NCBI GenBank assembly: GCA_030447525.1
Contig: JAUJOR010000003.1
Coordinates: 62,194-126,193 of the forward strand
Reading direction: 5' to 3'
DNA from: Chloroflexota bacterium
GTDB taxonomy: Bacteria; Chloroflexota; UBA11872; UBA12225
DNA length: 64,000 nt
Below the pieces are notes generated by a model that saw only the letters and a program-made list of their open reading frames with translations, was not told where the DNA came from and did no database searches. This document shows positions 1 through 64,000 of this stretch, one piece after another (the first letter of the stretch is position 1; each line of letters opens with the position of its first letter). The translations under genes were made by a program, and so were the position numbers.

Positions 1-266
1 CGGCGAATCGCGCGCTGTACGACGGCTGGTACGACGAGACGCTCAAGACCCCGGGGATGGCGCCGTCGCGGGCGGAGCTGCGCTCGGTGATGGAGGGAGC
101 GATGGCCACCGGCTTCGCGTCGCCAGGCAAGACGCTGCACCGCCAGCGCGACATCCAGAGCGCGTTTGCACAGGCATTTGCCCCGATCAGGAACGCCGAG
201 CAGCCGGCGTCGATCGGGCTGCGCGAGGTACAGACGCAGATCGAGGCGGTGAGCCGCGAGGGTTAG
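1..266 (+). CDS. 3' end of a gene running in from upstream; possibly the C-terminus of an extracellular solute-binding protein
   Basis: Open frame from base 1 to a stop at 264-266 (ANRALYDGWYDETLKTPG...LREVQTQIEAVSREG). No start codon lies in the window. The family assignment is weak. Confidence 0.3.
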   Translation, partial: ANRALYDGWYDETLKTPGMAPSRAELRSVMEGAMATGFASPGKTLHRQRDIQSAFAQAFAPIRNAEQPASIGLREVQTQIEAVSREG

Positions 267-371
267 CCACAATACCAGTAACGTAAGGCGGCGCGATGCG
301 CGCTGCCGAAGGCGTCGTTGGGGTGGGGCGGGGGACGGTGCCCGGCGGGAGTCGTTTGCGGGGGAAGTCGC

Positions 372-851
372 TCATCTTGCGGCGCACCGCTTGCGGCGGT
401 TCTGAGCAGGGCGGGAGGCGCTCGGCCACAGGCTCATAGTGGAGCCGCCGGCAAGAAGGGGACACCCCTTGGGCGGGGTGCGCTGGGTACGGAGGATGGC
501 GCGGTTGGAGACATGGTGGCCATAGGTCCGCTGGGCCGTGATGCCGTGCTCCCGCAGGAAGTCCATGGTCATGTCCGGCGTGCGAATCAGGCTCCGCTCC
601 GCCGCCGGGAGTGAGGCGAGGAACACTCGCCAGTCAAACCAGTGGCACGGATCCCATCCGTCGGGGCATTCGCCGGTACCAAAGTAGTCGTGCCCGTCGA
701 GGTGCCACTTGCCGGTGTAGACGGTGCCGTAGCCCGCATCACGGAAGCGCTGGCCCATGTGACGTACCGTCTGGCCAAGGGGCAGGCCATTGGCCCAGGC
801 GCCGGTGTTGTGCGGGTACTGCCCGGTGAAGAGGGCGGCCCTCTCGGTCAA
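372..851 (-). pseudogene. sulfatase (arylsulfatase family) internal fragment, truncated at both ends
   Basis: The translation carries the end of sulfatase signature I (ALFTGQYPHNTG) and signature II (GYGTVYTGKWHL). The CxPxR active-site segment is missing upstream. Sequence after FLREHG degenerates, and only ~100 aa of a ~450-aa family remain. Confidence 0.5.
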
Positions 852-2200
852 AGTCGCGGCTGGCGCAGGATCTCGTTGATCGCTATGACCGCCTGCTTGA
901 TGCCATCCGGCGGGCCGATCTCACCGCGCCAGACGCCGCCCAGGTGCTTGTCCAGGGCCTCTTCCACTTCCTGGCCCCGCAGGTTGGCCGGGATGTGATT
1001 CGGCATGGCCTTGTCCATGACTTCGGCCCAGTCCTTCCATTCCGGGATGTCGCGGAGCACCTGCTCGTTGCGCCAGACATCTGGACGGCCAACAGGGCCA
1101 CCGTTCCCAGAGATGACGCGGTCGACGGCGAAGTCGCGCCCGCATGACCACTTCACCCACGCCCAGGCTTCGTCTACGTGCTTGGTAGTGCGTGTAACTC
1201 CCATGGTGTGCGTGTTCACCATGGTGCCGCGCACCCCGGTCGGGCCCTTCGGCAGCAACGTGGACCCCACCGTGAAGCTCCCTGCCAGTTGCCGGGGGGT
1301 CTGTTTAATGGCGATGGGCCAGATTGACTGCATCACCACGCGGGCCCCCACGAAGGTGAGTCCGCCGGGAGGCGCCTGCCCGGGTGCGGGCGCGGCGTAC
1401 TGACGCCGGATCATGTCGTGCTGCCACTGCACCGCCGCGAGCGCCTGCGGCGTGTCCAGCACGCACCGCGTGCCGTCCGCGGCGAGGAGGTCTCCGCCAA
1501 ATGCGCGGAGCAGCGGCATGAAGGCGAGATAACCAAACTGGCCGGCGAATCCATACTGCTCTCGCTGATCGTTGGGTCCCTTGCTCAGCTCTGTGGCGGT
1601 GTCCCGCAGCAGATCGTACGTCCAGTCCAGCGACGGCTCGGGCCGTCCGCTGCTGCTCCAGAGGTTGCGATTCCACATCAGCCCTGCCTGGCCGGGCTCC
1701 GTGATGTGCGGCAGCGAGTAGAGCTTCCCTTCCCATGTCGCCTCGTTCAGCGCGTTCTGGTAATAGTCGGTGAGGGCGAACTTGTCGGTCTTGGCCAGCG
1801 GCTCGATGGCATGGAAGACGTTCTTGCTTGCCAGCTGCTTGACATACCCCGCGCGACTCGTGGCCCAGGCGGCGTCTCCCAGCTCGCCGGCTGAATGCAC
1901 CACCAGCACCTTGGTTATGTACTCCGGTGGTGAACCGCTGATCACATCCAGGTCGAGCGTCACGTGCGGCAGCTGGGCTTCGAAGTCCGCCTTGCGCAGC
2001 AAGAAGTACTTGTCCAGGTCGGTGCCGGTTCGGGTATGGACGCGCAATGCGACCGGCGCCTTTGCCTTTTGCTTGCCATCTGACGATGCGGGCTGCGCGG
2101 CGCCACCGCCAGGGGCGCCACAGGCTGCCAGGATAACCACATGAGCGGCGAGCGTCCCCAGGGACTTTCGCCGGCTCAGGCCCTTTAGACTCCGTCCCAT
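848..2200 (-). CDS. ABC transporter extracellular solute-binding protein (family 1, sugar type), lipoprotein
   Basis: 451 codons from the internal Met MGRSLKGLSRRKSLGTLAAHVVILAACG. Signal peptide plus lipobox-like Cys are present. Length and composition are typical of SBP_bac_1. The ORF table extends the frame to 2281. Confidence 0.75.
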   Translation of the reverse strand: MGRSLKGLSRRKSLGTLAAHVVILAACGAPGGGAAQPASSDGKQKAKAPVALRVHTRTGTDLDKYFLLRKADFEAQLPHVTLDLDVISGSPPEYITKVLVVHSAGELGDAAWATSRAGYVKQLASKNVFHAIEPLAKTDKFALTDYYQNALNEATWEGKLYSLPHITEPGQAGLMWNRNLWSSSGRPEPSLDWTYDLLRDTATELSKGPNDQREQYGFAGQFGYLAFMPLLRAFGGDLLAADGTRCVLDTPQALAAVQWQHDMIRRQYAAPAPGQAPPGGLTFVGARVVMQSIWPIAIKQTPRQLAGSFTVGSTLLPKGPTGVRGTMVNTHTMGVTRTTKHVDEAWAWVKWSCGRDFAVDRVISGNGGPVGRPDVWRNEQVLRDIPEWKDWAEVMDKAMPNHIPANLRGQEVEEALDKHLGGVWRGEIGPPDGIKQAVIAINEILRQPRL

Positions 2201-2685
2201 CGCCTCGCAGGCCCCCGTCTCTGGCTCCATAACCTGTCCTCCCGCGGGGACATAGTATGGAGCCCGCCGTTCGCTACGCAAGACCTCGCTGAGCGGTGCG
2301 CTACCGGCGTCTGGGCGTGGGCGATCCGCATTGGCTTCTGGGGCCAGCGCGCGCTCCAGGAGCGCGCAGACTTATTCCTGTCCCCCCACACCGGCTTCGC
2401 CTTCCTCGGACCAGGCGTCGGCACCTGGTGGCTGACGCTCTCCGGAGGCACGTACAGCGAGAACGTCTACAACGGCATGCCGTTCTTCCGCGTCCTGCCG
2501 GACAACCCGGAGTACCCCTACGGGAATCGACTCGGCATACGCTATGGGACGAGGCGCCCACGAGTCCCGTGCATGCCCCTGGAGCGCCTGGAGAAGAAGA
2601 TGCTTACGACAGTGGAGGGCGCACGTGCTGACCTCCTGCGGCGGGATCCGCGCATCCACACCGCACCCCAGGGAGCGGATGCGCC

Positions 2686-3327
2686 ATGAGCGACATTTTT
2701 CAATCCAGCTGCTACAGGAATCCACACTCGTGGTACGGTCTACTTGCAGGAGATGCCGGCGAGAGGAGCGTGACGCACGTGGCGATCGAGATGGTGATCC
2801 ACGCCCTGGGCCAAGCGGCCGGATCTGGGGATCCGCTGGTCCTGCTCAAGGAAGCGACCGGCGAGCGCTACCTGGTCATCGGCATCGGGCCCCTGGAGGT
2901 CATGGGGATCGCCGCCGCCCTGTCTGGCGCGTCGCCCCCGCGGCCGATGACGCACGATCTGCTCTGCAGCGCCATCGCCACCTGCGGCGCCCAGGTGACG
3001 CACACGGTGATCCACGCCCTCGTTGATGGCGCCTTCCACGCCCGCCTCGTCCTCGACGTCCAGGGCCGGCACGCCGAGCTGGACTCGCGCTCGTCCGATG
3101 CCATCGCCGTCGCGGTGCGCGTCGGCCTCCCCATCCTGGTCGAGGAAGCCGTCCTGGAGCAGGCCGGCGTCACGCCGCGGTCCGAGTCCGGCGCACCGGA
3201 CGCCCCCGCCGGGCGGGCCGAGCCGAGCGGCCAGGAGCGCATCGGTGAGGAACAGCTCGGCGCCTTCCGCGACGTGCTCCGCGGTCTCGACCTCGACGAC
3301 CTCGGCCGCCCTGGACCACCGGGCTAA
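2686..3327 (+). CDS. bifunctional nuclease family protein (DUF151)
   Basis: Motifs match DUF151: PLVLLKEATGERYLVIGIG..EVMGIAAAL.G..PPRPMTHDL and DSRSSDAIAVAVRVGLPILVEE. The true start may be an internal GTG or ATG near 2770-2785. Confidence 0.7.
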   Translation: MSDIFQSSCYRNPHSWYGLLAGDAGERSVTHVAIEMVIHALGQAAGSGDPLVLLKEATGERYLVIGIGPLEVMGIAAALSGASPPRPMTHDLLCSAIATCGAQVTHTVIHALVDGAFHARLVLDVQGRHAELDSRSSDAIAVAVRVGLPILVEEAVLEQAGVTPRSESGAPDAPAGRAEPSGQERIGEEQLGAFRDVLRGLDLDDLGRPGPPG

Positions 3328-3364
3328 AGGCAGCTTCGGTAGTGCCGTCGACGCCGGCTTCGTT

Positions 3365-3766
3365 GTGGTCTCCCGGCCCGGGGTGCTGTCGAGCGTCAGG
3401 AAGGTGCGGTTCTCCAGCGATCTCGACCGGCGCGACGCCGGCCTGTTCCTCCATCACCGCTACCGCGACGTGGCCGCCAATGACGGCCCCGAGTGGAAGA
3501 TCGATATGTGGCCGCTCGCCGAGGACTACGCCAGTCAAAGATCATCCGGCTTGGTGAAGCCGATGCGCCGGGGCCTGGACTCCGAGACGCGCGCGGCCAT
3601 CCTCAGCGTCAAGGAAACCTATCTGGGGAGAGAAGACGTGCACGGGATCGACGTCTACCGCGCCGTGCTGGACGGCGGCGTGAGCACGGCCGGCGAGTGC
3701 GACACCTGGTTCGTCGCGCGCGGCCCTACTGGCCTCACGGACCAGCAACCCCGCGCCCGGCCGTGA
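3365..3766 (+). CDS. hypothetical protein, possibly a C-terminal fragment of a nucleotidyltransferase-like protein
   Basis: Reading frame after the DUF151 gene stop; GTG at 3365. Protein-like segment WKIDMWPLAEDY...AILSVKETYLGREDVHGIDVYRAVL. The stop overlaps the next start (GTGA). Confidence 0.3.
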   Translation: MVSRPGVLSSVRKVRFSSDLDRRDAGLFLHHRYRDVAANDGPEWKIDMWPLAEDYASQRSSGLVKPMRRGLDSETRAAILSVKETYLGREDVHGIDVYRAVLDGGVSTAGECDTWFVARGPTGLTDQQPRARP

Positions 3767-4104
3767 CCATCAGAGAGGTGAATGGCGACGGCCCGCCGGC
3801 GGCCGATCCCGCCGGGGCGTGGTCACCGCTGTCCGCCAGCGACGTCAGCCGCATGTTCCGCGGCGCCGCGTTCCCGTGGTGGATGGCCGGGGGCTGGGCG
3901 ATCGACCTCTTCGTCGGGCGACAGACCCGCCGGCACGCCGACACCGACGTGCTGGTGCTCCGCCGGGACCAGTTGGCCGCCCAGTCCCTGCTCGCCGCCG
4001 GCGCCGGCTGGGAGCTCTACGCCGCCGATCCTCCGGGAGTGCTGCGTGCCTGGCGGCGAGGCGAGTGGCTGCCCCGCCTCCTACAGACCACGCACTCGCC
4101 CTAA
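3763..4104 (+). pseudogene. aminoglycoside-2''-adenylyltransferase-like nucleotidyltransferase, N-terminal fragment
   Basis: FPWWMAGGWAIDLFVGRQTRRHADTDVLV is characteristic of the AadB-like nucleotidyltransferase fold. The ORF ends after ~113 aa where the family is ~180 aa. Confidence 0.35.
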
Positions 4105-4352
4105 CCGGGTTTCCGTTCCGGTGGCGTGCGTGGAGATCGCGAGCAAATTGACTTCATAACCCAGCCAGGCACGCCGCTATGGGCCCGACAAGCCCATGTC
4201 GCCGTTGGACCGCACCAGGTACGGAGTCACTTGCACATTCCGGGAACTCTGTGCGCCAGGGCAGGGAAGACTGGCACGCAGAGACACGTCATCGGTAATG
4301 TTTCGCCCGCTGCATCGTCACGGACAGCCACGAGCGGTCCGTGGTCACGGGC

Positions 4353-4697
4353 CTACCACGGCGGAGATCGCCGCCCGCCGAGCCGACCCACGTCCCTGAC
4401 GGAGAGCTGAAAGCGGCGACCGTGCCACCGCCAAATCGGCAGGTCCAGCAACCAGGCGAAGGTTTCGTCGGGCACCTCCTCGACTGGGAGATCAAGCTGC
4501 CAGAGCGTCTCCTCGGTCCAACCGACCAGCGGGAAGGCCGCTGGATCAGGGAATGCTTCCCGGACGCGTAACGGCATCGACGCCAAGAGTTGCTCCGGCG
4601 TCACCCGGGGGGCGTCGAGGGGATCAACATCGGCTGTTCCACAGTCCATCGGACGAAGGATACCCACGGTGCGGCGCTGGGTCAGCCACGACCGCAC
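4353..4697 (-). CDS. hypothetical protein (possibly a gene fragment)
   Basis: 114-aa ORF with protein-like composition (LVGWTEETLWQLDLPVEEVPDETFAWLLDLPIWRW). No recognisable domain. Confidence 0.2.
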   Translation of the reverse strand: MRSWLTQRRTVGILRPMDCGTADVDPLDAPRVTPEQLLASMPLRVREAFPDPAAFPLVGWTEETLWQLDLPVEEVPDETFAWLLDLPIWRWHGRRFQLSVRDVGRLGGRRSPPW

Positions 4698-5074
4698 CGA
4701 CGAGGCCCACCCCTACCGGGCTCAGGGGCTGCCGCTCTCCGACGAGCACCTGCGCCACCTCGGCGTGCCGGAGTTCGGGGCCGACGGCAGCGACGCGGCC
4801 GGCCGCGAGAAGCAGGAGGCGCCGCCGCGCCGAGCGAGTTCTGCGAGCGTACACATCGTCTAATATGGGGAAGCGCTATGCCCCGACATCGTGGGCCGTA
4901 TCGCGCTGCTGCCGGACGATCTGACCGCGTGCCGGTTCTGCGGTGCCGAGGAAGCGCACCGGCTGCTGAGCCGCCCATTGGCGGCGCGCCTGACGGAGGC
5001 CCTCTCGGCCGCCGCCCAGACAGATACTGTATACATGGAAGAGGGAAAGGTCTGGGCGCACCCCGCGTGATGAC

Positions 5075-5953
5075 ATGACCTGGCCGTTCGATCCCGAGGA
5101 GTCGTTCGTCACACCGGCGCGGGCGGTGGAACTGGAGGGGGAGCGGCGCGGGCTCACCCCCGAAGAGTTCGCCCTCCCGTCCACTATGGTCGCCACGTTC
5201 CAGGGGGGAGCGTACCGCCGGCTCCTCGAGCGCGCCGGCGCCGCTGGCTCCGGTGATGCGGGTCCTGGGGCGGATTCACCCGCCGCCTCTCCGCCGGCGC
5301 CGGGCCGCGCCGCGGAGCAGTCGCAGCCCGCCGGTGTCTCCCTGCGCGGGGAGAGCGCAGTCGGCGCGGTGGGTGACGCGCCCGTGCGCGTCGCCCGCAT
5401 CAGCGTCGGCGCACCGGCAGCGGCGCTGGCGCTGGAAGGGGCCATTGCCCGCGGCGTGCGCAACGTGCTCGTGGTGGGCTCCGCCGGGAGCCTCCAGCGC
5501 CACCTGCCCATGGGGACGACGGTTGTGGTCGATGGCGCCGAGCGCGAGGACGGCACGTCCCACCACTACCTCCCCGCGGGCGAGATCGTCCGCGCCGATC
5601 CCGAGCTCTCGGCGCTCCTCGAGTCTACCGCCCGTGCGCGCGGCGCCTCGCCCGTCCGTGGGCGCTCGTGGACAATCGACGCGCCCTACCGGGAAACCGT
5701 CGGCGCTATCCGGCGCCACCGCCAGGCCGGCGTCGCCGTCGTGGAAATGGAAGCCGCCGCCATCTTCGCCGTTGCGCGCGTCCGCGGGATCCGCGCCGCC
5801 TTGGTGGTCGCCGTGTCCGACACGCTCTTCGACGAGTGGGTCCCCGCCTTCCACCACCTCACCTACGTGCAAGCCCTCACCCAAGCCGCCGACGCTGCGA
5901 TGGACGCAGCCGCTGCGCTCGCTTCTGTCACCGCTCGGGAGGCGGGGACGTAG
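5075..5953 (+). CDS. nucleoside phosphorylase family protein (PNP_UDP_1 fold)
   Basis: VRNVLVVGSAGSL...GIRAALVVAVSD and VVEMEAAAIFAVA are typical of phosphorylase family 1. It has a ~90-aa Ala/Pro-rich N-terminal extension. Confidence 0.65.
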   Translation: MTWPFDPEESFVTPARAVELEGERRGLTPEEFALPSTMVATFQGGAYRRLLERAGAAGSGDAGPGADSPAASPPAPGRAAEQSQPAGVSLRGESAVGAVGDAPVRVARISVGAPAAALALEGAIARGVRNVLVVGSAGSLQRHLPMGTTVVVDGAEREDGTSHHYLPAGEIVRADPELSALLESTARARGASPVRGRSWTIDAPYRETVGAIRRHRQAGVAVVEMEAAAIFAVARVRGIRAALVVAVSDTLFDEWVPAFHHLTYVQALTQAADAAMDAAAALASVTAREAGT

Positions 5954-6477
5954 CCAAAGCCCGTGCCCAACGGCAGCGCGCCGACGGCGCGCTGGAAGCC
6001 GACGATCTGCTGCGCCAGCACGGCCAGCTCCTCGCGGGTCATCTCCGGCAGGGCGTCTCGTAGGTCGCGTCCGGGGATCTTGTTCAAGATGACGAACGCT
6101 ACCGGATAGCGACCCAGCGACAGATCGCAGGCGAGCACGTGCGGTACCGGCAGCCCCAGCGCCCGCAGCGTCGCCAGGTTGCGCTCGGTGCCGGCAAAGA
6201 CGCGCGGATGGGGGTTGAGCCGCACGACCACGCTCCGGTCGGGAAGCGCCACGTCGTACACCTGGCTGGAGTGCCCCAAGGTCATGTGCTCCACGCCGGT
6301 GGCGTCCACACCGAACGCCTCGCGGACGATCTGGCGCACGAACGCCTCCAGGTCCACCACCAACGCCCCTTTGTAATGTAGCTTCACCGACCAGCGACGG
6401 ACAGACAAGGCCCAGGCAAACGTGGAACACCAAGACCGAGCCAGAACCACTTGACAGCCGGCACTTACACCCGCCAC
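5863..6477 (-). pseudogene. phosphotransferase-enzyme-family (APH-like) N-terminal fragment
   Basis: HSSQVYDVALPDRSVVVRLNP...LRALGLPVPHVL resembles an APH N-lobe. No catalytic-loop or DFG-region sequence follows. The 3' end overlaps the phosphorylase gene by ~90 nt. Confidence 0.4.
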
Positions 6478-6518
6478 CGGGCGGCGGCGAGGGCACCTGG
6501 GACTCCACCGTTGCAGAC

Positions 6519-6887
6519 GTGGTCGCCGCCGTCCACTGGTCCGGCGCCAAACGCCCGTTGCTCGTTGGCGCCTCCTGGGGCGTCAAGATTGCCCTGGTGT
6601 ATGCCGCGCGAGGTTTCCCCTGTGCGGGGATCGTCTGCGTCGACGGCATGGCTAACGGTGACAGCGGCAGCCCGCACGAGGACGTCTACGACCGCGTGCC
6701 GTGCCCGATTCACCTGGTGATCACCGAGCGCGGCGTCTACCCGCCCTCTGGCGCCGAGGCGTTCGCGCGGCGCCACCCACAGCTCCCCCTGACATGGTTC
6801 CCCACGACACACGGAGTGGAGGAAGAAGCGCCCGCCGAACTCGCCGCGCTCATCCTCGCGTTTGCTGCCGAAGCCCAGCCAGAGTAG
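6519..6887 (+). pseudogene. alpha/beta hydrolase C-terminal fragment
   Basis: Nucleophile-elbow motif GASWG (GxSxG) and LLVGASWGVKIALVYAA are present. There is no upstream N-terminal domain; the ORF starts at a GTG within the fold. Confidence 0.4.
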
Positions 6888-6917
6888 CCGCCAAGCCAGG
6901 GACGGGAGCGACGCGGC

Positions 6918-7274
6918 TCAGCGGCGCGTGGTGTCGCCCAAGGGTTTCTTCCAGGCCAGACCGGCGAAGCGGCCGAAGTCCGAGTCGCTGGGCAGGATCA
7001 CTCCGGTCGCCGGCCGCGGCGACGGCGGCGGCGCGCGACGCCGACGAACGCGGGCGCCTCCAGGTCGTCGGCGAGCTGTCCCAGCTTGTCGGGGTCGATC
7101 CCCGGCCTGAGCCCGAGGGCGCGCGCCGGTGTGCGAAACGGCGTCCGCCGCGCCGGCGCGCAGACCCAGGCGGATCACCGTGTTGACCACCTGCTTGAAT
7201 GGCAGTCGCTGGCGCTCCGCCTCTTCCCGCAGCTGGGCCGCGACGTCGTCGTCGAGCGTGAGCGTCGTGCGCAT
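6918..7274 (-). pseudogene. VapB-like ribbon-helix-helix antitoxin fused in-frame to a VapC (PIN) C-terminal remnant
   Basis: N-terminus MRTTLTLDDDVAAQLREEAERQRLPFKQVVNTVIRLGL is an RHH/CopG-type antitoxin. The C-terminus VILPSDSDFGRFAGLAWKKPL resembles a VapC C-terminal tail (..tRN..DFaR.pGL..vnPw). The ~50 aa between are low complexity. No intact PIN domain appears in any frame. Confidence 0.45.
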
Positions 7275-7444
7275 GCACACATCATGATGCACCGGTGGTC
7301 AGGCATCAAGATGCCGCATTCACTCGAGACTGAGTCAGGCGTCAGCATGTGCACCGGCGTATGCGCAGCCGCGTCGACGGCCGACTGGCCAACTCTCCCA
7401 AGGCGGGATCAACCCATACTCCCTCGGTCACGCCGCCTTGCGCT

Positions 7445-7837
7445 TCACCAGCAGCCGAGCGCCACGTGCCGGGCGTTGCCCAGAGCACTTCTGCGGATCT
7501 CGTCTCGCACCCACTCGAAGCAGAGGCAGCTGACGTCGAACGGGTCACGTCGCCCGGCCGCGAGGGATCGGGCTAGCCCAAGGACGTCCGGTTCCCTCCA
7601 GTCCAGTACGTCTGTGGCGCGTAGGAATGACTCCATGGCCGCGTCTGCCGCGAGAGCCGTTGTCTGCCTCATGTCCTGACACCGGCGGGGACGCTCACTC
7701 CCGCCGGCCGAACGCCGCCGCGGCGCCGGCTGGCTGAGCATGCGTGCTACCGCAGCCATCACACCGGTGACGGGCTGCGAGAACCCGGACCGGCCCCGGC
7801 GGTACTGGGACACAGCCCACGTTGGTGAGTCGCTCAT
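7445..7837 (-). CDS. hypothetical protein, translationally coupled to the upstream ABC exporter
   Basis: Its ATG overlaps the ABC exporter TGA in a 4-nt ATGA. 130 aa, no recognised domain. Confidence 0.4.
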   Translation of the reverse strand: MSDSPTWAVSQYRRGRSGFSQPVTGVMAAVARMLSQPAPRRRSAGGSERPRRCQDMRQTTALAADAAMESFLRATDVLDWREPDVLGLARSLAAGRRDPFDVSCLCFEWVRDEIRRSALGNARHVALGCW

Positions 7838-9654
7838 GCCGGTCGCCGCCGGCTGGCCCGGCCGGCGGTCAGCATGAACACCTGATCCGCCAGCTGCAGC
7901 ACGGCGGGGCGGTGCGAGACGGCGAGGATGGTGAGGTCGCCGCGCCGCTGCGCGAGGCGCTGCCAGAGGCGCCGCTCCGTCTCCACGTCGAGCGCGGAGG
8001 AGAGGTCGTCCACCACGAGCAGCTCGGGTTCCCGGACCAGCGCCCGCGCGGCGGCCACGCGCTGCACCTGGCCGCCGGAGAGTCGCACGCCCCGCGTGCC
8101 AATGGGCATATCCAGGCCCAGCGGAAACCCCGCCAGGTCGCGCTCCAGGACCGCGCTGCGCACGGCGCGCTCCAGGCGGGCGTCTAGCTCTCCGGGATCC
8201 TCGGGTGTGAGGCCGAGCAGCACGTTCTCCCGCAGGGTGCCCGAGAGCAGCGCCGGCGCCTGCGGCACGTACGCCGCCCGGGGCGGGACGAAGAAGTGGT
8301 CCGGTCGTTCGACGGCGAGGCCGTTCCAGAGGACGTGGCCCGCCTGCGGCTCAAGCAAGCCGAGCAGCGCGCGCAGGAGCGTGGACTTGCCCGCGCCGAT
8401 GCGCCCGGTGACGACGGTAAGCGAGCCGCGCTCCAGGACGAGCGAGACGTCCTGGATGCCGCCGCCCGATTGCGGGAAGCGCAGCGTCAGTCCCCGCACC
8501 TCCAGGCGCTCGAGGCGGTCCGCGGGTCGCTTGACGAGCGACGGCACCGGCGGCAAAGGGCCGGCGAGCGGCACCGGGTGGTGGGCGACGAGCGTCTCCG
8601 GCGGTGCGCCCTGGAGCAGGCGCAGCGCGCGGCGGAAGGCGACGCCCATCTGCTGGTAGGTGGCGACGATCCAGCTGAGGAAGCCGGTCATCTCCGCCAC
8701 CTGCATCAGATAGGTGGCAAAGAGGGCGAACTCGCCCACGGTGAACTCGCCCGAGCGGATCTGCCTCGCCGCGACGAGCAGCGTCAGCCCGGCGCCGAGC
8801 CCGGCCGTATTGCCGAAGGTGGCGTCCAGCGCGAGGCCGAGCAGCCGGTCACGCAGCATGGCGTCCCGGCGCTCGTCCCCCAGGCGGCGCAGCCGGGCCA
8901 CCACGCGGTCCTCCGCCCCCGCCACCTGGATAGCCTGCACCGCGCCAAACAGCTCGCCAAGCGATCCGGTGACGCGGGCGGTGGCGGCACGACTCTCCTC
9001 GCGCAGCCGCACCAGCCTCGTGCGCACCACGTGCCCGAGCACGATGACGGCGACGATGGGGAGGAAGACGAGCAGCGTGACGCGCGGGTCGACCCACAGC
9101 AGGATGGCGACGCCCCCGCCGGCGAAGATGGCAAAGCCCACCACGTCGCATGCCCAGCCGGCACCCCACATGGTCTCGACATCGTCACGGAAGGTGGAGA
9201 TGGCCTCGCCCGGCGTGACCGGGAGCGCGGCGGCGCCGGGGCGATCGAATATGCGCGCCAGGAGGTTGCGCTGGAGCAGGCCCCGCAGGCGAAAGCCGGC
9301 GGTAGTGCCGGCGAAGACGTCGGCGTAGACAAAGCCGGCGCGCACCAGGGCCAGGGCCACGACCAGCGCCACGATGGCGGCCAGGTCAACACCCGTAGCG
9401 CCGAGAGGTCCCAAGAGGCGGTCAGACGTGCGCCCTTCCAGCGCGTCGAAGAACGCCTTGGCCACCAGGCCCGGGAACAGCGGCCAGCTGTGGAACAGGA
9501 TCCAGCACAGGCCGCTGGCCAGCTGCGGCAGCGGGTGGTAGGTCAGGATGCGGCCCATGAACCACCAGACCGGCCGCTCCTCCTGGAGCGCTGCCGGCCC
9601 GCTGGCCGGGTGCCCAACTCCACCTACCTGACTCACGCCGTTCATGCCGGTCAT
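7834..9654 (-). CDS. ABC transporter ATP-binding/permease protein (exporter type, TMD-NBD fusion)
   Basis: 607 aa with an N-terminal six-helix TMD. Walker A GRIGAGKST, ABC signature LSGGQVQRVAAARAL and Walker B LLVVDDLSSALD are all present. Its start ATG overlaps the stop of the upstream ABC gene (ATGA). Confidence 0.85.
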   Translation of the reverse strand: MTGMNGVSQVGGVGHPASGPAALQEERPVWWFMGRILTYHPLPQLASGLCWILFHSWPLFPGLVAKAFFDALEGRTSDRLLGPLGATGVDLAAIVALVVALALVRAGFVYADVFAGTTAGFRLRGLLQRNLLARIFDRPGAAALPVTPGEAISTFRDDVETMWGAGWACDVVGFAIFAGGGVAILLWVDPRVTLLVFLPIVAVIVLGHVVRTRLVRLREESRAATARVTGSLGELFGAVQAIQVAGAEDRVVARLRRLGDERRDAMLRDRLLGLALDATFGNTAGLGAGLTLLVAARQIRSGEFTVGEFALFATYLMQVAEMTGFLSWIVATYQQMGVAFRRALRLLQGAPPETLVAHHPVPLAGPLPPVPSLVKRPADRLERLEVRGLTLRFPQSGGGIQDVSLVLERGSLTVVTGRIGAGKSTLLRALLGLLEPQAGHVLWNGLAVERPDHFFVPPRAAYVPQAPALLSGTLRENVLLGLTPEDPGELDARLERAVRSAVLERDLAGFPLGLDMPIGTRGVRLSGGQVQRVAAARALVREPELLVVDDLSSALDVETERRLWQRLAQRRGDLTILAVSHRPAVLQLADQVFMLTAGRASRRRPA

Positions 9655-11384
9655 GCCAGCAGTTCCTGTCGGGCCGCACCTGCGCGCCAGAGCCGGGCGA
9701 CGTGGGAGCGCGGATCGGCGGCCAGCGCCGCGAGCGGCCCGTACTCCACGGCGCGCCCCTGACGGAGGAGCAGGACGTCGTCCGCGCGCTCCAGGGTGGA
9801 GAGGCGGTGGGCGATCACGATGGCCGTCCTCCCGGCAAGCAGCCGGTAGAGCGCCCGCTCCAGGAGCGCCTGCGTCTCTGGATCCAGGCGGCTGGAGGCT
9901 TCGTCCAGGATCACCAGGTCCGGGTCCTTGACGAAGACCCGCGCCAGGGCGACGAGCTGCGCCTCCCCCGCCGAGAGCTGCCCCGGCGAGATCTGGACGT
10001 CCAGCCCGCCCGGCAGCCGGTCCAGCCACGGCCCGAGGCCGAGCGTCTCGAGCAGCGCCAGCAGGCGCGCGTCCGAGACGGCCGGATCGAAGAGCGTGAC
10101 GTTGTCCCCCAGCGTGGCATCGAAGAGCTGCACGTCCTGCGTCACCAGCCCGATGCGCCCACGCAGTGCTTGCGGATCGACGTGCCGCAGGTCGACGCCA
10201 CCCAGGCAGACGGCGCCCGCAGTGGGATCGTAGAGCCGAAAGAGGAGCCGCGCGCAGGTGCTCTTGCCGCTCCCGGTGTGGCCGAGCAGCCCCAGCGTCC
10301 GGCCCGGCGCCAGCACGAACGAGAGGTCGTGTAGGACGGGCTCTGCCTCGTACGCAAACGTGACGCTCCGGAACTCCACGGAGAGCGGCCCGGCTGGGAG
10401 CGCCACCGGCTCGGGCGGCTCTGCCAGCGTCGAGCGCGCGCCGAGCAGCTCGCGGATGCGGGCGATGGCCGCGTCCGCGTGCTGGTACTGCTGGAGCTGC
10501 GTGCGGATCGTCTCGATGGGCGAGGCCAGCATGGCGGCGTACGCCAGGACCAGGTAGACCTCCCCAAGGGTGAGCACCTAGGCGCGGTACAGTCCGCCGC
10601 CCAGGCCGTAGGCCAGCGCGTCCAGGACGGCAAACGATGCAATGGCCGCCGTCATGACGCTCTGGCTCCACAGCGAGGCGCGGAGGCGCACCGGCCGCCA
10701 GGCGCGCAGGTGCGCGAAGAAGCGCCGCAGCACGTACGGCACCGCCCCGCTGGCGCGGAGGTCCTCCGTGGCGCCGAGCACCTCGCCCAGGAAGCCGAAG
10801 AACGCGGCGCTGCGCTCGCGGTCCGCCTGCCAGTGGGGCGTGCCGCGCCGGCGGACCCAGCCGAGCAGGGCGATGGCGAGGAGCGCAAAGAGCGTGAAGG
10901 CGAGGCCAAGGCGTAGGTCGACAAGGGCGACTGCGCCGAGCACCCCGGCGAGGAGCAGTGCGCTGCCGGCCAGCCGCACCACAAAGGACGAGAAGAAGCC
11001 GGCCAGCGCCCCCACGTCCCCGTCCACGCGCTCGATCAGCTCGCCGGGCGTGCGCACCTTGTGAAACGTGAGGTCCAGGCGCAACAGGTGCGCCGTCAGG
11101 TCGGCCCGCAGCGCGTTCGTCGCCGTCCAGGCGACACGCTCGCTGGCGTACGCCGCGAGGACGTGCGCCCCACCTTGGGCGAGCGACAGGAGCAGGTACA
11201 GCAGCGCGGCGCGCAGCAGGGCGGCCTCGGCGGCGCCGGCGCGCGCCAGATCGATGAAGCACCGCACCACCTGCGGCCCGGCCAGCTGGAGACCGATGCT
11301 GGCCAGCAGCAGGGTGGCCATGACCAGCGCCGCGCGCCATTGCGGCCGGATGTAGCGGAGGAGGAGCTCGCGCATCGCATCCAC
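9651..11384 (-). pseudogene. ABC transporter ATP-binding/permease protein interrupted by an in-frame TAG at 10578-10580
   Basis: A single exporter-type reading frame holds a TMD (10581-11384, MDAMRELLLRYIRPQW...) and an NBD (9651-10577). The NBD has Walker A GHTGSGKST, signature LSAGEAQLVALARVF and Walker B LVILDEASSRLD. One amber codon separates them, and a GTG follows it immediately. This is a real nonsense mutation, a split gene, or a sequencing error. Confidence 0.6.
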
Positions 11385-11399
11385 AATGGCACCTCATCC

Positions 11400-11416
11400 C
11401 TGACACCTTCTGTCAG
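11400..11416. promoter_or_regulatory. 17-bp palindrome CTGACAccttcTGTCAG in the divergent promoter region; candidate operator
   Basis: Perfect 6-bp inverted arms with a 5-bp spacer. It lies 34 bp upstream of the WYL-regulator ATG and 16 bp from the ABC operon start on the other strand. Confidence 0.35.
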
Positions 11417-11449
11417 TGATTCGTGGTAACCTGGCCCCCAGGGCTGACC

Positions 11450-12505
11450 ATGCGTGCCGACCGCTTGATCGCACTGGCGCTGCTCGTCCAGTCGCGCGGC
11501 CGATTGACGGGTCAGGAGATCGCCAGTCGGCTAGAAGTCTCGGTGCGCACGGTCTACCGGGACCTGGACGCGCTCAGCGCCGCCGGCATCCCAGTGGTGG
11601 CCGAGTCCGGTCGCGGCGGCGGCATAACGCTGCCCGACGGCTACCGCGTGGACCTGACGGCCCTCAACCAGGACGAGGCGCGCGCCCTCTTCCTGGGCAC
11701 CTCGCCGGGATCCGTGGGACCGCTGGACGCCCTGGGGGTGGGGCCGGTGCTGGACGCGGCGCTGCGCAAGCTCTCGGCGGCGCTCCCGACGACCACGCGC
11801 CACGCCGCCGAGCGCGCCCGCCAGCGTCTGCTGGTGGATCCGGCAGACTGGTGGGAAGCGCCCCCGCCCGCGCCGCCCGCCCTGCGCGCGGTGGCGGAGG
11901 CCGTCTGGCGCGAGCAGCGCCTGCGCTTCACCTACGCCCGGTGGGGACCCGGCGCCGAGGCGGCCGGCGTGGCGGGCAAGAGCGCGCAGCGGCTGGTGGA
12001 CCCCTACGCGCTGGTGGTCAAGCACGGCGCGTGGTACCTCATCGCTGCCCCCGTGCAACACTCGCCTCCCGGCATGCCGAAGCAGCCGACGGACGAGGGA
12101 CCTCCCGAGGCGCCGGCGCCCGAGCGACCGGCCGTGTTCCGCATCTCCCGCATGCGGGACGTGGCGCTCACGGACGAGCCGAGCGTGCGTGTGGCAGGGT
12201 TCGACCTGGTGGCGTTCTGGGCCGAGGCGTGCGTGGAGTTCCGCGCCACGCGCCCCAAGCTGGCGGCCCGGGTGCGCGCCACACCTGAGGTGGCCCGGCG
12301 CCTGGCACGCATCTTTGCCGGCGGCGCGCCGCTGCCGGAGCCCGATGACGATGGCCGGTGCACGCTGGCGGTGGATCTGCAGACCGAGGACATCGCCTGC
12401 CACGAGCTGCTGGGCCACGGCCCCCAGGTGGAGGTGCTGGAGCCTGCCTCGCTGCGCGACCGGCTGGCAGCCAACCTCCGCGCCGCGGCCGCCCTCTACG
12501 GGTGA
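11450..12505 (+). CDS. WYL-domain transcriptional regulator (HTH-WYL-WCX architecture, YafY/PafBC-like)
   Basis: N-terminal HTH (MRADRLIALALLVQSRGRLTGQEIASRLEVSVRTVYRDLDAL). Central WYL-like region (YALVVKHGAWYLIAAP). C-terminal extension. Confidence 0.75.
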   Translation: MRADRLIALALLVQSRGRLTGQEIASRLEVSVRTVYRDLDALSAAGIPVVAESGRGGGITLPDGYRVDLTALNQDEARALFLGTSPGSVGPLDALGVGPVLDAALRKLSAALPTTTRHAAERARQRLLVDPADWWEAPPPAPPALRAVAEAVWREQRLRFTYARWGPGAEAAGVAGKSAQRLVDPYALVVKHGAWYLIAAPVQHSPPGMPKQPTDEGPPEAPAPERPAVFRISRMRDVALTDEPSVRVAGFDLVAFWAEACVEFRATRPKLAARVRATPEVARRLARIFAGGAPLPEPDDDGRCTLAVDLQTEDIACHELLGHGPQVEVLEPASLRDRLAANLRAAAALYG

Positions 12506-12687
12506 CTCGATGCGACGGCTTCGCCGGCTGACCACCGGCAAGAAGACGCCGCCAGGGTTGCCAAGCGTCGATCGGGTGAGGCGAGCAACAGTCACTGGTA
12601 CCTTGAGCGCCGTCCGATAGCCCGCGCGACGGCCACCACCGCTCCAGCAGCCACAATGGGGCAACGCATACCGCGCCGGAGGAGCCC

Positions 12688-12947
12688 GTGGCGAAGAGCG
12701 ACCAGGGGGAGTTGATTGCGGCGGAACTGACGGTGGCCAGGACACAGGACGGCGTCACGCACAGCGGGGCCGTGTTCCGTCCCGCCGGCTCCGCCAATGG
12801 CGGTGGGCCGCAGCCGGTCCCGGTCGTGTGGGTGCGCGGTGGCGGCCAGAACTTCTATTGCCCCTCGTACCTGCGGATCGGCCGGGCGGTGGCGGCGCTG
12901 GGCCACCCGTTCCTCAGCGTGAACACGCGGGGCCGCGACATCGCGGC
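12688..12947 (+). pseudogene. alpha/beta (dienelactone-type) hydrolase N-terminal fragment truncated by an IS insertion
   Basis: VFRPAGSANGGGPQPVPVVWVRGGGQNFYC...FLSVNTRGRD resembles the N-terminus of an esterase or hydrolase. The frame runs directly into an IS left end at ~12948. Confidence 0.35.
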
Positions 12948-13196
12948 TGGAATAACCCCGCCTTGGTGGACGCCCTCACACGAGGGGGCAAGAGGCTCCG
13001 AAAGAAGGGAGTCCGGACCGATGGGAGCGAGGACGAGACCGCCGTATCCGCCGGCGTTCCGTGCTGAGGCCGTGCAGCTGGTGCACGCCAACGGGCGGTC
13101 GTTGGGCCAGGTGGCCAAGGACCTGGGGTGCACCACCAGACGCTGCGCCGCTGGGTCAAGCAGGCCGCTCTTGTGAACACCGCCTCCCACTCCTGA
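12948..13196 (+). mobile_element. IS3-family insertion sequence remnant (left end plus frameshifted 5' part of orfA)
   Basis: Left-end-like sequence TGGAATAACCCCGCCTTGGTGGAC is followed by an ATG at 13021 encoding PPYPPAFRAEAVQLVHANGRSLGQVAKDLG, an IS3 OrfA HTH. A 1-nt frameshift is needed to continue into HHQTLRRWVKQAA, after which the element is truncated. Confidence 0.5.
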
Positions 13197-13358
13197 GCAT
13201 CCGAGAGCAGCAGTCGGTCGCTCCCCGCGCGGCGCTCCCTCACACCGAGCGTTGTACCGAACGCGAGCCGGGCCGAGCCGCTGGCGCCGCGCTACCGGCA
13301 TCACCTTCGGACCGCGCCAGCGACTCCGCTCCGTCCGTAAGCGTGGTTCTGCGCGCTG

Positions 13359-13600
13359 CTAGCGGTAGCGTCCCGCCTGCATTTCATAGAGCTCGGCGTA
13401 GCGCCTACCGAGTGCCACCAGCTCATCGTGCCTCCCCGCTTCGACGATGCGCCCGCCCTCCAACACGAGAATCTGGTCGGCCATCCGCACCGTGGAGAAG
13501 CGGTGGCTGATGAGAAGCGCGGTCTTGCCGGCCACCAGCTCGCGGAAGCGGTCGAAGAGCCGGTACTCCGCCTCGGCGAGCTCACCGCCGAGCGCCTCCC
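13359..13600 (-). pseudogene. ABC transporter ATP-binding protein C-terminal fragment
   Basis: Only the last ~75 aa of an ABC ATPase remain: KTALLISHRFSTVRMADQILVLEGGRIVEAGRHDELVALGRRYAELYEMQ (H-loop, D-loop region). No Walker A or signature motif lies upstream. Confidence 0.45.
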
Positions 13601-13659
13601 GCCCCGCCGCCCCCGCCAGAACCCGCGCCAGGTCCGCCGCAAGATGAGCAACTACCCCC

Positions 13660-13893
13660 TCAAGCGTCCGCCACCGGCTTCGCCGTCCGCGGCGGGGGCG
13701 CCGCTTGCCCGTCTGCGCGGGCCGCCTCCAGCCAGCTCTCGATCGCGTCCTGGGCGTTCCGTCCCGCCTCCTCGTAGGTGCGGCCATGCGTGCGGCAGCC
13801 GGGGAGGTCCGGCACGGTCACCACGAAGATCGCGTCGTCCGGATCCCACTCCATCGTCACCGAGTACCGCGCCGGCTGAATTGTTGCCGCCAT
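13660..13893 (-). CDS. hicB: type II toxin-antitoxin system HicB-family antitoxin
   Basis: YSVTMEWDPDDAIFVVTVPDLPGCRTHGRTYEEAGRNAQDAIESWLEA is the HicB/UPF0150 fold signature. 77 aa. Confidence 0.7.
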   Translation of the reverse strand: MAATIQPARYSVTMEWDPDDAIFVVTVPDLPGCRTHGRTYEEAGRNAQDAIESWLEAARADGQAAPPPRTAKPVADA

Positions 13894-14125
13894 CTCCCGC
13901 TGCTCCCCGTTGCTCCTTGCGGCCCTCGGCCGCGCGCGCCCGCGCGAGCCCCTCCTGCACGTCCCGTTCCTGGTAGCGCTTGGCGTCGTCTCCGTCGCCG
14001 CCGCAGGGCGTGAGGCGCTCCGGCAGCAGCGGGTGACTCCACATGGTGTGACTCCCCTTCCCGGCCCGCTCGCTGAAGCCCGCGCGGCGGAGGGCGGCCT
14101 TGAGCTCTCGGATCTCCGGCGGCAT
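13894..14125 (-). CDS. hicA: HicA-family mRNA interferase toxin (reading frame lacks a stop before hicB; possibly frameshifted or fused)
   Basis: MPPEIRELKAALRRAGFSERAGKGSHTMWSHP matches the HicA N-terminal core. The frame stays open to 13652 through the whole of hicB in another frame, so the native C-terminus is unclear. Confidence 0.45.
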
Positions 14126-14252
14126 GCGCCAACACGTCCATGATACGCCCAGGCCCGACGCCCCGGTGGATCGCCTCCCCGGGCGTGGCACGAGCGGCCC
14201 GCGTCCCCACGACTCGGCGCGGAGACGGTGAGCGCCTGCAGGTCGTGCGCGG

Positions 14253-14418
14253 AACTACACCTTGACCGTGCCGGTCACCCCTGACGCATGAACCTGCGGC
14301 CGACACCGGCCGACTCCCGGATGGGCGCGTCTCTTTTCACCGCACTGCTCCATGGCCCTACGGGCCACCACCGACGGGGGAAAGCGGCACCACAGGCGCT
14401 ATTTTCGGAGCACCACGC
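14253..14418. repeat. direct repeat copy 1 (~166 bp); second copy at 24451-24617
   Basis: The two copies differ by 2 substitutions and 1 single-base indel. The unit contains short GC hairpins (GACCG-TGC-CGGTC and GGCCG-ACAC-CGGCC) and ends with GCGCGTCTCTTTTCAC. Confidence 0.85.
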
Positions 14419-14641
14419 CTCCCGGATCTTGCGTGCTCCGGCTGGGCTGGCGCGGCCCCTCCGGTTCGGTCGCGCTGGACGCCTCGCATCGCCGAGCTGC
14501 GCCAGCACGTGTCGGCGCATGTCCGCCCATGACCATCCCCGTGCAGCGCTCTTCGCCCAGGACGATCGGAATGCGGCGCTCGTTCGGCCGGTGTCGATTC
14601 CGGTGACGTCCATTTGTTTAGTGTGTGGAAAGGAGCACCCC

Positions 14642-15532
14642 ATGTCCGCAGCCTCGTCAGCCACCGCATCCGCCGCCTCACGGCTCAAGCCGCACCCCCT
14701 TCTCGCCGGTCTCGTCGTCGGCGAATCCCCCCGCTGGCACGACAGCCGCCTCTGGTTCGCCAACTGGGGCGCCCAGGAGATCGTCGCCGTGGACGCCAAG
14801 GGCATCAGCGAAGTCGTGGCCCGCGTCCCCACCACCGTCCCCTTCTGCATCGACTGGCTCCCTGACGGCCGCCTGCTCGTCGTCTCTGGCCAGGAGGCCC
14901 GCCTCCTGCGCCGCGAACCCGATGGCTCTCTCATCACCCACGCCGATCTGAGCGCTCTCTCGAGCGGCCCCTGGAACGAGATCGTCGTTGATTCCCGCGG
15001 CAACGCCTACGTCAACAGCATCTGCTTCCGCTTCGGCGAGGAAGACTTCCGCCCCGGCATCATCGCCCTGGTCACCCCGGAAGGCGCCGTCCGCCAGCTG
15101 GCTTCCGATGTCGCCTTCCCCAACGGCATGGTCATCACCCCGGACGGCAAGACGCTCGTCGTCGCCGAGTCCTTCGCCGGCCGCCTCACCGCATTCGACA
15201 TCGCCCCGGATGGCTCGCTCTCCAACCGCCGCGTCTGGGCCGAGGTCGGCGGCGACGGCATCTGCATGGACGCCGAAGGCGCCATCTGGTGCTCCGTCGT
15301 CCACGATGGGAGCCCCGCCGCCCTCCGTGTCCGCGAGGGAGGCGAGGTGCTGGACCGCATCCCCCTCGAGCTCCCCTGCTTCGCCTGCGCCCTCGGCGGC
15401 CCGGACGGCACGACCCTCTTCATGCTCGTCGCGGACTGGCAGGGCATAGAGAACATGGACGCCCTCTTCCGCAGCCGCACCGGCCAGCTCCTCGCCGCCA
15501 CCGCCCCGGCGCCGCGCGCCGGCCGCCCATAG
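14642..15532 (+). CDS. SMP-30/gluconolactonase/LRE-like region family protein
   Basis: 296 aa with six-bladed beta-propeller hydrolase motifs ([45 protein letters not shown]). A strong RBS GGAAAGGAG precedes the ATG. Confidence 0.7.
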
Positions 15533-15552
15533 GATAGGAAAGGAAGCAGCCC

Positions 15553-15924
15553 ATGAGGCAGTACCTGCTCACCATCTACCAACCGGATGGCCCTCCCCCA
15601 CCGCCCGAGCTCCTGGACCCCATCATGCGCGACGTGGACGCCTTCATCCAGGAAGCCAAGGACGCCGGCGCCTGGGTCTTCAATGGCGGGCTGCACCCAC
15701 CCAGCACCGCCACCGTCGTCCGCCTCCAGGACCCCAGCCACCGCGGGGACGGCGAGCTCCTCATGACCGACGGCCCCTACGCCGAAGGCAAGGAGCACGT
15801 CGGCGGCTTCATCATCGTGCGCGCGCCGGACCTCGACGGCGCGCTCGCGTGGGCGTTGAAGCTGGCCCGCGTGCTCCCCCTCCCCATCGAGGTCCGCCCC
15901 TTCCAGGACGACGCCGCGAGCTGA
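15553..15924 (+). CDS. YciI-like (YCII-related, DGPF) domain protein
   Basis: 123 aa, [13 protein letters not shown]...[29 protein letters not shown]. It sits immediately upstream of the ECF sigma factor gene. Confidence 0.75.
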
Positions 15925-15926
15925 GC

Positions 15927-17165
15927 GTGGGCGTGACTGCGCTCCCCAAGCCGGAGATCGAGCGTGTCTTCCGCGAGGAGTACGGCCGCGTCGTCGCCAT
16001 TCTCGTCCGCATCTGCGGCGACATCGACCTCGCCGAGGAGGCGGTCCAGGACGCCTTCACGGTTGCCCTCCAGCGGTGGCCCTCCGAGGGACTCCCACCA
16101 AGCCCGGGCGGCTGGATCATCACCACCGCCAGGAACCGGCTCATCAACCAACTCCGGCGCGAGGCATCACGCCAGGACCGCCACGCCCAGGCCGCCCTGC
16201 TCCAGACGCTGCATCATGGTTCCCCAGAAGCCGAGGAGGGCGCCGTGCGCGACGACCGCCTGCGCTTGATCTTCACCTGCTGCCACCCCGCGCTCTCGCC
16301 CGAGGCGCGCGTTGCCCTCACCCTGCGCCTCCTGGGCGGCCTCACCACCGCCGAGATCGCCCGCGCCTTTCTTGTCCCCGAGCCTACCATGGCCCAGCGC
16401 CTCGTCCGCGCCAAGGGCAAGATCCGCGATGCCCGCATCCCCTACCGCGTCCCCGCGGACTCGGAGCTCCCCGCCCGCCTGCCCGCCGTCCTCGCCGTCG
16501 TCTACCTCATCTTCAACGAGGGCTACGCCGCCAGTTCCGGGGACCGGCTCATCCGCGAAGACCTCTGCGCCGAGGCCATCCGCCTCAGCCGCCTCCTCGC
16601 CCAGCTCATGCCGGACGAGCCGGAAGTCCTCGGCCTCCTCGCCCTCATCCTCCTTACGGAAGCCCGCCGCGCCGCGCGCACCGATCCAGACGGCCAGCTC
16701 GTCCTCCTCGCCCACCAGGACCGCGCCCGCTGGGAGCGCCCCCTCATCCACGAAGGCCAGTCTCTCGTCCGCCGCTGCCTCCGGCTCAACCGCCCCGGCC
16801 CGTACCAGCTCCAGGCCGCCATCAACGCCGTCCACAGCGACGCCCCCACCGCCGGGCAGACAGACTGGCGCCAGATCCTCCAGCTTTACGACCAACTCCT
16901 CGCCGTTGCCCCCACGGCCATCGTCGCCCTCAACCGCGCTGTCGCCGTCGCCGAGGTGGAGGGCCCCACCGCCGCCCTGGCCCTCGTAGACGCCCTGGAC
17001 CTCCACTCCTATCACCTTTTCCACGCCATCCGCGCCGACCTCCTCCGCCGCCTGGGCCGCCGCTCCGAAGCAGCCGAAGCCTACGACGCCGCCATCGCCC
17101 TCACCCGCAACGCCGCCGAGTGCGCCCTCCTGCAGCGCAGACGGGACGCGCTCGACGCTACCTAG
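15927..17165 (+). CDS. RNA polymerase sigma-70 factor, ECF subfamily, with a long C-terminal extension (ECF42-like)
   Basis: GTG start 2 nt after the YciI stop. Sigma-2 region [30 protein letters not shown] and sigma-4 [36 protein letters not shown] are followed by a ~200-aa helical extension. Pairing with YciI is typical of ECF42. Confidence 0.75.
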
Positions 17166-17178
17166 CCGAGGGTCGGTC

Positions 17179-17222
17179 ATAAATACGCCGCGGCCGCTTG
17201 ACGGCGGCCGCGGCGTATTTAT
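17179..17222. terminator. bidirectional intrinsic terminator: perfect 19-bp stem with A/T-rich flanks
   Basis: ATAAATACGCCGCGGCCGC-ttgacg-GCGGCCGCGGCGTATTTAT lies between the convergent sigma-factor gene (+) and methyltransferase gene (-). Confidence 0.7.
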
Positions 17223-17377
17223 GAGTTGCTCCGGTGGTTCGCTGGGTGTGAGAACCGGTCAAGCCGCATGCGCGATGACCGGAAGGACTTTGCCCGCCCC
17301 GCAACGGAGCATCGATGCCCGTATGCGTGGTTCGTGATCCGGTGCGTGGGAGGCGCCCGGGCATGCTTGGCTTCCCA

Positions 17378-17968
17378 TCAGTGTCCACGCGGTTCGGAGG
17401 CCGCTGCCACCGCCGCGGCGGCGCGGGGCATCACCAGCAGGGGCCAGAGGCAGGTGGTCAGCGATAGGCACTTCCCCACCGTATGCGCCCCGAGCAGTCC
17501 CAGGCGCTCTCCCAGCAACCCCCCGGCGAGTGCGCTCAGCGGCAGCGCGCCCCAGCCCACGAACCGGATGGTGGCGCTCACCTGCCCCGCGACGGCCACG
17601 TCCACGCTCCCGTCGGGCAGCGGCAGCGCCTCTGCGCTCCCCTGCAGGACATCGACGTCCGGCAGCACCGCGCGGAACTGCTCGCGCATGGCCGCCACAG
17701 GCTCCACGGTGACGATCCTCGCCCCCGTCCCCAGGAGCTGGCGGGTCAGCTTGCCCGTGCCGGCGCCGACGTCCACCACGCGCGTGCCGGGCGTGATGCG
17801 CAGCGCTTCCACCAGCATCGCGACGGCTTCAGGAGCATAGCCGGGCCGGCTCCGCTCGTAAGAGGTGGCAGCAACCTGGTAGCCCTGGGTGGCGGGGTGG
17901 ACGCCCACCGGGTCATCGTAGCAGCGTCGCCTCCCCACGTGCGCCAGGGCGAGGGAGGCTGTGCCCAC
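17378..17968 (-). CDS. class I SAM-dependent methyltransferase
   Basis: Motif I VVDVGAGTGKLTRQL with post-I acidic residue and motif II/III region (DVDVLQGSAEALPLPDGSVDVAVAGQ). Confidence 0.6.
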   Translation of the reverse strand: MGTASLALAHVGRRRCYDDPVGVHPATQGYQVAATSYERSRPGYAPEAVAMLVEALRITPGTRVVDVGAGTGKLTRQLLGTGARIVTVEPVAAMREQFRAVLPDVDVLQGSAEALPLPDGSVDVAVAGQVSATIRFVGWGALPLSALAGGLLGERLGLLGAHTVGKCLSLTTCLWPLLVMPRAAAAVAAASEPRGH

Positions 17969-18049
17969 GATGCTTCATCGCTCTCTAACAGGAGCGGCCC
18001 AGGAGCGCTGCTGGCGCCCCTTGGGGCCGGCGCCTATGATGTGCGCTCG

Positions 18050-18859
18050 ATGGCCGCCGCTGCACGCAGCCTGGCTCCACGCGACGCAGGTGATCCTGGG
18101 TACTACGTCCGGCACCTCAGTGCGATCAATGGGCTGGAACAGACGAGGGGCTACAAGCGCCGCACGCTGGAACTGCTCGGGGTCGCCCCTGGGCAGCGCG
18201 TCCTGGATGTGGGCTGCGGCGCCGGCGACGAGGTGCGCGCGCTGGCCCGGCTCGTCGGGCTGTCCGGGCAGGCGACCGGGATCGACGCGGGCGAGGCGAT
18301 GGTCGCCGAGGCCCGGCGCCGCGCCGTCGCCGAAGGGAGCACGGCGCGCTTCGCGACGGCCGACACCGCCCGGCTGCCCTTCCCGGACGCTCGTTTCGAC
18401 GGCTGCCGGGCCGATCGTGTCCTGCAGCACCTGGCCGATCCGGCGTCAGCGGTGGCGGAGATGGCACGGCTGGTAAGGCCCGGGGGCCGGGTGGTGCTCG
18501 CCGAGCCGGACTGGGAGACGTACGTCGTCGACGCGCCCGACCGCGGCCTTACCCGCCGTATCCTGAACGCCCGCTGCGACCGCTTCCCCAGCGGCTGGGT
18601 CGGGCGGGGCCTGCCTCGGCTACTCCGCGCCGCCGGGCTCGAGGTGCTCGCCGTGCAGCCCATGACGGCCGTCCACACCCGCCTGGGCGAGGCCGACGCG
18701 GTGGGCATCCTGCGCGCCAGCGCGGCCCGCGCCACCGCCGACGATGCGATCTCCGCCGTCGAAGCCGATGCGTGGATCGCGTCCCTGGAGCGGGCCGACC
18801 GCGACGGGCACTTTCTCGCCGCCGGCACGCTCTTCATCGCCGCTGCCTGCAGATCCTGA
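18050..18859 (+). CDS. class I SAM-dependent methyltransferase (Methyltransf_11/25-like)
   Basis: Motif I VLDVGCGAGDEVRALAR and motif region FDGCRADRVLQHLADP, VRPGGRVVLAEPDW. The start was chosen at the ATG after the antisense overlap with the divergent methyltransferase ends. Confidence 0.6.
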   Translation: MAAAARSLAPRDAGDPGYYVRHLSAINGLEQTRGYKRRTLELLGVAPGQRVLDVGCGAGDEVRALARLVGLSGQATGIDAGEAMVAEARRRAVAEGSTARFATADTARLPFPDARFDGCRADRVLQHLADPASAVAEMARLVRPGGRVVLAEPDWETYVVDAPDRGLTRRILNARCDRFPSGWVGRGLPRLLRAAGLEVLAVQPMTAVHTRLGEADAVGILRASAARATADDAISAVEADAWIASLERADRDGHFLAAGTLFIAAACRS

Positions 18860-19423
18860 ATGGCGGTCGGACGATACGCCCCCACCCCGCGCCTCTGGGG
18901 CGGCCAGGTCGCGGCATCTGTGGCCATAGACGCGAAGAAACAGAACCATGCTTCCAGCACGGCAGCGACACGCGATCTTCGTGGCGCAGGCGCTCGACGC
19001 CCTCGGCGCCACCTCTGCCTCGTAGCACGTCACCATTGCGGTCCCATGTGAGGGGCGATTCGTCTCCAACGACGCCGTTGCCGGCGGGCCGCCACAGACA
19101 ACAACCAGGCTTGCCGCCATTCAGGCGTCTTCCGCATGACAATCGAACTGCTTCGGAGAGCCTGGTGTCAGCAGGCTCCCAGAAGGCTTGTTATCAGACT
19201 CGGCTGAGGTTGAGAGATGACTCCGTGCACCCACGAGGAAACGTCGCTGAGCGCCAGGAGCAGGTCGCCCGGCCGGCGTGAGAGAACCTGACGCGGGGCT
19301 CGCAGTTGATCCACGGCCAGCTGCCGAAGCGCCGCTCAGCGGCTCGGCGGCCTCATCCGCGCCCACGGGGTCGCCACTGGCAGAGCCGGATTCTGGACCC
19401 TCTGGTCGGTAGACTCGCGGACG

Positions 19424-20425
19424 ATGTATACCCATCTGGGCAGTGTGACGTTGAAGACTGGCGAGCAGATGGAGCTAGGGGTGGTGCGCTGCCCCGATCC
19501 ATCCTGGGCGCGGCAGATCAAGCCGTTCCTGAGCCACAAGGGACGCGAGACCAAGGACTTCTTCGACGCGGCCTTCGAGCGGCCAATGGACGGTCTGGAA
19601 ACGCGCTTCTACGTTGGCACCATCGGCGGGCTGCTGGTGACCAACGTGATGGTCGCCGGGGCGCGCGGCGCGGGCATCCTGGGGCACGTGTACACCGCGC
19701 CGGAGCACCGGCGGAAGGGCGCCTATGGCCAGCTGATGCCGGTGCAGATGGCAGACACCCAACGCGCCGGGTTCCGGGCCCTCACGCTGGGCACCGGCTT
19801 CGAGACGCATGCGTACCGCATCTACCACGGGAACGGGTTCCGGAGCATCGACGGGACGTCGGGGCGCATGAAGTGGCTGGCGCAGCCAGATGTCGAGGCG
19901 CGGTACTTTCGCTCGGGTGCCACTTCCGTCAGACCGGCGCGCTGGGACGACTGGGGACCGCTGAACCTGTTGACCTACCAACCGGTCCAGGCCGGCGAGG
20001 AGCTCCCCCGCTCCTGGAGCTTCCGCGTCAAGGGGCAGGGGAGCTTGGAGGGCACCTTTCAAGCCCTGCAGCGGGACATCATGCGCCAGACGCCGATCAC
20101 GCCCCTGGCGCTGGAGAGCGAGCACGGTGCCACCGTGGGTTGGGCAGTCCTCCAGCCGGACAACGTTGCCTTCGGCGAGGGCTGGCTCCTCGACCTCTAC
20201 GTGCATCCAGGTTGCGCCGGCGATGCCGGCAAGCTCCTGGACGCCGTGCCGTGGCCGGATCAGGGCCGCGTGGCCGCCTACACCGCCGGTCCGGAGGGGT
20301 ACCGTACGGCTGCGCTACGCGACTTCGGCTTTCGGCCGATCGCGGAGCTGCCCGACTGGCTCCAGGTGAGCGGGAAGCCGGCGCCGCTGCGAGTGCTAGC
20401 GCGGGGGCAGATGCTCCGAGATTGA
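19424..20425 (+). CDS. GNAT family N-acetyltransferase (tandem GNAT-like halves)
   Basis: Acetyl-CoA binding motif HRRKGAYGQLM. 333 aa. Confidence 0.65.
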   Translation: MYTHLGSVTLKTGEQMELGVVRCPDPSWARQIKPFLSHKGRETKDFFDAAFERPMDGLETRFYVGTIGGLLVTNVMVAGARGAGILGHVYTAPEHRRKGAYGQLMPVQMADTQRAGFRALTLGTGFETHAYRIYHGNGFRSIDGTSGRMKWLAQPDVEARYFRSGATSVRPARWDDWGPLNLLTYQPVQAGEELPRSWSFRVKGQGSLEGTFQALQRDIMRQTPITPLALESEHGATVGWAVLQPDNVAFGEGWLLDLYVHPGCAGDAGKLLDAVPWPDQGRVAAYTAGPEGYRTAALRDFGFRPIAELPDWLQVSGKPAPLRVLARGQMLRD

Positions 20426-20581
20426 CACGTTAAGGGGCAGCACACTGTAGGACGTGGCGTCCTTGGAGGCACCTCAGCGTACGCGCCCACGGCGCGGCAA
20501 CAGCACCACCACGAAGCGCGCCTGCCGCATCGAGGCGACGAGAGCGGAGTAGAATCAGGACCGGAGGAGAGACGCCGCGCG

Positions 20582-21295
20582 GTGACTACACGGAGATGGA
20601 TGCTCGCCGCATCGCTGCCGGCCGTGCTTGGCACCGCCGCTTGCGACGCGTCCGCCACCGTGCCATCGGCAACGGTTGTGACCGGTCCAGCGACGATCAA
20701 GCTCACGACGACGTGGACGTCGGGGATGCGTGGCACGGTGATGAAGGAGCTGATCGGCCAGTTCCAGCAGGCACACCCGCAAGTTACGGTCGAGGAGCAG
20801 GTGGTGACGCCGGCCCCCGGCTCAAGCTATGCCGACGCGGTGTTCGTGCAGCTCCCCACCGCCTCGGCCGCGGACGTGATCCAGGGCGACCCCCAGACGA
20901 TGCCGAGGACCGGCAAGAGCCTTCCGGTGATCAACGACGAGCCGCAGATGGTCTACGGCCAGTCCAGGGCGGTAGACGCGGCGTTCCAGTGGGTCAAGTT
21001 CACGGCGAGTAAGGACGTGCAGCTCAAACTTGCCACCACATCCGGGCGCGGTGTGATCCCGTCGCTCAAGAGCGTGGCGAGGAGCGATGCGTGGCTGGGG
21101 CAGTACCCGGACCTCAAGAAGGTGACGATCGAAGCATCCGAGAAGGCGGTGACGCTCCCGTTCCACGGCAAGTACCAGCGCTGGCAGACCGCCATTCAAG
21201 CGGGCGCCGCGCGGGCATTCCGCGGCGAGCTCTCGGCACGCGAGGCGATGCTCGAAGCGACGCGCGAAGGAGACAAGATCCTCGCTGGCCAGTAG
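20582..21295 (+). pseudogene. ABC transporter solute-binding protein with a large internal deletion
   Basis: Signal peptide with lipobox (MTTRRWMLAASLPAVLGTAAC). SBP N-terminal strand (KLTTTWTSGMRGTVMKELIGQFQQAHPQVTVEE) and SBP C-terminal helices are present. It is only 237 aa against >400 for the family, so the central part is missing. Confidence 0.45.
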
Positions 21296-21614
21296 CGGCC
21301 TGGAGCCTCCGTCCGCGTACCAGAAGCGAGTCGAGCTGCCAAACGGCAAGCTCAACTCGCAGATCTGGGTCAGGCTTGTCGACGGTTCGGAAGAGCTGGC
21401 GGCGCACGGCCCGGCGTCTGCGCCGCAGCACGTCACGCTGCCGGATGGCGGGCACCTGATCGTCTTCCGTACCGATACGCTCAAGGCCCCGCCAAGGCCG
21501 CCTAACGGTCACTCCTGGACGGCCGAGGAAGGCTACCCGGCGGCGCGCGAGGGTGGTGGCGCCTCAGTCGGCTACGCTTACCGTGGTGGGGACGGAGCGT
21601 GGCGACGCGGGTAC

Positions 21615-22412
21615 GTGGCACGCGCCCGCGAAGTCATCATGCGCGATCGGATGGAGCAGGACGCCTGTACCGGGCGGCTCTACCCCGCCTTTGAGTTTCT
21701 TGGTCTGCCGTCGCTCGTCCAAGACGAGCATGGCGTGCCGTGGTGCTTCTGGCGCAATCCGCTCCGCCGCCACACGTACCGCGCCCGCTGGCTCGGGCCG
21801 GCCTTCGGCTTCAGCACGCCGGTCGAAGCGACACGCGCCGGGTACGCGCTGACCGAAGAGGTTCCCACCGAGCGCCCGGTCCAGGTGACGCTTGACACGT
21901 CGTCCCCAAGGCGTGTCCTATTCGCGGACCTGCTCGTCGTCGCCGAGCTGCGCGGCGTCGAGCTGCGGATGGGCCGGCGCGCGTGCGGGTCAGCGCCGAC
22001 GGACCGGTATCGTGCGAGCCGATCTCGATGGACGGCGAATCGATGTCTGAGCTGCCGGCGCAGGGGAGCTTCCGGCTTCGCTTCGGCCTACACTCGCACG
22101 CGGCGAAGCTCTATTCGTTCCGGTTCGAGCAGTCGTGAGCGTCGCCCTCATCTACGCGCCTGCCCGCGTGCCGCCGTGAAGCTCCACGCCACTCATGGCC
22201 AGGTCGAGCGTCGCGAAGCTGTCCACCAGCGACGTGAGGCGCCGCTGGCGCACGAGCTCGCGCAGTCCCATCTCTACCGACCTGCATCTGATACCTGTAC
22301 GGACGGCGCGCAGCTGCCAGTTTTGGGCGAGCCGCCGGGCATGGGGCCGCGTGGGGACCTTTGTGGACCAGACGACGTTTCGACGACCGCGGGCGGCGGG
22401 GTGAAGCGGTGA
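21615..22412 (+). CDS. hypothetical protein, probably frameshifted
   Basis: Protein-like N-terminal 160 aa (RLYPAFEFLGLPSLVQDEHGVPWCFWRNPL). The C-terminus turns into an Arg/Ser-rich run after ~21950, while the +2 frame gives a protein-like ending (RVRVSADGPVSCEPISMDGESMSELPAQGSFRLRFGLHSHAAKLYSFRFEQS, stop at 22139). Confidence 0.25.
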   Translation: MARAREVIMRDRMEQDACTGRLYPAFEFLGLPSLVQDEHGVPWCFWRNPLRRHTYRARWLGPAFGFSTPVEATRAGYALTEEVPTERPVQVTLDTSSPRRVLFADLLVVAELRGVELRMGRRACGSAPTDRYRASRSRWTANRCLSCRRRGASGFASAYTRTRRSSIRSGSSSRERRPHLRACPRAAVKLHATHGQVERREAVHQRREAPLAHELAQSHLYRPASDTCTDGAQLPVLGEPPGMGPRGDLCGPDDVSTTAGGGVKR

Positions 22413-22413
22413 C

Positions 22414-23619
22414 GTGAACGCCAGTGCAACTGTGGCTCCCGAGTTGCGGCGGATCATCGAGGTCCTGCTCTCGGCGCGCTATGGCATGCCCCTCCGAGTG
22501 ACCGGGGTAGAGGGGTTTCGGCCGCATCAGGTGTCGCGCTGCACCCTGGCGCCGGTCGCTGGAGATGCTCCAGACGTCCCGCCGACTGTCATCGTCCGAG
22601 TCCTGCGAAGCGATCCTGCCCGGTCCGATCCGGCCCGCCTGCTCAACGAGCAGGCGGCTCTCGAGTTCCTGGCCGCGATCGGCAGCGCGGTCGCCCCGCG
22701 CTTCATCGTGGGAGATGCCGCGGCGGGAGTCCTCGTCAGCGAGGATCTGGGTTCCCACCCGTCGCTGCTCGACGTCCTGCTCGGCAGTGACGGGGCAGCC
22801 GCGCGCGAGGGGCTGATCGCGTTCGCGCGCGCCCTCGGAAGACTGCACGCCGACACGGCCGGGCGCGCGGTGGACTACCAGGCGCGCCGCGTGGCCCTGG
22901 GCCCGACCGCCGCCGTCGCCAGCGCTGACCCGGAGGCCGGCGCCTCGGTCGTCCACAGCTGGCAGGGTGTCCGCGCGGCCGTCGACCAGCTGGGGCTCCC
23001 CCCTCCCTACGGCGTCGATGACGACGTGGAAGCGGTCGCCGCCGCGCTGGCGGCGCCCGGTGACTACCTGGCGCTGTCCAGCGGAGACCCGTCCGTCGTC
23101 AACTGCAAGGTCGTGGGTGGGAGGGTGCGCCTCTTCGACTTCGAGTCGGCGGGCTTCCGGCACGCGCTCATCGACGCCACGGTCCTGCGCTACCCCTACC
23201 CCACGGGTGGGCCGGTGTGGCGCCTGCCGCGGGAGGTGGGCGACGCGGCCGAGCGGGCGTACCGCGACGAGCTGGAACTCGCGTGCCCTGGGGCGAGGGA
23301 CACGCCCGGCTACGAGCGCGCCCTGGCCGCGGCGTGCGCGGCGTGGACCATCCTCAGGCTGGTCCGACTCCAAAGGGTGGAGGCGGGCCCCGACCGCGAG
23401 CCGTGGCGCCTCCTGCCCCCCGGGTGGGCGGCGCCGGTGCCCGAGCGCTCGCGCCGGCGCCAGCTGGTCTCGATCATCGAGACGTGCGTCGCGTCTGCGC
23501 GACACGCGGGCACACTCGACAGGCTCGCCGCGTGGTGCGTGCGCGTGGCGGGCTCGCTGCGCACGCGCTGGCCAGAAGCGATCGAGGAGGATCCCCTGTA
23601 CCCTGCGCTTACGACGTAG
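22414..23619 (+). CDS. phosphotransferase enzyme family protein (APH / protein-kinase-like fold)
   Basis: 401 aa. N-lobe present. Catalytic-loop-like GDPSVVNCKV (D and N retained, His replaced). DFE metal-binding motif LFDFESAGF. Confidence 0.6.
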   Translation: MNASATVAPELRRIIEVLLSARYGMPLRVTGVEGFRPHQVSRCTLAPVAGDAPDVPPTVIVRVLRSDPARSDPARLLNEQAALEFLAAIGSAVAPRFIVGDAAAGVLVSEDLGSHPSLLDVLLGSDGAAAREGLIAFARALGRLHADTAGRAVDYQARRVALGPTAAVASADPEAGASVVHSWQGVRAAVDQLGLPPPYGVDDDVEAVAAALAAPGDYLALSSGDPSVVNCKVVGGRVRLFDFESAGFRHALIDATVLRYPYPTGGPVWRLPREVGDAAERAYRDELELACPGARDTPGYERALAAACAAWTILRLVRLQRVEAGPDREPWRLLPPGWAAPVPERSRRRQLVSIIETCVASARHAGTLDRLAAWCVRVAGSLRTRWPEAIEEDPLYPALTT

Positions 23620-23708
23620 CGGCCCTGCAGCTCTGCGGCCCCTGTGCCGAGCGGCGGTTGGGGGGGGCAGCCAGTTCCGCCCCGGCGTGGGCGAAGGCGC
23701 GCAGGGCC

Positions 23709-24284
23709 GTGGCGCGCTGCGCACGCGCTCGGCCACAGTATCGTGGCGGGGGTGGCAACGGCTACCTGTACGCGCTGGGTGGCAACGACTGCCTCGTCGT
23801 GGAGTGCGCGGCCACGGGCGCGCGTCACAACGTCTCCTTCCGCGGCCCCCAGACGAGTGGCAACGTGCTGCTCCGCCTCGTCCTGCGAGACGGGCTGCAC
23901 GCCGCCGACTCCCACATGCAGCTGAGCGTCGCCAACCTCGTCGACAGTCCTTCTCTCGACCGGGAGTACCTTGAGGCGGCGTACCGCCCCTACGGCGATA
24001 TCGAGCACGGGCAGACCATCAGCCAGAGCGTCTTCTGGAACGTCCGCGGCGAACGGCCGTACCGGCACATGCGCCTGCCGGTGGCGGTGATCTCGCAGCA
24101 GTTCGGCTGGGGCTACGTCATCGGCACGAGCGGGCCGTGCTCGGGAGTGACCGTGCCGAGCGGGAGCGGCACCGAGCCGGTCGACCATGTGGAGGGGCTT
24201 GGCGAGGGTGAGGGGCTGGTCCCCCGATCGCTCTACGAAGACGAGCTCTCCCACCGCCTTGACCGGCTCAGAGGTGCAACGTAG
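23709..24284 (+). CDS. hypothetical protein
   Basis: GTG start. 191 aa with W/Y/F-rich composition (SQSVFWNVRGERPYRHMRLPVAVISQQFGWGYVIGTSGP). No domain recognised. A 338-aa antisense shadow ORF overlaps it. Confidence 0.3.
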   Translation: MARCARARPQYRGGGGNGYLYALGGNDCLVVECAATGARHNVSFRGPQTSGNVLLRLVLRDGLHAADSHMQLSVANLVDSPSLDREYLEAAYRPYGDIEHGQTISQSVFWNVRGERPYRHMRLPVAVISQQFGWGYVIGTSGPCSGVTVPSGSGTEPVDHVEGLGEGEGLVPRSLYEDELSHRLDRLRGAT

Positions 24285-24450
24285 AACACGTAGCTCGCAA
24301 ACCATGCTTGGGAAGCACGAGTTCACCGGCTTCGTCTACCGATCTGAGGGCGACGCTCCCGTCCCGCAAGCGGGGAGGCGGCGCTCCCCGGCGTGCGCTT
24401 CGACCGCGCGAGGCGACTCCACGGGAAGTGGCACTGGGTAGCCTACGACT

Positions 24451-24617
24451 AACTACACCTTGACCGTGCCGGTCACCCCTGACGCATGAACCTGCGGCCG
24501 ACACCGGCCGACTCCCGGATGGGCGCGTCTCTTTTCACTGCACTGCTCCATGGCCCTACGGGCCACCACCGACGGGGGGAAAGCGGCACCACAGGCGCTA
24601 TTTTTGGAGCACCACGC
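24451..24617. repeat. direct repeat copy 2 (~167 bp); first copy at 14253-14418
   Basis: See copy 1. It lies ~280 bp upstream of the HExxH protein gene. Confidence 0.85.
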
Positions 24618-24897
24618 TTACATTCGCTGGCCCAGGCGTGCCAAGGAAGGTGAATGGTTCCGAGAAACTGCGGCTGTTGGTGCGGTCAGGTGGGCGTGGC
24701 GCTGCCGCCCGGCCGCTGCGTCGCGCTCGTCCTCTACGGCACACCCTCCACGATCCGCTCGCAGGAACGGCGTGACTCAGAATGCTTGGCGCAATGCGTC
24801 CTCCGGCTCGATCCACCACCGGGGCCTACGTGGCGTAACGCGCCCTCCAGGCGCCCCATTCCGGCCGTACACTGGCGCGGGATCGGAGGCGAAGGCG

Positions 24898-25863
24898 ATG
24901 GATGCCCCCAAGTGGACCAGCTGGACGATCGGCGTCACCGAGATCGCCAACCGCTTCCATGTGGTCAACAACCTGGCCTCGTGGAACGTCTCGGCGCGCC
25001 CGCACTACAACTGCGCTTGGATCGAGGAGACCGGTCCGCTGAGCGCAGCTGAGCGAGAGGCGCTGGACGCAGCTCGCGAGGTCTTCCCGCGGTACGGAGG
25101 TGGGCCGAGCGCCGTGTGGGGGGCGTTCATCGCCGCCCAGGACGAGGCTGACGCCTGGGCCCGCGCGGCGCGGCTGGTGACGAGCGAAGATCTCCAGACG
25201 CTCCGGCAGGCGATGGCGACGCTCGGGCCGCGGTTCCGCCTGCTGTGGGAGCGCGATCGGCCACGCCTCGAGACCGTCCGGGAGCGGCTGGAGCCGGCGC
25301 TGCGCGCGCCGGGGATTGCCGAGGCGGTGGCGAAGCTGGGCCGCTACCTTGCATCCGCAGCTCCGAGTGTACGGATCGAGCTGCTGATGAGCCGGGGCAG
25401 CGGCTCCGCCGGCGGGGCCAACGGCGGGCGGATCACGCTGGAGGTGCAGGAGTGCGATGACATGGCCGAGGCGGCCGACGTGGTGGTGCACGAGCTGGGG
25501 CACTTCATGGAGCGGGCGCACTTCCTGCCGCGCTACCGGTCGCTTGCCGAGCGGCACCGCCTCCTCGAGCGGCGTGGCGCGCCCGGGTGGGACGCGTTCG
25601 TGCTCGTCAAGGAGGCCCTGCACCTGTCCCTGTGCCCCAGCGGGTGCCTCAGCCCGCTGTACGGCGTCCCTATCCGCGACCACGCCGGGGACGCGACCCG
25701 GGCGCGCGGGGCCGGCTACCCTCGCCAGGCGGGGCTCCTCGAGCTGACTTCCCTGGTGCTGCCGCTGGTGCGCGAGTATCTGGACCCGGAGCGGCCGGTG
25801 GACGACGCCCTGCTCGCGTCCGGTATCGCCGCCTTCGAGGCCAATCCCCACACGCTCGCCTGA
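24898..25863 (+). CDS. hypothetical protein with an HExxH zinc-metallopeptidase-like motif
   Basis: RBS GGAGGCGAAGGCG precedes the ATG. 321 aa. VVVHELGHFMERAHFLP contains HELGH followed by a downstream E/H. Confidence 0.5.
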   Translation: MDAPKWTSWTIGVTEIANRFHVVNNLASWNVSARPHYNCAWIEETGPLSAAEREALDAAREVFPRYGGGPSAVWGAFIAAQDEADAWARAARLVTSEDLQTLRQAMATLGPRFRLLWERDRPRLETVRERLEPALRAPGIAEAVAKLGRYLASAAPSVRIELLMSRGSGSAGGANGGRITLEVQECDDMAEAADVVVHELGHFMERAHFLPRYRSLAERHRLLERRGAPGWDAFVLVKEALHLSLCPSGCLSPLYGVPIRDHAGDATRARGAGYPRQAGLLELTSLVLPLVREYLDPERPVDDALLASGIAAFEANPHTLA

Positions 25864-25883
25864 CGCGGGGCGCGAGGGAGCAT

Positions 25884-27038
25884 CTACCTCCGCCCGCCGG
25901 CCAGGCTCTCGCCCGCGATCTTCGGGACCGGCCCAGATCCCCGGCGACGCAATCGGTGAGGCGGCAGGGGGTCGCCGGCGAGATTGGCTTCGCGGGCGCG
26001 CTGGGCGGCGAGTCGACGGTACTCGGGACTGAGGCGCTTGAGCGCCTGGTGGGCCTCGTGCTTCACCTGCGGACTCGGGTCGCCGCGCAGGGCGGCCTGG
26101 AGCACGTCGCAGGCAAGCTGAAGGTAGGGCGCGTGACCGAGTCGCTGCGCGGCGGCGACGCGCACGTGCGCATCTGGGTCGTGTTCGGCGATGTGCGCCA
26201 GCAGGGGCAACACGTCTTGGCCTCGGAGCCCCCCTACGGCAGCGCGCCGCACCAGTGCGCTTGAGTCTTCGAGCGCCGCCTCCCGGAATGCTGCCTGCAC
26301 CATCGGGTCATCTGCACGATGACCGAGCGCCTGCGCCGCGGTCCAGCGAACGCGCCGGTTGGCGTCACCCCGGAACAGCTGAATCAGCAGCGGCTGCACG
26401 TCCAGCTGGAGTGGCTCCGGCTTGCAGCGTTCGCACATCAAGGCGTGGAGCGCGCCGCGCCGGACGTCGGCGTCAGGGTCGTGCAGCGCCACGTGCGTGA
26501 GCTGGGGCACGCACGCGTCGGTGGCGTGATGATCGATGAAGCCGAGCGCGGCCCCGCGGATGCGCGCGTCCGGGTCGGACAACGCCTCCAGCGCGACGCG
26601 CATGCCGGAGGGGCCGGCGGCGGCCAGCGACTCCATCGCGCGTCGGCGCGCAGACCAGTCGATCGGCCGCTCGATGGCCCGTTGGAGCAGGGTCCGCAAT
26701 GGCGCCAGCTCGACCGCTTGACGCAAGCGCGTCCAGCTCGGGAAACCATGCTCCCGTGCGATGACCAGCTGCGCCTGGGACAGCGTGAGCGCCCGGGCGG
26801 CCTGTGCCGCCGGCCGTTGGGAGGGGGCGGGCGTCCCTGGGAAGCAGCGCTCCAGCCGCGCCTGGGCGGCCGAATCGCCACGCACCACCGCGGCCAGCAG
26901 CTCCTTTGCTTGCTTCCTCAGCTGCTCCAGAGATGGCTGCGGCGGCAGCGCGCGGGCGGCCGGCGGCGAGGGCTGAGGTGTAACCGGAACGGGCGGGGGC
27001 AACGACGGCGGGGCGAGTGGTGCGGGCTGTGGGCCCAC
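25884..27038 (-). CDS. HEAT-repeat (PBS-lyase-like) protein
   Basis: Repeated DPDARIRGAALGFI / DPDADVRRGALHAL / DPDAHVRVAAAQRLG units. Pro-rich N-terminus. GTG start with RBS AGGTAGG. Confidence 0.55.
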   Translation of the reverse strand: MGPQPAPLAPPSLPPPVPVTPQPSPPAARALPPQPSLEQLRKQAKELLAAVVRGDSAAQARLERCFPGTPAPSQRPAAQAARALTLSQAQLVIAREHGFPSWTRLRQAVELAPLRTLLQRAIERPIDWSARRRAMESLAAAGPSGMRVALEALSDPDARIRGAALGFIDHHATDACVPQLTHVALHDPDADVRRGALHALMCERCKPEPLQLDVQPLLIQLFRGDANRRVRWTAAQALGHRADDPMVQAAFREAALEDSSALVRRAAVGGLRGQDVLPLLAHIAEHDPDAHVRVAAAQRLGHAPYLQLACDVLQAALRGDPSPQVKHEAHQALKRLSPEYRRLAAQRAREANLAGDPLPPHRLRRRGSGPVPKIAGESLAGGRR

Positions 27039-27208
27039 GGGACACCTACCTTTCTTGGTGGCCCAATGTCCGCGTCGCAGGCCGAAAGGAGGTCGGTTGT
27101 GGCACGGTAGCCAGAGGCAGCCTTGGGTGGGCTCTGCCCTTCCCGCGGACCGGCGGCGCCCCACGCGCCATACTGATTGTAGAACGTCGGGGCCCCAACC
27201 GTGCCCCC

Positions 27209-27326
27209 GGGGCTTTGCCCAAAAAGTCCGCTGAGACACCAATCGGTGGATTGCGCCCAGGTTAGCGTTGCCGCTGCTGGCGCTGTACTTACGCGCTACT
27301 GGCACATGTTGGGCAAAGCCTGCCCC
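27209..27326. promoter_or_regulatory. 12-bp inverted repeat GGGGCTTTGCCC ... GGGCAAAGCC(tg)CCCC flanking ~90 bp in the HEAT/hen1 divergent intergenic region
   Basis: The arms could form a long-range stem in a leader RNA or serve as paired protein-binding sites. Confidence 0.3.
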
Positions 27327-27433
27327 CGGAGGGCGTCGGCTTACCATGTGCGTCGGGTCGACCCGGTAAGTGTCACCGGCACGACAATCCTGGCGAGAGG
27401 CGGTGCTTCAGTATTGCGCTAAGCGAGCGGTCA

Positions 27434-27482
27434 ACGTACGCTCCTCAGACCAATACAGACGTACGCTCCTCAGTCCAATACA
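27434..27482. promoter_or_regulatory. two tandem 24-nt direct repeats (ACGTACGCTCCTCAGaCCAATACA / ...tCCAATACA) ending 12 nt upstream of the hen1 ATG
   Basis: Near-perfect tandem duplication with a 25-bp period. Local GC is lower than the surrounding sequence. Confidence 0.4.
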
Positions 27483-27494
27483 TAAGAGAGAACG

Positions 27495-28904
27495 ATGCTG
27501 CTCACCATCGCCACCACCCATCGCCCGGCCACGGACCTGGGATATCTGCTGCACAAGAACCCGGCCCGGGTGCAGTCGTTCCCACTGTCGTTTGGTCGGG
27601 CGCACGTCTTCTACCCGGAGGCGACCCCGGAGCGCTGCTCGGCGGCTCTGTTGCTGGACGTGGATCCGGTCGGCCTGGTGCGCGGCCGTGGTGCCGGACC
27701 CACCGGGGGCGACGGCGCCTCGCTCGCGCAGTACGTCAACGACCGGCCCTACGTTGCCTCCTCGTTCCTGAGCGTTGCCCTCTCACAGGTCTACGGCAGC
27801 GCCCTCTCGGGACGGAGCAAGGAGCGCCCCGAGCTGGTCGAGCAGGAGCTGCCGTTTGAGGCGACGCTGGCCGTGCTCCCCTGCCGAGGCGGCGAGGGGT
27901 TCCTGCGCCGCCTGTTCGAGCCACTCGGCTATGGCGTGACGGCGCAGGGCCACCCGCTGGACGAGCAGTTCCCCGCCTGGGGTCAGAGCCGCTACTTTAC
28001 CGTCACCCTGCGCGCCACCACGCCGCTGCAGCGCCTGCTCACACATCTCTACGTGCTTGTCCCGGTGCTTGATGACGAGAAGCACTACTGGGTGGGAGAG
28101 GACGAGGTGCAGAAGCTGCTGCGCCACGGCGCGGGCTGGCTGGCGATGCACCCCCAGCGCGAGCAGATCGCCCGGCGCTACCTGCGCCACCAGTCCCGCC
28201 TGACGCGTGCCGCCCTGGCGCGCCTGGTGGAGGAGGACACACCCGATCCGGCTGCGGCCGATGAGGTCCACGCAGGGGAAGAGGCGGCCGTCGAGCGGCC
28301 CCTCGGTCTCGACGAGCAGCGGCAGGCGGCGGTCATGGCCGCCCTCCACGCCGCCGGCGCGCGTCGCGTCATCGACCTGGGCTGCGGCGAGGGCAAGCTC
28401 GTCCAGGCCCTGCTGAACGACCCCGCCTTCGGCGAGGTGGCGGGGATGGACGTGTCGTCGCGCGCCCTCGCCCTTGCCGAGCAGCGCCTGGATGTCGAGC
28501 GCCTGGCAGCGTCGAACGGGCAGCGCCTCCGTCTCTTCCAGGGCACACTCACCTACCGTGACCGGCGCATCGAGGGCTACGATGCCGCCACTGTGGTCGA
28601 GGTGATCGAGCACCTCGACCCGGCCCGGCTGCGCGCCTTCGAGCGCGTCCTGTTCGGCGAGGCACGGCCGGCCACCGTCATCGTCACCACGCCAAACGTG
28701 GAGTACAACGCCCGCTTCGAGCACCTGCCGGCCGGCCGTTTCCGCCATCACGACCACCAATTCGAGTGGACTCGGGCGGAGTTCGAGGCGTGGGCCCACG
28801 ACGTGGCGGCGCGCCACAGCTACACCGTGCAGGTCGCGCCGATTGGCCCGCTCGATCCAGAGCTTGGCCCGCCAACACAGATGGGAGTCTTCCGCCGTGG
28901 CTGA
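27495..28904 (+). CDS. hen1: 3'-terminal RNA ribose 2'-O-methyltransferase Hen1 (bacterial type)
   Basis: 469 aa. N-terminal Hen1 RNA-binding/ligase-activating domain (MLLTIATTHRPATDLGYLLHKNP...). C-terminal SAM methyltransferase (VIDLGCGEGKLVQALLND, VIEHLD, HHDHQFEW). Confidence 0.85.
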   Translation: MLLTIATTHRPATDLGYLLHKNPARVQSFPLSFGRAHVFYPEATPERCSAALLLDVDPVGLVRGRGAGPTGGDGASLAQYVNDRPYVASSFLSVALSQVYGSALSGRSKERPELVEQELPFEATLAVLPCRGGEGFLRRLFEPLGYGVTAQGHPLDEQFPAWGQSRYFTVTLRATTPLQRLLTHLYVLVPVLDDEKHYWVGEDEVQKLLRHGAGWLAMHPQREQIARRYLRHQSRLTRAALARLVEEDTPDPAAADEVHAGEEAAVERPLGLDEQRQAAVMAALHAAGARRVIDLGCGEGKLVQALLNDPAFGEVAGMDVSSRALALAEQRLDVERLAASNGQRLRLFQGTLTYRDRRIEGYDAATVVEVIEHLDPARLRAFERVLFGEARPATVIVTTPNVEYNARFEHLPAGRFRHHDHQFEWTRAEFEAWAHDVAARHSYTVQVAPIGPLDPELGPPTQMGVFRRG

Positions 28905-31590
28905 GCCGGTTGCGCCCGACCCATCGACAGGGGAGGCGCCGCGCGCCGCACGCGAGCCGGTGCGCCTGACCATCCCCGAGCTGTCGCTCGTCGTCCTTAT
29001 CGGCGCCTCCAGCTCCGGCAAGTCCACCTTCGCGCGCCGGCACTTCCTGCCCACCGAGGTGCTCTCGTCGGACGCCTGCCGCGCGCTGGTCAGCGACGAC
29101 GAGAACAGCCTGGACGCCACCGGCGACGCCTTCGAGGTGCTGCACGCCATCGCCGCCAAGCGCCTGGCGCGGGGGCGCCTGACGGTGGTGGACGCCACCA
29201 ACGTGCAGCCCGAGGCGCGGCGACCGCTGGTGGCGCTGGCCCGCGCCCACTACGTGCAGCCGGTGGCGATCGTCTTCGACCTGCCCGAGAAGCTGTGCCA
29301 GGAGCGAAGCCGGCAGCGACCCGATCGGGACTTCGGTGCGCACGTGATCCGGCGCCAGGCGATGGCCCTACGCCGCTCGCTCCGCGGCCTGGCCGGCGAA
29401 GGCTTCCGGCAGGTGCACGTCCTGCACTCACCGGACGAGGCGGGGACCGCGGTTGTGGAACGGCAGCGCCTACGCTGCAACCGCACCGATCTCGGCGGCC
29501 CCTTTGACATCATCGGCGACGTCCATGGCTGCTTCGACGAGCTGGTGACGCTCCTCCAGACGCTCGGCTACGGCGTGGCAATGACCGCCGGCGAGAACGC
29601 CCATCCCGGCTTTGACGTGCAGCCGCCGGAAGGGCGCCGCGCCGTCTTCCTCGGGGACCTGGTCGACCGCGGCCCGCGCTCGCCCGACGTGCTGCGGCTG
29701 GTGATGCCTATGGCGGCGGCGGGGACGGCCCTTGTCGTGGTAGGCAACCACGACGACAAGCTGCGCCGCAAGCTGGCCGGACGCGACGTGCAGCTGACGC
29801 ACGGCCTGGCGGAGACGCTGGCGCAGCTCGAGCCCGAGTCCCCCGCCTTTAAGGAGCAGGTCGCCACGTTCATCGACGGCCTGACCAGCCATTACGTACT
29901 CGACGGTGGCAGGCTGGTGGTGGCGCACGCCGGCATGAAGGCGGAGATGCAGGGGCGCGCCACCGGCCGCGTACGGGACTTCGCCTTGTACGGCGAGACC
30001 ACGGGCGAGATCGACGAATTCGGCCTGCCCGTGCGCCTCAATTGGGCCGCCGACTACCGCGACAAGGCCATGGTCGTCTACGGGCACACGCCGGTCCCCG
30101 CGGCGCGGTGGGTCAACAACACGATCGACGTCGACACCGGCTGCGTCTTTGGCGGCCGGCTCACCGCCTTGCGCTACCCCGAGAAGGAGCTCGTCTCCGT
30201 TCCCGCGGCACGGGTCTACTACGCCCCGGCTCGCCCGCTGGTCTCGACCACAACGCCCGCTGGGTCAGGCGCAGACGCCGGGGCGTCAGAGACGCCGGCG
30301 CGCGATCCCCAGCTCCTGGACGCTGGCGACGTGCTGGGCCGTCACGTGGTGGAGACGCGGCTGCACCATTCCGTCACTATCCGCGAGGAGCAGTCGGCGG
30401 CGGCGCTGGAGGTGATGAGCCGCTTCGCCGCCGATCCCCGGTGGCTGATCTACCTCCCGCCCACCATGTCGCCCGGCGAGACCAGCCGGCAGCCGGGACT
30501 GCTGGAGCACCCGGCGGAGGCGCTCGCCTACTACCGCCGCGAGGGCCTGGCACAGGTAGTCTGCGAGGAGAAGCACATGGGCTCGCGCGCCGTGCTGGTC
30601 GTGTGCCGCACGCCGGACGTGGCGCGCAGACGCTTCGGCGTGGAGGTAGACGGTGATGATATCCACGGCGGGACGGCCGCCGGCATCTGCCACACGCGTA
30701 CCGGCCGCCACTTCTTCGAGGATCGAGCGCTTGAGCGTGCCGTCCTGACGCGCGTGGCCGCTGCGGTGGAACGGGCGGGCCTCTGGGGAGAGCTGGAGAC
30801 CGACTGGCTCTGTCTGGATGCCGAGCTGATGCCGTGGTCGGTCAAGGCGCAGGCGCTGCTCCAGGAGCAGTACGCTGCGGTCGGCGCGGCCGCGCGGGCG
30901 GCCCTCCCCACGGCTCTCGACGCGCTTGCCCAGGCAGCCGCCCGCAGCAACGACGGCGCTGATGGTGGCGCCGCCGCCCTCCTGGCGCGGTATCAGACGC
31001 GGCTCGTCGACGCCGAGCGCTTTGTCGCCGCCTACCGGCGCTACTGCTGGCCCGTCCATTCCCTCGCCGACCTCAAGCTGGCACCCTTCCACCTCCTGGC
31101 GAGCGAGGGCGCCGTCCACGTTGGCCGAGACCACGTGTGGCACATGGAGACGCTGGCCCGGCTCGCCGCCGTGGATCCGGAGCTCTTCCTGGCCACGCCG
31201 TACAAGGTAGTGTCACTCGCCGACGACGCGTCCATGCAGGACGCCATCGCCTGGTGGGAGGCCCTCACCCTGCGTGGCGGCGAAGGCATCGTCGTCAAGC
31301 CCCTGGACGTTGTCGCCAGGGGCCGGCGCGGCCTGCTCCAACCGGCCATCAAGTGCCGGGGACGGGAATACCTGCGCATCATCTATGGCCCGGAATACAC
31401 TGAGCCCGAGCAACTGGAGCGTCTGCGCCAGCGCAGTCTTGCCGCCAAGCGATCGCTCGCGCTGCGCGAGTTCGCGCTCGGTATGGAGGGCCTGCACCGC
31501 CTCGTGGAGGGGGCGCCGCTCTACCGCGTCCACGAGTGCGTCTTTGGCGTGCTGGCCCTGGAGAGCGAGCCGGTAGATCCGCGACTTTAG
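28897..31590 (+). CDS. pnkp: polynucleotide kinase-phosphatase Pnkp (kinase, phosphoesterase and ligase-like adenylyltransferase domains)
   Basis: Residues are collinear with the Clostridium thermocellum Pnkp N-terminus (LTIPELSLVVLIGASSSGKSTFARRHF P-loop). Calcineurin-like phosphoesterase motifs GDVHGC, GDLVDRG, GNHD are present. C-terminal nucleotidyltransferase KHMGSR carries the lysine motif. The GTG at 28897 overlaps the hen1 stop by 8 nt. Comparison with the C. thermocellum Pnkp N-terminus suggests the true start may be the GTG at 28960. Confidence 0.85.
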   Translation: MAEPVAPDPSTGEAPRAAREPVRLTIPELSLVVLIGASSSGKSTFARRHFLPTEVLSSDACRALVSDDENSLDATGDAFEVLHAIAAKRLARGRLTVVDATNVQPEARRPLVALARAHYVQPVAIVFDLPEKLCQERSRQRPDRDFGAHVIRRQAMALRRSLRGLAGEGFRQVHVLHSPDEAGTAVVERQRLRCNRTDLGGPFDIIGDVHGCFDELVTLLQTLGYGVAMTAGENAHPGFDVQPPEGRRAVFLGDLVDRGPRSPDVLRLVMPMAAAGTALVVVGNHDDKLRRKLAGRDVQLTHGLAETLAQLEPESPAFKEQVATFIDGLTSHYVLDGGRLVVAHAGMKAEMQGRATGRVRDFALYGETTGEIDEFGLPVRLNWAADYRDKAMVVYGHTPVPAARWVNNTIDVDTGCVFGGRLTALRYPEKELVSVPAARVYYAPARPLVSTTTPAGSGADAGASETPARDPQLLDAGDVLGRHVVETRLHHSVTIREEQSAAALEVMSRFAADPRWLIYLPPTMSPGETSRQPGLLEHPAEALAYYRREGLAQVVCEEKHMGSRAVLVVCRTPDVARRRFGVEVDGDDIHGGTAAGICHTRTGRHFFEDRALERAVLTRVAAAVERAGLWGELETDWLCLDAELMPWSVKAQALLQEQYAAVGAAARAALPTALDALAQAAARSNDGADGGAAALLARYQTRLVDAERFVAAYRRYCWPVHSLADLKLAPFHLLASEGAVHVGRDHVWHMETLARLAAVDPELFLATPYKVVSLADDASMQDAIAWWEALTLRGGEGIVVKPLDVVARGRRGLLQPAIKCRGREYLRIIYGPEYTEPEQLERLRQRSLAAKRSLALREFALGMEGLHRLVEGAPLYRVHECVFGVLALESEPVDPRL

Positions 31591-31619
31591 GGTTGGGGCG
31601 CCGCCACGTCACGAGGCAC

Positions 31620-33413
31620 TCAGACCTGTTCCTCCCGCCGGCCAGCCTCGTACTGGGCCCGCTGCTCCGGATGGTAGGCCGGCACCGGGACGTCCCACCA
31701 GCCCACCTTGTGCGCCCCCGCCTCTGGGAAATCGCGGGCCACCATCACCTCCAGCAGGGCTGGGCCACCGCTGTCCAGGGCCTTGCCGACGGCCGGGGCT
31801 ATCTGGGCGGGGTCCTCGACTCGCCACCCGGGGATGTCGAACTCGCGGGCGATGTTGGCGAAGTGCGGGGAGTACGGCTGGTCGCGGCGAACGAAGTCCA
31901 CGGCCACGCTGCGCCCGAAGTTCGCCAGCTGCCCCCCCTTGATCGAACCCCAGCCGTAGTTGTTGAAGACGACGAAGAGGACGGGGAGGTCACGCATGGC
32001 GGCGACGGCGAGCTCTTGCATCGTCTGCAAGAAATCGCCGTCGCCGGCCACGGCCACCACCTGGCGGTCGGGCTGGGCCAGCTTGGCGCCGATCGCCGCG
32101 GGGACGGTGAAGCCCATGGAAGAGAAGCCACCGCTGGTGAGATGCGTGCGGGGCTCGTAGACGGGGAACTCCTGGCGGATGACCGCCTGGACGATCCCCG
32201 CCCCGGTGACGACGATCGCCCGGCGGTCGAGGGCGGCGCGCAACTCTCGCGTCGCCCTCGACTGCGTCATGGGGACGGTGTCGCTCTCACGGCGCTGGCG
32301 GCACAGGGCCTCCCACTGGCCCTTCAAGGACTGGATGCGCTGGAAGTACGCCCCGGCGCGGTCGTAGCGGGCAGGTCCCACGTCGCGCGCGGCGGTGAGG
32401 AGGTCGGCCAGCCCGGCCTTGGCGTCGGCCACCAGCCCGATCTCTACGGGATAGTTCTTGCCGATCTCGCGCGCCTCGACGTCGAGCTGGATCAAGGCCG
32501 TCGGCGGGATGGCGAAGCTGACTCCCTTGCGGAAGGAGCTGGCCGTCCAGTCGGTGAAACGGCAGCCAACGGCGAGGAGGACGTCGGCGTCGGCGGCCAG
32601 GGCGTTGCCACTCGTGCTGGCGGTGTCGCCGACGCTCCAGCCGTTGAGGTCATGGTCTTCCGGGATGGCCCCCTTGCCCATCCAGGTGGTGACCACCGGC
32701 GCTCCAAGGTACTCCGCCAGGGCCACCAGCTCGGCGGCGGCCTCGGCCAGGATGACCCCCCCACCGGCGACGATCACCGGGCGCTGGGCGGTCATCAGCC
32801 GGCGGGCGGCACGCTGCGTGGCAAAGACGTCCGGGCGGGGACGACCGGACGGCAAGTAGGGGGATGGCCCCTGTACCGCCACGTCCGCCGAGTCGGCCTG
32901 GACGTCCATCGGCAGGTCAAGGTGCACCGGTCCCGGGCGGCCGGTAACCATCTGGCTCCAGGCCCGCTGCAGGACAAACGGGAGCTGCTCGACGCGGGAG
33001 GGTTGCCAGGTCTGCTTCGTGATCGGCTCCGTCACCCGGGGGAAGGACGCCCACTGGACGCGCTCGATCTCCTGGAGCACGGTATGCCCGCGCATGTAGG
33101 TGTGGGGGCTGCCGGTGAGGAGCAGCAGGGCCTGGGAATCGACGTAGGCCGTGGCCACGGCCATAACGGTGTTGGCCGCCCCGGGGCCGATAGAGGTAAA
33201 GGCGGCCATGGGGCGCCCGCAGGCGCGGTAGTAGCCGTCCGCCAGGTGCACGGCCGCCTGCTCGTGCATCACCTGGACAGGTTCCAGCCGATCAGCGTAG
33301 TCCACCAAAGCATCCAGCACCGTCCAGATCCCGTGCCCGGGGATTCCGGCGGCGTACGGCACCCCCGCTTTGACCAGGAACTCGGCGATGATCTGGGCGC
33401 CGCTGAGGTTCAT
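31620..33413 (-). CDS. thiamine-pyrophosphate-dependent enzyme (acetolactate synthase large-subunit-like)
   Basis: 597 aa. TPP-binding GDG(X)nNN motif (AVAGDGDFLQTMQELAVAAMRDLPVLFVVFNNYGWG) and N-terminal pyrimidine-binding domain. Confidence 0.8.
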   Translation of the reverse strand: MNLSGAQIIAEFLVKAGVPYAAGIPGHGIWTVLDALVDYADRLEPVQVMHEQAAVHLADGYYRACGRPMAAFTSIGPGAANTVMAVATAYVDSQALLLLTGSPHTYMRGHTVLQEIERVQWASFPRVTEPITKQTWQPSRVEQLPFVLQRAWSQMVTGRPGPVHLDLPMDVQADSADVAVQGPSPYLPSGRPRPDVFATQRAARRLMTAQRPVIVAGGGVILAEAAAELVALAEYLGAPVVTTWMGKGAIPEDHDLNGWSVGDTASTSGNALAADADVLLAVGCRFTDWTASSFRKGVSFAIPPTALIQLDVEAREIGKNYPVEIGLVADAKAGLADLLTAARDVGPARYDRAGAYFQRIQSLKGQWEALCRQRRESDTVPMTQSRATRELRAALDRRAIVVTGAGIVQAVIRQEFPVYEPRTHLTSGGFSSMGFTVPAAIGAKLAQPDRQVVAVAGDGDFLQTMQELAVAAMRDLPVLFVVFNNYGWGSIKGGQLANFGRSVAVDFVRRDQPYSPHFANIAREFDIPGWRVEDPAQIAPAVGKALDSGGPALLEVMVARDFPEAGAHKVGWWDVPVPAYHPEQRAQYEAGRREEQV

Positions 33414-33495
33414 AGCGCTCCCCCCTTACGCCCCCGTAGGGGCCTCTCCTTGCCTCTTGTCTCGGCCGGGCAGAGGTGGCGAGCCCCTGCGCTCA

Positions 33496-34284
33496 TCATG
33501 ACCTACCTACCGTACCGACCGGAGCCGGAATCTCTCGCCGTCGTCCTGGGGCGGCCAGGCCGCTGGAAGGCAGCAGCGGGCCGAAGCGCTGGGCGAAGAG
33601 GGTGGTCAGCCGCCCGGCGACCTCCTCGATGGCCACCGCCTGCCCCAGGAGCCGGGCCAGGGAGGTCACGCCCAGGCCATGCAGGCCACAGGGGACGATC
33701 CACTCGAACCAGCGCAGATCGGGATCGACGTTGAGGGCGAAGCCGTGGTAGCTGACCCAGCCCCGGGCCACCTTGATGCCGATGGCCGCCAGCTTCTCGT
33801 CCCCTACCCAGACGCCGGGCATCCCCGGCGCCCGCCGCGCCGCGATCCCATAGCTCGCGGCCACCTGGATGACCAGCTCCTCCAGGGCGAACACGTAGGC
33901 GTGGAGGTCGCGGCCCACACGATGAAGGTCGAGGATAGGGTAGCCGGTCAGCTGGCCGGGACCGTGCCAGGTGACGTCTCCCCCGCGATCGATCCAGCAT
34001 ACCTCGGCGCCCAGGGCCCGCAGCTCCGCCTCGCTGCCTAGGAGATGACCGGGATCCGTGCGCCGGCCCATGGTGTACACCGGCCGGTGCTCCACAAATG
34101 CGAGCGCCTCCGACGACTCACCTCGGGCCACGGCGCCGGCCCGCTGGCGCTGCCATTCCCAGATGGCCTGGTAGGGTTGAGCGGGGAGCCACAGGCGCTC
34201 GATGGCTGGACGCGCCGAGCCAGGCTGCAACGCCCCGGCCGTGGAGAGGGGGCCGGCCATGCCGGGCGCCGTCGTGGGGGCCAC
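33496..34284 (-). CDS. lipB: lipoyl(octanoyl) transferase LipB
   Basis: RGGDVTWHGPGQLTGYPIL and KLAAIGIKVARGWVSYHGFALNV are LipB signature segments. Confidence 0.8.
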   Translation of the reverse strand: MAPTTAPGMAGPLSTAGALQPGSARPAIERLWLPAQPYQAIWEWQRQRAGAVARGESSEALAFVEHRPVYTMGRRTDPGHLLGSEAELRALGAEVCWIDRGGDVTWHGPGQLTGYPILDLHRVGRDLHAYVFALEELVIQVAASYGIAARRAPGMPGVWVGDEKLAAIGIKVARGWVSYHGFALNVDPDLRWFEWIVPCGLHGLGVTSLARLLGQAVAIEEVAGRLTTLFAQRFGPLLPSSGLAAPGRRREIPAPVGTVGRS

Positions 34285-34298
34285 CCGGAGAGTCCCGG

Positions 34299-35228
34299 CT
34301 AGCCGGCGGCGCCCACGGGCTGCGCCGCCTGCGCGTGGGCGTGGTAGGAGCTACGCACCAGGGGGCCGGACTCGACGTGGCGAAAGCCCAGCTCCAGCCC
34401 CGCGGCCTTGAGCGTGGCGAACTCCTCGGGGGGCACGAAGCGCTCCACCGGGAGGTGCGTCAGGCTGGGGCGGAGGTACTGCCCTAGAGTCAAGATGTCC
34501 ACGCCGGCGGCGCGCAGGTCGCGCATCGTCTGCACTATCTCGTCCCACTCCTCCCCAACGCCGAGCATCATCCCGCTCTTCGTCCGCAGCGTGGGGTTGT
34601 GCTCCTTGGCCCGGCGCAGCACCCACAGCGAGCGCTCGTACCGTGCCTTGGCCCGTACCTGGCGCTGCAGGCGCTCTACCGTCTCCATGTTGTGATTGAG
34701 GATCTCCGGACCGGCGGCCACGATCTCCCGCAAGCCCTCGTCCGACCCTTGCAGGTCCGGGATGAGCACCTCCACGGTGCAGTCCGGCACCTCCCCCCGG
34801 ATGGCCCTGATGGTGTCGGCGAAGACGCAGGCCCCGCCGTCGGTGAGGTCGTCACGGGCGACGGAGGTCACCACCACGTGGCGCAGCCGGAGGTGCTTGA
34901 CCGCCTCGGCCACACGGCCGGGCTCTTCCAGGTCCAGCTCCGTCGGGCGCCCGGTGGTCACGGCGCAGAAGCGACAGGCCCGCGTGCAGATGCGTCCCAG
35001 GATGAGGAAGGTGGCCGTCCGATTCTCCCAGCACTCGTAGATGTTGGGGCAATGGGCCTCCTCACAGATCGTGTGCAGGCTGAGGTCCTGCGTTAGCCCC
35101 TTCAGGTCGAGGTAGTTGGGCCCCATGGCCGCCCGCACCTTGAGCCAGTTGGGCTTCTTTTCGATGGGGATCTGGCTGGGGCGCCGGTGGAGCCGGACGG
35201 ACTCTACCGGGATTATGGTCTGGGCCAT
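34299..35228 (-). CDS. lipA: lipoyl synthase LipA
   Basis: Cys clusters CPNIYECWEN and CTRACRFC (radical SAM). RPSLTHLPVERFVPPEEF tail. Confidence 0.85.
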   Translation of the reverse strand: MAQTIIPVESVRLHRRPSQIPIEKKPNWLKVRAAMGPNYLDLKGLTQDLSLHTICEEAHCPNIYECWENRTATFLILGRICTRACRFCAVTTGRPTELDLEEPGRVAEAVKHLRLRHVVVTSVARDDLTDGGACVFADTIRAIRGEVPDCTVEVLIPDLQGSDEGLREIVAAGPEILNHNMETVERLQRQVRAKARYERSLWVLRRAKEHNPTLRTKSGMMLGVGEEWDEIVQTMRDLRAAGVDILTLGQYLRPSLTHLPVERFVPPEEFATLKAAGLELGFRHVESGPLVRSSYHAHAQAAQPVGAAG

Positions 35229-35296
35229 CTCTCTGTCTGCATCATAGCAGGCCCCCCCATCTGCCGGTGCCCGGCGGGGCACCAGAGCCTCGATGC

Positions 35297-36652
35297 TCAA
35301 GAGAGGGAATCCTCGGGGGTCATAGCCTCGAGGCGGCCCTTCAGCCCCTGCAGAAAGCGCCCCACCGGCAGCCCATCGCAGACGCGATGATCAAAGCTGA
35401 GGCAGAGGTTGAGGCGGGGGCGCACGGCGATGGCGTCGTCCGGCAAAACGACCACCCGCTTCACGATGGCCTCCATGGTCAAGATGGCCGCCTGGGGCTG
35501 GTTGATGATGGGCATGGAGAGCACGGAGCCCAGGGCGCCGGTATTGTTGAGCGTGAAGGTGCCCTCCCGGACGTCGTCCGGCGTCAGCTGCCCCTTTCTC
35601 GCTCGCGTGACCAGGTCGTCCAGGGCACGGGCCAGCCCGGCGACGCTCCTGGAATCGGCGTCGCGGATGACCGGGACGACGAGGCCGTCCTCCAGAGCGA
35701 TGGCCACGCCGAGGTGGATGCGCTTCTTGAGTATCACCTGCCCATCGCGCCAGGTGCTGTTCAGGATGGGATGCTCCCGTAACGTCTCCACTACCGCCTT
35801 GGCGACGAAGGGGAGATACGTCAGGTCGAAGCCTTCCCGGGCGCGGAACGGGGCGCGCACCGCCTCGCGCCACTTGACCAGGCCATTGACGTCGGCCTCG
35901 ACGTAGGTCCAGGCGTGGGGCGCCGTCGTCACGCTGCGCACCATGTGCTCGGCAATGGCGCGACGCACCGCAGTCAAGGGCAGCGGCTCCTCGTCCGTTC
36001 CCGCGGCGGGCGGCCCTTCCCCCGGCCGGTGAGGCGCTCCGTCGACTTCAGGGGGCCGGCGTGGCTGGAGCGGCCCGCTCGGGGCGGACGCCGCAAGGGG
36101 GGCGCCCGGAGGGTCCGGGGCCACTCCCAGGCGAGTCTGGCCCGGGCGCGCCTGTCCCGGGCGCGTCTGCCCAGAGTGCGCCTGCCCAGAGTGCGCTTGC
36201 CCAGAGTGCGCCTGTGCAGAGCGCGTCTGGATGTGGGCCAGCAGGTCCTCTTTGCGCACCCGCCCGTCGGCGCCGGTGCCCTGGATAGCGCTCACCTCCA
36301 CGCCGTGCTCCCGGGCCAGGCGCCGCACCAGGGGTGAGGATCGGTGGGGCCGCGTCTCCGGGCGCGCCGGGGCCCCGGGCTCGCTCCCCTGGCTTGAGGC
36401 AGGGAGGGAAGCCGGGGAGGTGGGCTCGATGACGGCCATCTCCGCCCCCACTCTGACCGTCTGTCCCTCCGGCACGCTGATGCGCGCCACCACGCCGGCG
36501 GCGGGGGACGGCAGCTCGCTGTTCACCTTGTCCGTGATCACCTCCACCAGGGGCTCGTACGCCTCGACGCGCTCCCCCTCGCGCTTGAGCCAGCGGGTGA
36601 CGGTACCCTCGACGACGCTCTCGCCCAGCCTGGGCATGGTGACGCTGACCAT
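35297..36652 (-). CDS. 2-oxoacid dehydrogenase E2 component (dihydrolipoyl acyltransferase)
   Basis: N-terminal lipoyl domain (MPRLGESVVEGTV...ITDKV). E3-binding domain (SPLVRRLAREHGV). Catalytic domain with DHRVCDG. It overlaps the lipA start. Confidence 0.8.
   Translation of the reverse strand: MVSVTMPRLGESVVEGTVTRWLKREGERVEAYEPLVEVITDKVNSELPSPAAGVVARISVPEGQTVRVGAEMAVIEPTSPASLPASSQGSEPGAPARPETRPHRSSPLVRRLAREHGVEVSAIQGTGADGRVRKEDLLAHIQTRSAQAHSGQAHSGQAHSGQTRPGQARPGQTRLGVAPDPPGAPLAASAPSGPLQPRRPPEVDGAPHRPGEGPPAAGTDEEPLPLTAVRRAIAEHMVRSVTTAPHAWTYVEADVNGLVKWREAVRAPFRAREGFDLTYLPFVAKAVVETLREHPILNSTWRDGQVILKKRIHLGVAIALEDGLVVPVIRDADSRSVAGLARALDDLVTRARKGQLTPDDVREGTFTLNNTGALGSVLSMPIINQPQAAILTMEAIVKRVVVLPDDAIAVRPRLNLCLSFDHRVCDGLPVGRFLQGLKGRLEAMTPEDSLS
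36140..36232. repeat. six tandem, imperfect copies of a 15-bp unit inside the E2 linker, encoding (A/T)(H/R)(S/P)GQ pentapeptides
   Basis: On the + strand GCGCCTGCCCAGAGT-like units repeat ~6 times. In the protein this gives AHSGQAHSGQAHSGQTRPGQARPGQTRLG. Confidence 0.6.
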
Positions 36653-36750
36653 GAGGTAGACAGTGTAGTACGCCCCCAGTGGCCGGGCTAGCGGCCGGCG
36701 GACGCGGCCGTTCCCCGAGCGTTGGGGCGGACGCTACAATCCGGGACGGT

Positions 36751-38055
36751 ATGGCCAGGGGGGTCGCCGCACGGACGGAGCGGTTTACCGAGTCGGTTAT
36801 CCGCGAGATGACGCGACTGATCATGGTGCACCACCCCACGGACGGCATCAACCTGGCCCAGGGCTTTCCAGATTTTGCCGCCCCGCAGGTGCTCAAGGAC
36901 GCCGCCTGCCAGGCCATCCAGGACGACCTCAACCAGTACGCCGTGACCTGGGGCGCGCCGGAGGTACGGCAGGCCATCGCCCGCAAGTACGCCCGCTTCT
37001 ATGACCTTGCCGTCGACCCGGAGCGAGAGGTCACCGTCTGCTGCGGGGCGACGGAGTCGATGCTGGCCACCCTCCTGGCGACGACGAATCCCGGTGACGA
37101 GGTGATCATCCTCACCCCCTACTACGAGAACTACTGGCCGGATAGCGTCCTGGCTGGGGCCACGCCCCGATTCGTCCCCCTGTGTGAGCCACCCCTGACC
37201 TGCGATGAGTGGGCTAGCGGGACGGCAACCGGCCGGCGCCCCCCTGCCCCGGGCCCGGTGACGGAATGCGGTGCCCCGCCGGCCGGTGCGGGGAGTCGAG
37301 GCCCCGAAGGGGGGCCGTCCGGTCAGCCCTGGGCGCTCGACCTGGACGCCCTGGCCGGCGCCTTTAACGAGCGCACGGCGGCGATCATTATCAATACCCC
37401 CAATAACCCCACGGGCAAGGTCTTTTCCCGCGCCGAGATGGGTGCCATTGCCGACCTGTGCCAGCGCTGGGACACCCTGGCGATTACGGACGAGATCTAC
37501 GAGCACATCGTCTACCACGGCGAGCACGTGGTGATGGCCACCCTGCCGGGGATGCGGGAGCGGACGGTGACCATCAGCGGGATCAGCAAGAGCTACAGCG
37601 TCACCGGGTGGCGCGTCGGCTGGGCCATCGCTCCCGAGCGCATCAGCAACGCCATCCGCAAGGTACATGACTTCCTGACGGTGGGGGCGGCCGCACCCCT
37701 GCAGGCGGCGGCGGCCGTCGCCCTCGGTCTCCCGGATGATTATTACCGTCACCTGGTGGCCGACTACACCCACAAGCGACAGCTCTTGCTCCATGGCCTG
37801 GCCCGGGCCGGCTTCAGCTTCGCCCCGCCGGAGGGGGCCTACTACGTCATGGCCGACATCACCCCGTTCGGCTTTGCCGACGACGTCGCCTTTGCCCGGC
37901 ACCTGGTGGAGGCCCTCGGCGTGGCGGTCGTCCCTGGTACGTCTTTCTACCCCCATGGGGCGGGGGGACAGAACCGGGTGCGCTTCAGCTTCCCCAAGAA
38001 GCATGAGACGCTACGCCGGGCGGGGGAGCGGCTGGCCCGCCTGCCCCGGCCGTAA
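36751..38055 (+). CDS. pyridoxal-phosphate-dependent aminotransferase, class I/II (Asp/Met aminotransferase-like)
   Basis: Motifs NLAQGFPDF, INTPNNPTGKVF and the PLP-Lys region SGISKSYSVTGWRVGW. There is a ~45-aa Gly/Pro-rich insertion at 37190-37330. Confidence 0.75.
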   Translation: MARGVAARTERFTESVIREMTRLIMVHHPTDGINLAQGFPDFAAPQVLKDAACQAIQDDLNQYAVTWGAPEVRQAIARKYARFYDLAVDPEREVTVCCGATESMLATLLATTNPGDEVIILTPYYENYWPDSVLAGATPRFVPLCEPPLTCDEWASGTATGRRPPAPGPVTECGAPPAGAGSRGPEGGPSGQPWALDLDALAGAFNERTAAIIINTPNNPTGKVFSRAEMGAIADLCQRWDTLAITDEIYEHIVYHGEHVVMATLPGMRERTVTISGISKSYSVTGWRVGWAIAPERISNAIRKVHDFLTVGAAAPLQAAAAVALGLPDDYYRHLVADYTHKRQLLLHGLARAGFSFAPPEGAYYVMADITPFGFADDVAFARHLVEALGVAVVPGTSFYPHGAGGQNRVRFSFPKKHETLRRAGERLARLPRP

Positions 38056-38122
38056 CCAACCGCCTTCACCGGCCCCCGCGGCCCGAGCCGGAGGGCCGGG
38101 GCGCGCGTCGTATCATTAGATT

Positions 38123-39181
38123 ATGCGTCTCACGGATCGGCTGGGCAGGCCATTGCGAGATCTGCGCATCTCGGTGACCGACCGCTGCAACTTCCGCTGC
38201 GTCTACTGCATGCCTAAGGAGATCTTCGGGCCTGGCTTCCAGTTCATGCCCCGGTCGGAGCTGCTGACGTTCGAGGAGATCACCCGCCTGGCCCGTATTT
38301 TCGTCGCCCATGGGGTGGAGAAGATCCGCCTCACCGGGGGCGAGCCCCTGCTGCGGCGGCAGATCGAGGTGCTGGTGGCCATGCTGGCCGCCCTCCCCGG
38401 TTTGGACGACCTGACGCTGACGACCAACGGCTCGCTCCTGACCCCGGAGAAGGCCCTGGCCCTGCGAGACGCCGGCCTGCGGCGCATCACCATCAGCCTC
38501 GACTCCCTGGACGATACCGTGTTCAAGTCCATGAACGAGGTGGGCGTCTCGGTAGAGACAATCCTGGGGGCGATCGACGCGGCGGCGGCCGCCGGGCTGC
38601 ACCCGATCAAGATCGACATGGTGGTGAAGCGGGGCCTCAACGAAGCAAGCATTGTCCCCATGGCCGGGCGCTTCCGAGACAGCGGGCATATCCTGCGCTT
38701 CATCGAGTACATGGACGTCGGCAACTCCAACGGCTGGCGCATGGAGGACGTCGTCTCGGCCGGGGAGATCGTGCGCGCCATCGATCGGGTGTGGCCCCTG
38801 GAGCCGGTAGAGGCCAACTACGTTGGCGAGGTGGCCGAGCGCTGGCGCTACCGTGACGGCAGGGGGGAGATCGGGGTCATCGCCTCCGTGACGCAGCCCT
38901 TCTGTGGGACGTGCACCCGCGCCCGGCTGTCTGCGGATGGCCGGCTCTTCACCTGCCTCTTCTCCGGGACGGGCTACGATCTGCGGCACCTGCTCCGCGG
39001 TGGAGAGGGTGCCGTCGAGGGCGTCAGTGTCCCCACCGGCGGGGCCACTGATGATGAGATCGCGGCCGCCGTGGCCGGCGTGTGGGGCCGGCGCGCCGAC
39101 CGCTACTCGGAGATCCGCACCTCAAATACCCCCGCCGTCGGGACACGACGCAAAGTGGAGATGTCCGCCATCGGGGGCTAA
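38123..39181 (+). CDS. moaA: GTP 3',8-cyclase MoaA (molybdenum cofactor biosynthesis)
   Basis: Radical-[12 protein letters not shown]-terminal cluster. C-terminal [18 protein letters not shown] cluster. GGEPLLR. Confidence 0.85.
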
Positions 39182-39282
39182 CCCTTGCCGGAGGCAATGA
39201 GGCGGGGGCTGTATCGCCCGGGCCGGGTGGCCCCGCCGTCCTGCCCCTGCGGGATCATAGGACGGAGGGAGAGAGAGGCATC

Positions 39283-41007
39283 ATGCCCGAGCTTCGTAGC
39301 CAGCGACTGCGCCGCAGCAACCACCAGGGGGATGCCCTGCGCCTGGGGATGAACTGGACGGAGGAAGACCTGGGCAAGCCCCAGATCCTCGTCGAGAGCG
39401 CCTACGGCATGGGCCACCCTGGAACGTTCCACTTCCGCCCCTTGATCGAGGAGGTGTCCAACGGGGTATTCGAGGCCGGGGGCAAGCCGGGCGTCTTCTA
39501 CACCTCGGATATCTGTGACGGTATCGCCCAGGCCCACGCCGGGATGAGCTACTCCCTGGTCTCCCGCGATGTGCAGGCGGCGATGATCGAGATCCACGCC
39601 CTCGGCCACCCCCATGACGGCATCGTCCTGATCTCCGGGAACGATAAGTCGGTGCCGGCGCACCTGATTGCCATCGCCCGCTGCGACCTCCCGGCCATCC
39701 ACGTCCCCGGGGGGACGCAGCTCAACGCCCCCAACTACAGCACCTCCGACCTCCTGTGGGGCATGGGGGCGGCCGTAGAGCGCGGCGAGCTGCCCCATGC
39801 CGAACTGGAAAAGCACCAGAAAGGGGCCTGCCCCACCTGCGGCGCCTGCCAGTTCATGGGCAGCGCCAGCACCGGCCAGGTGCTCTCCGAGGCCCTGGGC
39901 CTGGCCCTGCCGGGGAGCGCCCTGATCCCCTCCCCTCTGACGCGGCACATGCGCGTCGCCCGGGCCGCCGGCAAGCAGATCCTGGAGCTGGTGGCCGGGG
40001 ACATCCGCCCCAGCAAGATCCTTACCCGCGAGGCGTTCGAGAACGCCATCACCCTGCATGCCGCCGTCGGCGGGTCGACAAACAGTCTGCTGCACCTCCC
40101 AGCCATCGCCCGCGAGGTGGGCGTGGACATCACCATAGACGACTTCGACCGCATCCACCGGCGCGTCCCCGTCCTGGCCAACGCCAAGACCACCGGGCGC
40201 TACCCGGTGGAGTACCTCTGGTACGCCGGGGGCGTCCCGGCGGTGATGCTCCAGGTGCAAGACCTCCTGCACCTGGACTGCCTGACCGTGACCGGGCAGA
40301 CCCTGGGGGAAAACCTGGCCCAGATCGAGCGCGGCACGTTCTTCTTCGAGACGCGTGGCTTTCTGGCCAACGTCAAGGTGGAGGTGGAGGAGATCATCCG
40401 GCCGCGGCGCGACCCCTTCGGTCCCGAGGGGGGCGTCGCCGTGCTGCGGGGCAACCTGGCTCCCGGCGGTGCGGTGATCAAGCACTTTTCGGTGCCGCCG
40501 GAAATGCACGTGCACGTCGGCCCGGCCCGCGTCTTCGACACCGAAGACCGAGCGGTAGAGGCGCTGATCAATCGAGACGTCAAGCCGGGAGACGTGGTGG
40601 TCATCCGCTACGAAGGGCCGCGGGCCAACGGCATGCCGGAGATGTATTACGCCACGGCGATCATCGCCGCCAGCAAGGAACTGAGCGCCACCTGCGCCGT
40701 GGTCACCGATGGGCGCTACTCCGGAGCCGCCAAGGGCCCCGCCGTCGGCCACGTCACACCAGAAGCCCTGGACGGTGGACCTATCGCCCTGCTGGAGGAC
40801 GGCGACCTGATCGAGATCAACGTCCCGCAGCGCCGGCTGGCCGTGGTGGGGACGGCCGCCGGGCCGCTGGATTCCTCGGCGGTGGACAGCCTGCTGGCCG
40901 AGCGCCGGTCGCGCTGGACGCGCCCCAAGGCCCGCCACGAGCGGGGCATCCTGTCCCTCTACGGGCGCGTCGCCGCCAGCCCGGCCGAGGGGGCCTATCT
41001 GGCCTGA
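39283..41007 (+). CDS. IlvD/EDD family dehydratase (dihydroxy-acid or sugar-acid dehydratase)
   Basis: 575 aa. Fe-S cluster Cys motif [42 protein letters not shown]-terminal signature. A strong RBS precedes the ATG. Confidence 0.75.
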
Positions 41008-41151
41008 GTCTCTGTCGGCATGTTTGCGCGGTGGCCCCTTCGATGCACTACCGCTCCTCAGCGCACCAGCCTACCGGCCGGCACAGAGAGCCCCTGTTTG
41101 GGGCGGACTTAGCCCTCTACCTATCTCGCATCGGCACAACCTCGGTACAGT

Positions 41152-41487
41152 ATGAACGTGGAAGCAGCGGCCTACATCCCGGTGGCTAAGGTCGCCGACA
41201 TCAAGCCGGGGCAAATCAAGGCCCTGCGGGCACGCGGTGGCTACGAGCTGGCCATCGCCAACGTCGACGGGCGCTTCTATGCCTTCGACGCCTACTGCCC
41301 ACATCAGCGCTGGCCCTTGAAATGGGGGGCCATCGAGGGGGACGGGACGCTGACTTGCTCCCTGCACCTCTGGAGATTTGACCTGGAGACGGGCAACGCC
41401 GTCGACCCCCCTCTGGCGGACTGCCTGCAGACCTACCCGGTGCGGGTGGAGGGTAACGTCATCCACGTCGGCGTCTACCGGCGATGA
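41152..41487 (+). CDS. Rieske [2Fe-2S] domain protein (NirD/ferredoxin-like)
   Basis: CPHQ...CSLH: two Cys-x-His boxes with the correct spacing. 111 aa. Confidence 0.7.
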   Translation: MNVEAAAYIPVAKVADIKPGQIKALRARGGYELAIANVDGRFYAFDAYCPHQRWPLKWGAIEGDGTLTCSLHLWRFDLETGNAVDPPLADCLQTYPVRVEGNVIHVGVYRR

Positions 41488-41747
41488 GCCAGATGCCGGC
41501 AGAAGCAAGGGGGATCGACGCCTTCCTCACCGGCTATATCGTGCGCCCGGGGCTGTGCTTGAACTACGACGTCACCGAGCGCATCCGCCTCGGGGGCACG
41601 GACGAGGCCTGCGCCGGGCGAATATGTCCGCAGCGCCGCCTGTGCCTGTCTCGAACGCTGCGGCGCCACCTGGACGACGTGCCGGGGAATCCCCCGCTGC
41701 GCTGGGTGTTCGAGGAAGCGTTATCGGAGATGGGCAACGGCCCCTAA
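41484..41747 (+). CDS. hypothetical small Cys-containing protein, start overlapping the Rieske stop (ATGA)
   Basis: 87 aa with Cys at CLNYD, CAGRIC, RRLC. The overlap suggests translational coupling. Confidence 0.3.
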   Translation: MSQMPAEARGIDAFLTGYIVRPGLCLNYDVTERIRLGGTDEACAGRICPQRRLCLSRTLRRHLDDVPGNPPLRWVFEEALSEMGNGP

Positions 41748-41786
41748 ATGTATCTCTGAAGGACTGCCCTATAGGTGGAGCGGCGC

Positions 41787-42596
41787 CTAGAGCAAGGGGA
41801 TGACGCCGGCGAGGAGGGCGGCCATCGCGGCGGCGCTTTTCTGGGAGGCGTCCACCACCGTCTCGTGGGTCAGCACCTCCGGCTGATCGGCCAGGGCCAG
41901 GTTGGCGATCAGGCTGATCCCTAACAGGCGCATGCCGGCATGCCGGGCGGCCACGGCCTCGGGGCACGTGCTCATCCCCACGGCATCGGCCCCGGCGGCA
42001 CGCAGGAAGCGCAGCTCGGCGCTGGTCTCGTAACTCGGCCCGGACACCATCACGTAGACGCCTTCCCGGAGGGCGAAGGACAGCCCCGCGGCCACCCCGT
42101 GAGCGATGTGGCGCAACGCAGGGTCGTAGGCCCCCACCATCGCCGGGAAGCGCGGGCCCAGGCGCTCGTCGTTCGCCCCCCGCAAGGGGTGGACGCCAGC
42201 CATGCCGGGGAGAAAGATGTGGTCGCGGATCAACATCAAGTCTCCGGGGTGAAACTCCGGGTTGAGACCGCCGCTGGCGTTGGTCAGGATGAGCGTCTGT
42301 ACACCCAGCGCCCGTAGGAGGCGCACGCCGAACGTGACCTCGCCCATGCCATACCCTTCGTAGAAGTGCGCCCGCCCCTGGAGCGCGGCGCAGGGCGTAC
42401 CGGCAACGGTGCCAATGACCAAGCGCCCGGCGTGCCCCGGCACCGTCGCCGGCGGCATCCCCGGAATGGCGTCATAGGGGAACGACGTCCCCTCCGTCAG
42501 GGCCCCGGCGAGCGCGCCGAGACCCGAGCCGAGGACAACGCCGACCCGCGGCCGTCGGACGTCCCTGGCCCGGATAGCTCGAACAGCGTCTTCCAC
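41787..42596 (-). CDS. purine nucleoside phosphorylase (PNP family 1/2, PunA or MTAP-like)
   Basis: VGVVLGSGLG, HAGRLVIG, LTNASGGLNP, VGMSTCPEAVAARHAG, THETV. Confidence 0.8.
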   Translation of the reverse strand: MEDAVRAIRARDVRRPRVGVVLGSGLGALAGALTEGTSFPYDAIPGMPPATVPGHAGRLVIGTVAGTPCAALQGRAHFYEGYGMGEVTFGVRLLRALGVQTLILTNASGGLNPEFHPGDLMLIRDHIFLPGMAGVHPLRGANDERLGPRFPAMVGAYDPALRHIAHGVAAGLSFALREGVYVMVSGPSYETSAELRFLRAAGADAVGMSTCPEAVAARHAGMRLLGISLIANLALADQPEVLTHETVVDASQKSAAAMAALLAGVIPLL

Positions 42597-42659
42597 GATG
42601 GTGTAGCTAGAGCGCTCGCATCAGCGTACGGAAGGCTGCACATGAGCCTTGATACGGCA

Positions 42660-43685
42660 CTAAGGCAAGCCCAGCGGGGGCGCCTGCCGGTACATCTGCG
42701 TGGTGGAGATGTTGGCATGCCCCAGCCTCTGTTGCACCTCCCGCAGCAGGGCCCCCTGCTCCAGGAGGTGCGCCGCGAAGGAGTGGCGCAGGGTGTGGGG
42801 CGTCAGCGGGCCGGTGATGCCGGCCACGGCGGCGTAGGACTTCATCACCAGCCAGAAGCCCTGGCGGGTCAGCCGGTCGCCCCGATGGTTGAGGAAGAGG
42901 GCCTGGACGTCCCGGCCACGGGCCAGCACCTCTCGCGCCGTCGCCTGGTAGGTGGCTACTACCTCGGCGGCGGCTTCGTCGATGGACAGGACGCGCTGCC
43001 GGCCCCCGCGCCCGACGCAGCGCACCGTTCGAGCCTCCGGGTCGACGTCGGCCAGGTCGAGCATGACCAGCTCTGAGACGCGCATTCCCGTGGCGTAGAG
43101 CAAGGCGAACATGGCGCGGTCGCGGACGCCCTCCGGCGTCTGGCGGCTCCCCGGGGCAGCGAGGAGGGCGACGATCTCCGCCTGGCTCATCGTCTTGGGC
43201 CTGGAACGCCCCACGCGGGGAGAGCCGATCCGCGCCGCCGGGTTGATGGGCAGCTGGCCAGTGCGATGGAGGTGGGCGAAAAAGGCCCGCACCGCCGCCA
43301 GCTTCCGGGCCAGGGACGCCGGGGCGTACTCCTGCTCCTTGAGCGAGACGATGAAGTCGAGCACCGTGGTCGGCTCCACCTCCCAGCCCTCGATCCCCCG
43401 AGAGTCCAGGAAGACGCGCAGCTGGCGCAGATCGTTGCGGTAGGCGGCGAGGGTATTGGCGCTGCTCCCCTTCTCCGCCCCCCTGGCGGCGAGAAAGGCA
43501 TCAATCGCCTTCCAACGGGCTTCCGGCGCGCCGGGCGCGCCGGGCAGGTCCTGGGCATCTTGGGGACCATAGGACGCCGGCGTCTGGGGCTCGCGCACCT
43601 GGCCGGCGGGTTCGTCTTGCGGAACGGCTCGCGCCCTGTGTCCAGGCGCTGCCTTCCGCTCCAGAGCCTCTGCCAGCGTGACCAT
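42660..43685 (-). CDS. tyrosine-type site-specific recombinase, XerC/XerD family
   Basis: Catalytic R..H..R..H..Y context: MRVSELVMLDLADVD, HTLRHSFAAHLLEQGALLREVQQRLGHANISTTQMY. It has a ~50-aa Pro-rich N-terminal extension, so the start is uncertain. Confidence 0.8.
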   Translation of the reverse strand: MVTLAEALERKAAPGHRARAVPQDEPAGQVREPQTPASYGPQDAQDLPGAPGAPEARWKAIDAFLAARGAEKGSSANTLAAYRNDLRQLRVFLDSRGIEGWEVEPTTVLDFIVSLKEQEYAPASLARKLAAVRAFFAHLHRTGQLPINPAARIGSPRVGRSRPKTMSQAEIVALLAAPGSRQTPEGVRDRAMFALLYATGMRVSELVMLDLADVDPEARTVRCVGRGGRQRVLSIDEAAAEVVATYQATAREVLARGRDVQALFLNHRGDRLTRQGFWLVMKSYAAVAGITGPLTPHTLRHSFAAHLLEQGALLREVQQRLGHANISTTQMYRQAPPLGLP

Positions 43686-43959
43686 TAGCTGCTTTACCTC
43701 CCGAACGTGCGGGCGTCCACGTGGCCCCTGCGCCAGTGTCCGGCACGTCCCTCGCCCTCAGCGTCCGGACACGGTCCCCCCGCTCCCGTTTGGGGTGCAG
43801 GACCGCCCCTCTGGAACCTCCTAACGGGCTGACCACGGGCCGGTTCCAGATTGCAAGAACCCTCTCCCCCACGGCCCCACGCCGGCGCCACCGGTCGGGC
43901 GCCGGCCGGACGCCACCTGTGCCCCTGGAGTGCGGGCAGCAGAGGGCGATACGGCGTGG

Positions 43960-45123
43960 TCAGCGTGCGCTGATCAGGGTGCGTACGACCTCGGTGATCT
44001 TGACCAGGTCGCGGACAGCAATGTGCTCGTCGACGCTGTGCGGGTTGGCGTAGCCGAGGCCCAGGTTGACGGCCTCGATCCCGGCGGCGTTCAAGATGTT
44101 GGCGTCGCTCCCGCCCCCGGTCGGCTGCAGGCTGGGCTGGAGACCACAGGCCAGGATGGCCCCGCTCACTTCCTGGACGAGGGGGGAGCCCTCCGGGACG
44201 TTGATGGCGCCGTAGGAGCGAGTGACGGTGACCTCGGCCCGGGCCCCCATCCGCTCGGCCGAGGTACGCAGCAAGCTCACCATATGCCCCGTCTGCCGGG
44301 CCAGCTTCTGCTCGTCACGGCTGCGGGCCTCACCCTGGAGGGAGACCCGGTCGGGGACGACGTTGGAGGCCGTGCCCCCGGCGATAACGCCGAAGTTGGC
44401 CGTCGTCTCGGCGTCGATGCGCCCCAGGCGCATTGGAGCCAGGGCCTGGGCCACGGCCTGCAGGGCGTTGATCCCTTGCTCCGGGGCAATCCCGGCGTGG
44501 GCCGCCTTGCCTGAGACTACGGCGTGGATCGCGTCCGACGCCGGGGCCCGGTTGATGATCGTCCCCACCGGGCCGTTGCTGTCCAGCACCACCGCGCGGC
44601 GGGCGCGCAGGGAGGACGTATCCAGCCCCTTGGCGCCAGTCAGTCCCGTCTCCTCCTGCACGGTGAAGGCCAGCTCTATCGGCCGGCACTCCAGGCCGGC
44701 GTCGGCAACGGCGCGCAGGGCCTCTACTATGGCCGTGATACCGGCCTTGTCGTCGGCTCCCAGGATGGTACTGCCGTCTGAACGGACGACCCCGCCGCAG
44801 ACGCAGGGCTGTACGCCGCAGCCGGGCTGCACGGTATCCATGTGGGCGCTGAGGAGGAGGGGCCGGCCGGCCGGTCCGGGGACGGTCTGAGGCGCGACCT
44901 CGCCCCCCCGGCGACTCGACGTCACGTCCCCGCCGGAACGACGGGCGAGAAGATTGCCGGTGGCATCACGCCAGGTCTCGCACCCCAGCCGACGCAACAG
45001 CGGATCCAGGAAATCGGCCACGGCGCCCTCCTGGCCGGAGGGGCTGTCGATGCGCACCAGGCTCAGGAACGTCTCCAGCACCACCTGCTCGTCGATCTCC
45101 GGCCACGTCGCCGCCATTGCCAT
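43960..45123 (-). CDS. M20-family metallopeptidase (tripeptidase PepT-like)
   Basis: Metal-binding motifs SAHMDTV, GADDKAGI, EETG. C-terminal dimerisation domain. Confidence 0.75.
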   Translation of the reverse strand: MAMAATWPEIDEQVVLETFLSLVRIDSPSGQEGAVADFLDPLLRRLGCETWRDATGNLLARRSGGDVTSSRRGGEVAPQTVPGPAGRPLLLSAHMDTVQPGCGVQPCVCGGVVRSDGSTILGADDKAGITAIVEALRAVADAGLECRPIELAFTVQEETGLTGAKGLDTSSLRARRAVVLDSNGPVGTIINRAPASDAIHAVVSGKAAHAGIAPEQGINALQAVAQALAPMRLGRIDAETTANFGVIAGGTASNVVPDRVSLQGEARSRDEQKLARQTGHMVSLLRTSAERMGARAEVTVTRSYGAINVPEGSPLVQEVSGAILACGLQPSLQPTGGGSDANILNAAGIEAVNLGLGYANPHSVDEHIAVRDLVKITEVVRTLISAR

Positions 45124-45250
45124 TTCCTCTTCAACGCCCCACCGCGCACTACGTCCGTACCCGCCTCCGACCCTGGCGCGCCGGGTGCTGGCCCTGGTCT
45201 CTCGCCGGTGGCTCTAGCCTCTAAGGGTAGCGAACGGGCATCATAGGCCC

Positions 45251-46546
45251 GTGCTGATCGGGATCAACGCCCAAAAACTGTTCATTACCCAGGATTACCG
45301 CAACGCCGGAATCTCGCGCTATATCGGCCAGCTGGTGCGACACCTCCCCGGCGTGCCCGGGCCAGAGCGTTACCGGCTCTATACCAACCAGCACATTCGC
45401 CGCTGGCCGGGGGTGGAGGGGCCCCGCTTGAGCGTCGTCTCCACGCCCTTGCCGACGACCCAACCGGTGCTGCGCATCCTCTGGGAGCAGACGGTGCTCC
45501 CCATCCTGGCCCTGCGGGACGGCGTCGACCTCCTCCATTGCCCGCTCAACGTCCGGCCGGTGGCCTGCCGGACGCCGGTGGTGCTGACCATCCACGACCT
45601 GACGTTCGTGCAGTTCCCGGACCGATTTCATCCGTTGAAACAGCGATACCTCACCAGCCTCACCCGCTACTCCGCCCGACGGGCAGAGCGTATCCTGGCC
45701 GACTCCGGCGCGACGAAGCGTGATGTGGAAGCGATTTTTCAGATCCCGCCCTCTCGTGTGGACGTCGTCTATCCGGCCGTGGACCCGGACTTCCGGCCGT
45801 ATGCCGGGGCGGATGCCACCGATAAGGACGCCGTGGCGGCGTTTCGGCGCCGCCGGGGGCTCCCGGATCGGTTTGTGCTCTACCTGGGCACGCTGGAGCC
45901 GCGCAAGAACGTGGACAAGCTGGTAGAGGCGTACGCCGCTGTGGTCGAGCGCGGCCTGCCTCACGGCCTCGTCCTCGCCGGGGGGAAGGGATGGAACTAC
46001 CAGGCCATCTTCCGGGCCATAGAGCGGCATGGCCTGGGGGATCGAGTGGTCGTTCCCGGCTACGTCGACCGGGCGGAGCAGCCCCTCTGGTACAATGCAG
46101 CAGAACTGTTTGTATACCCATCGCAATACGAGGGGTTCGGCCTTCCGGCCCTGGAAGCGATGGCCTGCGGCGTGCCGGTGGTCACCTCCAATACCTCGTC
46201 GCTACCGGAAGTGGTCGGCAACGCCGGCGCCACCGTCGATCCTACCGACGTCGCGGCGCTCTCAGAGACGATGCTGGCCATACTACAAGATCAGAGCCGG
46301 GCGGGGGCCATGCGCCAGGCCGGGCGCCGGCAGGCGGCGGAATTCACCTGGCAAAGGACTGCCCAGGCCTGCGTCGCTGCCTACCGCCGGGCCGCTGCGC
46401 CGGCATCCAGGGGGCATGGGGGCGAGGCGGGACGGCGTCACCTGGGGCACGTCCACCGCTCAGCTGCGGGACGCTTCCATCCGGCACCGCCCGCTCAAGG
46501 GCCGGTTGACAGCGGGCGAGACGGACCAAGGCAGGTGGCCGGGTGA
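45251..46546 (+). CDS. glycosyltransferase family 4 (GT-B fold)
   Basis: EX7E-type C-terminal domain: [24 protein letters not shown]. Confidence 0.75.
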
Positions 46547-48075
46547 CACCCGGCGTCACGTCGCCTGTCCCGGCGCCGGCCGGCGTTTCCCCGGCGGCCG
46601 GCGCTCTCAAGAGCGAGCCCCCCCACCCCGACGACCGCCGGCGCGCCCGCGCTCAGGCCCGGCGACGCAGCCGCCTGGCCTACGTCATCGCCGACACCAT
46701 CTTGATTCACGTCGGCTTCGTGGTGGCCTTCTGGCTGCGTTACGAGCTGCGCCTCATTCCGGCGGACACCGGCGAGTTCTTCGATGCCCAGTTCAGCGCC
46801 TACTACCTGGCTGAGACCCTGCTGGTGGGCGTGGCCCTGACGGTGTTCGCCCGGCGCGGGCTGTACCGCCTGAAACGGACGACCCAGTGGCTAGACGAGG
46901 TGGGCACCATCGTCGCCGGGACGACTCTGGCGGTGGCCGTCCTGGTGATGGTCTTTTACCTGTTCCGTCCGGGAGTCACGTCGCGGGCGTTGCTGTTTTA
47001 CGCCTGGATAGCCATCGTCATCCTGCTCAGCGCGATGCGCCTGGCGGTGCGTTGGGTCATCGCCAGCCGTCGCCGCCGGGGGATCGGCGTGGCGCGCGTC
47101 CTGGTGGTCGGGGCGGGGCACATCGGCAAGATGGTCATGCAGCAGATCGCCGGTCGCCCCGGGCTGGGATATTCCCTGACCGGGTTCTGTGACGACGTGT
47201 TTTGGGCGCAGCAGGCGCCGTTCGGTCGCTTCCAGTGCCTCGGGGCGGTGGCCGACCTCCCCCGTGTCCTCGGCGAGCACAACATCGACGAGGTGGTCAT
47301 CGCCCTGTCCTCGGCCGAGCACCAGCGCATCCTGGAGATGGTGGCCTTGTGCGAGCAGAACGGGGTGGAGTTTCGGCTCGTGCCGGACACCTTCGATCTT
47401 ACGCTGGGGACGCTGGAGGTCGACGAGCTGGCCGGCATTCCCCTTATCGGCCGGCGAGAGCCGGCCCTGAAGGGGGTCAACCTGGCCCTGAAGCGTCTGA
47501 TCGACATCGCCGTCTCCAGTGCGGCCCTGCTCCTGCTCGCCCCGGCCATGCTCCTGGTAGCCATCGCCGTGAAGCTAGACTCGCCGGGGCCGATCCTCTA
47601 CCCCCAGGAGCGGGTCGGCGCCGGCGGGCGGGTGTTCCGCATCTACAAGGTGCGCTCGATGCACGTGGACGCCGAGCGCCGTCGGGAGGACCTGCTCGAC
47701 CGCAATGAGGCCGGCGGCCCAATCTTCAAGATGAAGGACGACCCCCGCCGGACGCGCGTCGGGCGCTTCATTCGGAAGTTCAGCCTGGACGAGGTGCTAC
47801 AGCTATGGAACGTCCTGATCGGGGACTTTAGCCTGGTCGGGCCGCGGGCCCCGATCCCGCGCGAAGTGGAGCAGTACGACGCCTCGCACCGGCGCCGCCT
47901 GGAGGTCACCCCCGGCCTGACCGGGCTATGGCAGGTGAGCGGTCGCAGCGATCTCCCTTTTGATGAGATGGTGATGCTCGATCTCTACTACATCGAGAAC
48001 TGGTCGATCGGGCTCGATCTCAAGATCATTCTCCAGACCATCCCCGCCGTGCTCAGCGGACGGGGGGCATATTAG
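46543..48075 (+). CDS. exopolysaccharide-biosynthesis polyprenyl glycosylphosphotransferase (WbaP/EpsL-type priming sugar transferase)
   Basis: N-terminal TM region plus CoA-binding-like domain. C-terminal bacterial sugar-transferase domain (KRLIDIAVSSAALLLLAP, RFIRKFSLDEVLQLWNVLIGDFSLVGPRA). Its ATG overlaps the previous stop. Confidence 0.85.
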   Translation: MTPGVTSPVPAPAGVSPAAGALKSEPPHPDDRRRARAQARRRSRLAYVIADTILIHVGFVVAFWLRYELRLIPADTGEFFDAQFSAYYLAETLLVGVALTVFARRGLYRLKRTTQWLDEVGTIVAGTTLAVAVLVMVFYLFRPGVTSRALLFYAWIAIVILLSAMRLAVRWVIASRRRRGIGVARVLVVGAGHIGKMVMQQIAGRPGLGYSLTGFCDDVFWAQQAPFGRFQCLGAVADLPRVLGEHNIDEVVIALSSAEHQRILEMVALCEQNGVEFRLVPDTFDLTLGTLEVDELAGIPLIGRREPALKGVNLALKRLIDIAVSSAALLLLAPAMLLVAIAVKLDSPGPILYPQERVGAGGRVFRIYKVRSMHVDAERRREDLLDRNEAGGPIFKMKDDPRRTRVGRFIRKFSLDEVLQLWNVLIGDFSLVGPRAPIPREVEQYDASHRRRLEVTPGLTGLWQVSGRSDLPFDEMVMLDLYYIENWSIGLDLKIILQTIPAVLSGRGAY

Positions 48076-48260
48076 TGGGCACCTTGTAGCTGGCAGCAGG
48101 CAGTGAGCACACCTTGCAGCGGGAAGCGGAACCGCGCCGCCGTAGGGGCGTTTTGTCAACAAGAGGGGGCCGGTCGGCCGGCCTACGGCGCCAGGGCCGG
48201 CCATCCCCTGGCCGGCCGTCGTGTGGCCAGTGGCGTCCTGCCGACGACGACGTACTTTCG

Positions 48261-49445
48261 ATGAAACTGGCCATCGTCCACGACTACCTTAACCAGATGG
48301 GGGGCGCCGAGCGCGTCCTGCTGGTACTGCACGAGATCTTCCCCCATGCCCCCATCTACACCTCCATCTACGCCCCGGAGCTGGTGGATCCGGCCTTCCG
48401 GGAGATGGACATCCGCACCAGCTTCATGCAGCGTCTTCCGCTGGTGCACACCCACCACCAGGCCTTTTTGCCCATCTTCCCCTTTGCCTTCGAAAGCCTC
48501 GACCTGCGCGAGTACGACGTCGTACTGAGCATGAGCAGCGGCTGGGCCAAGAACGTCCTGACGCGCCCGGAGACCTGCCACATCTGCTACTGCCTGACGC
48601 CGATGCGCTTTGCCTGGAGCTTCCGGGAGTACGTCAATGGGGAACGCATCGCCGGCTGGCAGATGGGGATGCTCAATCCCATCCTTTCCGCCCTGCGCCT
48701 GTGGGACGTGGCGGGAGCCAATCGGGTGGACGCCTTCGCCGCCATCTCCGTGGGCGTGAAGCGGCGGATCGAGAAGTACTACCGGCGCCCGGCGACGGTG
48801 ATCTACCCTCCAGTGCACACTGCTGCCTACGCCTACCATGCGGACGGCCGGTCGGGCGGCGTGGCCGGCGGCCCGGCGGCCGATCCCACCCTTGCCTCCC
48901 CGCAGCCCCCCAGCGGGGGAGACTACTTTCTTATCGCCGGACGGCTGATCCCGTACAAGCGCATCGACCTGGCCATCCAGGCCTGCAACCTCCTCAAGGC
49001 CCGTCTGCTGGTGATCGGGGAAGGGCGGGATCGCGCCCGCCTGGAGGGCATGGCCGGCCCCACCATCGAGTTCCTCGGCAAGGTGGACGATCGGACAAAG
49101 CGAGAGTACCTCCTCAACTGCGGCGCCTTCATCTTCCCTGGAGAAGACGACTTCGGCATCGCCCCGGTAGAGGCCATGGCCGCCGGCCGGCCGGTGGTAG
49201 CCTTCGGCGCCGGCGGGGCCCTGGACACCATCGTGGATGGGGTTACCGGCATCTTGTTCCGTCAGCCGGTAGTCACCGCCCTCGCCGACGCCCTGCAGCG
49301 CGCCCGGGCTACCGATTGGGATCCAGAGACCATCGCCCGCCACGCGTCCCGTTTCGACGTGTGCACGTTCAAGACTCAGCTACGCCGGTTTGTAGAGGCC
49401 AAAGCCGCCGAGCATCGGACGACGATGCTGGCCGCGCCAAAATAG
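48261..49445 (+). CDS. glycosyltransferase family 4
   Basis: MKLAIVHDYLNQMGGAERV start. GEDDFGIAPVEAMAAGRPVVAF C-terminal GT4 motif. Confidence 0.8.
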   Translation: MKLAIVHDYLNQMGGAERVLLVLHEIFPHAPIYTSIYAPELVDPAFREMDIRTSFMQRLPLVHTHHQAFLPIFPFAFESLDLREYDVVLSMSSGWAKNVLTRPETCHICYCLTPMRFAWSFREYVNGERIAGWQMGMLNPILSALRLWDVAGANRVDAFAAISVGVKRRIEKYYRRPATVIYPPVHTAAYAYHADGRSGGVAGGPAADPTLASPQPPSGGDYFLIAGRLIPYKRIDLAIQACNLLKARLLVIGEGRDRARLEGMAGPTIEFLGKVDDRTKREYLLNCGAFIFPGEDDFGIAPVEAMAAGRPVVAFGAGGALDTIVDGVTGILFRQPVVTALADALQRARATDWDPETIARHASRFDVCTFKTQLRRFVEAKAAEHRTTMLAAPK

Positions 49446-49568
49446 CGGGGCGGGGGCGCAGCCGGGGTGCGAGAGGCCCGCGCAGGACGTCTCTGGTCTG
49501 CAGCGGACGGGGCAGCGGACGCCGCCGGCGGGGCCTCGTCCGGAATCGGTTAGGGTTAAGAAACGGCG

Positions 49569-50426
49569 ATGGAGTTTCGTGAGTACTGGCAGATCGTCTG
49601 GCGCCGGCGCCACCTGATCGTGCCCTTGATCGCCATCACCTTTGTCGCCAGCCTGATCTTCAACCTCGTCTTGCCCCCGGTCTACTCCACCTCCATCACC
49701 GTCCAGATCCTAGCCGTCATCCCCCGTGGCGCGCCGGACGCCCCGGAGTACTACTCTCCGGAGTACTACCGTACGCTGTACTCGGAGTACATCAGCGACG
49801 ATCTAAGCGAGGTGGTCAAGTCGGAGCTCTTCGCCTCCCAGGTAGTCGACCAGATTCGGGCGCGTTACGGTCGCAGCGTCAGCGTCAAGGACGTCGTCGA
49901 GGCCGTCTCCAAGACGAAGCGCACCCATCGCACGCTGAAAGTCACCATTGCCACGGGAAGCGAAGCGCTGAGTCGCGAGATCGCCGAGGCGACGAACGAC
50001 GTCTTGCGCACCGACGGCTGGCGCTACTTCAGCCGTGACGATCGCCAGCCGGTGCAGATCAACGTCCTGAACCCCCCTCGTGACCCGCTGGCGCCGAGTT
50101 TGCTGCGGCGCCTGATGGACGTCTTGCTCCACAGCGCCGTGGCCGCTGTCGTGGGGATTGCCCTGGCTTTCTTGCTCCATTACCTGGACGACCATATCCA
50201 GGATGCGGCTGACGTAGAGCGTACCCTCGGCTGGCGCGTCCTGGGCGCCGTGCCGGCCGAGGGCGGCGCCGGGGGCGCCACGATCAAGAGCTCGGTGCCG
50301 GCGGCGTTCGCCGGGCTCCTGCCCCGCGGCTGGCGCAAGCCGGCGACGATCATGGCTTTGCTGGTCAGCGCCGGCGCCGTTACGGCCCTGGCCGCCTGGG
50401 CGACCCTGGGCTGGCGGACGGCCTGA
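49569..50426 (+). CDS. polysaccharide chain-length determinant (Wzz/PCP-family) protein
   Basis: N-terminal MEFREYWQIVWRRRHLIVPLIAI followed by a TM helix, a periplasmic-like region and a C-terminal TM helix. Confidence 0.65.
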   Translation: MEFREYWQIVWRRRHLIVPLIAITFVASLIFNLVLPPVYSTSITVQILAVIPRGAPDAPEYYSPEYYRTLYSEYISDDLSEVVKSELFASQVVDQIRARYGRSVSVKDVVEAVSKTKRTHRTLKVTIATGSEALSREIAEATNDVLRTDGWRYFSRDDRQPVQINVLNPPRDPLAPSLLRRLMDVLLHSAVAAVVGIALAFLLHYLDDHIQDAADVERTLGWRVLGAVPAEGGAGGATIKSSVPAAFAGLLPRGWRKPATIMALLVSAGAVTALAAWATLGWRTA

Positions 50427-50609
50427 GCGCCGGCGCCGTCCGGAGCTCCTCCCAAAGTACCTGGTAAAGACACGCTCCATCGTGCCACCGGCCGGGCTAC
50501 AGGGCATTTCGATGTCATACCCTGCTGGTGCCGTGCCGGCACAAGAGACTCCCATCACAGAGACGTAGCAGAGCAGGGCAGCGTCCCACCGAGTGAAAGA
50601 CGAGCCGGA

Positions 50610-51434
50610 GTGGAATTTCGCGCCTACGCCCGCATCGTATTGCACCGCTGGTGGCTGCCGGCCCTTTTCGGCGCGCTCGCCGCTGGCGCCGCCTACTTCT
50701 ACTCCGTCCAGGCGATCCCCATGTTCCGCGCCACGGCGCACCTTTCGGTGACGCCCAGCATCGTCGACTTCTTTACCGGGGAGGCGGTGCAACGCCTGCT
50801 GAACAACTATTCCTTGCAGCTCAAGTCGCGGAGCTTTGCCGCTCTCGCCGCCCAAGAGCTGCAGCCCCCGGGCAGGCCTGAGCAGGTGCTGGGGAAGATC
50901 AAGGCGGTGGCCGCGCCGGCGGAGTATCGCATCTCTATCGAGGTAGACGATTCCGACCCGGGGCGGGCCCAGGCGATTGCCAACGCAGCGGCGACGGCGT
51001 TCGTGGAGAAGCTGCGGGCGGAGAACGCCGGCCGGGAAAAGCGCGACATCGAGGTGCAGGTGCTCGACCTGGCCGAGCGACCCGGCGCAGCGGTGAGCCC
51101 GCGTCCCCGGCGCAGCGCCGCCGGCGCCGGTATCCTGGGGGCCGGTCTTGGCGTGGCCACTGCCTTTCTCCTCGAGTACCTCGACCAGCGGCGCCCCCCT
51201 CCCCGATCGCGGGACCGGGTTACGAACGCCACTCGCCGACGCATCTCACAGCTTCGCCGCCGACGCACCGTCGCTGCCCGAGCGGCCGGTCTTGCCGGCG
51301 CACCCCCCAGCCCCGACCGCTCGGCAGAAGGAGTCTTCGCCCATGGCCTCAGGCCCAGCCGGCCAGCCGGACGTGGTGACCGTCACGAAGCCGCGCTCGC
51401 CGGGAGCAGAGGCATACCGGACACTCCGGACTAA
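50610..51434 (+). CDS. second Wzz/PCP-family chain-length determinant paralog (3' end uncertain)
   Basis: MEFRAYARIVLHRWWLPALFGAL plus TM helix. Second TM ...AFLLEYLDQ. After that the frame becomes Arg/Pro-rich and overlaps the kinase gene by ~90 nt, so the true stop may be earlier or a frameshift may be present. Confidence 0.5.
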   Translation: MEFRAYARIVLHRWWLPALFGALAAGAAYFYSVQAIPMFRATAHLSVTPSIVDFFTGEAVQRLLNNYSLQLKSRSFAALAAQELQPPGRPEQVLGKIKAVAAPAEYRISIEVDDSDPGRAQAIANAAATAFVEKLRAENAGREKRDIEVQVLDLAERPGAAVSPRPRRSAAGAGILGAGLGVATAFLLEYLDQRRPPPRSRDRVTNATRRRISQLRRRRTVAARAAGLAGAPPSPDRSAEGVFAHGLRPSRPAGRGDRHEAALAGSRGIPDTPD

Positions 51435-52062
51435 TATCCACTTCGCCGCCGCCGCTCGCCCCCTACGAAGCCTCTTGTGCGTCAGCGCCGGGCCAGGCGA
51501 GGGGAAGTCCACCGCGGTGGCCAACCTTGCGGTGGTGATGGCGCAAGCGGGCACGAGAGTAGTGGTGCTGGATGGCGACCTGCGCCGCCCGTCGCAGCAC
51601 GCCATCTTCAACCTGCGCAACGCCCCCGGGCTGACCAACCTCTTCCTCTCCGCGGCTGAGACTCCTGGGGCAGACTTGCCCCTACAGTCAACCGCCGTGG
51701 AAAACCTCCGCCTCCTCGCCAGCGGCCCGCGGCCGCCGAACCCGGTCGAGCTCCTGGCGTCGGGGCGCATGGAAGAGATCCTCGGCCGCGTCGTCGAGCG
51801 TGCCGACATCGTCCTGATCGACTCCCCTCCCCTGGTGCCCTTCGCCGATGCCGCCGTGCTGAGCGCGAAAGCGGACGGGGTGGTGCTCGTCGTCGGCGCC
51901 GGAACGGTAAAGCGCGACCTGGTGCGCAAGGCCAAGGCGCAGCTGGAGGCGGCGAACGCCCGCGTCCTGGGGGTGGCGGTGGTCAACGTCGCCTTTGACG
52001 CCGCCTCGTTCGGCCCATACTACGAAGGTGACGCCTCCCCATCAGGCAGCCCTGCGGCGTAA
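51343..52062 (+). CDS. BY-kinase (CpsD/CapB-type tyrosine-protein kinase ATPase)
   Basis: Walker A SAGPGEGKST. Walker A' VVVLDGDLRRP. Walker B VLIDSPPL. RBS GAAGGAG. Confidence 0.75.
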   Translation: MASGPAGQPDVVTVTKPRSPGAEAYRTLRTNIHFAAAARPLRSLLCVSAGPGEGKSTAVANLAVVMAQAGTRVVVLDGDLRRPSQHAIFNLRNAPGLTNLFLSAAETPGADLPLQSTAVENLRLLASGPRPPNPVELLASGRMEEILGRVVERADIVLIDSPPLVPFADAAVLSAKADGVVLVVGAGTVKRDLVRKAKAQLEAANARVLGVAVVNVAFDAASFGPYYEGDASPSGSPAA

Positions 52063-52224
52063 TTGCCGAACACGCCGGGATCCGAGGGCGGCGCCAGAGG
52101 GCCTACGGCAAGAAGCTCCCCTATCGGTTTCGTCAACCGGCTTGTTCTGCTGCTCTCTGGCGATGCGCAGGGGGATAGGCAGCAACAGGAGGGTATGCGG
52201 CAATGGCGCACCGGTCCATAAAGA

Positions 52225-52258
52225 AGAGCCCCTCCCGCCGTACAGCGGGAGGGGCTCT
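52225..52258. terminator. intrinsic terminator hairpin (14-bp stem, 6-nt loop)
   Basis: AGAGCCCCTCCCGC-cgtaca-GCGGGAGGGGCTCT lies downstream of the BY-kinase gene. It could act bidirectionally, because the MazG-like gene ends on the opposite strand nearby. Confidence 0.6.
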
Positions 52259-52452
52259 TGGCGCTAGCTAGTAACAGCCAGCCTGCGTTTCGCCAATCCG
52301 GCGGAACTAACGGAGGTGACCTCCAAAAGGTGTCTTCAAAATTAGTACCGCCGAATGGGAGAGGTGGATATTACTGCTAGCGCAGCTACTACCCATTCAA
52401 CATCACCTCCTTTCCACCTGGCACGAATAATAGCGCCCGCGGCCGGGCGGCG

Positions 52453-52983
52453 TCAACTGGTACGGCTGAACGGGAGAGTCAGCCCTTGGCCGGGCTCAGG
52501 GCCGGCGCTGACGCTGGAGCGGAGCGAAGGGGAAGGATCCGTCGCTCCAGGGCCGGGAGCCGCTGCGCTCGTGGTCAGCGCCCCACCAGGATCGGCGCGC
52601 GGATAGCGGTCGGCGTCGCGCCCGCGGTACTTGGCCAGCGTGCGCTCGAGGGCGTCTTGCAGGTCGATCCCCTGAGCGTTGGCCAGGCAGATCATGGTGT
52701 ACAAGAGGTCGGCCATCTCCAGGCCCAGGTCCTGCTCCGGCTCGTCCGGCTTCTTAGGCTTTTCGCCGTAGAGATGGTTCACGACGCGGGCCAGCTCGCC
52801 GAGCTCTTCCGTCATCCGGGCGAGCTGCGCCAGGGGCTGCCAGTACGACCACCCCTGGTCGCGCATCCAGGTGTCCACCAGGGCCTGGGCGTCGCGCACG
52901 GTCAGGGCAGGTTGTCCCTCGCCGCCGGGGGCGTTCGTTTCAACCGATGGGCCTCCCGCCGGATCAGTCACTGAGTTTCCCAT
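52453..52983 (-). CDS. MazG-like nucleotide pyrophosphohydrolase domain protein
   Basis: LAQLARMTEELGELARVV...LGLEMADLLYTMICLANAQGIDLQDALERTLAKY is the MazG/NTP-PPase EExxE helix pair. The C-terminal ~60 aa are low complexity. Confidence 0.6.
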   Translation of the reverse strand: MGNSVTDPAGGPSVETNAPGGEGQPALTVRDAQALVDTWMRDQGWSYWQPLAQLARMTEELGELARVVNHLYGEKPKKPDEPEQDLGLEMADLLYTMICLANAQGIDLQDALERTLAKYRGRDADRYPRADPGGALTTSAAAPGPGATDPSPSLRSSVSAGPEPGQGLTLPFSRTS

Positions 52984-53104
52984 CAGTCTCCCATCAGTCT
53001 CCCATCAGGTCGCTCCATCGCGTCATTGTCCCACACCCGGACCGTAGCGCATCGGACATCCCCTGCCGGCGCGGGGCTGCAGGCATCGTGAGGGCAGGCA
53101 AGGC

Positions 53105-56100
53105 ATGACACTCGCCGCCACCGCCCTGCTGCTCTTCGTGGTGGGGTACGGCTATCTCGCCCTGCTGGGCGTGGCCACGAGCGTGCTGCTCTTGCCTCGG
53201 CGCTGGCTCCCCTACGCCGTGGCGGTGACCCCGCACCTTGGCTGGGCCACGCTGGTGGCCGTCGGCTACCCGCTCAATGCCATGTGGCCATTCAGCCTTG
53301 TGGCGCCCCTCCTGGGGGCGGTCGGGCTGACGATCATTGCCGCGTGGGTGGCCCTGGCAGGGCGCCCCTCCGGGCGACGGTCGGAGAGGGCAGGCTGGGG
53401 CGCCGTCCCCTGGCGGCGCTGGCTCGGCTGGCGCCCGCTGTGGCGAGAAGGCGGGCCCCCGGCGCTCCTGGGGCTGCTCGTCTACCTGGTAGCGGCCGGC
53501 GTGCACATCCGCCAGGGCGCACTCTCCGTCCTGGTGGCCGACTCCGACGTGGAGCACTTCGCGGACGTGATCGCCGCCCTGCTGCGCTCCCCCATTGGGT
53601 GGAGTGTCCCGGCACAGCGCGGCCTGGAGGCGACGCCGGTAGGGCTGGCCTACCACTACGTCCACGCCTCGCTGAGCGCCCTTACCGGGCTGGACACCTT
53701 TACCACCGCCCTGCCGAGCCACTTTCTGCTCCTGGCTCTGGGGGTGTCCGGGGTGTACGTCTTTGCTCGCAGCTTTCTGCGCCTGCCGGCCGGGGCGGCC
53801 ATCCTGGCCACGGCCTTGTACGCCGGCGGGGCGCTCCCCTTGATCGTGGCCAGCTTCGGCTGGGGTCAGCAGACGGCGGCCCTGGCGGCTGTACCGGCGG
53901 GGCTGGCGGCCCTGCGCCTAGGGATCGAGGGGCGTGACGCCCGCTCCTTGTGGACGGCGGGGCTACTCGGCGCCCTGGCCGCCGGGTCGCTGTACCTGGC
54001 CAGCGCCCCTCTCGTCGGGGGGGCTGCCGGGTCGCTGGCCCTGGCCGGCGCCGGGCGGCGGATGGCAGATCGGCCGGCCTGGCGCCACGCCGGACGGCCG
54101 GTGAGACGGCTCCTCGGGATCGGGCTGGTCGTCGCGGCGGCCGGCCTGCTGTCCCACCTCTCGGCGCTGTCATTTCTTCAGGAGCGAGCCGCCGCCGGAC
54201 TGCTGCGGGCCGACGAGCTGAGCGGTCGCTCGACACACGTCTTCGCCTTTGCCGGGGCGGCGGAGCTGCTCGGCGCCGCCCCCCTTGACCTCTACCGTGA
54301 CGTCTCGGCCCTGGACGGGTGGCCCCTCCTTTCCTGGCCCACCGCCATAGCGCCCCTGGCCGCGCTGGGGACCGGGGCGGGCGCCGCCCTGGCGGTCGCC
54401 GGCGCCCTGCGGTGGCAACGGGCACGGCCGCACCTGCCGGCGACGCTCGTCATCGTCATCCTCTACTGGGCCTACCTGCGATGGGTACGTCCCTTCCCCT
54501 ACGGCGAGTTCAAGCTCCTTTCCAGCGTGTGGTTCCTTGTCCCCTGCCTCGTCGTCGCCGGGGGAATGGCCCTGAGCCGGCCCAGGGTGTTCCCTCGAGC
54601 ACCGCTTCCCCGATGTCGCTTGGGAGGTTTGGTCCATAGATGGGCAGGGCGGCGCCCCCTGGTGGAGGGTGACTCTCCCGTGCCGCCCGGCGCCCCCCGG
54701 AGGGGCGGCCGGGCTATGCCGCGGCAAGGGGCATGCAGCGTGGCCGTGGCCGGCTTCGCCCTCAGCCTGGCGCTGGTCTGGTGGCACTCCCTACGCTTTC
54801 TCCTCCTCCCGTGGGGGGGCCTGCTCCCTGAAGGGGCCATGGCCGAGGCCCGCAGCCTGCTGCGGGCCGTGCCCCCGGGGGCCAGCGTCTATGTCTCCAG
54901 CCAGCTCACCCCCGAGGTTGCCCGTGCCTCCACCGGGGAGCTGACCCTGCACCGGGCGGGGTTCCCCTCCGCCTCGGCCCGCGCCGGCTACCTGGCAAGG
55001 CGCTGGCGGGGAGTCGTCACTCACCTGCTGGCCTTTGGGGACCGGCCCCCCTACGGGCTGGTACAGCGCCACAGCGCCGAGCTGCGGGCCGCCGTCTGGC
55101 CACAAGCGACCGACTACCTGCTCCTGGACGTGAGCGAGGACCCGCGCCTCTACGGGAGCATATCGGCCGACCTTGCCGGCGCGGCCGGGACGCTGCGCCT
55201 CTATCGACAAAGCGGCGGGCGACAAGGCGGCGGGCGACAAGGCGACGGGCCGGCGAGACGCCCTCTGCTGACCCTGGAAGACCTACCGCACCCAGGCGTT
55301 CAGGCGGCGCCCCCCGCCGCGCCCCACTCCTCTGCCGACGGCCATGCAGCGCCTGAAAGGGCGCCCCAGGCCGCCCCGGCGGCCGGCCCGCTCCTCCGGC
55401 TGCGGGCCACCGGCCAGGGGCTCGTCCTGCTCCAGGGCGGCCAGGAGCGCCCGGTGCCACCGAGAAGCTCGCCCCTGCCTCCCCCCGTGTTGCCGATCGG
55501 GGAGTCGCTCCCCGGCCGGCGTCGCGCCCCGGCCCTGCCGGCCGAGTCTCCCCCCGCCCTCAGCCCCCACGACCCGATCCCTTCCGGCGCGGTCACCCGG
55601 GAGAGAGACTCCCCATCGGGGCCCTCCAGCGCCGCCGGGGCCACCACCGGCCACTTGCTCATCGGCCTGCAGGCGATCGCCCCGACGCACGTCAGGATCG
55701 CCCTCTTCCACCCGGACGGGAACACGTCGCATCGTGACCTGGCGCTGACGCCCGGCCTGACCTGGTACACCACCCCCGCCGTGCGCTGGCCCATCGAGGT
55801 AGAGCTGACCGTGTCCCCCACCTCGCCCGAGACCGGGGCGAGTGACTCCCCCGCCGCCGAAGCCAGCCCTACCCAGGCCACGGTGCGTCCGGTGGCCGTG
55901 CTGGTCGTCGCGCAAGGCGACGGCATCACGGCGGAGGGTCTCGAACGCTCCCCTTCCGGGGCCTTGTGGCCCCTGCTCACCGTCGCCTCCGAGGTCTCCC
56001 CGGTAGATGGGACGCTGTCCCTGGACGTCTGGTACACCCACTTCGGGCTTGCGGCCGGGAGCGCCCTGGCCCGGCTGCACGATGCCCCCTCCCTCTGGCT

Positions 56101-56587
56101 CGGGGGGGATGCCCTGCTCACCAACCTGCATCCCGGTCCAGGGGGCCGCTCCTGGCAGGTCGATCTCACGCCGGCGGAAAGGCCGCGGCAGCGCGTCTCG
56201 GACGGGCGTGAGCCCCCGCTGGCGTCCGCATGGAACCGGGAGCCAGGCCGGCGCTGGCTATGGCTGGAGATTGGCCCGCACCTGGACGCGGCCCTACACG
56301 AGCCCCCGCTACTCGAGCTCCAGCTTGCCGGGGAGGCCACACGCATCCTCTCCCCGGGTGCGCCGGCCGTCGCCCTCCCTCTCCTGGCAGGGCCGGCACC
56401 CCTCCCCGCCGTCGCAGACGGGACTCTCGTCCGGGGAACCGGGGATGACCTGTTCTATGTAGAGGGGGGAAAGCTGCGCTGGGTGCCCAGCATAGAGCTA
56501 CTAGAGCGCCGGGCAATCCCCTGGCGCCTCACCGTTCTGGAGGATAACGCCCTCTGGCGCCTCCCGGTCGATCTCCCGCTGACGTGA
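53105..56587 (+). CDS. large polytopic membrane protein (~12-14 TM helices N-terminally, ~600-aa extracytoplasmic C-terminal region); possibly a polysaccharide polymerase or glycosyltransferase-like protein
   Basis: 1160-aa uninterrupted ORF located in the exopolysaccharide locus. The first ~500 aa are hydrophobic. No specific family was recognised. Confidence 0.5.
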   Translation: MTLAATALLLFVVGYGYLALLGVATSVLLLPRRWLPYAVAVTPHLGWATLVAVGYPLNAMWPFSLVAPLLGAVGLTIIAAWVALAGRPSGRRSERAGWGAVPWRRWLGWRPLWREGGPPALLGLLVYLVAAGVHIRQGALSVLVADSDVEHFADVIAALLRSPIGWSVPAQRGLEATPVGLAYHYVHASLSALTGLDTFTTALPSHFLLLALGVSGVYVFARSFLRLPAGAAILATALYAGGALPLIVASFGWGQQTAALAAVPAGLAALRLGIEGRDARSLWTAGLLGALAAGSLYLASAPLVGGAAGSLALAGAGRRMADRPAWRHAGRPVRRLLGIGLVVAAAGLLSHLSALSFLQERAAAGLLRADELSGRSTHVFAFAGAAELLGAAPLDLYRDVSALDGWPLLSWPTAIAPLAALGTGAGAALAVAGALRWQRARPHLPATLVIVILYWAYLRWVRPFPYGEFKLLSSVWFLVPCLVVAGGMALSRPRVFPRAPLPRCRLGGLVHRWAGRRPLVEGDSPVPPGAPRRGGRAMPRQGACSVAVAGFALSLALVWWHSLRFLLLPWGGLLPEGAMAEARSLLRAVPPGASVYVSSQLTPEVARASTGELTLHRAGFPSASARAGYLARRWRGVVTHLLAFGDRPPYGLVQRHSAELRAAVWPQATDYLLLDVSEDPRLYGSISADLAGAAGTLRLYRQSGGRQGGGRQGDGPARRPLLTLEDLPHPGVQAAPPAAPHSSADGHAAPERAPQAAPAAGPLLRLRATGQGLVLLQGGQERPVPPRSSPLPPPVLPIGESLPGRRRAPALPAESPPALSPHDPIPSGAVTRERDSPSGPSSAAGATTGHLLIGLQAIAPTHVRIALFHPDGNTSHRDLALTPGLTWYTTPAVRWPIEVELTVSPTSPETGASDSPAAEASPTQATVRPVAVLVVAQGDGITAEGLERSPSGALWPLLTVASEVSPVDGTLSLDVWYTHFGLAAGSALARLHDAPSLWLGGDALLTNLHPGPGGRSWQVDLTPAERPRQRVSDGREPPLASAWNREPGRRWLWLEIGPHLDAALHEPPLLELQLAGEATRILSPGAPAVALPLLAGPAPLPAVADGTLVRGTGDDLFYVEGGKLRWVPSIELLERRAIPWRLTVLEDNALWRLPVDLPLT

Positions 56588-56756
56588 ATCTCACCCCTGG
56601 TGCGGTCGCCGCCGAGGACCTGTCGCCGGTCATGGATACCTGGCTACCGGCTTGGTGTCCAGGCCAGATCATCCCCGTTGCGCCGGCCCCTCATCCCGCT
56701 TGGGCGGCACATCTTTCAGGGAGCGGCGCCCCGGCGGCCCGTTCAATCTACCCGCA

Positions 56757-58259
56757 TCACAGAGTCGGGCGCGCGGCCCAGGCGGCAAGGCAAGCGGCGT
56801 GGCGCCGCTCGGCGTCGCCGAGGGCCTGGGACACGCGGCTGGGGGCCGTCCCCCCGGGGACGTCGCGCGCGGCCACGGAGTGTGCCACGTGGACGGCGGC
56901 GAGGGCGTCGGGGCCGAACCCGGGGTGATAGCTCTGGAGCTGGTCGAGGGAGAGGGCGGTCAGCGGGCGCCCGGCCGCGCTGCACTCGGCCACCAGGCCC
57001 TTGACCACCTCGTAGGCGGTGCGGAAGGGGACGCCGGCCCTCACCAGATGGTCGGCCAGGTCGGTGGCCGTGGCGTAGCCGGCCGCGGCGCGCTCGGCGG
57101 CGCGCTCCGGGCGCAGCTCCAGGGAGGAGACGGCGACGCGCAGGGCGCGCAGGGCGCCGCGGGCGGTGGCGGCGGCGTCGAACAGCGCCTCCTTGTCCTC
57201 CTGGAGGTCACGCCCGTAGGTCATAGGGACACCTTTGATGGCCGTCAAGAGGGCTTGCAGGTGGCCGTACACCCGCCCGGCCTTGGCGCGGGTCAGCTCA
57301 GCCGCGTCCGGGTTGCGCTTCTGAGGCATGATGCTGCTCCCCTCGGCCCAGCGTGCCGAGAGGGAGATGAGCCCGAACTCATCGCTGGCCCACAGGACGA
57401 GGTCCTCCGCCAGGCGCGAGAGGTGGGCCATCAGGAGGGCAGCGGATGCCGTCAGCTCGACGGCAAAGTCCCGGTCAGACACGGCGTCCATGCTGTTGGC
57501 GCTGATGGACGAAAACCCCAGCTCCCGCGCCGTAACGTCACGCCGGATGGGGAACGTCGTCCCGGCCAGGGCGGCCGAGCCGAGGGGCATGACGTCCGCC
57601 GCTCCATGGGCGCGCTGGAGGCGTTCCAGGTCGCGCTGGAGCATCTCCACGTAGGCCAGCAAATGGTGGGCGAAGAGCACCGGCTGCGCCGGCTGCAGGT
57701 GCGTATAGCCTGGAAAGGGGGCCTCTGGCCAGCGCCGGGCGCGGTCGAGCAGGGCGGCCTGGAGGTCGAGCGCGGCCCGGGCGAGCTCCACGGTGGCGTC
57801 CTTGCACCACAAGCGCAGATCGGTGGCCACCTGGTCGTTCCGGCTCCGCGCCGTGTGCAGGCGCCGCCCCAGCTCCTCGCCCCTCCCGGGGTGGCGCGTC
57901 TCGAGGAGCTGCCGCAGGCGCAGCTCCACGTGGCTGTGGATGTCCTCGCCGCAGGGAACGAGGCGGTGGAGCTGCCCGTCGATCTCGGCGCAGACGTCCA
58001 GCAGCCCCACCTCCACCACCCCAGCGTCCTCCGGGGGCATGATCCCCGGCAGGGCCTCGGCCAGCATGCGCAGGTGGCCAATGCTCCCGGCGATGTCGTG
58101 GCGGTAGAGCTTCCAGTCGAAGCGGATACTGGCGGTGTAGTCGAAGACGATAGGATCGACGCTGGCCCCGGTGATCGTCCCCAGCGCGCCCATATCTCCC
58201 AGGTTCGGGAGGGCAGCAAGGTCGATGGCGCTAGGCCCGCCGGGGGGCAGCCTGATCAC
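56757..58259 (-). CDS. argH: argininosuccinate lyase
   Basis: Fumarate-lyase signature GSSIMPQKRNPD. TARSRNDQVATD. The start is possibly at internal Met 58193. Confidence 0.85.
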   Translation of the reverse strand: MIRLPPGGPSAIDLAALPNLGDMGALGTITGASVDPIVFDYTASIRFDWKLYRHDIAGSIGHLRMLAEALPGIMPPEDAGVVEVGLLDVCAEIDGQLHRLVPCGEDIHSHVELRLRQLLETRHPGRGEELGRRLHTARSRNDQVATDLRLWCKDATVELARAALDLQAALLDRARRWPEAPFPGYTHLQPAQPVLFAHHLLAYVEMLQRDLERLQRAHGAADVMPLGSAALAGTTFPIRRDVTARELGFSSISANSMDAVSDRDFAVELTASAALLMAHLSRLAEDLVLWASDEFGLISLSARWAEGSSIMPQKRNPDAAELTRAKAGRVYGHLQALLTAIKGVPMTYGRDLQEDKEALFDAAATARGALRALRVAVSSLELRPERAAERAAAGYATATDLADHLVRAGVPFRTAYEVVKGLVAECSAAGRPLTALSLDQLQSYHPGFGPDALAAVHVAHSVAARDVPGGTAPSRVSQALGDAERRHAACLAAWAARPTL

Positions 58260-58383
58260 CGGGTGTCTCTATGCCTTGTCTGCCCCCCCGCAGCCCCGGT
58301 GGAGCGGGCGTCGCCTGGCCCGCCCGGGGGGCGGCCTGATCGCCGGATGGTGTTGAGCAGGGGCCGCGCCCGCTCGCCCGCGG

Positions 58384-59550
58384 TCAAGGGGTCACGCAGC
58401 GGCCGAAGACGTCCAGAAACTGATCGCAGTCTTCGGCGGTGACGATAAGCGGTGGGGCCAGGCGGATGGCGCTGCCAGAGGTCTTGTTGACCAGCACGCC
58501 GGCCTCGCGGCAGCGGTTCAGGACGTCGGTCGCCTTTTCCGTCTCGAACTCCACTCCCGTCCACAACCCGGCGGCGCGGACTTCTTTGATACCGGCGTCC
58601 GCTTCGGACTGCAGCTCGCGCAGGCCGGCTGCGATGCGCCCCCCCATGGTGCGGGCGTTGCCCGCCAGGTCCTGGTCCAGGATCTCCTGCAGCACCGCCC
58701 GGCCGGCGGCGCAGACCAGGGGATTGCCGGCGAAGGTAGACCCATGGTCCCCGGGGACGAAGACGGCGGCGTGCTCCTTGGCCAGGCAGGCCCCGATGGG
58801 GAGACCGCCGGCAAGGCCCTTGGCCAGGGTCATGATGTCCGGCTCGACGCCGTACCCCTCATAGGCCCACAACGTCCCGGTGCGTCCCATCCCGCTCTGC
58901 ACCTCGTCCAGGATGAGGAGTAGTCCTTGCTCGTCACACAGCCGGCGGACGCCCTGCAGGTAGTCCCGCGTGGCCGGGATAACGCCCGCCTCGCCCAGGA
59001 TAGGCTCCAGCATGATCGCCGCCGTGCGGTCGGTAACGGCGGCGCGCATCGCCTCCAGGTCGTTGAACGGGACGTGCGTGAACCCGGCCGGCATAGGGTC
59101 GAAGGGCTCCTGGTAGTGCCGGTTGCCGGTGGCGGCCACCGTGGCCAGGGTACGCCCGTGAAAAGAGTTGAGGGCGGTGATGACCTCATAGGCCCCGTTG
59201 CGGTGCAGTCTGCCCCACTTGCGGGCCAGCTTGATGGCCGCCTCGTTGGCCTCGGCACCACTGTTGGTGAAGAAGACCTTGTCCAGCACGGAGTGGTCAA
59301 GCAGAAGCTTGCCCAGCTCCAGCTGCGGAACGGTGTAATAGAGGTTCGAGGTATGGATCAGGGTGGCGACCTGCTCCTGGATGGCCTTGACCAGGACCGG
59401 CGGGCAGTGGCCGAGGACGTTCACGGCGATGCCCCCGAGGAAGTCCAGGTACTCGTGGCCCTGGTCGTCCCACACCCGCATCCCCTCGCCCCGCACCAGG
59501 GTAATAGGGTTCTGGCGGGGCGCGCCGGGCGCGGCGAAGGTCTGCATGTA
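58384..59550 (-). CDS. argD: acetylornithine aminotransferase
   Basis: Class-III aminotransferase motifs: LILDEVQSGMGRTG and the PLP-Lys region MTLAKGLAGGLPIGA. Confidence 0.85.
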   Translation of the reverse strand, partial: YMQTFAAPGAPRQNPITLVRGEGMRVWDDQGHEYLDFLGGIAVNVLGHCPPVLVKAIQEQVATLIHTSNLYYTVPQLELGKLLLDHSVLDKVFFTNSGAEANEAAIKLARKWGRLHRNGAYEVITALNSFHGRTLATVAATGNRHYQEPFDPMPAGFTHVPFNDLEAMRAAVTDRTAAIMLEPILGEAGVIPATRDYLQGVRRLCDEQGLLLILDEVQSGMGRTGTLWAYEGYGVEPDIMTLAKGLAGGLPIGACLAKEHAAVFVPGDHGSTFAGNPLVCAAGRAVLQEILDQDLAGNARTMGGRIAAGLRELQSEADAGIKEVRAAGLWTGVEFETEKATDVLNRCREAGVLVNKTSGSAIRLAPPLIVTAEDCDQFLDVFGRCVTP

Positions 59551-59679
59551 GATCTCGCCCTCCAGTGAGGGGATGTCTTGCCGGAAGGGAGCCGGCGAGG
59601 GGCCGGGAGGGTCGGTAGATGTGCCCATCAGGGATCGTCCTTTCGCACGGCCGTTCTCTCGAACGGGTCACGGCGCCGT

Positions 59680-60468
59680 TCAGCTGAACGGCACGGGGGC
59701 CTTGAACACGGTGCCCGCGGTACGTCCATGGAGGAGGTGCTCCACGATGGCGTGGGGCTGACCTCCGTCCAGGATCGTGGCCTGAGCCACGCGGTCGAGG
59801 CAGCGCAAGCAGGCTTCCACCTTAGGGATCATCCCGCCGGAGATGACCCCCTCGCGCTGCAAGGCATCGGCGTGCGCTCGATCCAGGGCGGGCAGCACAT
59901 TACCCGCCCTGTCTTTCACTCCCGCGACGTCGGTCAAGAAGATAAGGCCGGCGGCACCCAGGGCCCGGGCGATGTCCCCGGCCACGGTGTCGGCGTTGAC
60001 GTTCAGGGCCCCCTCCGGCCCCAGGGCGATCGGGGCGACCACCGGGACGTAGCCGGCGCCGGCCAGCACCTCCACCGGGCGGGGATCGATCCCCTCCACC
60101 TCGCCGACAAGTCCGATATCCGGCGAAGTCTGGCGCCGGGCGCGGATAAAGCCCCCATCTACGCCGCTCAGGCCCACGGCGGGGGTGCCGCCCCCCTGCA
60201 GGACGGCCACGAGGTCTTTGTTCACCTTGCCGGCAAGCACCATGACGGCGACCTCGAGCGTCTCGGCGTCGGTCTGGCGCAGCCCGTTGACAAACACCGG
60301 CTCCTTCCCCAGGCGCTGGAGCCACTCGCTAATCACCGGGCCACCGCCGTGGACGAGGATAGGGCGGAAGCCAGCGCCCTGCACCCGACGCAGATCCTCC
60401 AGCACCGTCTGGCGATGGGGCAGGGCCGCCCCGCCGAGCTTGATGACCACCGAGCCACTGAGGGGCAT
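59680..60468 (-). CDS. argB: acetylglutamate kinase
   Basis: VIKLGGAAL, ILVHGGGP, NVNADTVAG. Confidence 0.85.
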   Translation of the reverse strand: MPLSGSVVIKLGGAALPHRQTVLEDLRRVQGAGFRPILVHGGGPVISEWLQRLGKEPVFVNGLRQTDAETLEVAVMVLAGKVNKDLVAVLQGGGTPAVGLSGVDGGFIRARRQTSPDIGLVGEVEGIDPRPVEVLAGAGYVPVVAPIALGPEGALNVNADTVAGDIARALGAAGLIFLTDVAGVKDRAGNVLPALDRAHADALQREGVISGGMIPKVEACLRCLDRVAQATILDGGQPHAIVEHLLHGRTAGTVFKAPVPFS

Positions 60469-60527
60469 GCCCGATGGGGGGGGCGCCGGGGGCGTCACCG
60501 AGGGGCTCAGGTGTGCTGCGGAACGGT

Positions 60528-61787
60528 TCACGTGGTGTAGTCGCTGTTCAGGCGCACGTACTCTGGGGTGAGGTCGCAGCCCCAGGCAGTGGCCGACCCG
60601 CCGCCGAGGTGGAGATGGACGCCCAGGCGTACCTCTTTACCCTGCATCTCGGCCGCGGCCGCTCCCTGATCGTAGTCGGTCGCCAGGCCGGCCTCCACTA
60701 CCCGGACGCGCCCGATGGTGACCTCCAGCCGGTCGGGGTCGAGGGCGGCCCCGGCGTACCCGGCGGCGCAGGCGATACGCCCCCAGTTGGGGTCGGCCCC
60801 CAGCACGGCCGCTTTGAGCAAGGTAGATCCGGCGATGGCGCGGGCGACTGTGCGGGCGTCGGCGTCACTCGCCGCCCCGTCGACGCGCACCTCGACAAAC
60901 TTGGTGGCCCCCTCCCCGTCGCGGGCCATGGCCTGGGCCAGCCCCAGGCAGACGTGGCCCAAGGCCTGCTCGAACGGCACGCACTCCGGCTGCGAGCCAT
61001 CCAGGGGCTCCCGCCCCGGGGCCCAGGCCGCCCCGTTGGCAAGCAGGAGGGTGGTGTCGTTGGTGGACATATCACCGTCGATGATGATCATGTTGAAGCT
61101 GTCCTGCACGGCGTGCAGCAGGGCCTTTTGTAGGTAGGCCCCCTCCACGGCGGCGTCCGTGCCGACAAAGGCCAGCATGGTGGCCATGTGGGGGGCGATC
61201 ATGGCCGCCCCCTTGGCCATCCCGGCAACCGTGACCGCACCCCCGTTGGCTCCGGCCACCGCGAAGCGGGCGGCCGCCGTCTTGGGCACCGTGTCGGTGG
61301 TCATCATGGCTTGGACGGCGGCCGTCCCTCCCTCTCGCGAGAGGGCCAGCGCGCGGATCCCGGGCACCAGCTTCCCCATGTCCAGCGGGACGCCGATCAC
61401 CCCGGTAGAGGCCACAAAGACCTCTTCCGGACGCACCCCGTAGCGGGACCCCGGCCCTTCGGCAAAGGCGGCCTGCATGCGCCGGGCATTAGCCAGGCCG
61501 GCGGCCCCGGTCATGGCGTTGGCATTACCGCTGTTGAAGACAATGGCCCGGGCGTGGCTCACGCCCCCGCCGACCCGGGCCAGCGCTTCCTGGCACAGGA
61601 GCACCGGGGCCGCTTTGACCTTGTTTGTCGTAAACGTCCCGGCGGCCATCGCCGGGCGCTCGGACAGGATGGCGCCGACGTCCTTGCGCCCGCTGGGCTT
61701 CAGGCCACAGCGATCACCCCCGGCCAGGAACCCCTGCACCGCCGTGATGTCGCCCTCGACCACCTCAATCTGTGGCGTATCCGTCAT
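60528..61787 (-). CDS. argJ: bifunctional glutamate N-acetyltransferase / amino-acid acetyltransferase ArgJ
   Basis: ArgJ autoproteolysis site region ATMLAFVGTDAAV and C-terminal ...CDLTPEYVRLNSDYTT. Confidence 0.85.
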   Translation of the reverse strand: MTDTPQIEVVEGDITAVQGFLAGGDRCGLKPSGRKDVGAILSERPAMAAGTFTTNKVKAAPVLLCQEALARVGGGVSHARAIVFNSGNANAMTGAAGLANARRMQAAFAEGPGSRYGVRPEEVFVASTGVIGVPLDMGKLVPGIRALALSREGGTAAVQAMMTTDTVPKTAAARFAVAGANGGAVTVAGMAKGAAMIAPHMATMLAFVGTDAAVEGAYLQKALLHAVQDSFNMIIIDGDMSTNDTTLLLANGAAWAPGREPLDGSQPECVPFEQALGHVCLGLAQAMARDGEGATKFVEVRVDGAASDADARTVARAIAGSTLLKAAVLGADPNWGRIACAAGYAGAALDPDRLEVTIGRVRVVEAGLATDYDQGAAAAEMQGKEVRLGVHLHLGGGSATAWGCDLTPEYVRLNSDYTT

Positions 61788-61845
61788 CAGCGCCCTCTGC
61801 CGCCGCCGTTCCTTCGCTGCTGGTGCCCCGCCGGCCCCCAGAGCC

Positions 61846-64000
61846 TTAAATGAAGAGCGGGGCCAGCACCAGGGTAATGGTGCTCAGCAGCTTGATCAAG
61901 ACGTGCAAGGACGGCCCGGCGGTGTCCTTGAAGGGGTCGCCCACGGTATCGCCGACGACGGCCGCGGCGTGCTCCGGCGTCCCCTTCCCCAGGGACTTCC
62001 CGGTGGTCAGGCTCTTGAGCTGCCCGGATTCAATGAACTTCTTGGCGTTGTCCCAGGCCCCGCCCCCGTTGTTGAGCACGGTGGCGAGGAGAATACCGGC
62101 CATCGTCCCCACCATCAGGAAGGCAGCGGCCGCCTCCCAGCGCAGGATCAAGCCAACGGCGACAGGCGCGGCCACGGCCAGGATGCCCGGTAGGACCATC
62201 TCTCGCAGGGCCGCGCGCGTGGAGATGTCCACGCACTGGCGGTAATCCGGGCGAGACGTCCCGGCCATGATCCCGGGATCGGTGCGGAACTGCCGGCGCA
62301 CCTCCTCGATCATCGCCCCGGCAGCCTTGCCGACGGCACGGATAGCCAGGGAACTGAACAGGAATACCAGCATGGCGCCCAGGAAGCCGCCGATAAAGAC
62401 CTCCACCTTGGAGATGTCCACCGCCAGGTGCCCGGCCGCCAGGCCGCTCCCGGCCGTGCTCGTGGCGGCCGTGTCACGAGCCCCGATTACCAGGCGCACC
62501 TCGTCCAGAAAGGCGGAGAAGAGGAGGAAGGCCGCCAGAGCCGCCGAGCCGATGGCGTAGCCCTTGGTCAGGGCCTTGGTGGTGTTCCCCACAGAGTCCA
62601 GGGCGTCCGTGTTGCGACGCACGTCCTCCGGCTGGTCGCTCATCTCCACGATGCCCCCGGCGTTGTCCGTGATGGGGCCGAAGGTGTCCATGGCCAGGAT
62701 GTAGCCGGCGCTCATCAGCATGCCCATGGTGGCGATAGCCGTGCCGTAGATCCCAGCGGCCGCCCCATTCTGGAGCTGCAGGCTGGGACCGGCCTGCAGG
62801 CCCAGGCCGTAGGAGACGAACAGGGCCAGCGAGATCGTCAGGGCGGGCAGGGCGGTGTTCTCGAAGCCGATAGCCATACCGGCGATGATGTTCGTCGCCG
62901 GACCGGTGCGCGAGGCGTTGGCGATCTCCTGCACCGGGCGCCACGACCCCGAGGTGTAGTACTGGGTGATGTAGACGAAGGCCACGCTGGTGAGGATGCC
63001 CACGACGCCGCACCAGAAGAACCACACGCTCCCCAGGACGAACACGCTGGCGATAAACATCCCCACCGTGCACAAGCCCGCCGTCACCCAATAGCCCCGA
63101 TCCAGGGCCCGCTGGGCGCTGCGCCCGCCGTCGCTGTTGATGATCCCACCCCCGCGGACGACGAGGATGCCGACGATAGAGGCGATCAAGCCGAAGGCGC
63201 GTACGATGAGGGGGAAGAAGATCCAGGCCGGGTTGCGCGTGGCCACGTAGATGGCCACGCCGAGGATCATGGCCCCGATGTTCTCGGCCGCCGTGGACTC
63301 GAACAGGTCGGCGCCGCGCCCGGCGCAGTCCCCCACGTTGTCGCCCACCAGGTCGGCGATCACCGCCGGGTTGCGCGGGTCGTCCTCAGGGATACCGGCC
63401 TCCACCTTGCCCACCAAGTCGGCCCCGACGTCGGCCGCCTTGGTGTAGATCCCCCCGCCGAGCTGAGCGAACAGGGCGACGAAGCTGGCGCCGAAGCCGA
63501 AGCCGACGATCAGCGAGGGCGCCACCGGGATGCCGTTGGCTTGTGCCCCCACGCCACCATAGAGCTCGAAGAGGCCGTACACCCCCAGGAGTGACAGGGC
63601 CACCACCAGGAGGCCGGACACCGCCCCACCCCGCAGGGCGATGATCAGGGCGTCGCCGACGGAGGTGCGGGCCGCCGCCGCCGTGCGTAGATTTGCGCGC
63701 ACGGCGATGAGCATGCCGATAAAGCCGGCCAGGGCGGAGCAGATGGCCCCGAAGATGAAGGCCACCGCCGTGCGCCAGGCGACGTTAAGCCCCTCGTCCG
63801 CCCCGGCCTGGGCGGTGCGGATGATCCCCAACAGGGCGGCGATGCCCACGGCGGCGACCAGTGACAGCACGGCGATGGTGCGGTACTGTCGGTTCAGGAA
63901 GGCCATCGCCCCCTCGTAGATAGTGTCGGCGACCGATTGCATGGACGTGGGGCCGACGTCACGCCGCATCACGTCCCAAGCCAGGTAGACCGCCACAAGC
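61846..64000 (-). CDS. hppA: membrane-bound proton-translocating pyrophosphatase (5' end beyond window)
   Basis: [54 protein letters not shown] are hallmark H+-PPase motifs. The ORF is still open at 64000. Confidence 0.85.

Follow-up and report, generated by a model that had tools for sequence, protein, structure and literature searches.

The window, by which we mean the whole stretch of 64,000 nucleotides that was analysed, has a G+C content of about 70% and carries on its minus strand two overlapping genes for an ABC exporter, referred to here as genes A and B, with a divergently oriented regulator gene on one side and a short open reading frame on the other (Table 1). The named homologues belong mostly to Chloroflexota, with Caldilineaceae, Herpetosiphonaceae, and Roseiflexaceae among them, and the host is a Chloroflexota-like, uncultured bacterium of desert soil. 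The first-pass annotation of this DNA had described a partner exporter gene that begins on an ATGA overlap downstream of gene A, and this description holds, with the TGA of A and the ATG of B sharing positions 9651-9654.

Table 1. Features of the exporter locus, with positions counted from the first nucleotide of the window
Feature	Positions	Strand	Remarks
HTH-WYL-WCX regulator gene	11450..12505	+	Divergent and intact; arrangement common to the close relative
Shine-Dalgarno-like GAGGTG	11390..11395	-	5 nt upstream of GTG 11384; no other strong ribosome-binding site in the A-B operon
Gene A, exporter subunit with the consensus ATP site	9651-11384	-	ABC_membrane + ABC_tran once repaired
N-terminal fragment of subunit A	10581..11384	-	TM1-5 only (Pfam, hydropathy); exact database protein P0121
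Premature amber codon TAG	10578..10580	-	Gln codon CAG in the close relative; also in Logan contig L081
C-terminal fragment of subunit A, 308 codons + TGA	9651..10577	-	TM6, linker, and complete nucleotide-binding domain (NBD); exact database protein P0241
Gene B, partner subunit, intact, 606 aa	7834..9654	-	ABC_membrane + ABC_tran; ATGA overlap with A
130-codon open reading frame	7445..7837	-	ATGA overlap with the TGA of B at 7834-7837; 5' gene remnant

When its stop codon is repaired, gene A encodes an ABC_membrane domain (PF00664, residues 24-288, E = 7e-18) followed by an ABC_tran domain (PF00005, residues 351-497, E = 2e-27), and the Walker A motif, Q-loop, signature, Walker B motif (D-E), and H-loop of the latter are all canonical. 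The Walker B motif of A reads LVILDE, and a glutamate follows this motif in all 120 of the A homologues, whereas the corresponding stretch of B reads LLVVDD, the D-D arrangement of a degenerate ATP site, with an aspartate in each of the 78 aligned B homologues. Proteins with solved structures that match A are ABCB1, ABCB19, TmrA (5mkk_A), YheH, and TM_0288, of which the last three are the best bacterial matches. On these grounds, A and B are assigned to the heterodimeric ABC exporters of type IV (ABCB-like) in which one ATP site is degenerate, and the pairing of a six-helix ABC_membrane domain with an ABC_tran domain that is looked for in such exporters is found here. As the DNA stands, the two domains of A do not share one continuous frame, which is broken by a TAG at codon 269. 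No NCBIfam equivalog reaches its cut-off for the pair, so that the exporter is named here at the level of the family.

The short open reading frame that follows gene B had been listed in the first-pass annotation as a third small gene coupled in the same way as B. The ATGA overlap is indeed there, and it stems from an in-frame ATG located upstream; the reading frame itself is the 5' remnant of a gene for a transglutaminase-like protease and not a conserved cistron. Only positions 7487-7642 within it show homology, matching with about 70% identity a short part (residues ~27-78) of transglutaminase-like proteases that are 200-228 aa long, and the remainder of such a gene is absent from the window. 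A conserved third cistron was rejected as an explanation, with no transglutaminase-like gene adjoining the ABC pair in any of the fetched loci. The supposed third coupled gene is accordingly best annotated as a fragment. What may be the remains of a VapB/PIN-like pair lie on this strand still further downstream, so that the ABC operon borders a patch of gene debris that includes the transglutaminase-like remnant.

Read in the frame of gene A on the minus strand, from a GTG at 11384 or an ATG at 11375 to the TGA at 9651-9653, the sequence contains exactly one internal stop, the TAG at 10578-10580, and the codon directly after it is a GTG (10575-10577). The N-terminal fragment has 268 codons if translation begins at the GTG and 265 if it begins at the ATG, as called in public databases. 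That a single TAG interrupts an otherwise intact exporter gene is thus as first reported, since the gene aligns without gaps to a relative of 96.5% nucleotide identity and is collinear with 120 homologues. The same annotation had placed the break exactly between the transmembrane and ATPase domains, and this proves to be wrong. Codon 269 falls within the ABC_membrane match, and the ABC_tran domain begins only 82 residues later; the N-terminal fragment on its own covers no more than positions 6-246 of the 274 positions of the ABC_membrane profile in Pfam. A hydropathy scan of the repaired protein gives six hydrophobic segments, the sixth of which, at residues 268-288, comes after the stop. When A is aligned with ABCB transporters of solved structure, the stop site falls in a short segment between two helices that, by analogy with ABCB1, are equivalent to TM5 and TM6. 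The stop codon hence sits within the transmembrane domain, where a short loop that faces outward joins TM5 to TM6. As it lies within ABC_membrane and before the sixth hydrophobic segment, the break gives a piece with TM1-5 and a piece with TM6 and the NBD.

It could be asked whether the TAG is an error of sequencing, assembly, or consensus calling, or else a minor allele that was caught in the consensus of a metagenome-assembled genome. The source does appear to be metagenome-assembled, and such a consensus says nothing of allele frequency in the population. Both fragments of A are present as database proteins in NCBI and in the Logan assembly of SRR24765285 (an exact look-up of gene B gives a match in NCBI only). 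A Logan contig of 4677 nt (L081) from this run corresponds to positions 8386-13062 of the window, contains the TAG, and differs from the window at a single position, 12469. It is conceivable that this contig shares its reads with the deposited assembly; against an artefact, however, the TAG is common to two different assemblies that are one base apart elsewhere. The run is a soil metagenome from the desert of the Qaidam Basin, sequenced on Illumina NovaSeq with 2x150 reads (PMC12624003). In Illumina data of this kind, substitution errors in the consensus are rare, and the change is a plain transition with neither a homopolymer nor an indel at the site. The presence of the same TAG in a second, Illumina-based assembly makes a sequencing error unlikely, and we regard an artefact of any of these kinds as highly improbable. 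At the level of the consensus assemblies, the in-frame TAG is accordingly best regarded as real.

Comparison with relatives indicates how the stop arose. The closest relative of the C-terminal fragment, found in the same 90% cluster, is a protein of 574 aa (P0242) from the Logan assembly of SRR22405834. Its contig (L082) aligns with positions 8376-12711 of the window at 96.5% identity, ungapped over 4336 nt, and has the same arrangement of regulator, A, and B with the same overlap between A and B. Gene A of this relative is uninterrupted, with 574 codons, and has CAG (Gln) at the site of the TAG, so that one C>T substitution on the coding strand, seen as G>A at plus-strand position 10580, accounts for the TAG codon. 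At the protein level, the 120 best homologues (55-70% identity, 546-665 aa) all contain both domains, and none has a gap in the column of the stop, which is occupied by G in 78, A in 10, K in 7, Q in 6, D in 6, and E in 5. We also scanned the GTDB species genomes and JGI metagenomes, in which the nearest matches are 62-63% identical and serve as outgroups only; every full-length match among the 160 loci fetched from these genome and metagenome scans is continuous. A comparison of orthologues for continuity had been suggested at the outset, and continuity is what is found in the close relative, in the 120 best homologues, and in the full-length matches of the 160 loci. As the close relative has CAG and the distant homologues have a sense residue at this position, the stop is a derived, lineage-specific CAG>TAG transition set against intact orthologues, as would be expected of a pseudogene. 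It arose after the divergence of the window and the relative, at a dS of ~0.06.

The sequence context of this change resembles a known class of mutational hotspot. Before the change the site read CCCAGG, and it was the inner C of the CCAGG in it that mutated. In the lacI gene of E. coli, hotspots of CAG>TAG amber mutations occur at CCAGG and result from deamination of 5-methylcytosine; the mutated base and the codon change are the same here, but the window gives no sign of Dcm-type methylation, and the likeness is probably coincidental. A Dcm-like mutation, or a base-calling error related to methylation, was rejected as unsupported on the grounds that CCWGG is not depleted (500 sites in 64 kb), that among 150 differences from the relative only 1 belongs to this type, and that the data are Illumina.

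An altered code, in which TAG would specify an amino acid, for instance pyrrolysine, is suggested by nothing other than the in-frame TAG itself. Of the open reading frames in the window that show a coding signature, about one-third terminate with TAG, and in two of these (14288-15532 and 4994-5953) a Pfam domain is already complete upstream of the stop. The TAG of gene A is the only one in the window that lies in frame between two segments with a coding signature, and the close relative has an ordinary CAG in its place. Recoding is scarcely credible in this light, and reassignment of the amber codon or its suppression by a dedicated tRNA was rejected, given that TAG is a common terminator here and that the window is without tRNA genes.

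A related thought is that termination at this codon is leaky, with near-cognate readthrough of UAG at a low level restoring some full-length protein, which would render the allele hypomorphic and not null. Where UAG is misread, it is mainly Gln, Tyr, or Lys that is inserted, and readthrough at the basal level usually stays under 1%. Gln is the ancestral residue, so that its insertion by tRNA-Gln would restore the original protein, and homologues show that G, A, K, Q, D, and E are all tolerated in the column of the stop. Set against this, the 64-kb window holds no suppressor tRNA, and indeed no tRNA at all, and TAG is the normal terminator of many of its genes. We consider leaky termination of this sort to be very unlikely.

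If the exporter were no longer functional, a loss of constraint might be visible in the sequence. Between the window and the close relative, dN/dS of gene A rises from 0.15 upstream of the stop to 0.52 downstream of it (Fisher test of the N-terminal against the C-terminal part, p = 0.08). The control genes give similar values, 0.28 for gene B and 0.46 for the intact WYL regulator gene, and the C-terminal part of A does not stand clearly above the latter. When changes in A are polarised with the outgroups, those assigned to the lineage of the window all lie after the stop, namely L401P, R423G (R in 119 of the 120 homologues), and R548L (R in 118 of the 120). Of 148 columns in which at least 95% of homologues agree, six are altered in the window and five in the relative, four of them in both; the two deviations specific to the window are R423G and R548L. 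Gene B of the relative is also altered at near-invariant columns (L258R and P148A). The dN/dS values and the polarised changes are only suggestive of relaxed constraint downstream of the stop.

The signals for translation bear directly on whether the two pieces could be made as separate, working polypeptides. The duplex energy with the anti-Shine-Dalgarno sequence is -9.2 kcal/mol at the start of gene A, compared with a random median of -4.0, whereas the 20 nt upstream of the GTG that follows the TAG give -3.2 kcal/mol, a weaker pairing than that of 60% of random positions. The start of gene B likewise has a weak Shine-Dalgarno sequence (-4.3 kcal/mol), and translation of B presumably depends on termination-reinitiation. 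The first-pass annotation had pointed to the GTG as a possible site of reinitiation for the NBD; it is adjacent to the stop, as stated there, but it has no Shine-Dalgarno sequence before it and is an ancestral Val codon that is also present in the intact relative.

It can nevertheless be hypothesized that reinitiation at TAG-GTG yields TM1-5, TM6-NBD, and B as a working pump of three polypeptides. Stop and start are directly adjacent, and reinitiation apparently operates in this operon, given the ATGA overlap at an A/B junction that is without a strong Shine-Dalgarno sequence; as B is presumed to be translated by this mechanism from a start without a good site of its own, the same mechanism could act at TAG-GTG. 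The break also falls in an interhelical loop and not inside a helix, the NBD motifs are all intact, and gene callers annotate both pieces. Several observations speak against such a split. The GTG was inherited as a Val codon and not acquired as a start, and with no Shine-Dalgarno sequence before it the downstream piece shows no initiation signal of its own; the same split is not seen in several lineages, as would be expected of a functional one. The only close relative is unsplit, and no homologue is split at this site among the ~240 listed proteins and the 160 loci. A conserved natural split was rejected for the further reason that the end-points of 119 short homologues are scattered, with none recurring at this site. 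In addition, the two substitutions that follow the stop affect columns with 98-99% conservation and occur in this lineage only. A functional split is thus unlikely in our assessment. If it were true, this would be a natural half-transporter split inside the transmembrane domain and caught at the moment of gene fission, and, with functional products, a natural experiment showing that fission between TM5 and TM6 can be borne by a type IV ABC exporter; none of our findings points in this direction.

The reading that we consider probable is a recent single C>T nonsense mutation in gene A that has most likely left the exporter inactive. In this lineage, one C>T transition has changed codon 269 from CAG (Gln) to TAG, so that translation from the only good ribosome-binding site ends after TM5, and a pump without TM6 and without its only hydrolytic ATPase domain is most likely inactive. 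Because the broken subunit holds the only catalytic glutamate of the pump, loss of function is the likeliest outcome, and because the rest of A with its motifs, gene B, and the regulator are still intact, the event is taken to be recent. Of the three options that the first-pass annotation had left side by side, fresh pseudogenisation therefore fits best, with a derived stop in an operon that is otherwise intact, while a sequencing error is unlikely and a functional split gene is unsupported. For annotation, the two open reading frames (265 or 268 aa and 308 aa) are to be described as one disrupted exporter gene and not as two proteins; beyond annotation, the observation matters little.

When placed beside characterized exporters, the A/B pair resembles TmrAB of Thermus thermophilus, TM287/288 of Thermotoga maritima, and BmrCD/YheIH of Bacillus subtilis, a likeness that holds at the level of the family only. 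In each of these, two adjacent genes encode subunits in which an ABC_membrane domain with six transmembrane helices is fused to an NBD, and one subunit has Glu after Walker B (A in the window) where the other has Asp (B in the window). The difference is that the subunit with the consensus site is cut here by a stop before TM6. As regards the mutation, gene A shares with ordinary bacterial pseudogenes that arise by nonsense mutation a single derived transition, a gene that is otherwise intact, continuous orthologues, and adjoining gene remnants. It differs from them in that the downstream piece has kept its motifs intact and begins with a possible start codon, in frame and next to the stop, and in that the loss of function is inferred. 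Overall, the stop in gene A belongs to a familiar class of event, an ordinary gene-breaking mutation, and does not represent a novel type of split gene.

The third open reading frame coupled to the exporter genes (window 7445-7837) holds, by homology, the 5' remnant of a gene for a transglutaminase-like cysteine protease. Its product over the remnant shares ~70% identity with residues ~27-78 of PF01841 proteins 200-228 aa in length, and the sequence for its catalytic core is absent within the 64-kb window. The RHH/VapB-like stretch, which begins MRTTLTLDDDVAAQLREEAERQRLPFKQVV and has a weak Pfam match, may belong to a decayed toxin-antitoxin pair. This start seems to run on in a different frame, and a PIN-like C-terminal tail, ILPSDSDFGRFAGLAWKKPLG, comes after it.

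Coordinates of the additional features
Feature	Position	Strand	Basis
Spurious 1190-aa ORF	window 7834-11406	-	gene B frame extended upstream
Gene B of the relative	L082 3147-4424		substitutions at near-invariant columns
289-codon stretch, coding signature	window 20426-21295	+	partial SBP_bac_1 / SBP_bac_8 matches
5' remnant, transglutaminase-like cysteine protease gene	window 7487-7642, within ORF 7445-7837	-	homology
RHH/VapB-like start and PIN-like C-terminal tail	window ~6900-7330	-	Pfam RHH_1, E = 0.011

Gene B, the intact partner exporter gene, has no stop in its own frame over the 584 codons that precede its ATG, a span that crosses the interrupted gene A, and the resulting 1190-aa reading frame is an artefact of the ~73% G+C content. 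The 289-codon stretch matches solute-binding-protein profiles in part only (SBP_bac_1 positions 7-66, SBP_bac_8 positions 187-271) and could be such a gene with an internal deletion. A GNAT-domain reading frame, then a TGA, precedes it in the same frame.

The Logan contig from the independent SRR24765285 assembly departs from the window at a single base over 4677 nt: position 12469, within the WYL regulator gene, is T in the window and C in the contig, reflecting either a population polymorphism or an assembly difference.

In L082, the contig of the relative with an intact exporter, partner gene B carries L258R and P148A at near-invariant columns; the exporter may therefore be weakly constrained across this clade as a whole.

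Follow-up and report, generated by a model that had tools for sequence, protein, structure and literature searches.

Direct repeats of 100-200 bp can bracket genomic islands as attL and attR sites, and other described families of small repeated DNA include MITEs, REP elements and IS200/IS605-derived PATEs, the riboswitch, leader and sRNA families of Rfam, and the dispersed segmental duplications or 'filler DNA' found at microhomology junctions. The pair of repeats analysed here lies in a window (the whole stretch of Chloroflexota DNA studied, 64 kb in length) and resembles each of these in part. In a relative, a foreign island adjoins the first 17 nt of the repeat unit, as it might adjoin an att site; like a MITE, the unit is small, non-coding and intergenic with near-identical copies, in a genome that has active-looking MITEs; like REP elements and PATEs, it has neither TIR nor TSD and carries short perfect hairpins near one end; and like the Rfam families, it stands upstream of two genes on the same strand. 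The reading that we prefer, with a probability of about 0.5, is that the repeat is a recent low-copy duplicate of part of the spacer upstream of a gene for an HExxH protein, linked through microhomology to a hicAB cassette that lies within a mosaic insertion.

A repeat search together with blastn and nhmmer placed copy 1 (166 nt) and copy 2 (167 nt) in direct orientation (Table 1); they agree in 164 of the 167 aligned columns (98.2%, E = 5e-79) and are set apart by two C/T transitions and by an additional G in a G-run. The unbroken stretches of identity measure 88, 34, 30 and 12 nt; both ends of both copies have sharp edges, outside of which identity falls to background. The unit is non-coding, as the reading frame is not kept across the indel and a codon-position GC signal is absent. 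No third copy, diverged copies included, was found in the 64-kb window by blastn and nhmmer, and the pair is the window's sole long repeat. In these respects the original prediction of two non-coding direct repeats of ~166 bp and ~98% identity, the only long ones present, was correct, and so were its distances to the neighbouring genes (220-280 bp to those on the plus strand and ~130 bp to hicA): the end of copy 1 lies 223 nt from the lactonase ATG (14642), the end of copy 2 lies 280 nt from the HExxH ATG (24898), and 127 nt separate copy 1 from the hicA ATG (14125) on the opposite strand. The unit had no match in ~128 kb of retrieved loci or, by blastn, among plasmids and phages; by exact-word probe, its 5' 23-mer was absent from 185,579 GTDB species genomes, two internal words were absent from JGI metagenomes and two words were absent from IMG/VR.

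Table 1. Features of the repeat locus, in window coordinates.
Feature	Position	Strand	Remarks
Patch A, strain-specific mosaic insertion	12712-14456	none	1.75 kb (1,745 nt); defined by comparison with relative L016
ABC-transporter ATPase, C-terminal fragment	13359-13570	-	gene remnant in patch A; 54% identity to the window's ABC ATPase at 9738-9842
hicB	13660-13893	-	part of hicAB cassette
hicAB cassette with 137 nt of upstream DNA	13677-14262	-	present in another context in relative L015, 88-94% identity
hicA	start 14125	-	stop codon lost
Repeat copy 1	14253-14418	none	right end of patch A; absent at the orthologous site of relative L016
First perfect hairpin, TGACCG-TGC-CGGTCA	14263-14277	none	unit positions 11-25; relatives' breakpoints at foot (10|11) or loop (17|18)
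CTCCCGGAT	14419-14427	none	directly right of copy 1; repeats unit positions 62-70 (read from sequence)
10-kb block	14457-24450	+	backbone common to relatives; strain-specific patches at 19031-21961 and 22279-23706
Lactonase	14642-15532	+	
YCII	15553-15924	+	
ECF sigma with DUF6596/TPR	15927-17165	+	
Methyltransferase	17378-17968	-	
Methyltransferase	18050-18859	+	
GNAT	19424-20425	+	
Solute-binding protein	20582 to about 21900	+	suspected frameshift (frame-plot inference)
APH-like kinase	22414-23619	+	
Pectate-lyase-like C-terminal fragment	23709-24284	+	
Repeat copy 2	24451-24617	none	spacer between truncated pectate-lyase-like gene and HExxH gene; both junctions in L004/L001
First 17 nt of copy 2	24451-24467	none	orthologous in relative L014, 15/17 identical; homology stops after
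HExxH (HELGH) protein gene	24898-25863	+	downstream of copy 2; rare protein

A near-identical pair of this kind could arise in assembly, by a collapsed or mis-joined duplication, an outcome that the original prediction had itself named as fatal to it. An independent short-read check was available in the Logan contigs of run SRR24765285, built on a k=31 graph. One of these contigs (L004, window 17392-24480) ends 30 nt inside copy 2 and another (L001, window 24549-27237) restarts at the first 31-mer containing the copy-2-specific sixth G; these are the break points expected of a k=31 graph at a two-copy repeat with these variants. The two copies differ at three positions, and the k-mer assembly recovers copy 2 with its private variants and the junctions on either side of it, while breaking at the shared 31-mers. 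The Logan contigs thus show no artefact, and we consider one next to impossible.

The direct orientation, high identity and sharp ends of the copies would also suit attL and attR, or the products of Campbell-type recombination, of a 10.2-kb element by which the lactonase-to-pectate-lyase genes arrived; delivery of the intervening genes by integration had likewise been put forward in the original prediction, alongside a duplication scar. The arrangement in the ~97% identical relative L016 contradicts this, as the WYL regulator gene there directly adjoins the lactonase-YCII-sigma operon with no repeat between them. In the same relative sample the block's backbone is present at the corresponding chromosomal position, L016 covering 14543-16045, L017 covering 16499-19030 and L014 covering 21962-22278 and 23707-24467. 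Since a relative has the backbone in the same place, the block is ancestral and not cargo delivered by the repeats. Among the ORFs called between 14.4 and 24.4 kb, a Pfam scan revealed no integrase, recombinase or transposase, the 64-kb window has no tRNA or tmRNA target, and the composition of the block is the same as that of its flanks. Homologues of its lactonase at 70-80% identity number in the thousands, and the few with a named source are from Chloroflexota or Thermomicrobiales. The attL/attR sites of genomic islands therefore differ from the present pair in what they enclose, the DNA between our copies being ancestral and having neither integrase nor tRNA target, and in that the left repeat is missing from a relative that has the block; delivery of the block by such an element is exceedingly unlikely. 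The region is a mosaic, with at least 12 homology breakpoints in 13 kb and several gene fragments, and a duplication scar comes close to what the evidence favours.

The repeat is absent at the left site (site 1) in this close relative. Where the window has patch A, L016 has 72 unrelated nt, which join window 11968-12711 to 14461 onward, and neither hicAB nor the repeat is found there. Patch A itself consists of an ORF, the ABC ATPase fragment, hicB, hicA, copy 1 and then 38 nt. Because L016 has the WYL-lactonase junction without hicAB and the repeat, site 1 is derived, and copy 1 is probably the derived copy. On the left side of copy 1, the cassette's outer end and unit positions 1-10 overlap, 8 of the 10 letters matching; the hicAB cassette of L015 ends in GGAACCACGCCT where the window reads GGAACTACACCT, and homology to L015 stops at unit positions 10|11. 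On the right side, CTCCCGGAT may, to go by its letters, be the footprint of a template switch.

At the right site (site 2), homology to L014 (93.7% over 762 nt) continues unbroken into the first 17 nt of copy 2, and a chance origin of this 17-nt match is implausible. It is on these 17 orthologous nucleotides that copy 2 is taken as probably the older, resident source copy; among relatives, none was found to have the whole unit at this site. The L014 breakpoint falls at unit positions 17|18, in the loop of the first hairpin, beyond which the first 370 nt have 71.5% GC and are followed by a 54%-GC island. This low-GC, defence-like island encodes HD, HARE-HTH/AAA, methyltransferase and SIR2_2 proteins, and its visible 4.4 kb contains no recombinase, integrase or transposase. 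On the far side of copy 2, synteny with MAG GCA_030860125.1 ends 18 nt past the stop codon of the HExxH gene.

On the preferred reading, a spacer duplication, copy 2 would be the older resident of the spacer that separates the HExxH gene from the truncated pectate-lyase-like gene, and a 166-nt piece of this spacer would have been copied into the 1.75-kb patchwork that has the WYL-regulator gene on one side and the lactonase-YCII-ECF-sigma operon on the other. There, illegitimate recombination or a template switch would have attached the piece to the hicAB cassette's outer end through a microhomology of 10 nt. Both this microhomology-mediated route and the direction of copying, from copy 2 to copy 1, are inferred. 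As to age, the identity between the copies, 98.2%, may be set against 94-97% for orthologous DNA in relatives. The unit would need no function under such a scheme, and presumably has none; the only effect likely to follow from it is that RecA could delete or circularise the 10.2-kb interval through the two copies. Such an excision through the repeat pair is plausible, because the copies have 88 nt of uninterrupted identity.

Two observations sit less easily with a spacer duplication. The breakpoints of L014 (17 nt from the edge) and L015 cluster at the hairpin, with P = 0.02-0.03 by our estimate at about one breakpoint per kb, and the ssDNA fold of the unit (DNA parameters) beats shuffled sequence (z = -3.9), though not real genomic windows. 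The first of these raises the alternative that the left end of the unit and its first hairpin act as a recombination site specific to this lineage (att-like, or a hot spot), where the hicAB patch here and the low-GC island of L014 would both have been inserted, or that the unit represents the conserved terminus of a small non-autonomous element, mobilised by an enzyme whose gene lies elsewhere. Three junctions lie within 17 nt at this end (the repeat edge, L015 at 10|11 and L014 at 17|18), one of them in a hairpin loop; the DNA of L014 changes character past the junction; and the two copies are both intergenic and 98% identical. The clustering, however, rests on two breakpoints only, patch A and the block are, like the visible part of the island, free of recombinase, integrase and transposase genes, and no significant core repeat was found at the other end of patch A (P about 0.1-0.17).

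Nor does the unit have the ends expected of an element. Its termini, AACTACACCTTGACC... and ...GGAGCACCACGC, are not complementary, so that terminal inverted repeats are absent, and the repeat search found no inverted pair at them. The flanks of copy 1 (GTGCGCGG|...|CTCCCGGA) and of copy 2 (CTACGACT|...|TTACATTC) show no direct repeat and hence no target-site duplication. A clean empty site was not seen at either location: L016 is without 1,745 nt, not 166 nt, and has the 72 unrelated nt instead, and L014 departs from the unit after its first 17 nt. The true elements of this lineage are readily recognised, with 17-18-bp TIRs and a 9-bp TSD; a true MITE of 110 bp lies in the window at 27211-27320, and L015 carries a 1.25-kb TIR element. 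By comparison with these two, our unit has no TIR, no TSD and no clean empty site in relatives. REP elements and PATEs differ from it in other ways, as only two copies are known and hairpin content is not above the genome background, and no Y1 transposase (HUH) or RAYT gene was found among the annotated ORFs of the window, an annotation that is not exhaustive. With the exact-word probes and the plasmid and phage search also finding no further copy, we regard a recombination site or element end as unlikely, if the most serious of the alternatives. A stronger form of it, in which the hairpin TGACCG-TGC-CGGTCA is an undescribed Chloroflexota recombination site with repeated accessory insertion (hicAB here, the SIR2/HD/methyltransferase island in the relative) and the 166-nt unit a portable 'landing pad', is more doubtful still.

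The remaining alternative is that the unit is a cis-regulatory module or small RNA gene that has been duplicated and is shared by the lactonase-YCII-sigma operon and the HExxH gene, in line with the cis-regulatory leader or structured RNA of the original prediction. Both copies lie 5' of plus-strand genes in the same orientation, the first operon includes an ECF sigma gene, and a putative GAAC-N17-CGAC string can be read by eye in the unit. Where two short GC hairpins had been described, the unit holds three perfect 6-bp hairpins, against 0.16 expected from shuffles, and this count and the ssDNA fold speak for a structured unit. The fold, however, falls at only the 10th-28th percentile among real windows, so that neither hairpin content nor folding exceeds the genome background, and the RNA fold z-scores are only -1.5 (plus strand) and +0.1 (minus strand). 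The whole window had no Rfam match at gathering score and neither copy had one at E <= 10, the sole weak hit, mir-939 (E = 1.4), lying outside the unit. Neither copy contains sigma-70 promoter hexamers or an intrinsic terminator, and the GC-stem/T-tract end that had been proposed fails the simple terminator definition of a GC stem followed by a T-run. The two copies also differ in their spacing from the downstream gene and in the intervening sequence, the 223 and 280 nt being unrelated, and the lactonase operon of L016 keeps its own proximal upstream region (window 14457-14641, with a strong Shine-Dalgarno) without the unit. With no homologue of the unit in the collections searched, there is nothing from which covariation could be drawn. 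By comparison with the Rfam riboswitch, leader and sRNA families, the unit has no family match, no significant fold and no conservation at an orthologous site. It shows none of the features that mark an RNA or a mobile element, and a regulatory or RNA function is highly improbable.

The repeat has the appearance of an ordinary side-effect of DNA shuffling at this locus and does not look like a new RNA or regulatory element. It belongs to a locus in an uncultured, poorly sampled Chloroflexota lineage which shows about one breakpoint per kilobase by comparison with relatives of 94-97% identity. Among the differences are a toxin-antitoxin cassette, MITEs, fragments of genes and, at the seams, a small duplicated non-coding segment. 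Annotation of the 10-kb interval as an island is unwarranted, and the copies, which share 88 nt without a mismatch, could plausibly serve as a substrate for loss of the lactonase-YCII-ECF-sigma operon together with adjacent genes. In its present form the finding is of little import outside the locus; it would gain wider interest only if the left hairpin were a reusable insertion site.

Among the known systems, the closest is the dispersed segmental duplication or 'filler DNA' of microhomology junctions. Such junctions do not predict the clustering of breakpoints at the first hairpin, and here the mechanism would be read from its products. The unit is nevertheless low-copy, non-coding and sharply bounded as they are, an enzyme or signal is not required, and it is located exactly where the conserved backbone meets strain-specific patches, with an 8/10 microhomology to the hicAB cassette on one side and a 9-nt internal string repeated at the other junction.

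The unit is a non-coding stretch present twice in the window, which has a G+C content of 70.3%. A single alignment of the two copies, obtained with blastn and nhmmer, has 164 of 167 columns identical (98.2%, E = 5e-79); and in a repeat search this pair stood out as the one prominent direct repeat, listed in two segments (14253–14383/24451–24581 and 14376–14418/24575–24617) on account of a 1-nt indel. No third copy was found within the 64-kb window by blastn or nhmmer with all filters off, so that the original prediction was borne out both in its near-identical direct pair and in describing it as the only long repeat present. The copies differ by C/T at unit positions 89 (of 166) and 155 and by five versus six Gs in the G-run at 124–128, leaving unbroken identity runs of 88, 34, 30 and 12 nt; there is no similarity between the flanks on either side of either copy. 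Copy 1 starts 127 nt from the ATG of hicA and ends 223 nt before that of the lactonase gene (14642), which has an AAGGAG 7 nt upstream, while copy 2 ends 280 nt before the ATG of the HExxH gene (24898). The possibility of an assembly artefact, raised in the same prediction, was checked against an independent assembly, the Logan contigs of SRR24765285, which are 99.97–100% identical to the window and agree with both copies. Contig L004 (window 17392–24480) ends 30 nt into copy 2, i.e. k-1 at k = 31, and contig L001 (window 24549–27237) begins at the first 31-mer with the sixth G private to copy 2; these break positions indicate that the repeat is real and not a collapsed artefact.

Genes were annotated using Pfam and gene calls on the Logan contigs, and are listed with the two copies in the table. 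The HExxH protein has no family in Pfam or NCBIfam. The 10-kb block between the copies (14457–24450) contains no integrase or transposase and its composition does not differ from that of the flanks. Homologues of the lactonase number in the thousands at 70–80% identity, and the few with a named source are from Chloroflexota or Thermomicrobiales. Proteins that cluster with those of the window likewise bear the label Chloroflexota. The lactonase, YCII and ECF sigma factor genes lie head to tail (14642–17165), adjoining the WYL regulator. The sigma factor, with its DUF6596 and TPR regions, has the ECF42 architecture, and the three-gene set looks like the ECF42/DGPF pairing of actinobacteria; a scan for TGTCGA yielded no target promoter for it. 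The TPR extension of ECF42 has been described (PMC8999054). Between convergent genes, 12 nt past the sigma factor stop codon, two perfectly matched 21-bp arms enclose a 6-nt loop (17177–17224); no other ssDNA fold in the window is as strong, and this inverted repeat likely acts as a bidirectional terminator.

Features of the repeat locus and its flanks, in window coordinates
Feature	Position	Strand	Location	Remarks
ABC transporter genes			left flank	Pfam
WYL/HTH regulator	11423-12505		left flank	Pfam
ORF without assigned family			between WYL regulator and ABC-ATPase fragment	
ABC-ATPase fragment	13359-13570	minus		C-terminal
hicB	13660-13893	minus		
hicA	from 14125	minus		
Copy 1 of the unit	14253-14418		site 1	166 nt
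SMP-30-type lactonase			between copies, first	
YCII protein			between copies, after lactonase	
ECF sigma factor	15927-17165		between copies	DUF6596 + TPR
Two methyltransferases, GNAT			between copies	
Solute-binding protein gene	20582 to ~21900		between copies	apparently frameshifted (frame-plot inference)
APH-like phosphotransferase	22414-23619		between copies	
Pectate-lyase-like gene			between copies	last 191 codons
Copy 2 of the unit	24451-24617		site 2	167 nt
HExxH protein, HEAT-repeat protein			right flank	
Hen1-PnkP RNA-repair pair	27495-31590		right flank	Hen1_L + methyltransferase; kinase-phosphatase-ligase
Lipoate synthesis, 2-oxoacid dehydrogenase E2, MoaA, IlvD			right flank	housekeeping

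There is no codon-position GC signal across the unit and the 1-nt indel disrupts every reading frame between the copies; it is therefore considered non-coding. A 32-codon ORF on the minus strand, which stops 2 nt short of the left edge, was rejected as a small protein gene: it has no ribosome-binding site, and the copies differ in it by a frameshift and a non-synonymous change. The suggestion that the unit is a cis-regulatory leader or structured RNA found no support. No Rfam family was detected in the unit at the gathering score, the sole match at E ≤ 10 around the copies being a weak one to mir-939 (E = 1.4) that lies outside the unit; its RNA folding is no better than that of shuffled sequences (z = -1.5 for the plus strand and +0.1 for the minus strand); and neither copy has a sigma-70-like promoter or a terminator-like site. 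No tRNA or tmRNA occurs within the window. As ssDNA the unit does fold better than shuffles (z = -3.9), with three perfect 6-bp hairpins versus 0.16 expected. Set against an empirical, GC-corrected background of 1,277 actual 166-nt segments drawn from the window, the unit reaches only the 28th and 10th percentile, so that hairpins of this kind are nothing unusual in this genome.

The decisive comparison was with short contigs of close relatives, obtained by cluster look-ups at ≥ 90% identity; relatives at ~60% protein identity (L005–L010) shared no synteny and were of no use. In L016 (SRR22405833; 96.5–96.9% nucleotide identity) window 11968–12711 is followed by 72 unrelated nt and then by 14461–14492 and 14543–16045, so that in this relative the WYL regulator directly adjoins the lactonase-YCII-sigma operon. 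Missing from L016 is window 12712–14456, a 1.75-kb patch comprising the family-less ORF, the ABC fragment, hicBA, copy 1 and 38 further nt. Its 72 unique nt were considered as the remnant of a deleted unit, to which they have no similarity; and an ECF42-type promoter within the unit for the adjacent sigma operon was dropped, as the relative keeps the proximal upstream region without the unit. A 57-nt indel by comparison with L016 lies at 14493–14549, in the conserved region upstream of the lactonase.

Further into the block, L017 (SRR22405833) and L018 (from a sister sample), both 95–96% identical, cover window 16499–19030 with 580 extra nt within the minus-strand methyltransferase gene, and have different genes beyond 19030. 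This methyltransferase (17378–17968) is 196 codons long in the window versus 277 in the relatives; beyond 19030 the relatives have two other methyltransferase genes and the window has the GNAT and solute-binding genes (19031–21961). L014 (SRR22405833; 93–94%) covers window 21962–22278 and 23707–24467 and harbours a full 541-codon Pect-lyase_RHGA_epim gene (L014 1352–2977), versus the APH-like gene and 191-codon remnant in the window, where ~1.43 kb with the APH-like gene replaces the 5' part of the pectate-lyase gene (22279–24284 region). Taken together, the coverage by these four contigs shows that the backbone of the block is ancestral and that the relative has it at the corresponding chromosomal position; the block was therefore not delivered by the repeats. 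Of the proposal that the pair is the scar of a duplication or integration event, the delivery of the intervening genes is thus not supported, and the duplication scar is retained as the best reading. To the right of copy 2, there is synteny with Chloroflexota MAG GCA_030860125.1 (91.6% identity where the HExxH gene aligns at its 3' end), which stops 18 nt past the HExxH stop codon (window 25882 onward), with AP_endonuc_2 there versus the HEAT-repeat gene in the window.

At site 2, homology with L014 spans the spacer and the first 17 nt of copy 2 (AGCTACACTTTGACCGT versus AACTACACCTTGACCGT) and then ends, the L014 DNA past this stretch being unrelated to the remaining unit. Its by-eye likeness to a diverged unit, for example in a CGGCCG-N4-CGGCCG hairpin, is not significant (P = 0.17). 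After ~370 nt, L014 continues into DNA of 54% GC that codes for HD, HARE-HTH/AAA, methyltransferase and SIR2_2 proteins, a defence-like island (L014 3162–7530) that is absent from the window; an IS5/DUF4096 transposase assignment for the ORF adjoining the junction had no Pfam support. A 17-nt match by chance is not credible, and the 17 orthologous bases imply that the left end of copy 2, if not all of it, predates the split from the relative; copy 1 would then be the younger, since the unit is absent from site 1 in a ~97%-identical genome. The relative ages are consistent with the copies being 98.2% identical versus 94–97% for orthologous DNA.

At site 1, the hicAB cassette and 137 nt of upstream DNA are also found in L015 (SRR22405819; 88–94%) in another context, with homology stopping 10 nt inside copy 1 (AACCACGCCT versus AACTACACCT) and giving way to 57 unrelated nt. 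The nine bases directly right of copy 1, CTCCCGGAT, repeat unit positions 62–70. By comparison with L015, a 10-nt insertion and a T-to-A change have removed the hicA stop codon, lengthening the 69-codon toxin ORF to 157 codons that run across hicB in another frame (13652–14125, minus strand).

The first hairpin of the unit (positions 11–25) is thus where both breakpoints by comparison with relatives are located, one at its foot and one in its loop; given a density of about one breakpoint per kb, the probability of the L014 coincidence arising by chance is roughly 0.02–0.03. An att-like site or recombination hot spot at the left end of the unit, the main rival to a duplication scar, would account for this clustering; we regard it as unlikely, however, as there was no recombinase gene in the block, in the 1.75-kb patch or in the visible 4.4 kb of the L014 island, no core repeat at the opposite end of the patch and no clean empty site. 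Candidate att-like direct repeats flanking the patch were not significant. Nor did the unit recur in the public collections searched. Exact-word probes were taken from three different parts of it: 185,579 GTDB species genomes were scanned with a 5' 23-mer, JGI metagenomes with two internal words and IMG/VR with two, and every match (L002, L003, L012 and L013) was a chance hit to DNA that has no relation to the unit; blastn found no copy in plasmids or phages; and none was present in ~128 kb of fetched loci. A stop-free translated frame, searched against 1.84 billion protein representatives for spurious ORFs lying over other copies, matched only low-complexity junk.

A duplication scar remains our preferred reading of the unit, with a probability of about 0.5. 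On this reading, 166 nt of the spacer that precedes the HExxH gene would have been copied into the mosaic insertion, where a short microhomology linked them to the end of the hicAB cassette, a junction of the type that may arise by illegitimate recombination or template switching. By sequence comparison the region as a whole is a patchwork, with at least 12 homology breakpoints with relatives between 12.7 and 25.9 kb and several gene fragments, and a function for the unit need not be assumed. The 88 nt of perfect identity would make RecA-dependent deletion of the 10.2-kb interval plausible; if the copies recombine, hicA-upstream / unit / TTACATTCGC would be expected for a deletion, and pectate-lyase spacer / unit / CTCCCGGATC for a circle or a tandem.

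Genuine mobile elements in this lineage look different. Upstream of hicA in the relative, L015 carries a 1.25-kb element (155–1402) whose inverted ends (GGCTTTGCCTCAAATGTC) match perfectly over 18 bp and which is flanked by a target duplication of 9 bp (GCGATCCAC); its cargo is an AadA_C/Polbeta nucleotidyltransferase gene and a 49-codon ORF, with no transposase. Between the HEAT-repeat gene and hen1, the window has a 110-bp MITE (27211–27320) that belongs to this end family; its inverted ends (GGCTTTGCCCAAAAAGT / ACATGTTGGGCAAAGCC) are 17 bp long and its target duplication (TGCCCCCGG) 9 bp. Contig L001 stops inside it at 27237, as a multicopy element would lead one to expect. The 166-nt unit has neither the inverted ends nor the target duplication that mark both of these elements, and is a fresh instance of an ordinary, already known kind of feature.

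What the first reader, a model, noticed from the sequence alone, without database searches (positions are those of the whole stretch)
27038..31590. Complete Hen1-Pnkp RNA repair cassette in hen1-then-pnkp order with overlapping genes and a repeat-rich upstream region
The 469-aa Hen1 and ~897-aa Pnkp are collinear with the characterised bacterial RNA-repair pair. The pnkp GTG overlaps the hen1 stop. The 457-bp region upstream of hen1 carries two tandem 24-nt direct repeats ending 12 nt before the ATG, and a 12-bp long-range inverted repeat. Both suggest dedicated regulation.
Basis: partly seen in the sequence, partly recalled or inferred. Interest (0 to 1): 0.5.

Follow-up and report, generated by a model that had tools for sequence, protein, structure and literature searches.

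The report
Ordinary Hen1-Pnkp RNA repair operon
This is a textbook two-gene bacterial RNA-repair operon (hen1 then pnkp), and the "regulatory" repeats upstream of it are best explained as a small transposon insertion and a recent lineage-specific 25-bp duplication.

Summary
hen1 (27495-28904, 469 aa) and pnkp (GTG 28897-31590, 897 aa) are full-length orthologues of the characterised Clostridium thermocellum and Anabaena enzymes. They score 711 and 1384 bits on TIGR04074 and TIGR04075. All kinase, phosphatase and ligase catalytic residues checked are present, including the adenylatable lysine (K559 = Cth K531). The hen1-then-pnkp order and the 8-nt overlap are the family norm: 142 of 142 related loci carrying both genes have this order.

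The inference of dedicated regulation is not supported. The 12-bp inverted repeat is the pair of terminal inverted repeats of a 110-bp MITE-like element (27211-27320). That element is flanked by a perfect 9-bp duplication, is absent from the same site in a close relative (L166), and has ends resembling IS903.

The 24-nt tandem repeat (period 25) is real and is shared with that relative. It is absent at 85% Hen1 identity and from 165 other hen1 loci, and it diverges at about the neutral rate.

The only conserved part of the spacer (27039-27175) is the 5' leader of the divergent HEAT-repeat gene.

Interest is low. The cassette is already known.

The parts
27495..28904 (+). [quoted passage not shown] The N-terminal ligase-activating domain is aa 1-244 (27495-28226). 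The C-terminal methyltransferase domain is aa 262-466 (28278-28892).
   Evidence: Pfam Hen1_L E 1.9e-115 plus methyltransferase domains. TIGR04074 equivalog 710.6 bits against a cut-off of 340. PDB 4dqz (CthHen1-N) E 1.8e-94 and 3jwh (AvaHen1 MTase) E 3.6e-78. Motifs DLGCGEG at 294, EVIEH at 369 and HHDHQFEW at 418.
28897..31590 (+). pnkp: trifunctional polynucleotide kinase (aa 22-190, 28960-29466), 2',3'-phosphatase (aa 194-445, 29476-30231) and ligase/adenylyltransferase (aa 473-897, 30313-31587).
   Evidence: TIGR04075 1384 bits against a cut-off of 750. Pfam AAA_33, Metallophos and PNKP_ligase, the last at E 4.9e-178. PDB 4gp6, 4j6o, 4drf and 3ty5. All Cth catalytic residues map: K42, S43, D59, R62, R137, R141, R144, D208, H210, D254, R258, N284, H285, H344, H397, D413, K559. 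The 897-aa product is held as an NCBI-sourced protein.
28883..28904 (+). Translational coupling junction: Shine-Dalgarno GGGAG (28883-28887), pnkp GTG (28897) and hen1 TGA (28902-28904), giving an 8-nt overlap GTGGCTGA.
   Evidence: Read directly from the sequence. Gene calls in relatives L162, L164 (8 nt) and L165 (10 nt) show the same kind of overlap.
27434..27483 (+). 25-bp tandem duplication (two copies; 24 nt alike with 1 mismatch) directly upstream of the hen1 ribosome-binding region TAAGAGAGAACG.
   Evidence: Present in sister contig L166 with copy 1 identical and copy 2 carrying 3 substitutions plus a GG insertion. Absent from all other hen1 loci.
27211..27320 (.). 110-bp MITE-like element with terminal inverted repeats GGCTTTGCCCAAAAAGT and ACATGTTGGGCAAAGCC.
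   Evidence: The whole element plus one flanking repeat (119 nt) is missing from the orthologous site in L166. Its TIR matches 13 of 18 positions of the IS903 TIR GGCTTTGTTGAATAAATC. There is no frame-specific GC3 signal, so it does not look coding.
27202..27210 (.). Left copy of the 9-bp target-site duplication TGCCCCCGG.
   Evidence: It abuts the left TIR.
27321..27329 (.). Right copy of the 9-bp target-site duplication TGCCCCCGG.
   Evidence: It abuts the right TIR. L166 has a single, diverged copy (TGCCGCTCG) at this site.
27039..27175 (-). Conserved non-coding 5' leader of the divergent HEAT-repeat gene. It is predicted to form a hairpin that sequesters the Shine-Dalgarno sequence. A -10-like TACAAT lies at 27181-27176.
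   Evidence: Leader versus CDS nucleotide identity is 89.7% versus 75.3% for L168, 81.7% versus 74.8% for L169, and 94% versus 83.8% for L167. Alignment A4 and RNAalifold. No reading frame is conserved. No Rfam family matches.
25884..27038 (-). Divergently transcribed HEAT-repeat protein (384 aa). It is the neighbour that defines the spacer.
   Evidence: Pfam HEAT_2 E 7e-22. Homologues P0124-P0142 share the N-terminus MG.QP.

Best explanation
**The operon.** The locus is a canonical, intact hen1-pnkp RNA repair operon.
- By homology to the C. thermocellum and Anabaena system, Pnkp heals broken RNA ends. Its kinase phosphorylates the 5'-OH and its Mn-dependent phosphatase removes the 2',3'-cyclic phosphate.
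- The Hen1 C-terminal domain methylates the 3'-terminal ribose 2'-OH.
- The Pnkp ligase domain, adenylylated on K559 and activated by the Hen1 N-terminal domain, seals the break. The junction is then resistant to re-cleavage.
- The two genes are translationally coupled through an 8-nt overlap, consistent with the (Pnkp)2(Hen1)2 stoichiometry.

**The 456-nt upstream spacer.** It is a composite with no demonstrable dedicated regulator.
1. 27039-27175 is the conserved 5' leader of the divergent HEAT gene.
2. 27202-27329 is a 110-bp IS903-like MITE with its 9-bp target duplication. It inserted after the split from the closest sequenced relative.
3. 27434-27483 is a 25-bp tandem duplication that arose in the recent common ancestor of this genome and L166, and it drifts at about the neutral rate.

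**Shown versus inferred.** Shown here: gene identity, catalytic residues, gene order and overlap, presence or absence of the elements in relatives, and divergence rates. Inferred: enzymatic activities (by orthology), the transposition origin of the indel, and neutrality of the duplication.
For: **Cassette.**
- Family and structure matches.
- Catalytic residues: using residue roles from PMC3675462 and PMC3902929.
- Gene order is hen1 then pnkp in 142 loci and never reversed.

**MITE.**
- TIRs abut perfect 9-bp direct repeats.
- A 119-nt gap lies at exactly that site in L166, a relative with a 95%-identical HEAT protein and about 96.6% nucleotide identity over hen1.
- The TIR resembles that of IS903, and the IS903 ends were verified in L170.

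**Tandem repeat.**
- It is shared with L166, where copy 2 has 3 substitutions in 24 nt plus a 2-nt indel.
- Neutral third-codon-position divergence is 7.5-9.3%.
- It is absent from the 56 nt upstream of hen1 in L161 (85% identity), from L162-L165, and from all 165 loci held at that point.
- Tandem repeats upstream of hen1 are not a family trait.

**Other negative results.**
- No Rfam hit.
- No sigma-70 consensus promoter.
- The sigma-54-like match sits inside the MITE and scores at chance level.
- The upstream and downstream neighbour genes tested (HEAT, the 24550-25863 ORF, the TPP enzyme) are not syntenic in any other hen1 locus, so the cassette moves as a two-gene module.
Against: - The duplication has survived in two lineages, and copy 1 is identical in both (0 of 25 differences). 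The expectation is about 2, so P is about 0.11. Weak constraint on copy 1 cannot be excluded.
- The hen1 leader 27392-27515, which includes the repeats, folds somewhat better than shuffles (z = -2.25).
- The MITE is single-copy in the 64 kb available, and no parent transposase was seen.
- The 'empty site' in L166 matches the target duplication at only 6 of 9 positions.
- Only one close relative with alignable spacer DNA could be retrieved.
Confidence: 0.78

Rival explanations
1. The two 24-nt units are a tandem operator bound by a dedicated transcription factor, or an RNA-binding regulator site in the 5' UTR, that controls hen1-pnkp expression. This is what the first reader proposed.
For: The repeat is far beyond chance. 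It lies directly against the ribosome-binding region, 12 nt from the ATG. It is retained in a second lineage, with copy 1 unchanged. Each unit starts with the palindrome CGTACG, read directly from the sequence.
Against: The repeat is not found upstream of hen1 in any other locus, including the 80-86% identical orthologues. Copy 2 has 3 substitutions plus an indel between the two sister lineages, which is at or above the neutral rate. No further copy of the motif occurs in the 64-kb window, even allowing 3 mismatches. I did not identify a regulator gene next to the operon: the neighbours examined are a HEAT-repeat protein, unannotated ORFs and metabolic genes. The 25-bp period puts the two units on different faces of the helix.
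Confidence: 0.1
2. The repeats and flanking inverted repeats fold into a cis-acting structured 5' UTR, such as a riboswitch or thermosensor, that governs hen1 translation.
For: The 124-nt stretch 27392-27515 folds with z = -2.25. The sequence CAGUAUUG at 27409-27416 is complementary to the CAAUAC in each repeat unit.
Against: No Rfam family matches. The larger folds have z-scores of only -1.5 to -1.9. The one substitution in the 5' arm in L166 (CAGTATTG to CAGCATTG) breaks a predicted pair without compensation. The nested 'long-range' stem is a MITE that is absent from L166. The element is not present in other hen1 loci.
Confidence: 0.06
3. The 119-nt difference from L166 is a deletion in L166, by slippage or recombination between the two 9-nt direct repeats, rather than an insertion in the window's lineage. 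The inverted repeat would then be an ancestral hairpin.
For: Deletion between direct repeats leaves exactly the same footprint: one repeat copy remains. No second copy of the element or parent IS was found.
Against: The inverted repeats abut the direct repeats on both sides to the base. That arrangement is expected for TIR plus target-site duplication, but not for a random deletion; my own rough estimate of its chance probability is about 1e-5. The TIR begins GGCTTTG like IS903, whose family makes 9-bp duplications (the 9-bp figure rests on my knowledge of IS903 and ISfinder). The more distant L168 appears to have only about 40 nt between the HEAT leader and a possible hen1 ATG.
Confidence: 0.12

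Closest known systems
Clostridium thermocellum / Anabaena variabilis Pnkp-Hen1 RNA repair system (TIGR04075 / TIGR04074; PDB 4gp6, 4j6o, 3ty5, 4drf, 4dqz, 3jwh)
   Same: Same two-gene, co-oriented hen1-pnkp cassette. Same domain order in both proteins. All catalytic residues examined are conserved. The alignment is end-to-end with no large insertions.
   Different: Pnkp has a 21-aa N-terminal extension relative to CthPnkp. The host is a 70% GC genome that is probably Chloroflexota, judged from the names given to the nearest homologues. No activity has been measured.
Pnkp1-Rnl-Hen1 three-protein system of Capnocytophaga gingivalis (PDB 4xru; PMC4411300)
   Same: Same overall chemistry: heal, methylate, seal.
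   Different: That system splits the ligase into a separate Rnl protein, and its hen1 is unlinked from the other genes. Here the ligase is fused in Pnkp, and similarity to 4xru chains is marginal (E 4.5e-07 and 1.6e-05). This locus is not a member.
MITEs derived from IS5-family, IS903-group insertion sequences
   Same: Short (110 bp) and non-coding. It has 12/17-bp terminal inverted repeats starting GGCTTTG (13 of 18 identical to the IS903 TIR), a perfect 9-bp target-site duplication, and an empty site in a close relative.
   Different: Only one copy is seen in the DNA available, and no cognate transposase was found. Beyond the first 7 nt the TIR similarity is modest.

Membership tests
Bacterial Pnkp (TIGR04075) | Three catalytic modules in the order kinase, metallophosphoesterase, ligase/adenylyltransferase. 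| tested here: met
   Pfam AAA_33 (aa 49-180 of the longer ORF), Metallophos and PNKP_ligase. TIGR04075 covers 2-851 of 851 model positions at 1384 bits. PDB domain matches.
Bacterial Pnkp (TIGR04075) | Kinase P-loop Lys21/Ser22, general base Asp38, Arg41, and lid arginines (roles from PMC3902929). | tested here: met
   K42, S43, D59, R62, R137, R141 and R144 in a gap-free alignment to 4gp6.
Bacterial Pnkp (TIGR04075) | Phosphatase essential residues Asp187, His189, Asp233, Arg237, Asn263, His264, His323, His376 and Asp392 (PMC3675462). | tested here: met
   D208, H210, D254, R258, N284, H285, H344, H397 and D413 in a gap-free alignment to 4j6o.
Bacterial Pnkp (TIGR04075) | Adenylatable motif-I lysine in the ligase domain (Cth Lys531 in KHMGS; the residue number is from my knowledge of the Shuman-lab papers). 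| tested here: met
   K559 in CEEKHMGS aligns with chain residue 88 of 4drf, which corresponds to Cth 531.
Bacterial Pnkp (TIGR04075) | Kinase, phosphatase and adenylyltransferase activities, and Hen1-dependent sealing. | not testable with these tools
   This needs biochemistry.
Bacterial Hen1 (TIGR04074) | N-terminal Pnkp-ligase-activating domain (Hen1_L). | tested here: met
   PF12623 covers 1-241 of 242 positions, E 1.9e-115. 4dqz E 1.8e-94 over aa 1-230.
Bacterial Hen1 (TIGR04074) | C-terminal AdoMet-dependent, Mn-dependent 2'-O-methyltransferase with the AdoMet motif and Glu/Glu/His/His metal ligands (the ligand list is from memory of Chan 2009 and Jain & Shuman 2011; those papers were not held). 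| tested here: met
   DLGCGEG at 294, EVIEH at 369 and HHDHQFEW at 418 are conserved in the alignment with 3jwh. The individual ligand assignment was not verified against a paper.
Pnkp-Hen1 cassette | Adjacent, co-oriented ORFs with hen1 upstream. | tested here: met
   The same order is found in 142 of 142 related loci that hold both genes. See also PMC3675462 Fig. 1 legend.
MITE (IS5 family, IS903 group) | Terminal inverted repeats flanked by a direct target-site duplication of the family's length (9 bp). | tested here: met
   12 perfect / 17 imperfect TIR. TGCCCCCGG lies on both sides, abutting the TIRs.
MITE (IS5 family, IS903 group) | Presence/absence polymorphism with an empty site in a related genome. 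| tested here: met
   A 119-nt gap lies at the site in L166. The empty site matches 6 of 9 positions of the duplication.
MITE (IS5 family, IS903 group) | Multiple copies in the genome and TIRs matching a resident autonomous IS. | tested here: inconclusive
   There is no second copy and no IS903-like transposase in the 64-kb window or in the other loci held, and none in plasmids. The rest of the genome could not be searched.
Known cis-regulatory RNA (Rfam 15) | A match to a curated covariance model in the hen1 upstream region. | tested here: not met
   No hit at gathering score across the window. Only chance-level hits with E of 0.078 or worse in 26950-27560.

The most novel reading that the evidence does not exclude
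HEAT-repeat proteins may be unrecognised accessory or regulatory partners of Hen1-Pnkp.
- Here, a HEAT gene with an unusually conserved, probably structured 5' leader (27039-27175, no Rfam family) is divergently paired with hen1. The same pairing is seen in the sister contig L166 and possibly in L168.
- In five other bacterial groups, a different HEAT_2 family sits inside the operon between hen1 and pnkp.
- In that reading, the shared spacer would be a genuine co-regulatory region, and the leader a new cis-regulatory RNA.
Probability: 0.1. Interest if true: 0.5.

Novelty: already known. Interest (0 to 1): 0.12.

Why it matters
**The cassette.** It is one more instance of a well-characterised system with thousands of homologues (8000 candidates at E <= 1e-30). 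It adds nothing new mechanistically.

**Value of the re-analysis.** It is mostly corrective. Repeats in a long spacer looked like operators. Comparison with one close relative shows they are a transposon footprint and a young duplication.

**Leads that might matter.**
- The conserved non-coding leader of the neighbouring HEAT gene.
- The recurrent presence of HEAT-repeat and Thg1-like genes in hen1 operons elsewhere. This could point to extra components of bacterial tRNA repair.

Tried and rejected
- **Sigma-54 promoter.** TGGCACATGTTGGGC at 27300 has the right spacing. However, equally good matches are as frequent on the control strand across 147 hen1 upstream regions (4 versus 4). It also lies inside the MITE, which L166 lacks.
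- **Sigma-70 scan.** No consensus site was found. A relaxed scan gives only weak candidates: GACAAT at 27383 for hen1 and TACAAT at 27181 for the HEAT gene.
- **Rfam.** Nothing at gathering or permissive thresholds.
- **Small ORFs in the spacer.** There is no frame-specific GC3 signal and no tblastx conservation. The 41-codon uORF in the HEAT leader carries a premature stop in three of four relatives.
- **Repeat motif elsewhere.** None in the window or in the 165 loci held at that point. The spacer has no paralogous copy in the window.
- **Synteny.** HEAT and the 24550-25863 ORF gave no hit in the other hen1 loci; the TPP enzyme gave one weak hit (25% identity, L037).
- **HEAT family membership.** I tested whether the window's HEAT protein belongs to the HEAT family found inside hen1-pnkp operons elsewhere. 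The HMM gave no hit, and BLASTP showed only generic repeat similarity.
- **PADLOC.** Only a generic methyltransferase hit, and no defence-system context.
- **Plasmid collection.** No matches for the MITE or the leader.
- **Retrieving closer relatives.** The best Hen1 relative (P0002, 86%) has no retrievable DNA.
- **Literature.** The key Hen1 papers and the Burroughs & Aravind RNA-repair survey are not held.

Full report
**1. What is in the sequence**

The window (70% GC) carries two co-oriented genes on the + strand. The first is ATG 27495..28904, encoding 469 aa. The second is an ORF whose longest form starts at TTG 28843.
- The in-frame GTG at 28897 gives an 897-aa product. That sequence is held, residue for residue, as an NCBI-sourced protein in the collection (P0121).
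- A GGGAG Shine-Dalgarno sits 9 nt upstream, at 28883-28887.
- This start overlaps the hen1 stop by 8 nt (GTGGCTGA).
- Gene calls in the closest relatives show the same 8-10 nt overlap (L162, L164, L165).

Upstream, the divergent minus-strand gene is a 384-aa HEAT-repeat protein.
- Its start is GTG 27038, preceded by AAGAAAGGTAGG.
- This start corresponds to the conserved family N-terminus 'MG.QP'.
- The spacer is therefore 27039-27494, which is 456 nt.

**2. Identity of the two genes**

- Hen1 matches Pfam Hen1_L over its full length (E 1.9e-115) plus class-I methyltransferase models.
- Hen1 scores 710.6 bits on the NCBIfam equivalog TIGR04074, against a cut-off of 340.
- Pnkp matches AAA_33, Metallophos and PNKP_ligase (E 4.9e-178).
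- Pnkp scores 1384 bits on TIGR04075, against a cut-off of 750.

Against solved structures, every domain aligns essentially without gaps to the C. thermocellum or Anabaena proteins:

| Domain | PDB entry | E-value |
|---|---|---|
| Pnkp kinase | 4gp6 | 1e-62 |
| Pnkp phosphatase | 4j6o | 7e-104 |
| Pnkp ligase | 4drf / 3ty5 | 1e-164 |
| Hen1 N-terminal domain | 4dqz | 2e-94 |
| Hen1 methyltransferase | 3jwh | 4e-78 |

I mapped the residues shown to be essential in CthPnkp onto this protein.
- Kinase (roles from PMC3902929): K21, S22, D38, R41, R116, R120 and R123 correspond to K42, S43, D59, R62, R137, R141 and R144.
- Phosphatase (roles from PMC3675462): D187, H189, D233, R237, N263, H264, H323, H376 and D392 correspond to D208, H210, D254, R258, N284, H285, H344, H397 and D413.
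- Ligase: the motif-I lysine sits in KHMGS and corresponds to K559.
- All of these residues are conserved.

**3. Is the arrangement special?**

No.
- The Hen1 search returned 8000 candidates, all with E <= 1e-30.
- Of 165 related loci fetched, 142 contain both genes, and all 142 have hen1 upstream of pnkp on the same strand. The median distance between the ends of the tblastn matches is 16 nt.
- The flanking genes tested from this window are not syntenic in any other hen1 locus. These are the HEAT protein, an unannotated 437-aa ORF and a TPP enzyme; lipoate genes lie further downstream.
- This fits a two-gene module that moves horizontally.

**4. The upstream repeats: are they real?**

The tandem repeat is real.
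- The copies are 27434-27457 and 27459-27482: 24 nt with one mismatch and a period of 25. The second copy ends 12 nt before the ATG.
- None of 300 shuffles produced a direct repeat of that length.

The 12-bp inverted repeat is also real: 27211-27222 GGCTTTGCCCAA and 27309-27320 TTGGGCAAAGCC, extendable to 17 nt at 88%.
- Alone it is only moderately unusual. It has p about 0.014 in shuffles, yet 7 of 140 equal-sized tiles of this window have one as long.

**5. What the repeats are**

The decisive evidence came from a close relative.
- A homologue of the HEAT protein (P0124, 95% identity) lies on Logan contig L166, which also carries the divergent hen1 start.
- The two spacers align at about 92-95% identity, apart from one 119-nt gap in L166.

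The gap corresponds to window 27202-27320 or, equivalently, 27211-27329.
- It removes the whole segment bounded by the inverted repeat, plus one copy of a perfect 9-nt direct repeat.
- That direct repeat, TGCCCCCGG, abuts both arms at 27202-27210 and 27321-27329.
- Terminal inverted repeats, an abutting 9-bp duplication and an empty site in a relative together form the signature of a non-autonomous transposable element (MITE).
- The TIR begins GGCTTTG, like IS903. I confirmed IS903's 18-bp ends, GGCTTTGTTGAATAAATC, on a 1057-bp copy in a Klebsiella plasmid.
- The window's TIR matches that sequence at 13 of 18 positions.
- That IS903-group elements make 9-bp duplications rests on my own knowledge.

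- The sigma-54-like match I had noticed (27300-27315) also lies inside it. It scores no better than chance matches.
- Caveats: only one copy is visible in the DNA available, and no parent transposase was seen. The empty site matches the duplication at only 6 of 9 positions.
- A deletion in L166 between the two direct repeats remains a minority alternative.

The tandem duplication is present in L166 as well, so it is neither an assembly artefact nor brand new.
- Copy 1 is identical in the two lineages. Copy 2 differs at 3 of 24 positions and carries a 2-nt insertion.
- The neutral yardstick is third-codon-position divergence between the same two sequences: 9.3% in hen1 and 7.5% in the HEAT gene.
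- The repeats taken together (3 of 49 positions) and the adjacent spacer (7.5%) are indistinguishable from neutral.
- The next relatives lack the repeat entirely:
  - L161 (85% Hen1 identity) has unrelated sequence in the 56 nt before the ATG.
  - L162 (82%) has a Thg1-like gene ending 2 nt before hen1.
  - L163 (84%) has an HD plus kinase gene 38 nt upstream.
  - L164 and L165 have short, unrelated spacers.
- The motif is absent from the 165 loci then held, and tandem repeats before hen1 are not a family trait.
- This window contains at least one other short intergenic tandem repeat next to a gene start (52974-53008). That fits a background of slippage duplications.

**6. The only conserved part of the spacer belongs to the other gene**

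Window 27039-27175, read on the minus strand, is the region upstream of the HEAT gene's start codon. In the more distant relatives it is more conserved than the HEAT coding sequence itself:

| Relative | Leader identity | CDS identity |
|---|---|---|
| L168 | 89.7% | 75.3% |
| L169 | 81.7% | 74.8% |
| L167 | 94% (50 nt available) | 83.8% |

- No reading frame is preserved. Stops and non-triplet indels occur in all frames.
- RNAalifold predicts a hairpin, CCUUUCGGCC...GGGCC..GAAAGG, that pairs the Shine-Dalgarno sequence. It is invariant in all five sequences.
- With so few sequences there is no covariation.
- No Rfam family matches, and nhmmer finds the element only in front of this HEAT family.
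- This is a candidate cis-regulatory leader for the HEAT gene, not for hen1.
- L168's contig ends, in window orientation, with ...CGACGATGCT. That matches the hen1 start context ACGATGCT only about 40 nt beyond the leader.
- This hints that the ancestral hen1-HEAT spacer was about 170 nt and was later expanded by insertions. The hint rests on eight bases.

**7. Mechanism**

By orthology, the operon encodes the (Pnkp)2(Hen1)2 repair machine.
- It heals 2',3'-cyclic-phosphate and 5'-OH breaks.
- It methylates the 3'-terminal ribose 2'-OH.
- It seals the break with the Hen1-activated, lysine-adenylylated ligase, so the junction cannot be cut again (PMC3675462).

The 8-nt overlap with an internal Shine-Dalgarno implies translational coupling. 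This is an inference.

How the operon is transcribed is not established.
- The best weak promoter candidate is -35 TCGACC at 27358 and -10 GACAAT at 27383. It is conserved in L166.
- If used, it would put both repeat units in a roughly 100-nt 5' UTR.

**8. Verdict**

- The gene identification is right.
- The 'dedicated regulation' reading is not supported.
- The cassette is already known and ordinary.
- The side observations are modest leads and are listed separately: the HEAT leader, and the HEAT and Thg1-like genes inside hen1 operons of other phyla.

Noticed in passing
window 27039-27175 (minus strand): The 5' leader of the divergent HEAT-repeat gene is more conserved at nucleotide level than the gene itself in distant relatives: 89.7% versus 75.3% for L168 and 81.7% versus 74.8% for L169. 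It is non-coding, has no Rfam match, and is predicted to form an invariant hairpin that sequesters the Shine-Dalgarno sequence. It is a candidate undescribed cis-regulatory element.
   Followed up: partly
L010 5383-6315; L011 5248-6168; L052 2131-3006; L049 2138-3097; L111 5395-6264; L015 5392-7578 and 7606-8658; L144 5395-6099; L077 4474-6246; L101 4573-4923: A homologous HEAT_2-repeat protein family of about 250 aa is encoded immediately downstream of hen1. In five loci it lies between hen1 and pnkp; in three there is no pnkp within the fetched DNA; one (L101) is cut by the contig end. It occurs in 9 of 165 loci, in cyanobacteria, Verrucomicrobiota, Gemmataceae and Armatimonadota among others. 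The window's own HEAT protein is not a detectable member.
   Followed up: partly
L162 574-1440; L034 5934-6707; also L004, L011, L018, L025, L040, L119, L151: Thg1-like (tRNA 5'-end repair) genes lie directly next to hen1 in 9 of 165 loci. They are either just upstream (2-nt gap in L162) or between hen1 and pnkp. No paper in the searchable library mentions Hen1, Pnkp and Thg1 together. The window has no Thg1 homologue.
   Followed up: partly
L163 91-1236: In the 84%-identical relative, an HD-domain plus AAA_33 kinase protein (HD-Pnk-like end-healing architecture) is encoded 38 nt upstream of hen1.
   Followed up: no
L003, L015, L034, L051, L055, L077, L078, L090, L107, L108, L110, L143, L144, L146: Fourteen loci have a full-length Hen1 (60-67% identical) with at least 600 nt of downstream DNA but no Pnkp match. 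Published descriptions say Pnkp and Hen1 are always in one operon. In L034 a stand-alone AAA_33 kinase and a Thg1-like gene follow hen1 instead.
   Followed up: partly
window 52974-53008: There is another intergenic tandem repeat: 11 nt x 3.2 copies, AGTCTCCCATC, 95% matches. It overlaps the start region of the minus-strand ORF 52453-52983.
   Followed up: no
window 36127-36230: This is the highest-scoring tandem array in the window (15/30-nt period, TRF score 108). It lies inside the 2-oxoacid dehydrogenase E2 gene (35297-36733, minus strand) and may correspond to a repeated inter-domain linker; this was not checked.
   Followed up: no
L168 1-45: The contig end reads ...CGACGATGCT in window orientation, matching the hen1 start context ACGATGCT about 40 nt beyond the HEAT leader. 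This suggests the HEAT-hen1 divergent pairing extends to a 71%-identical relative, with a spacer of only about 170 nt. The evidence is only eight bases.
   Followed up: partly
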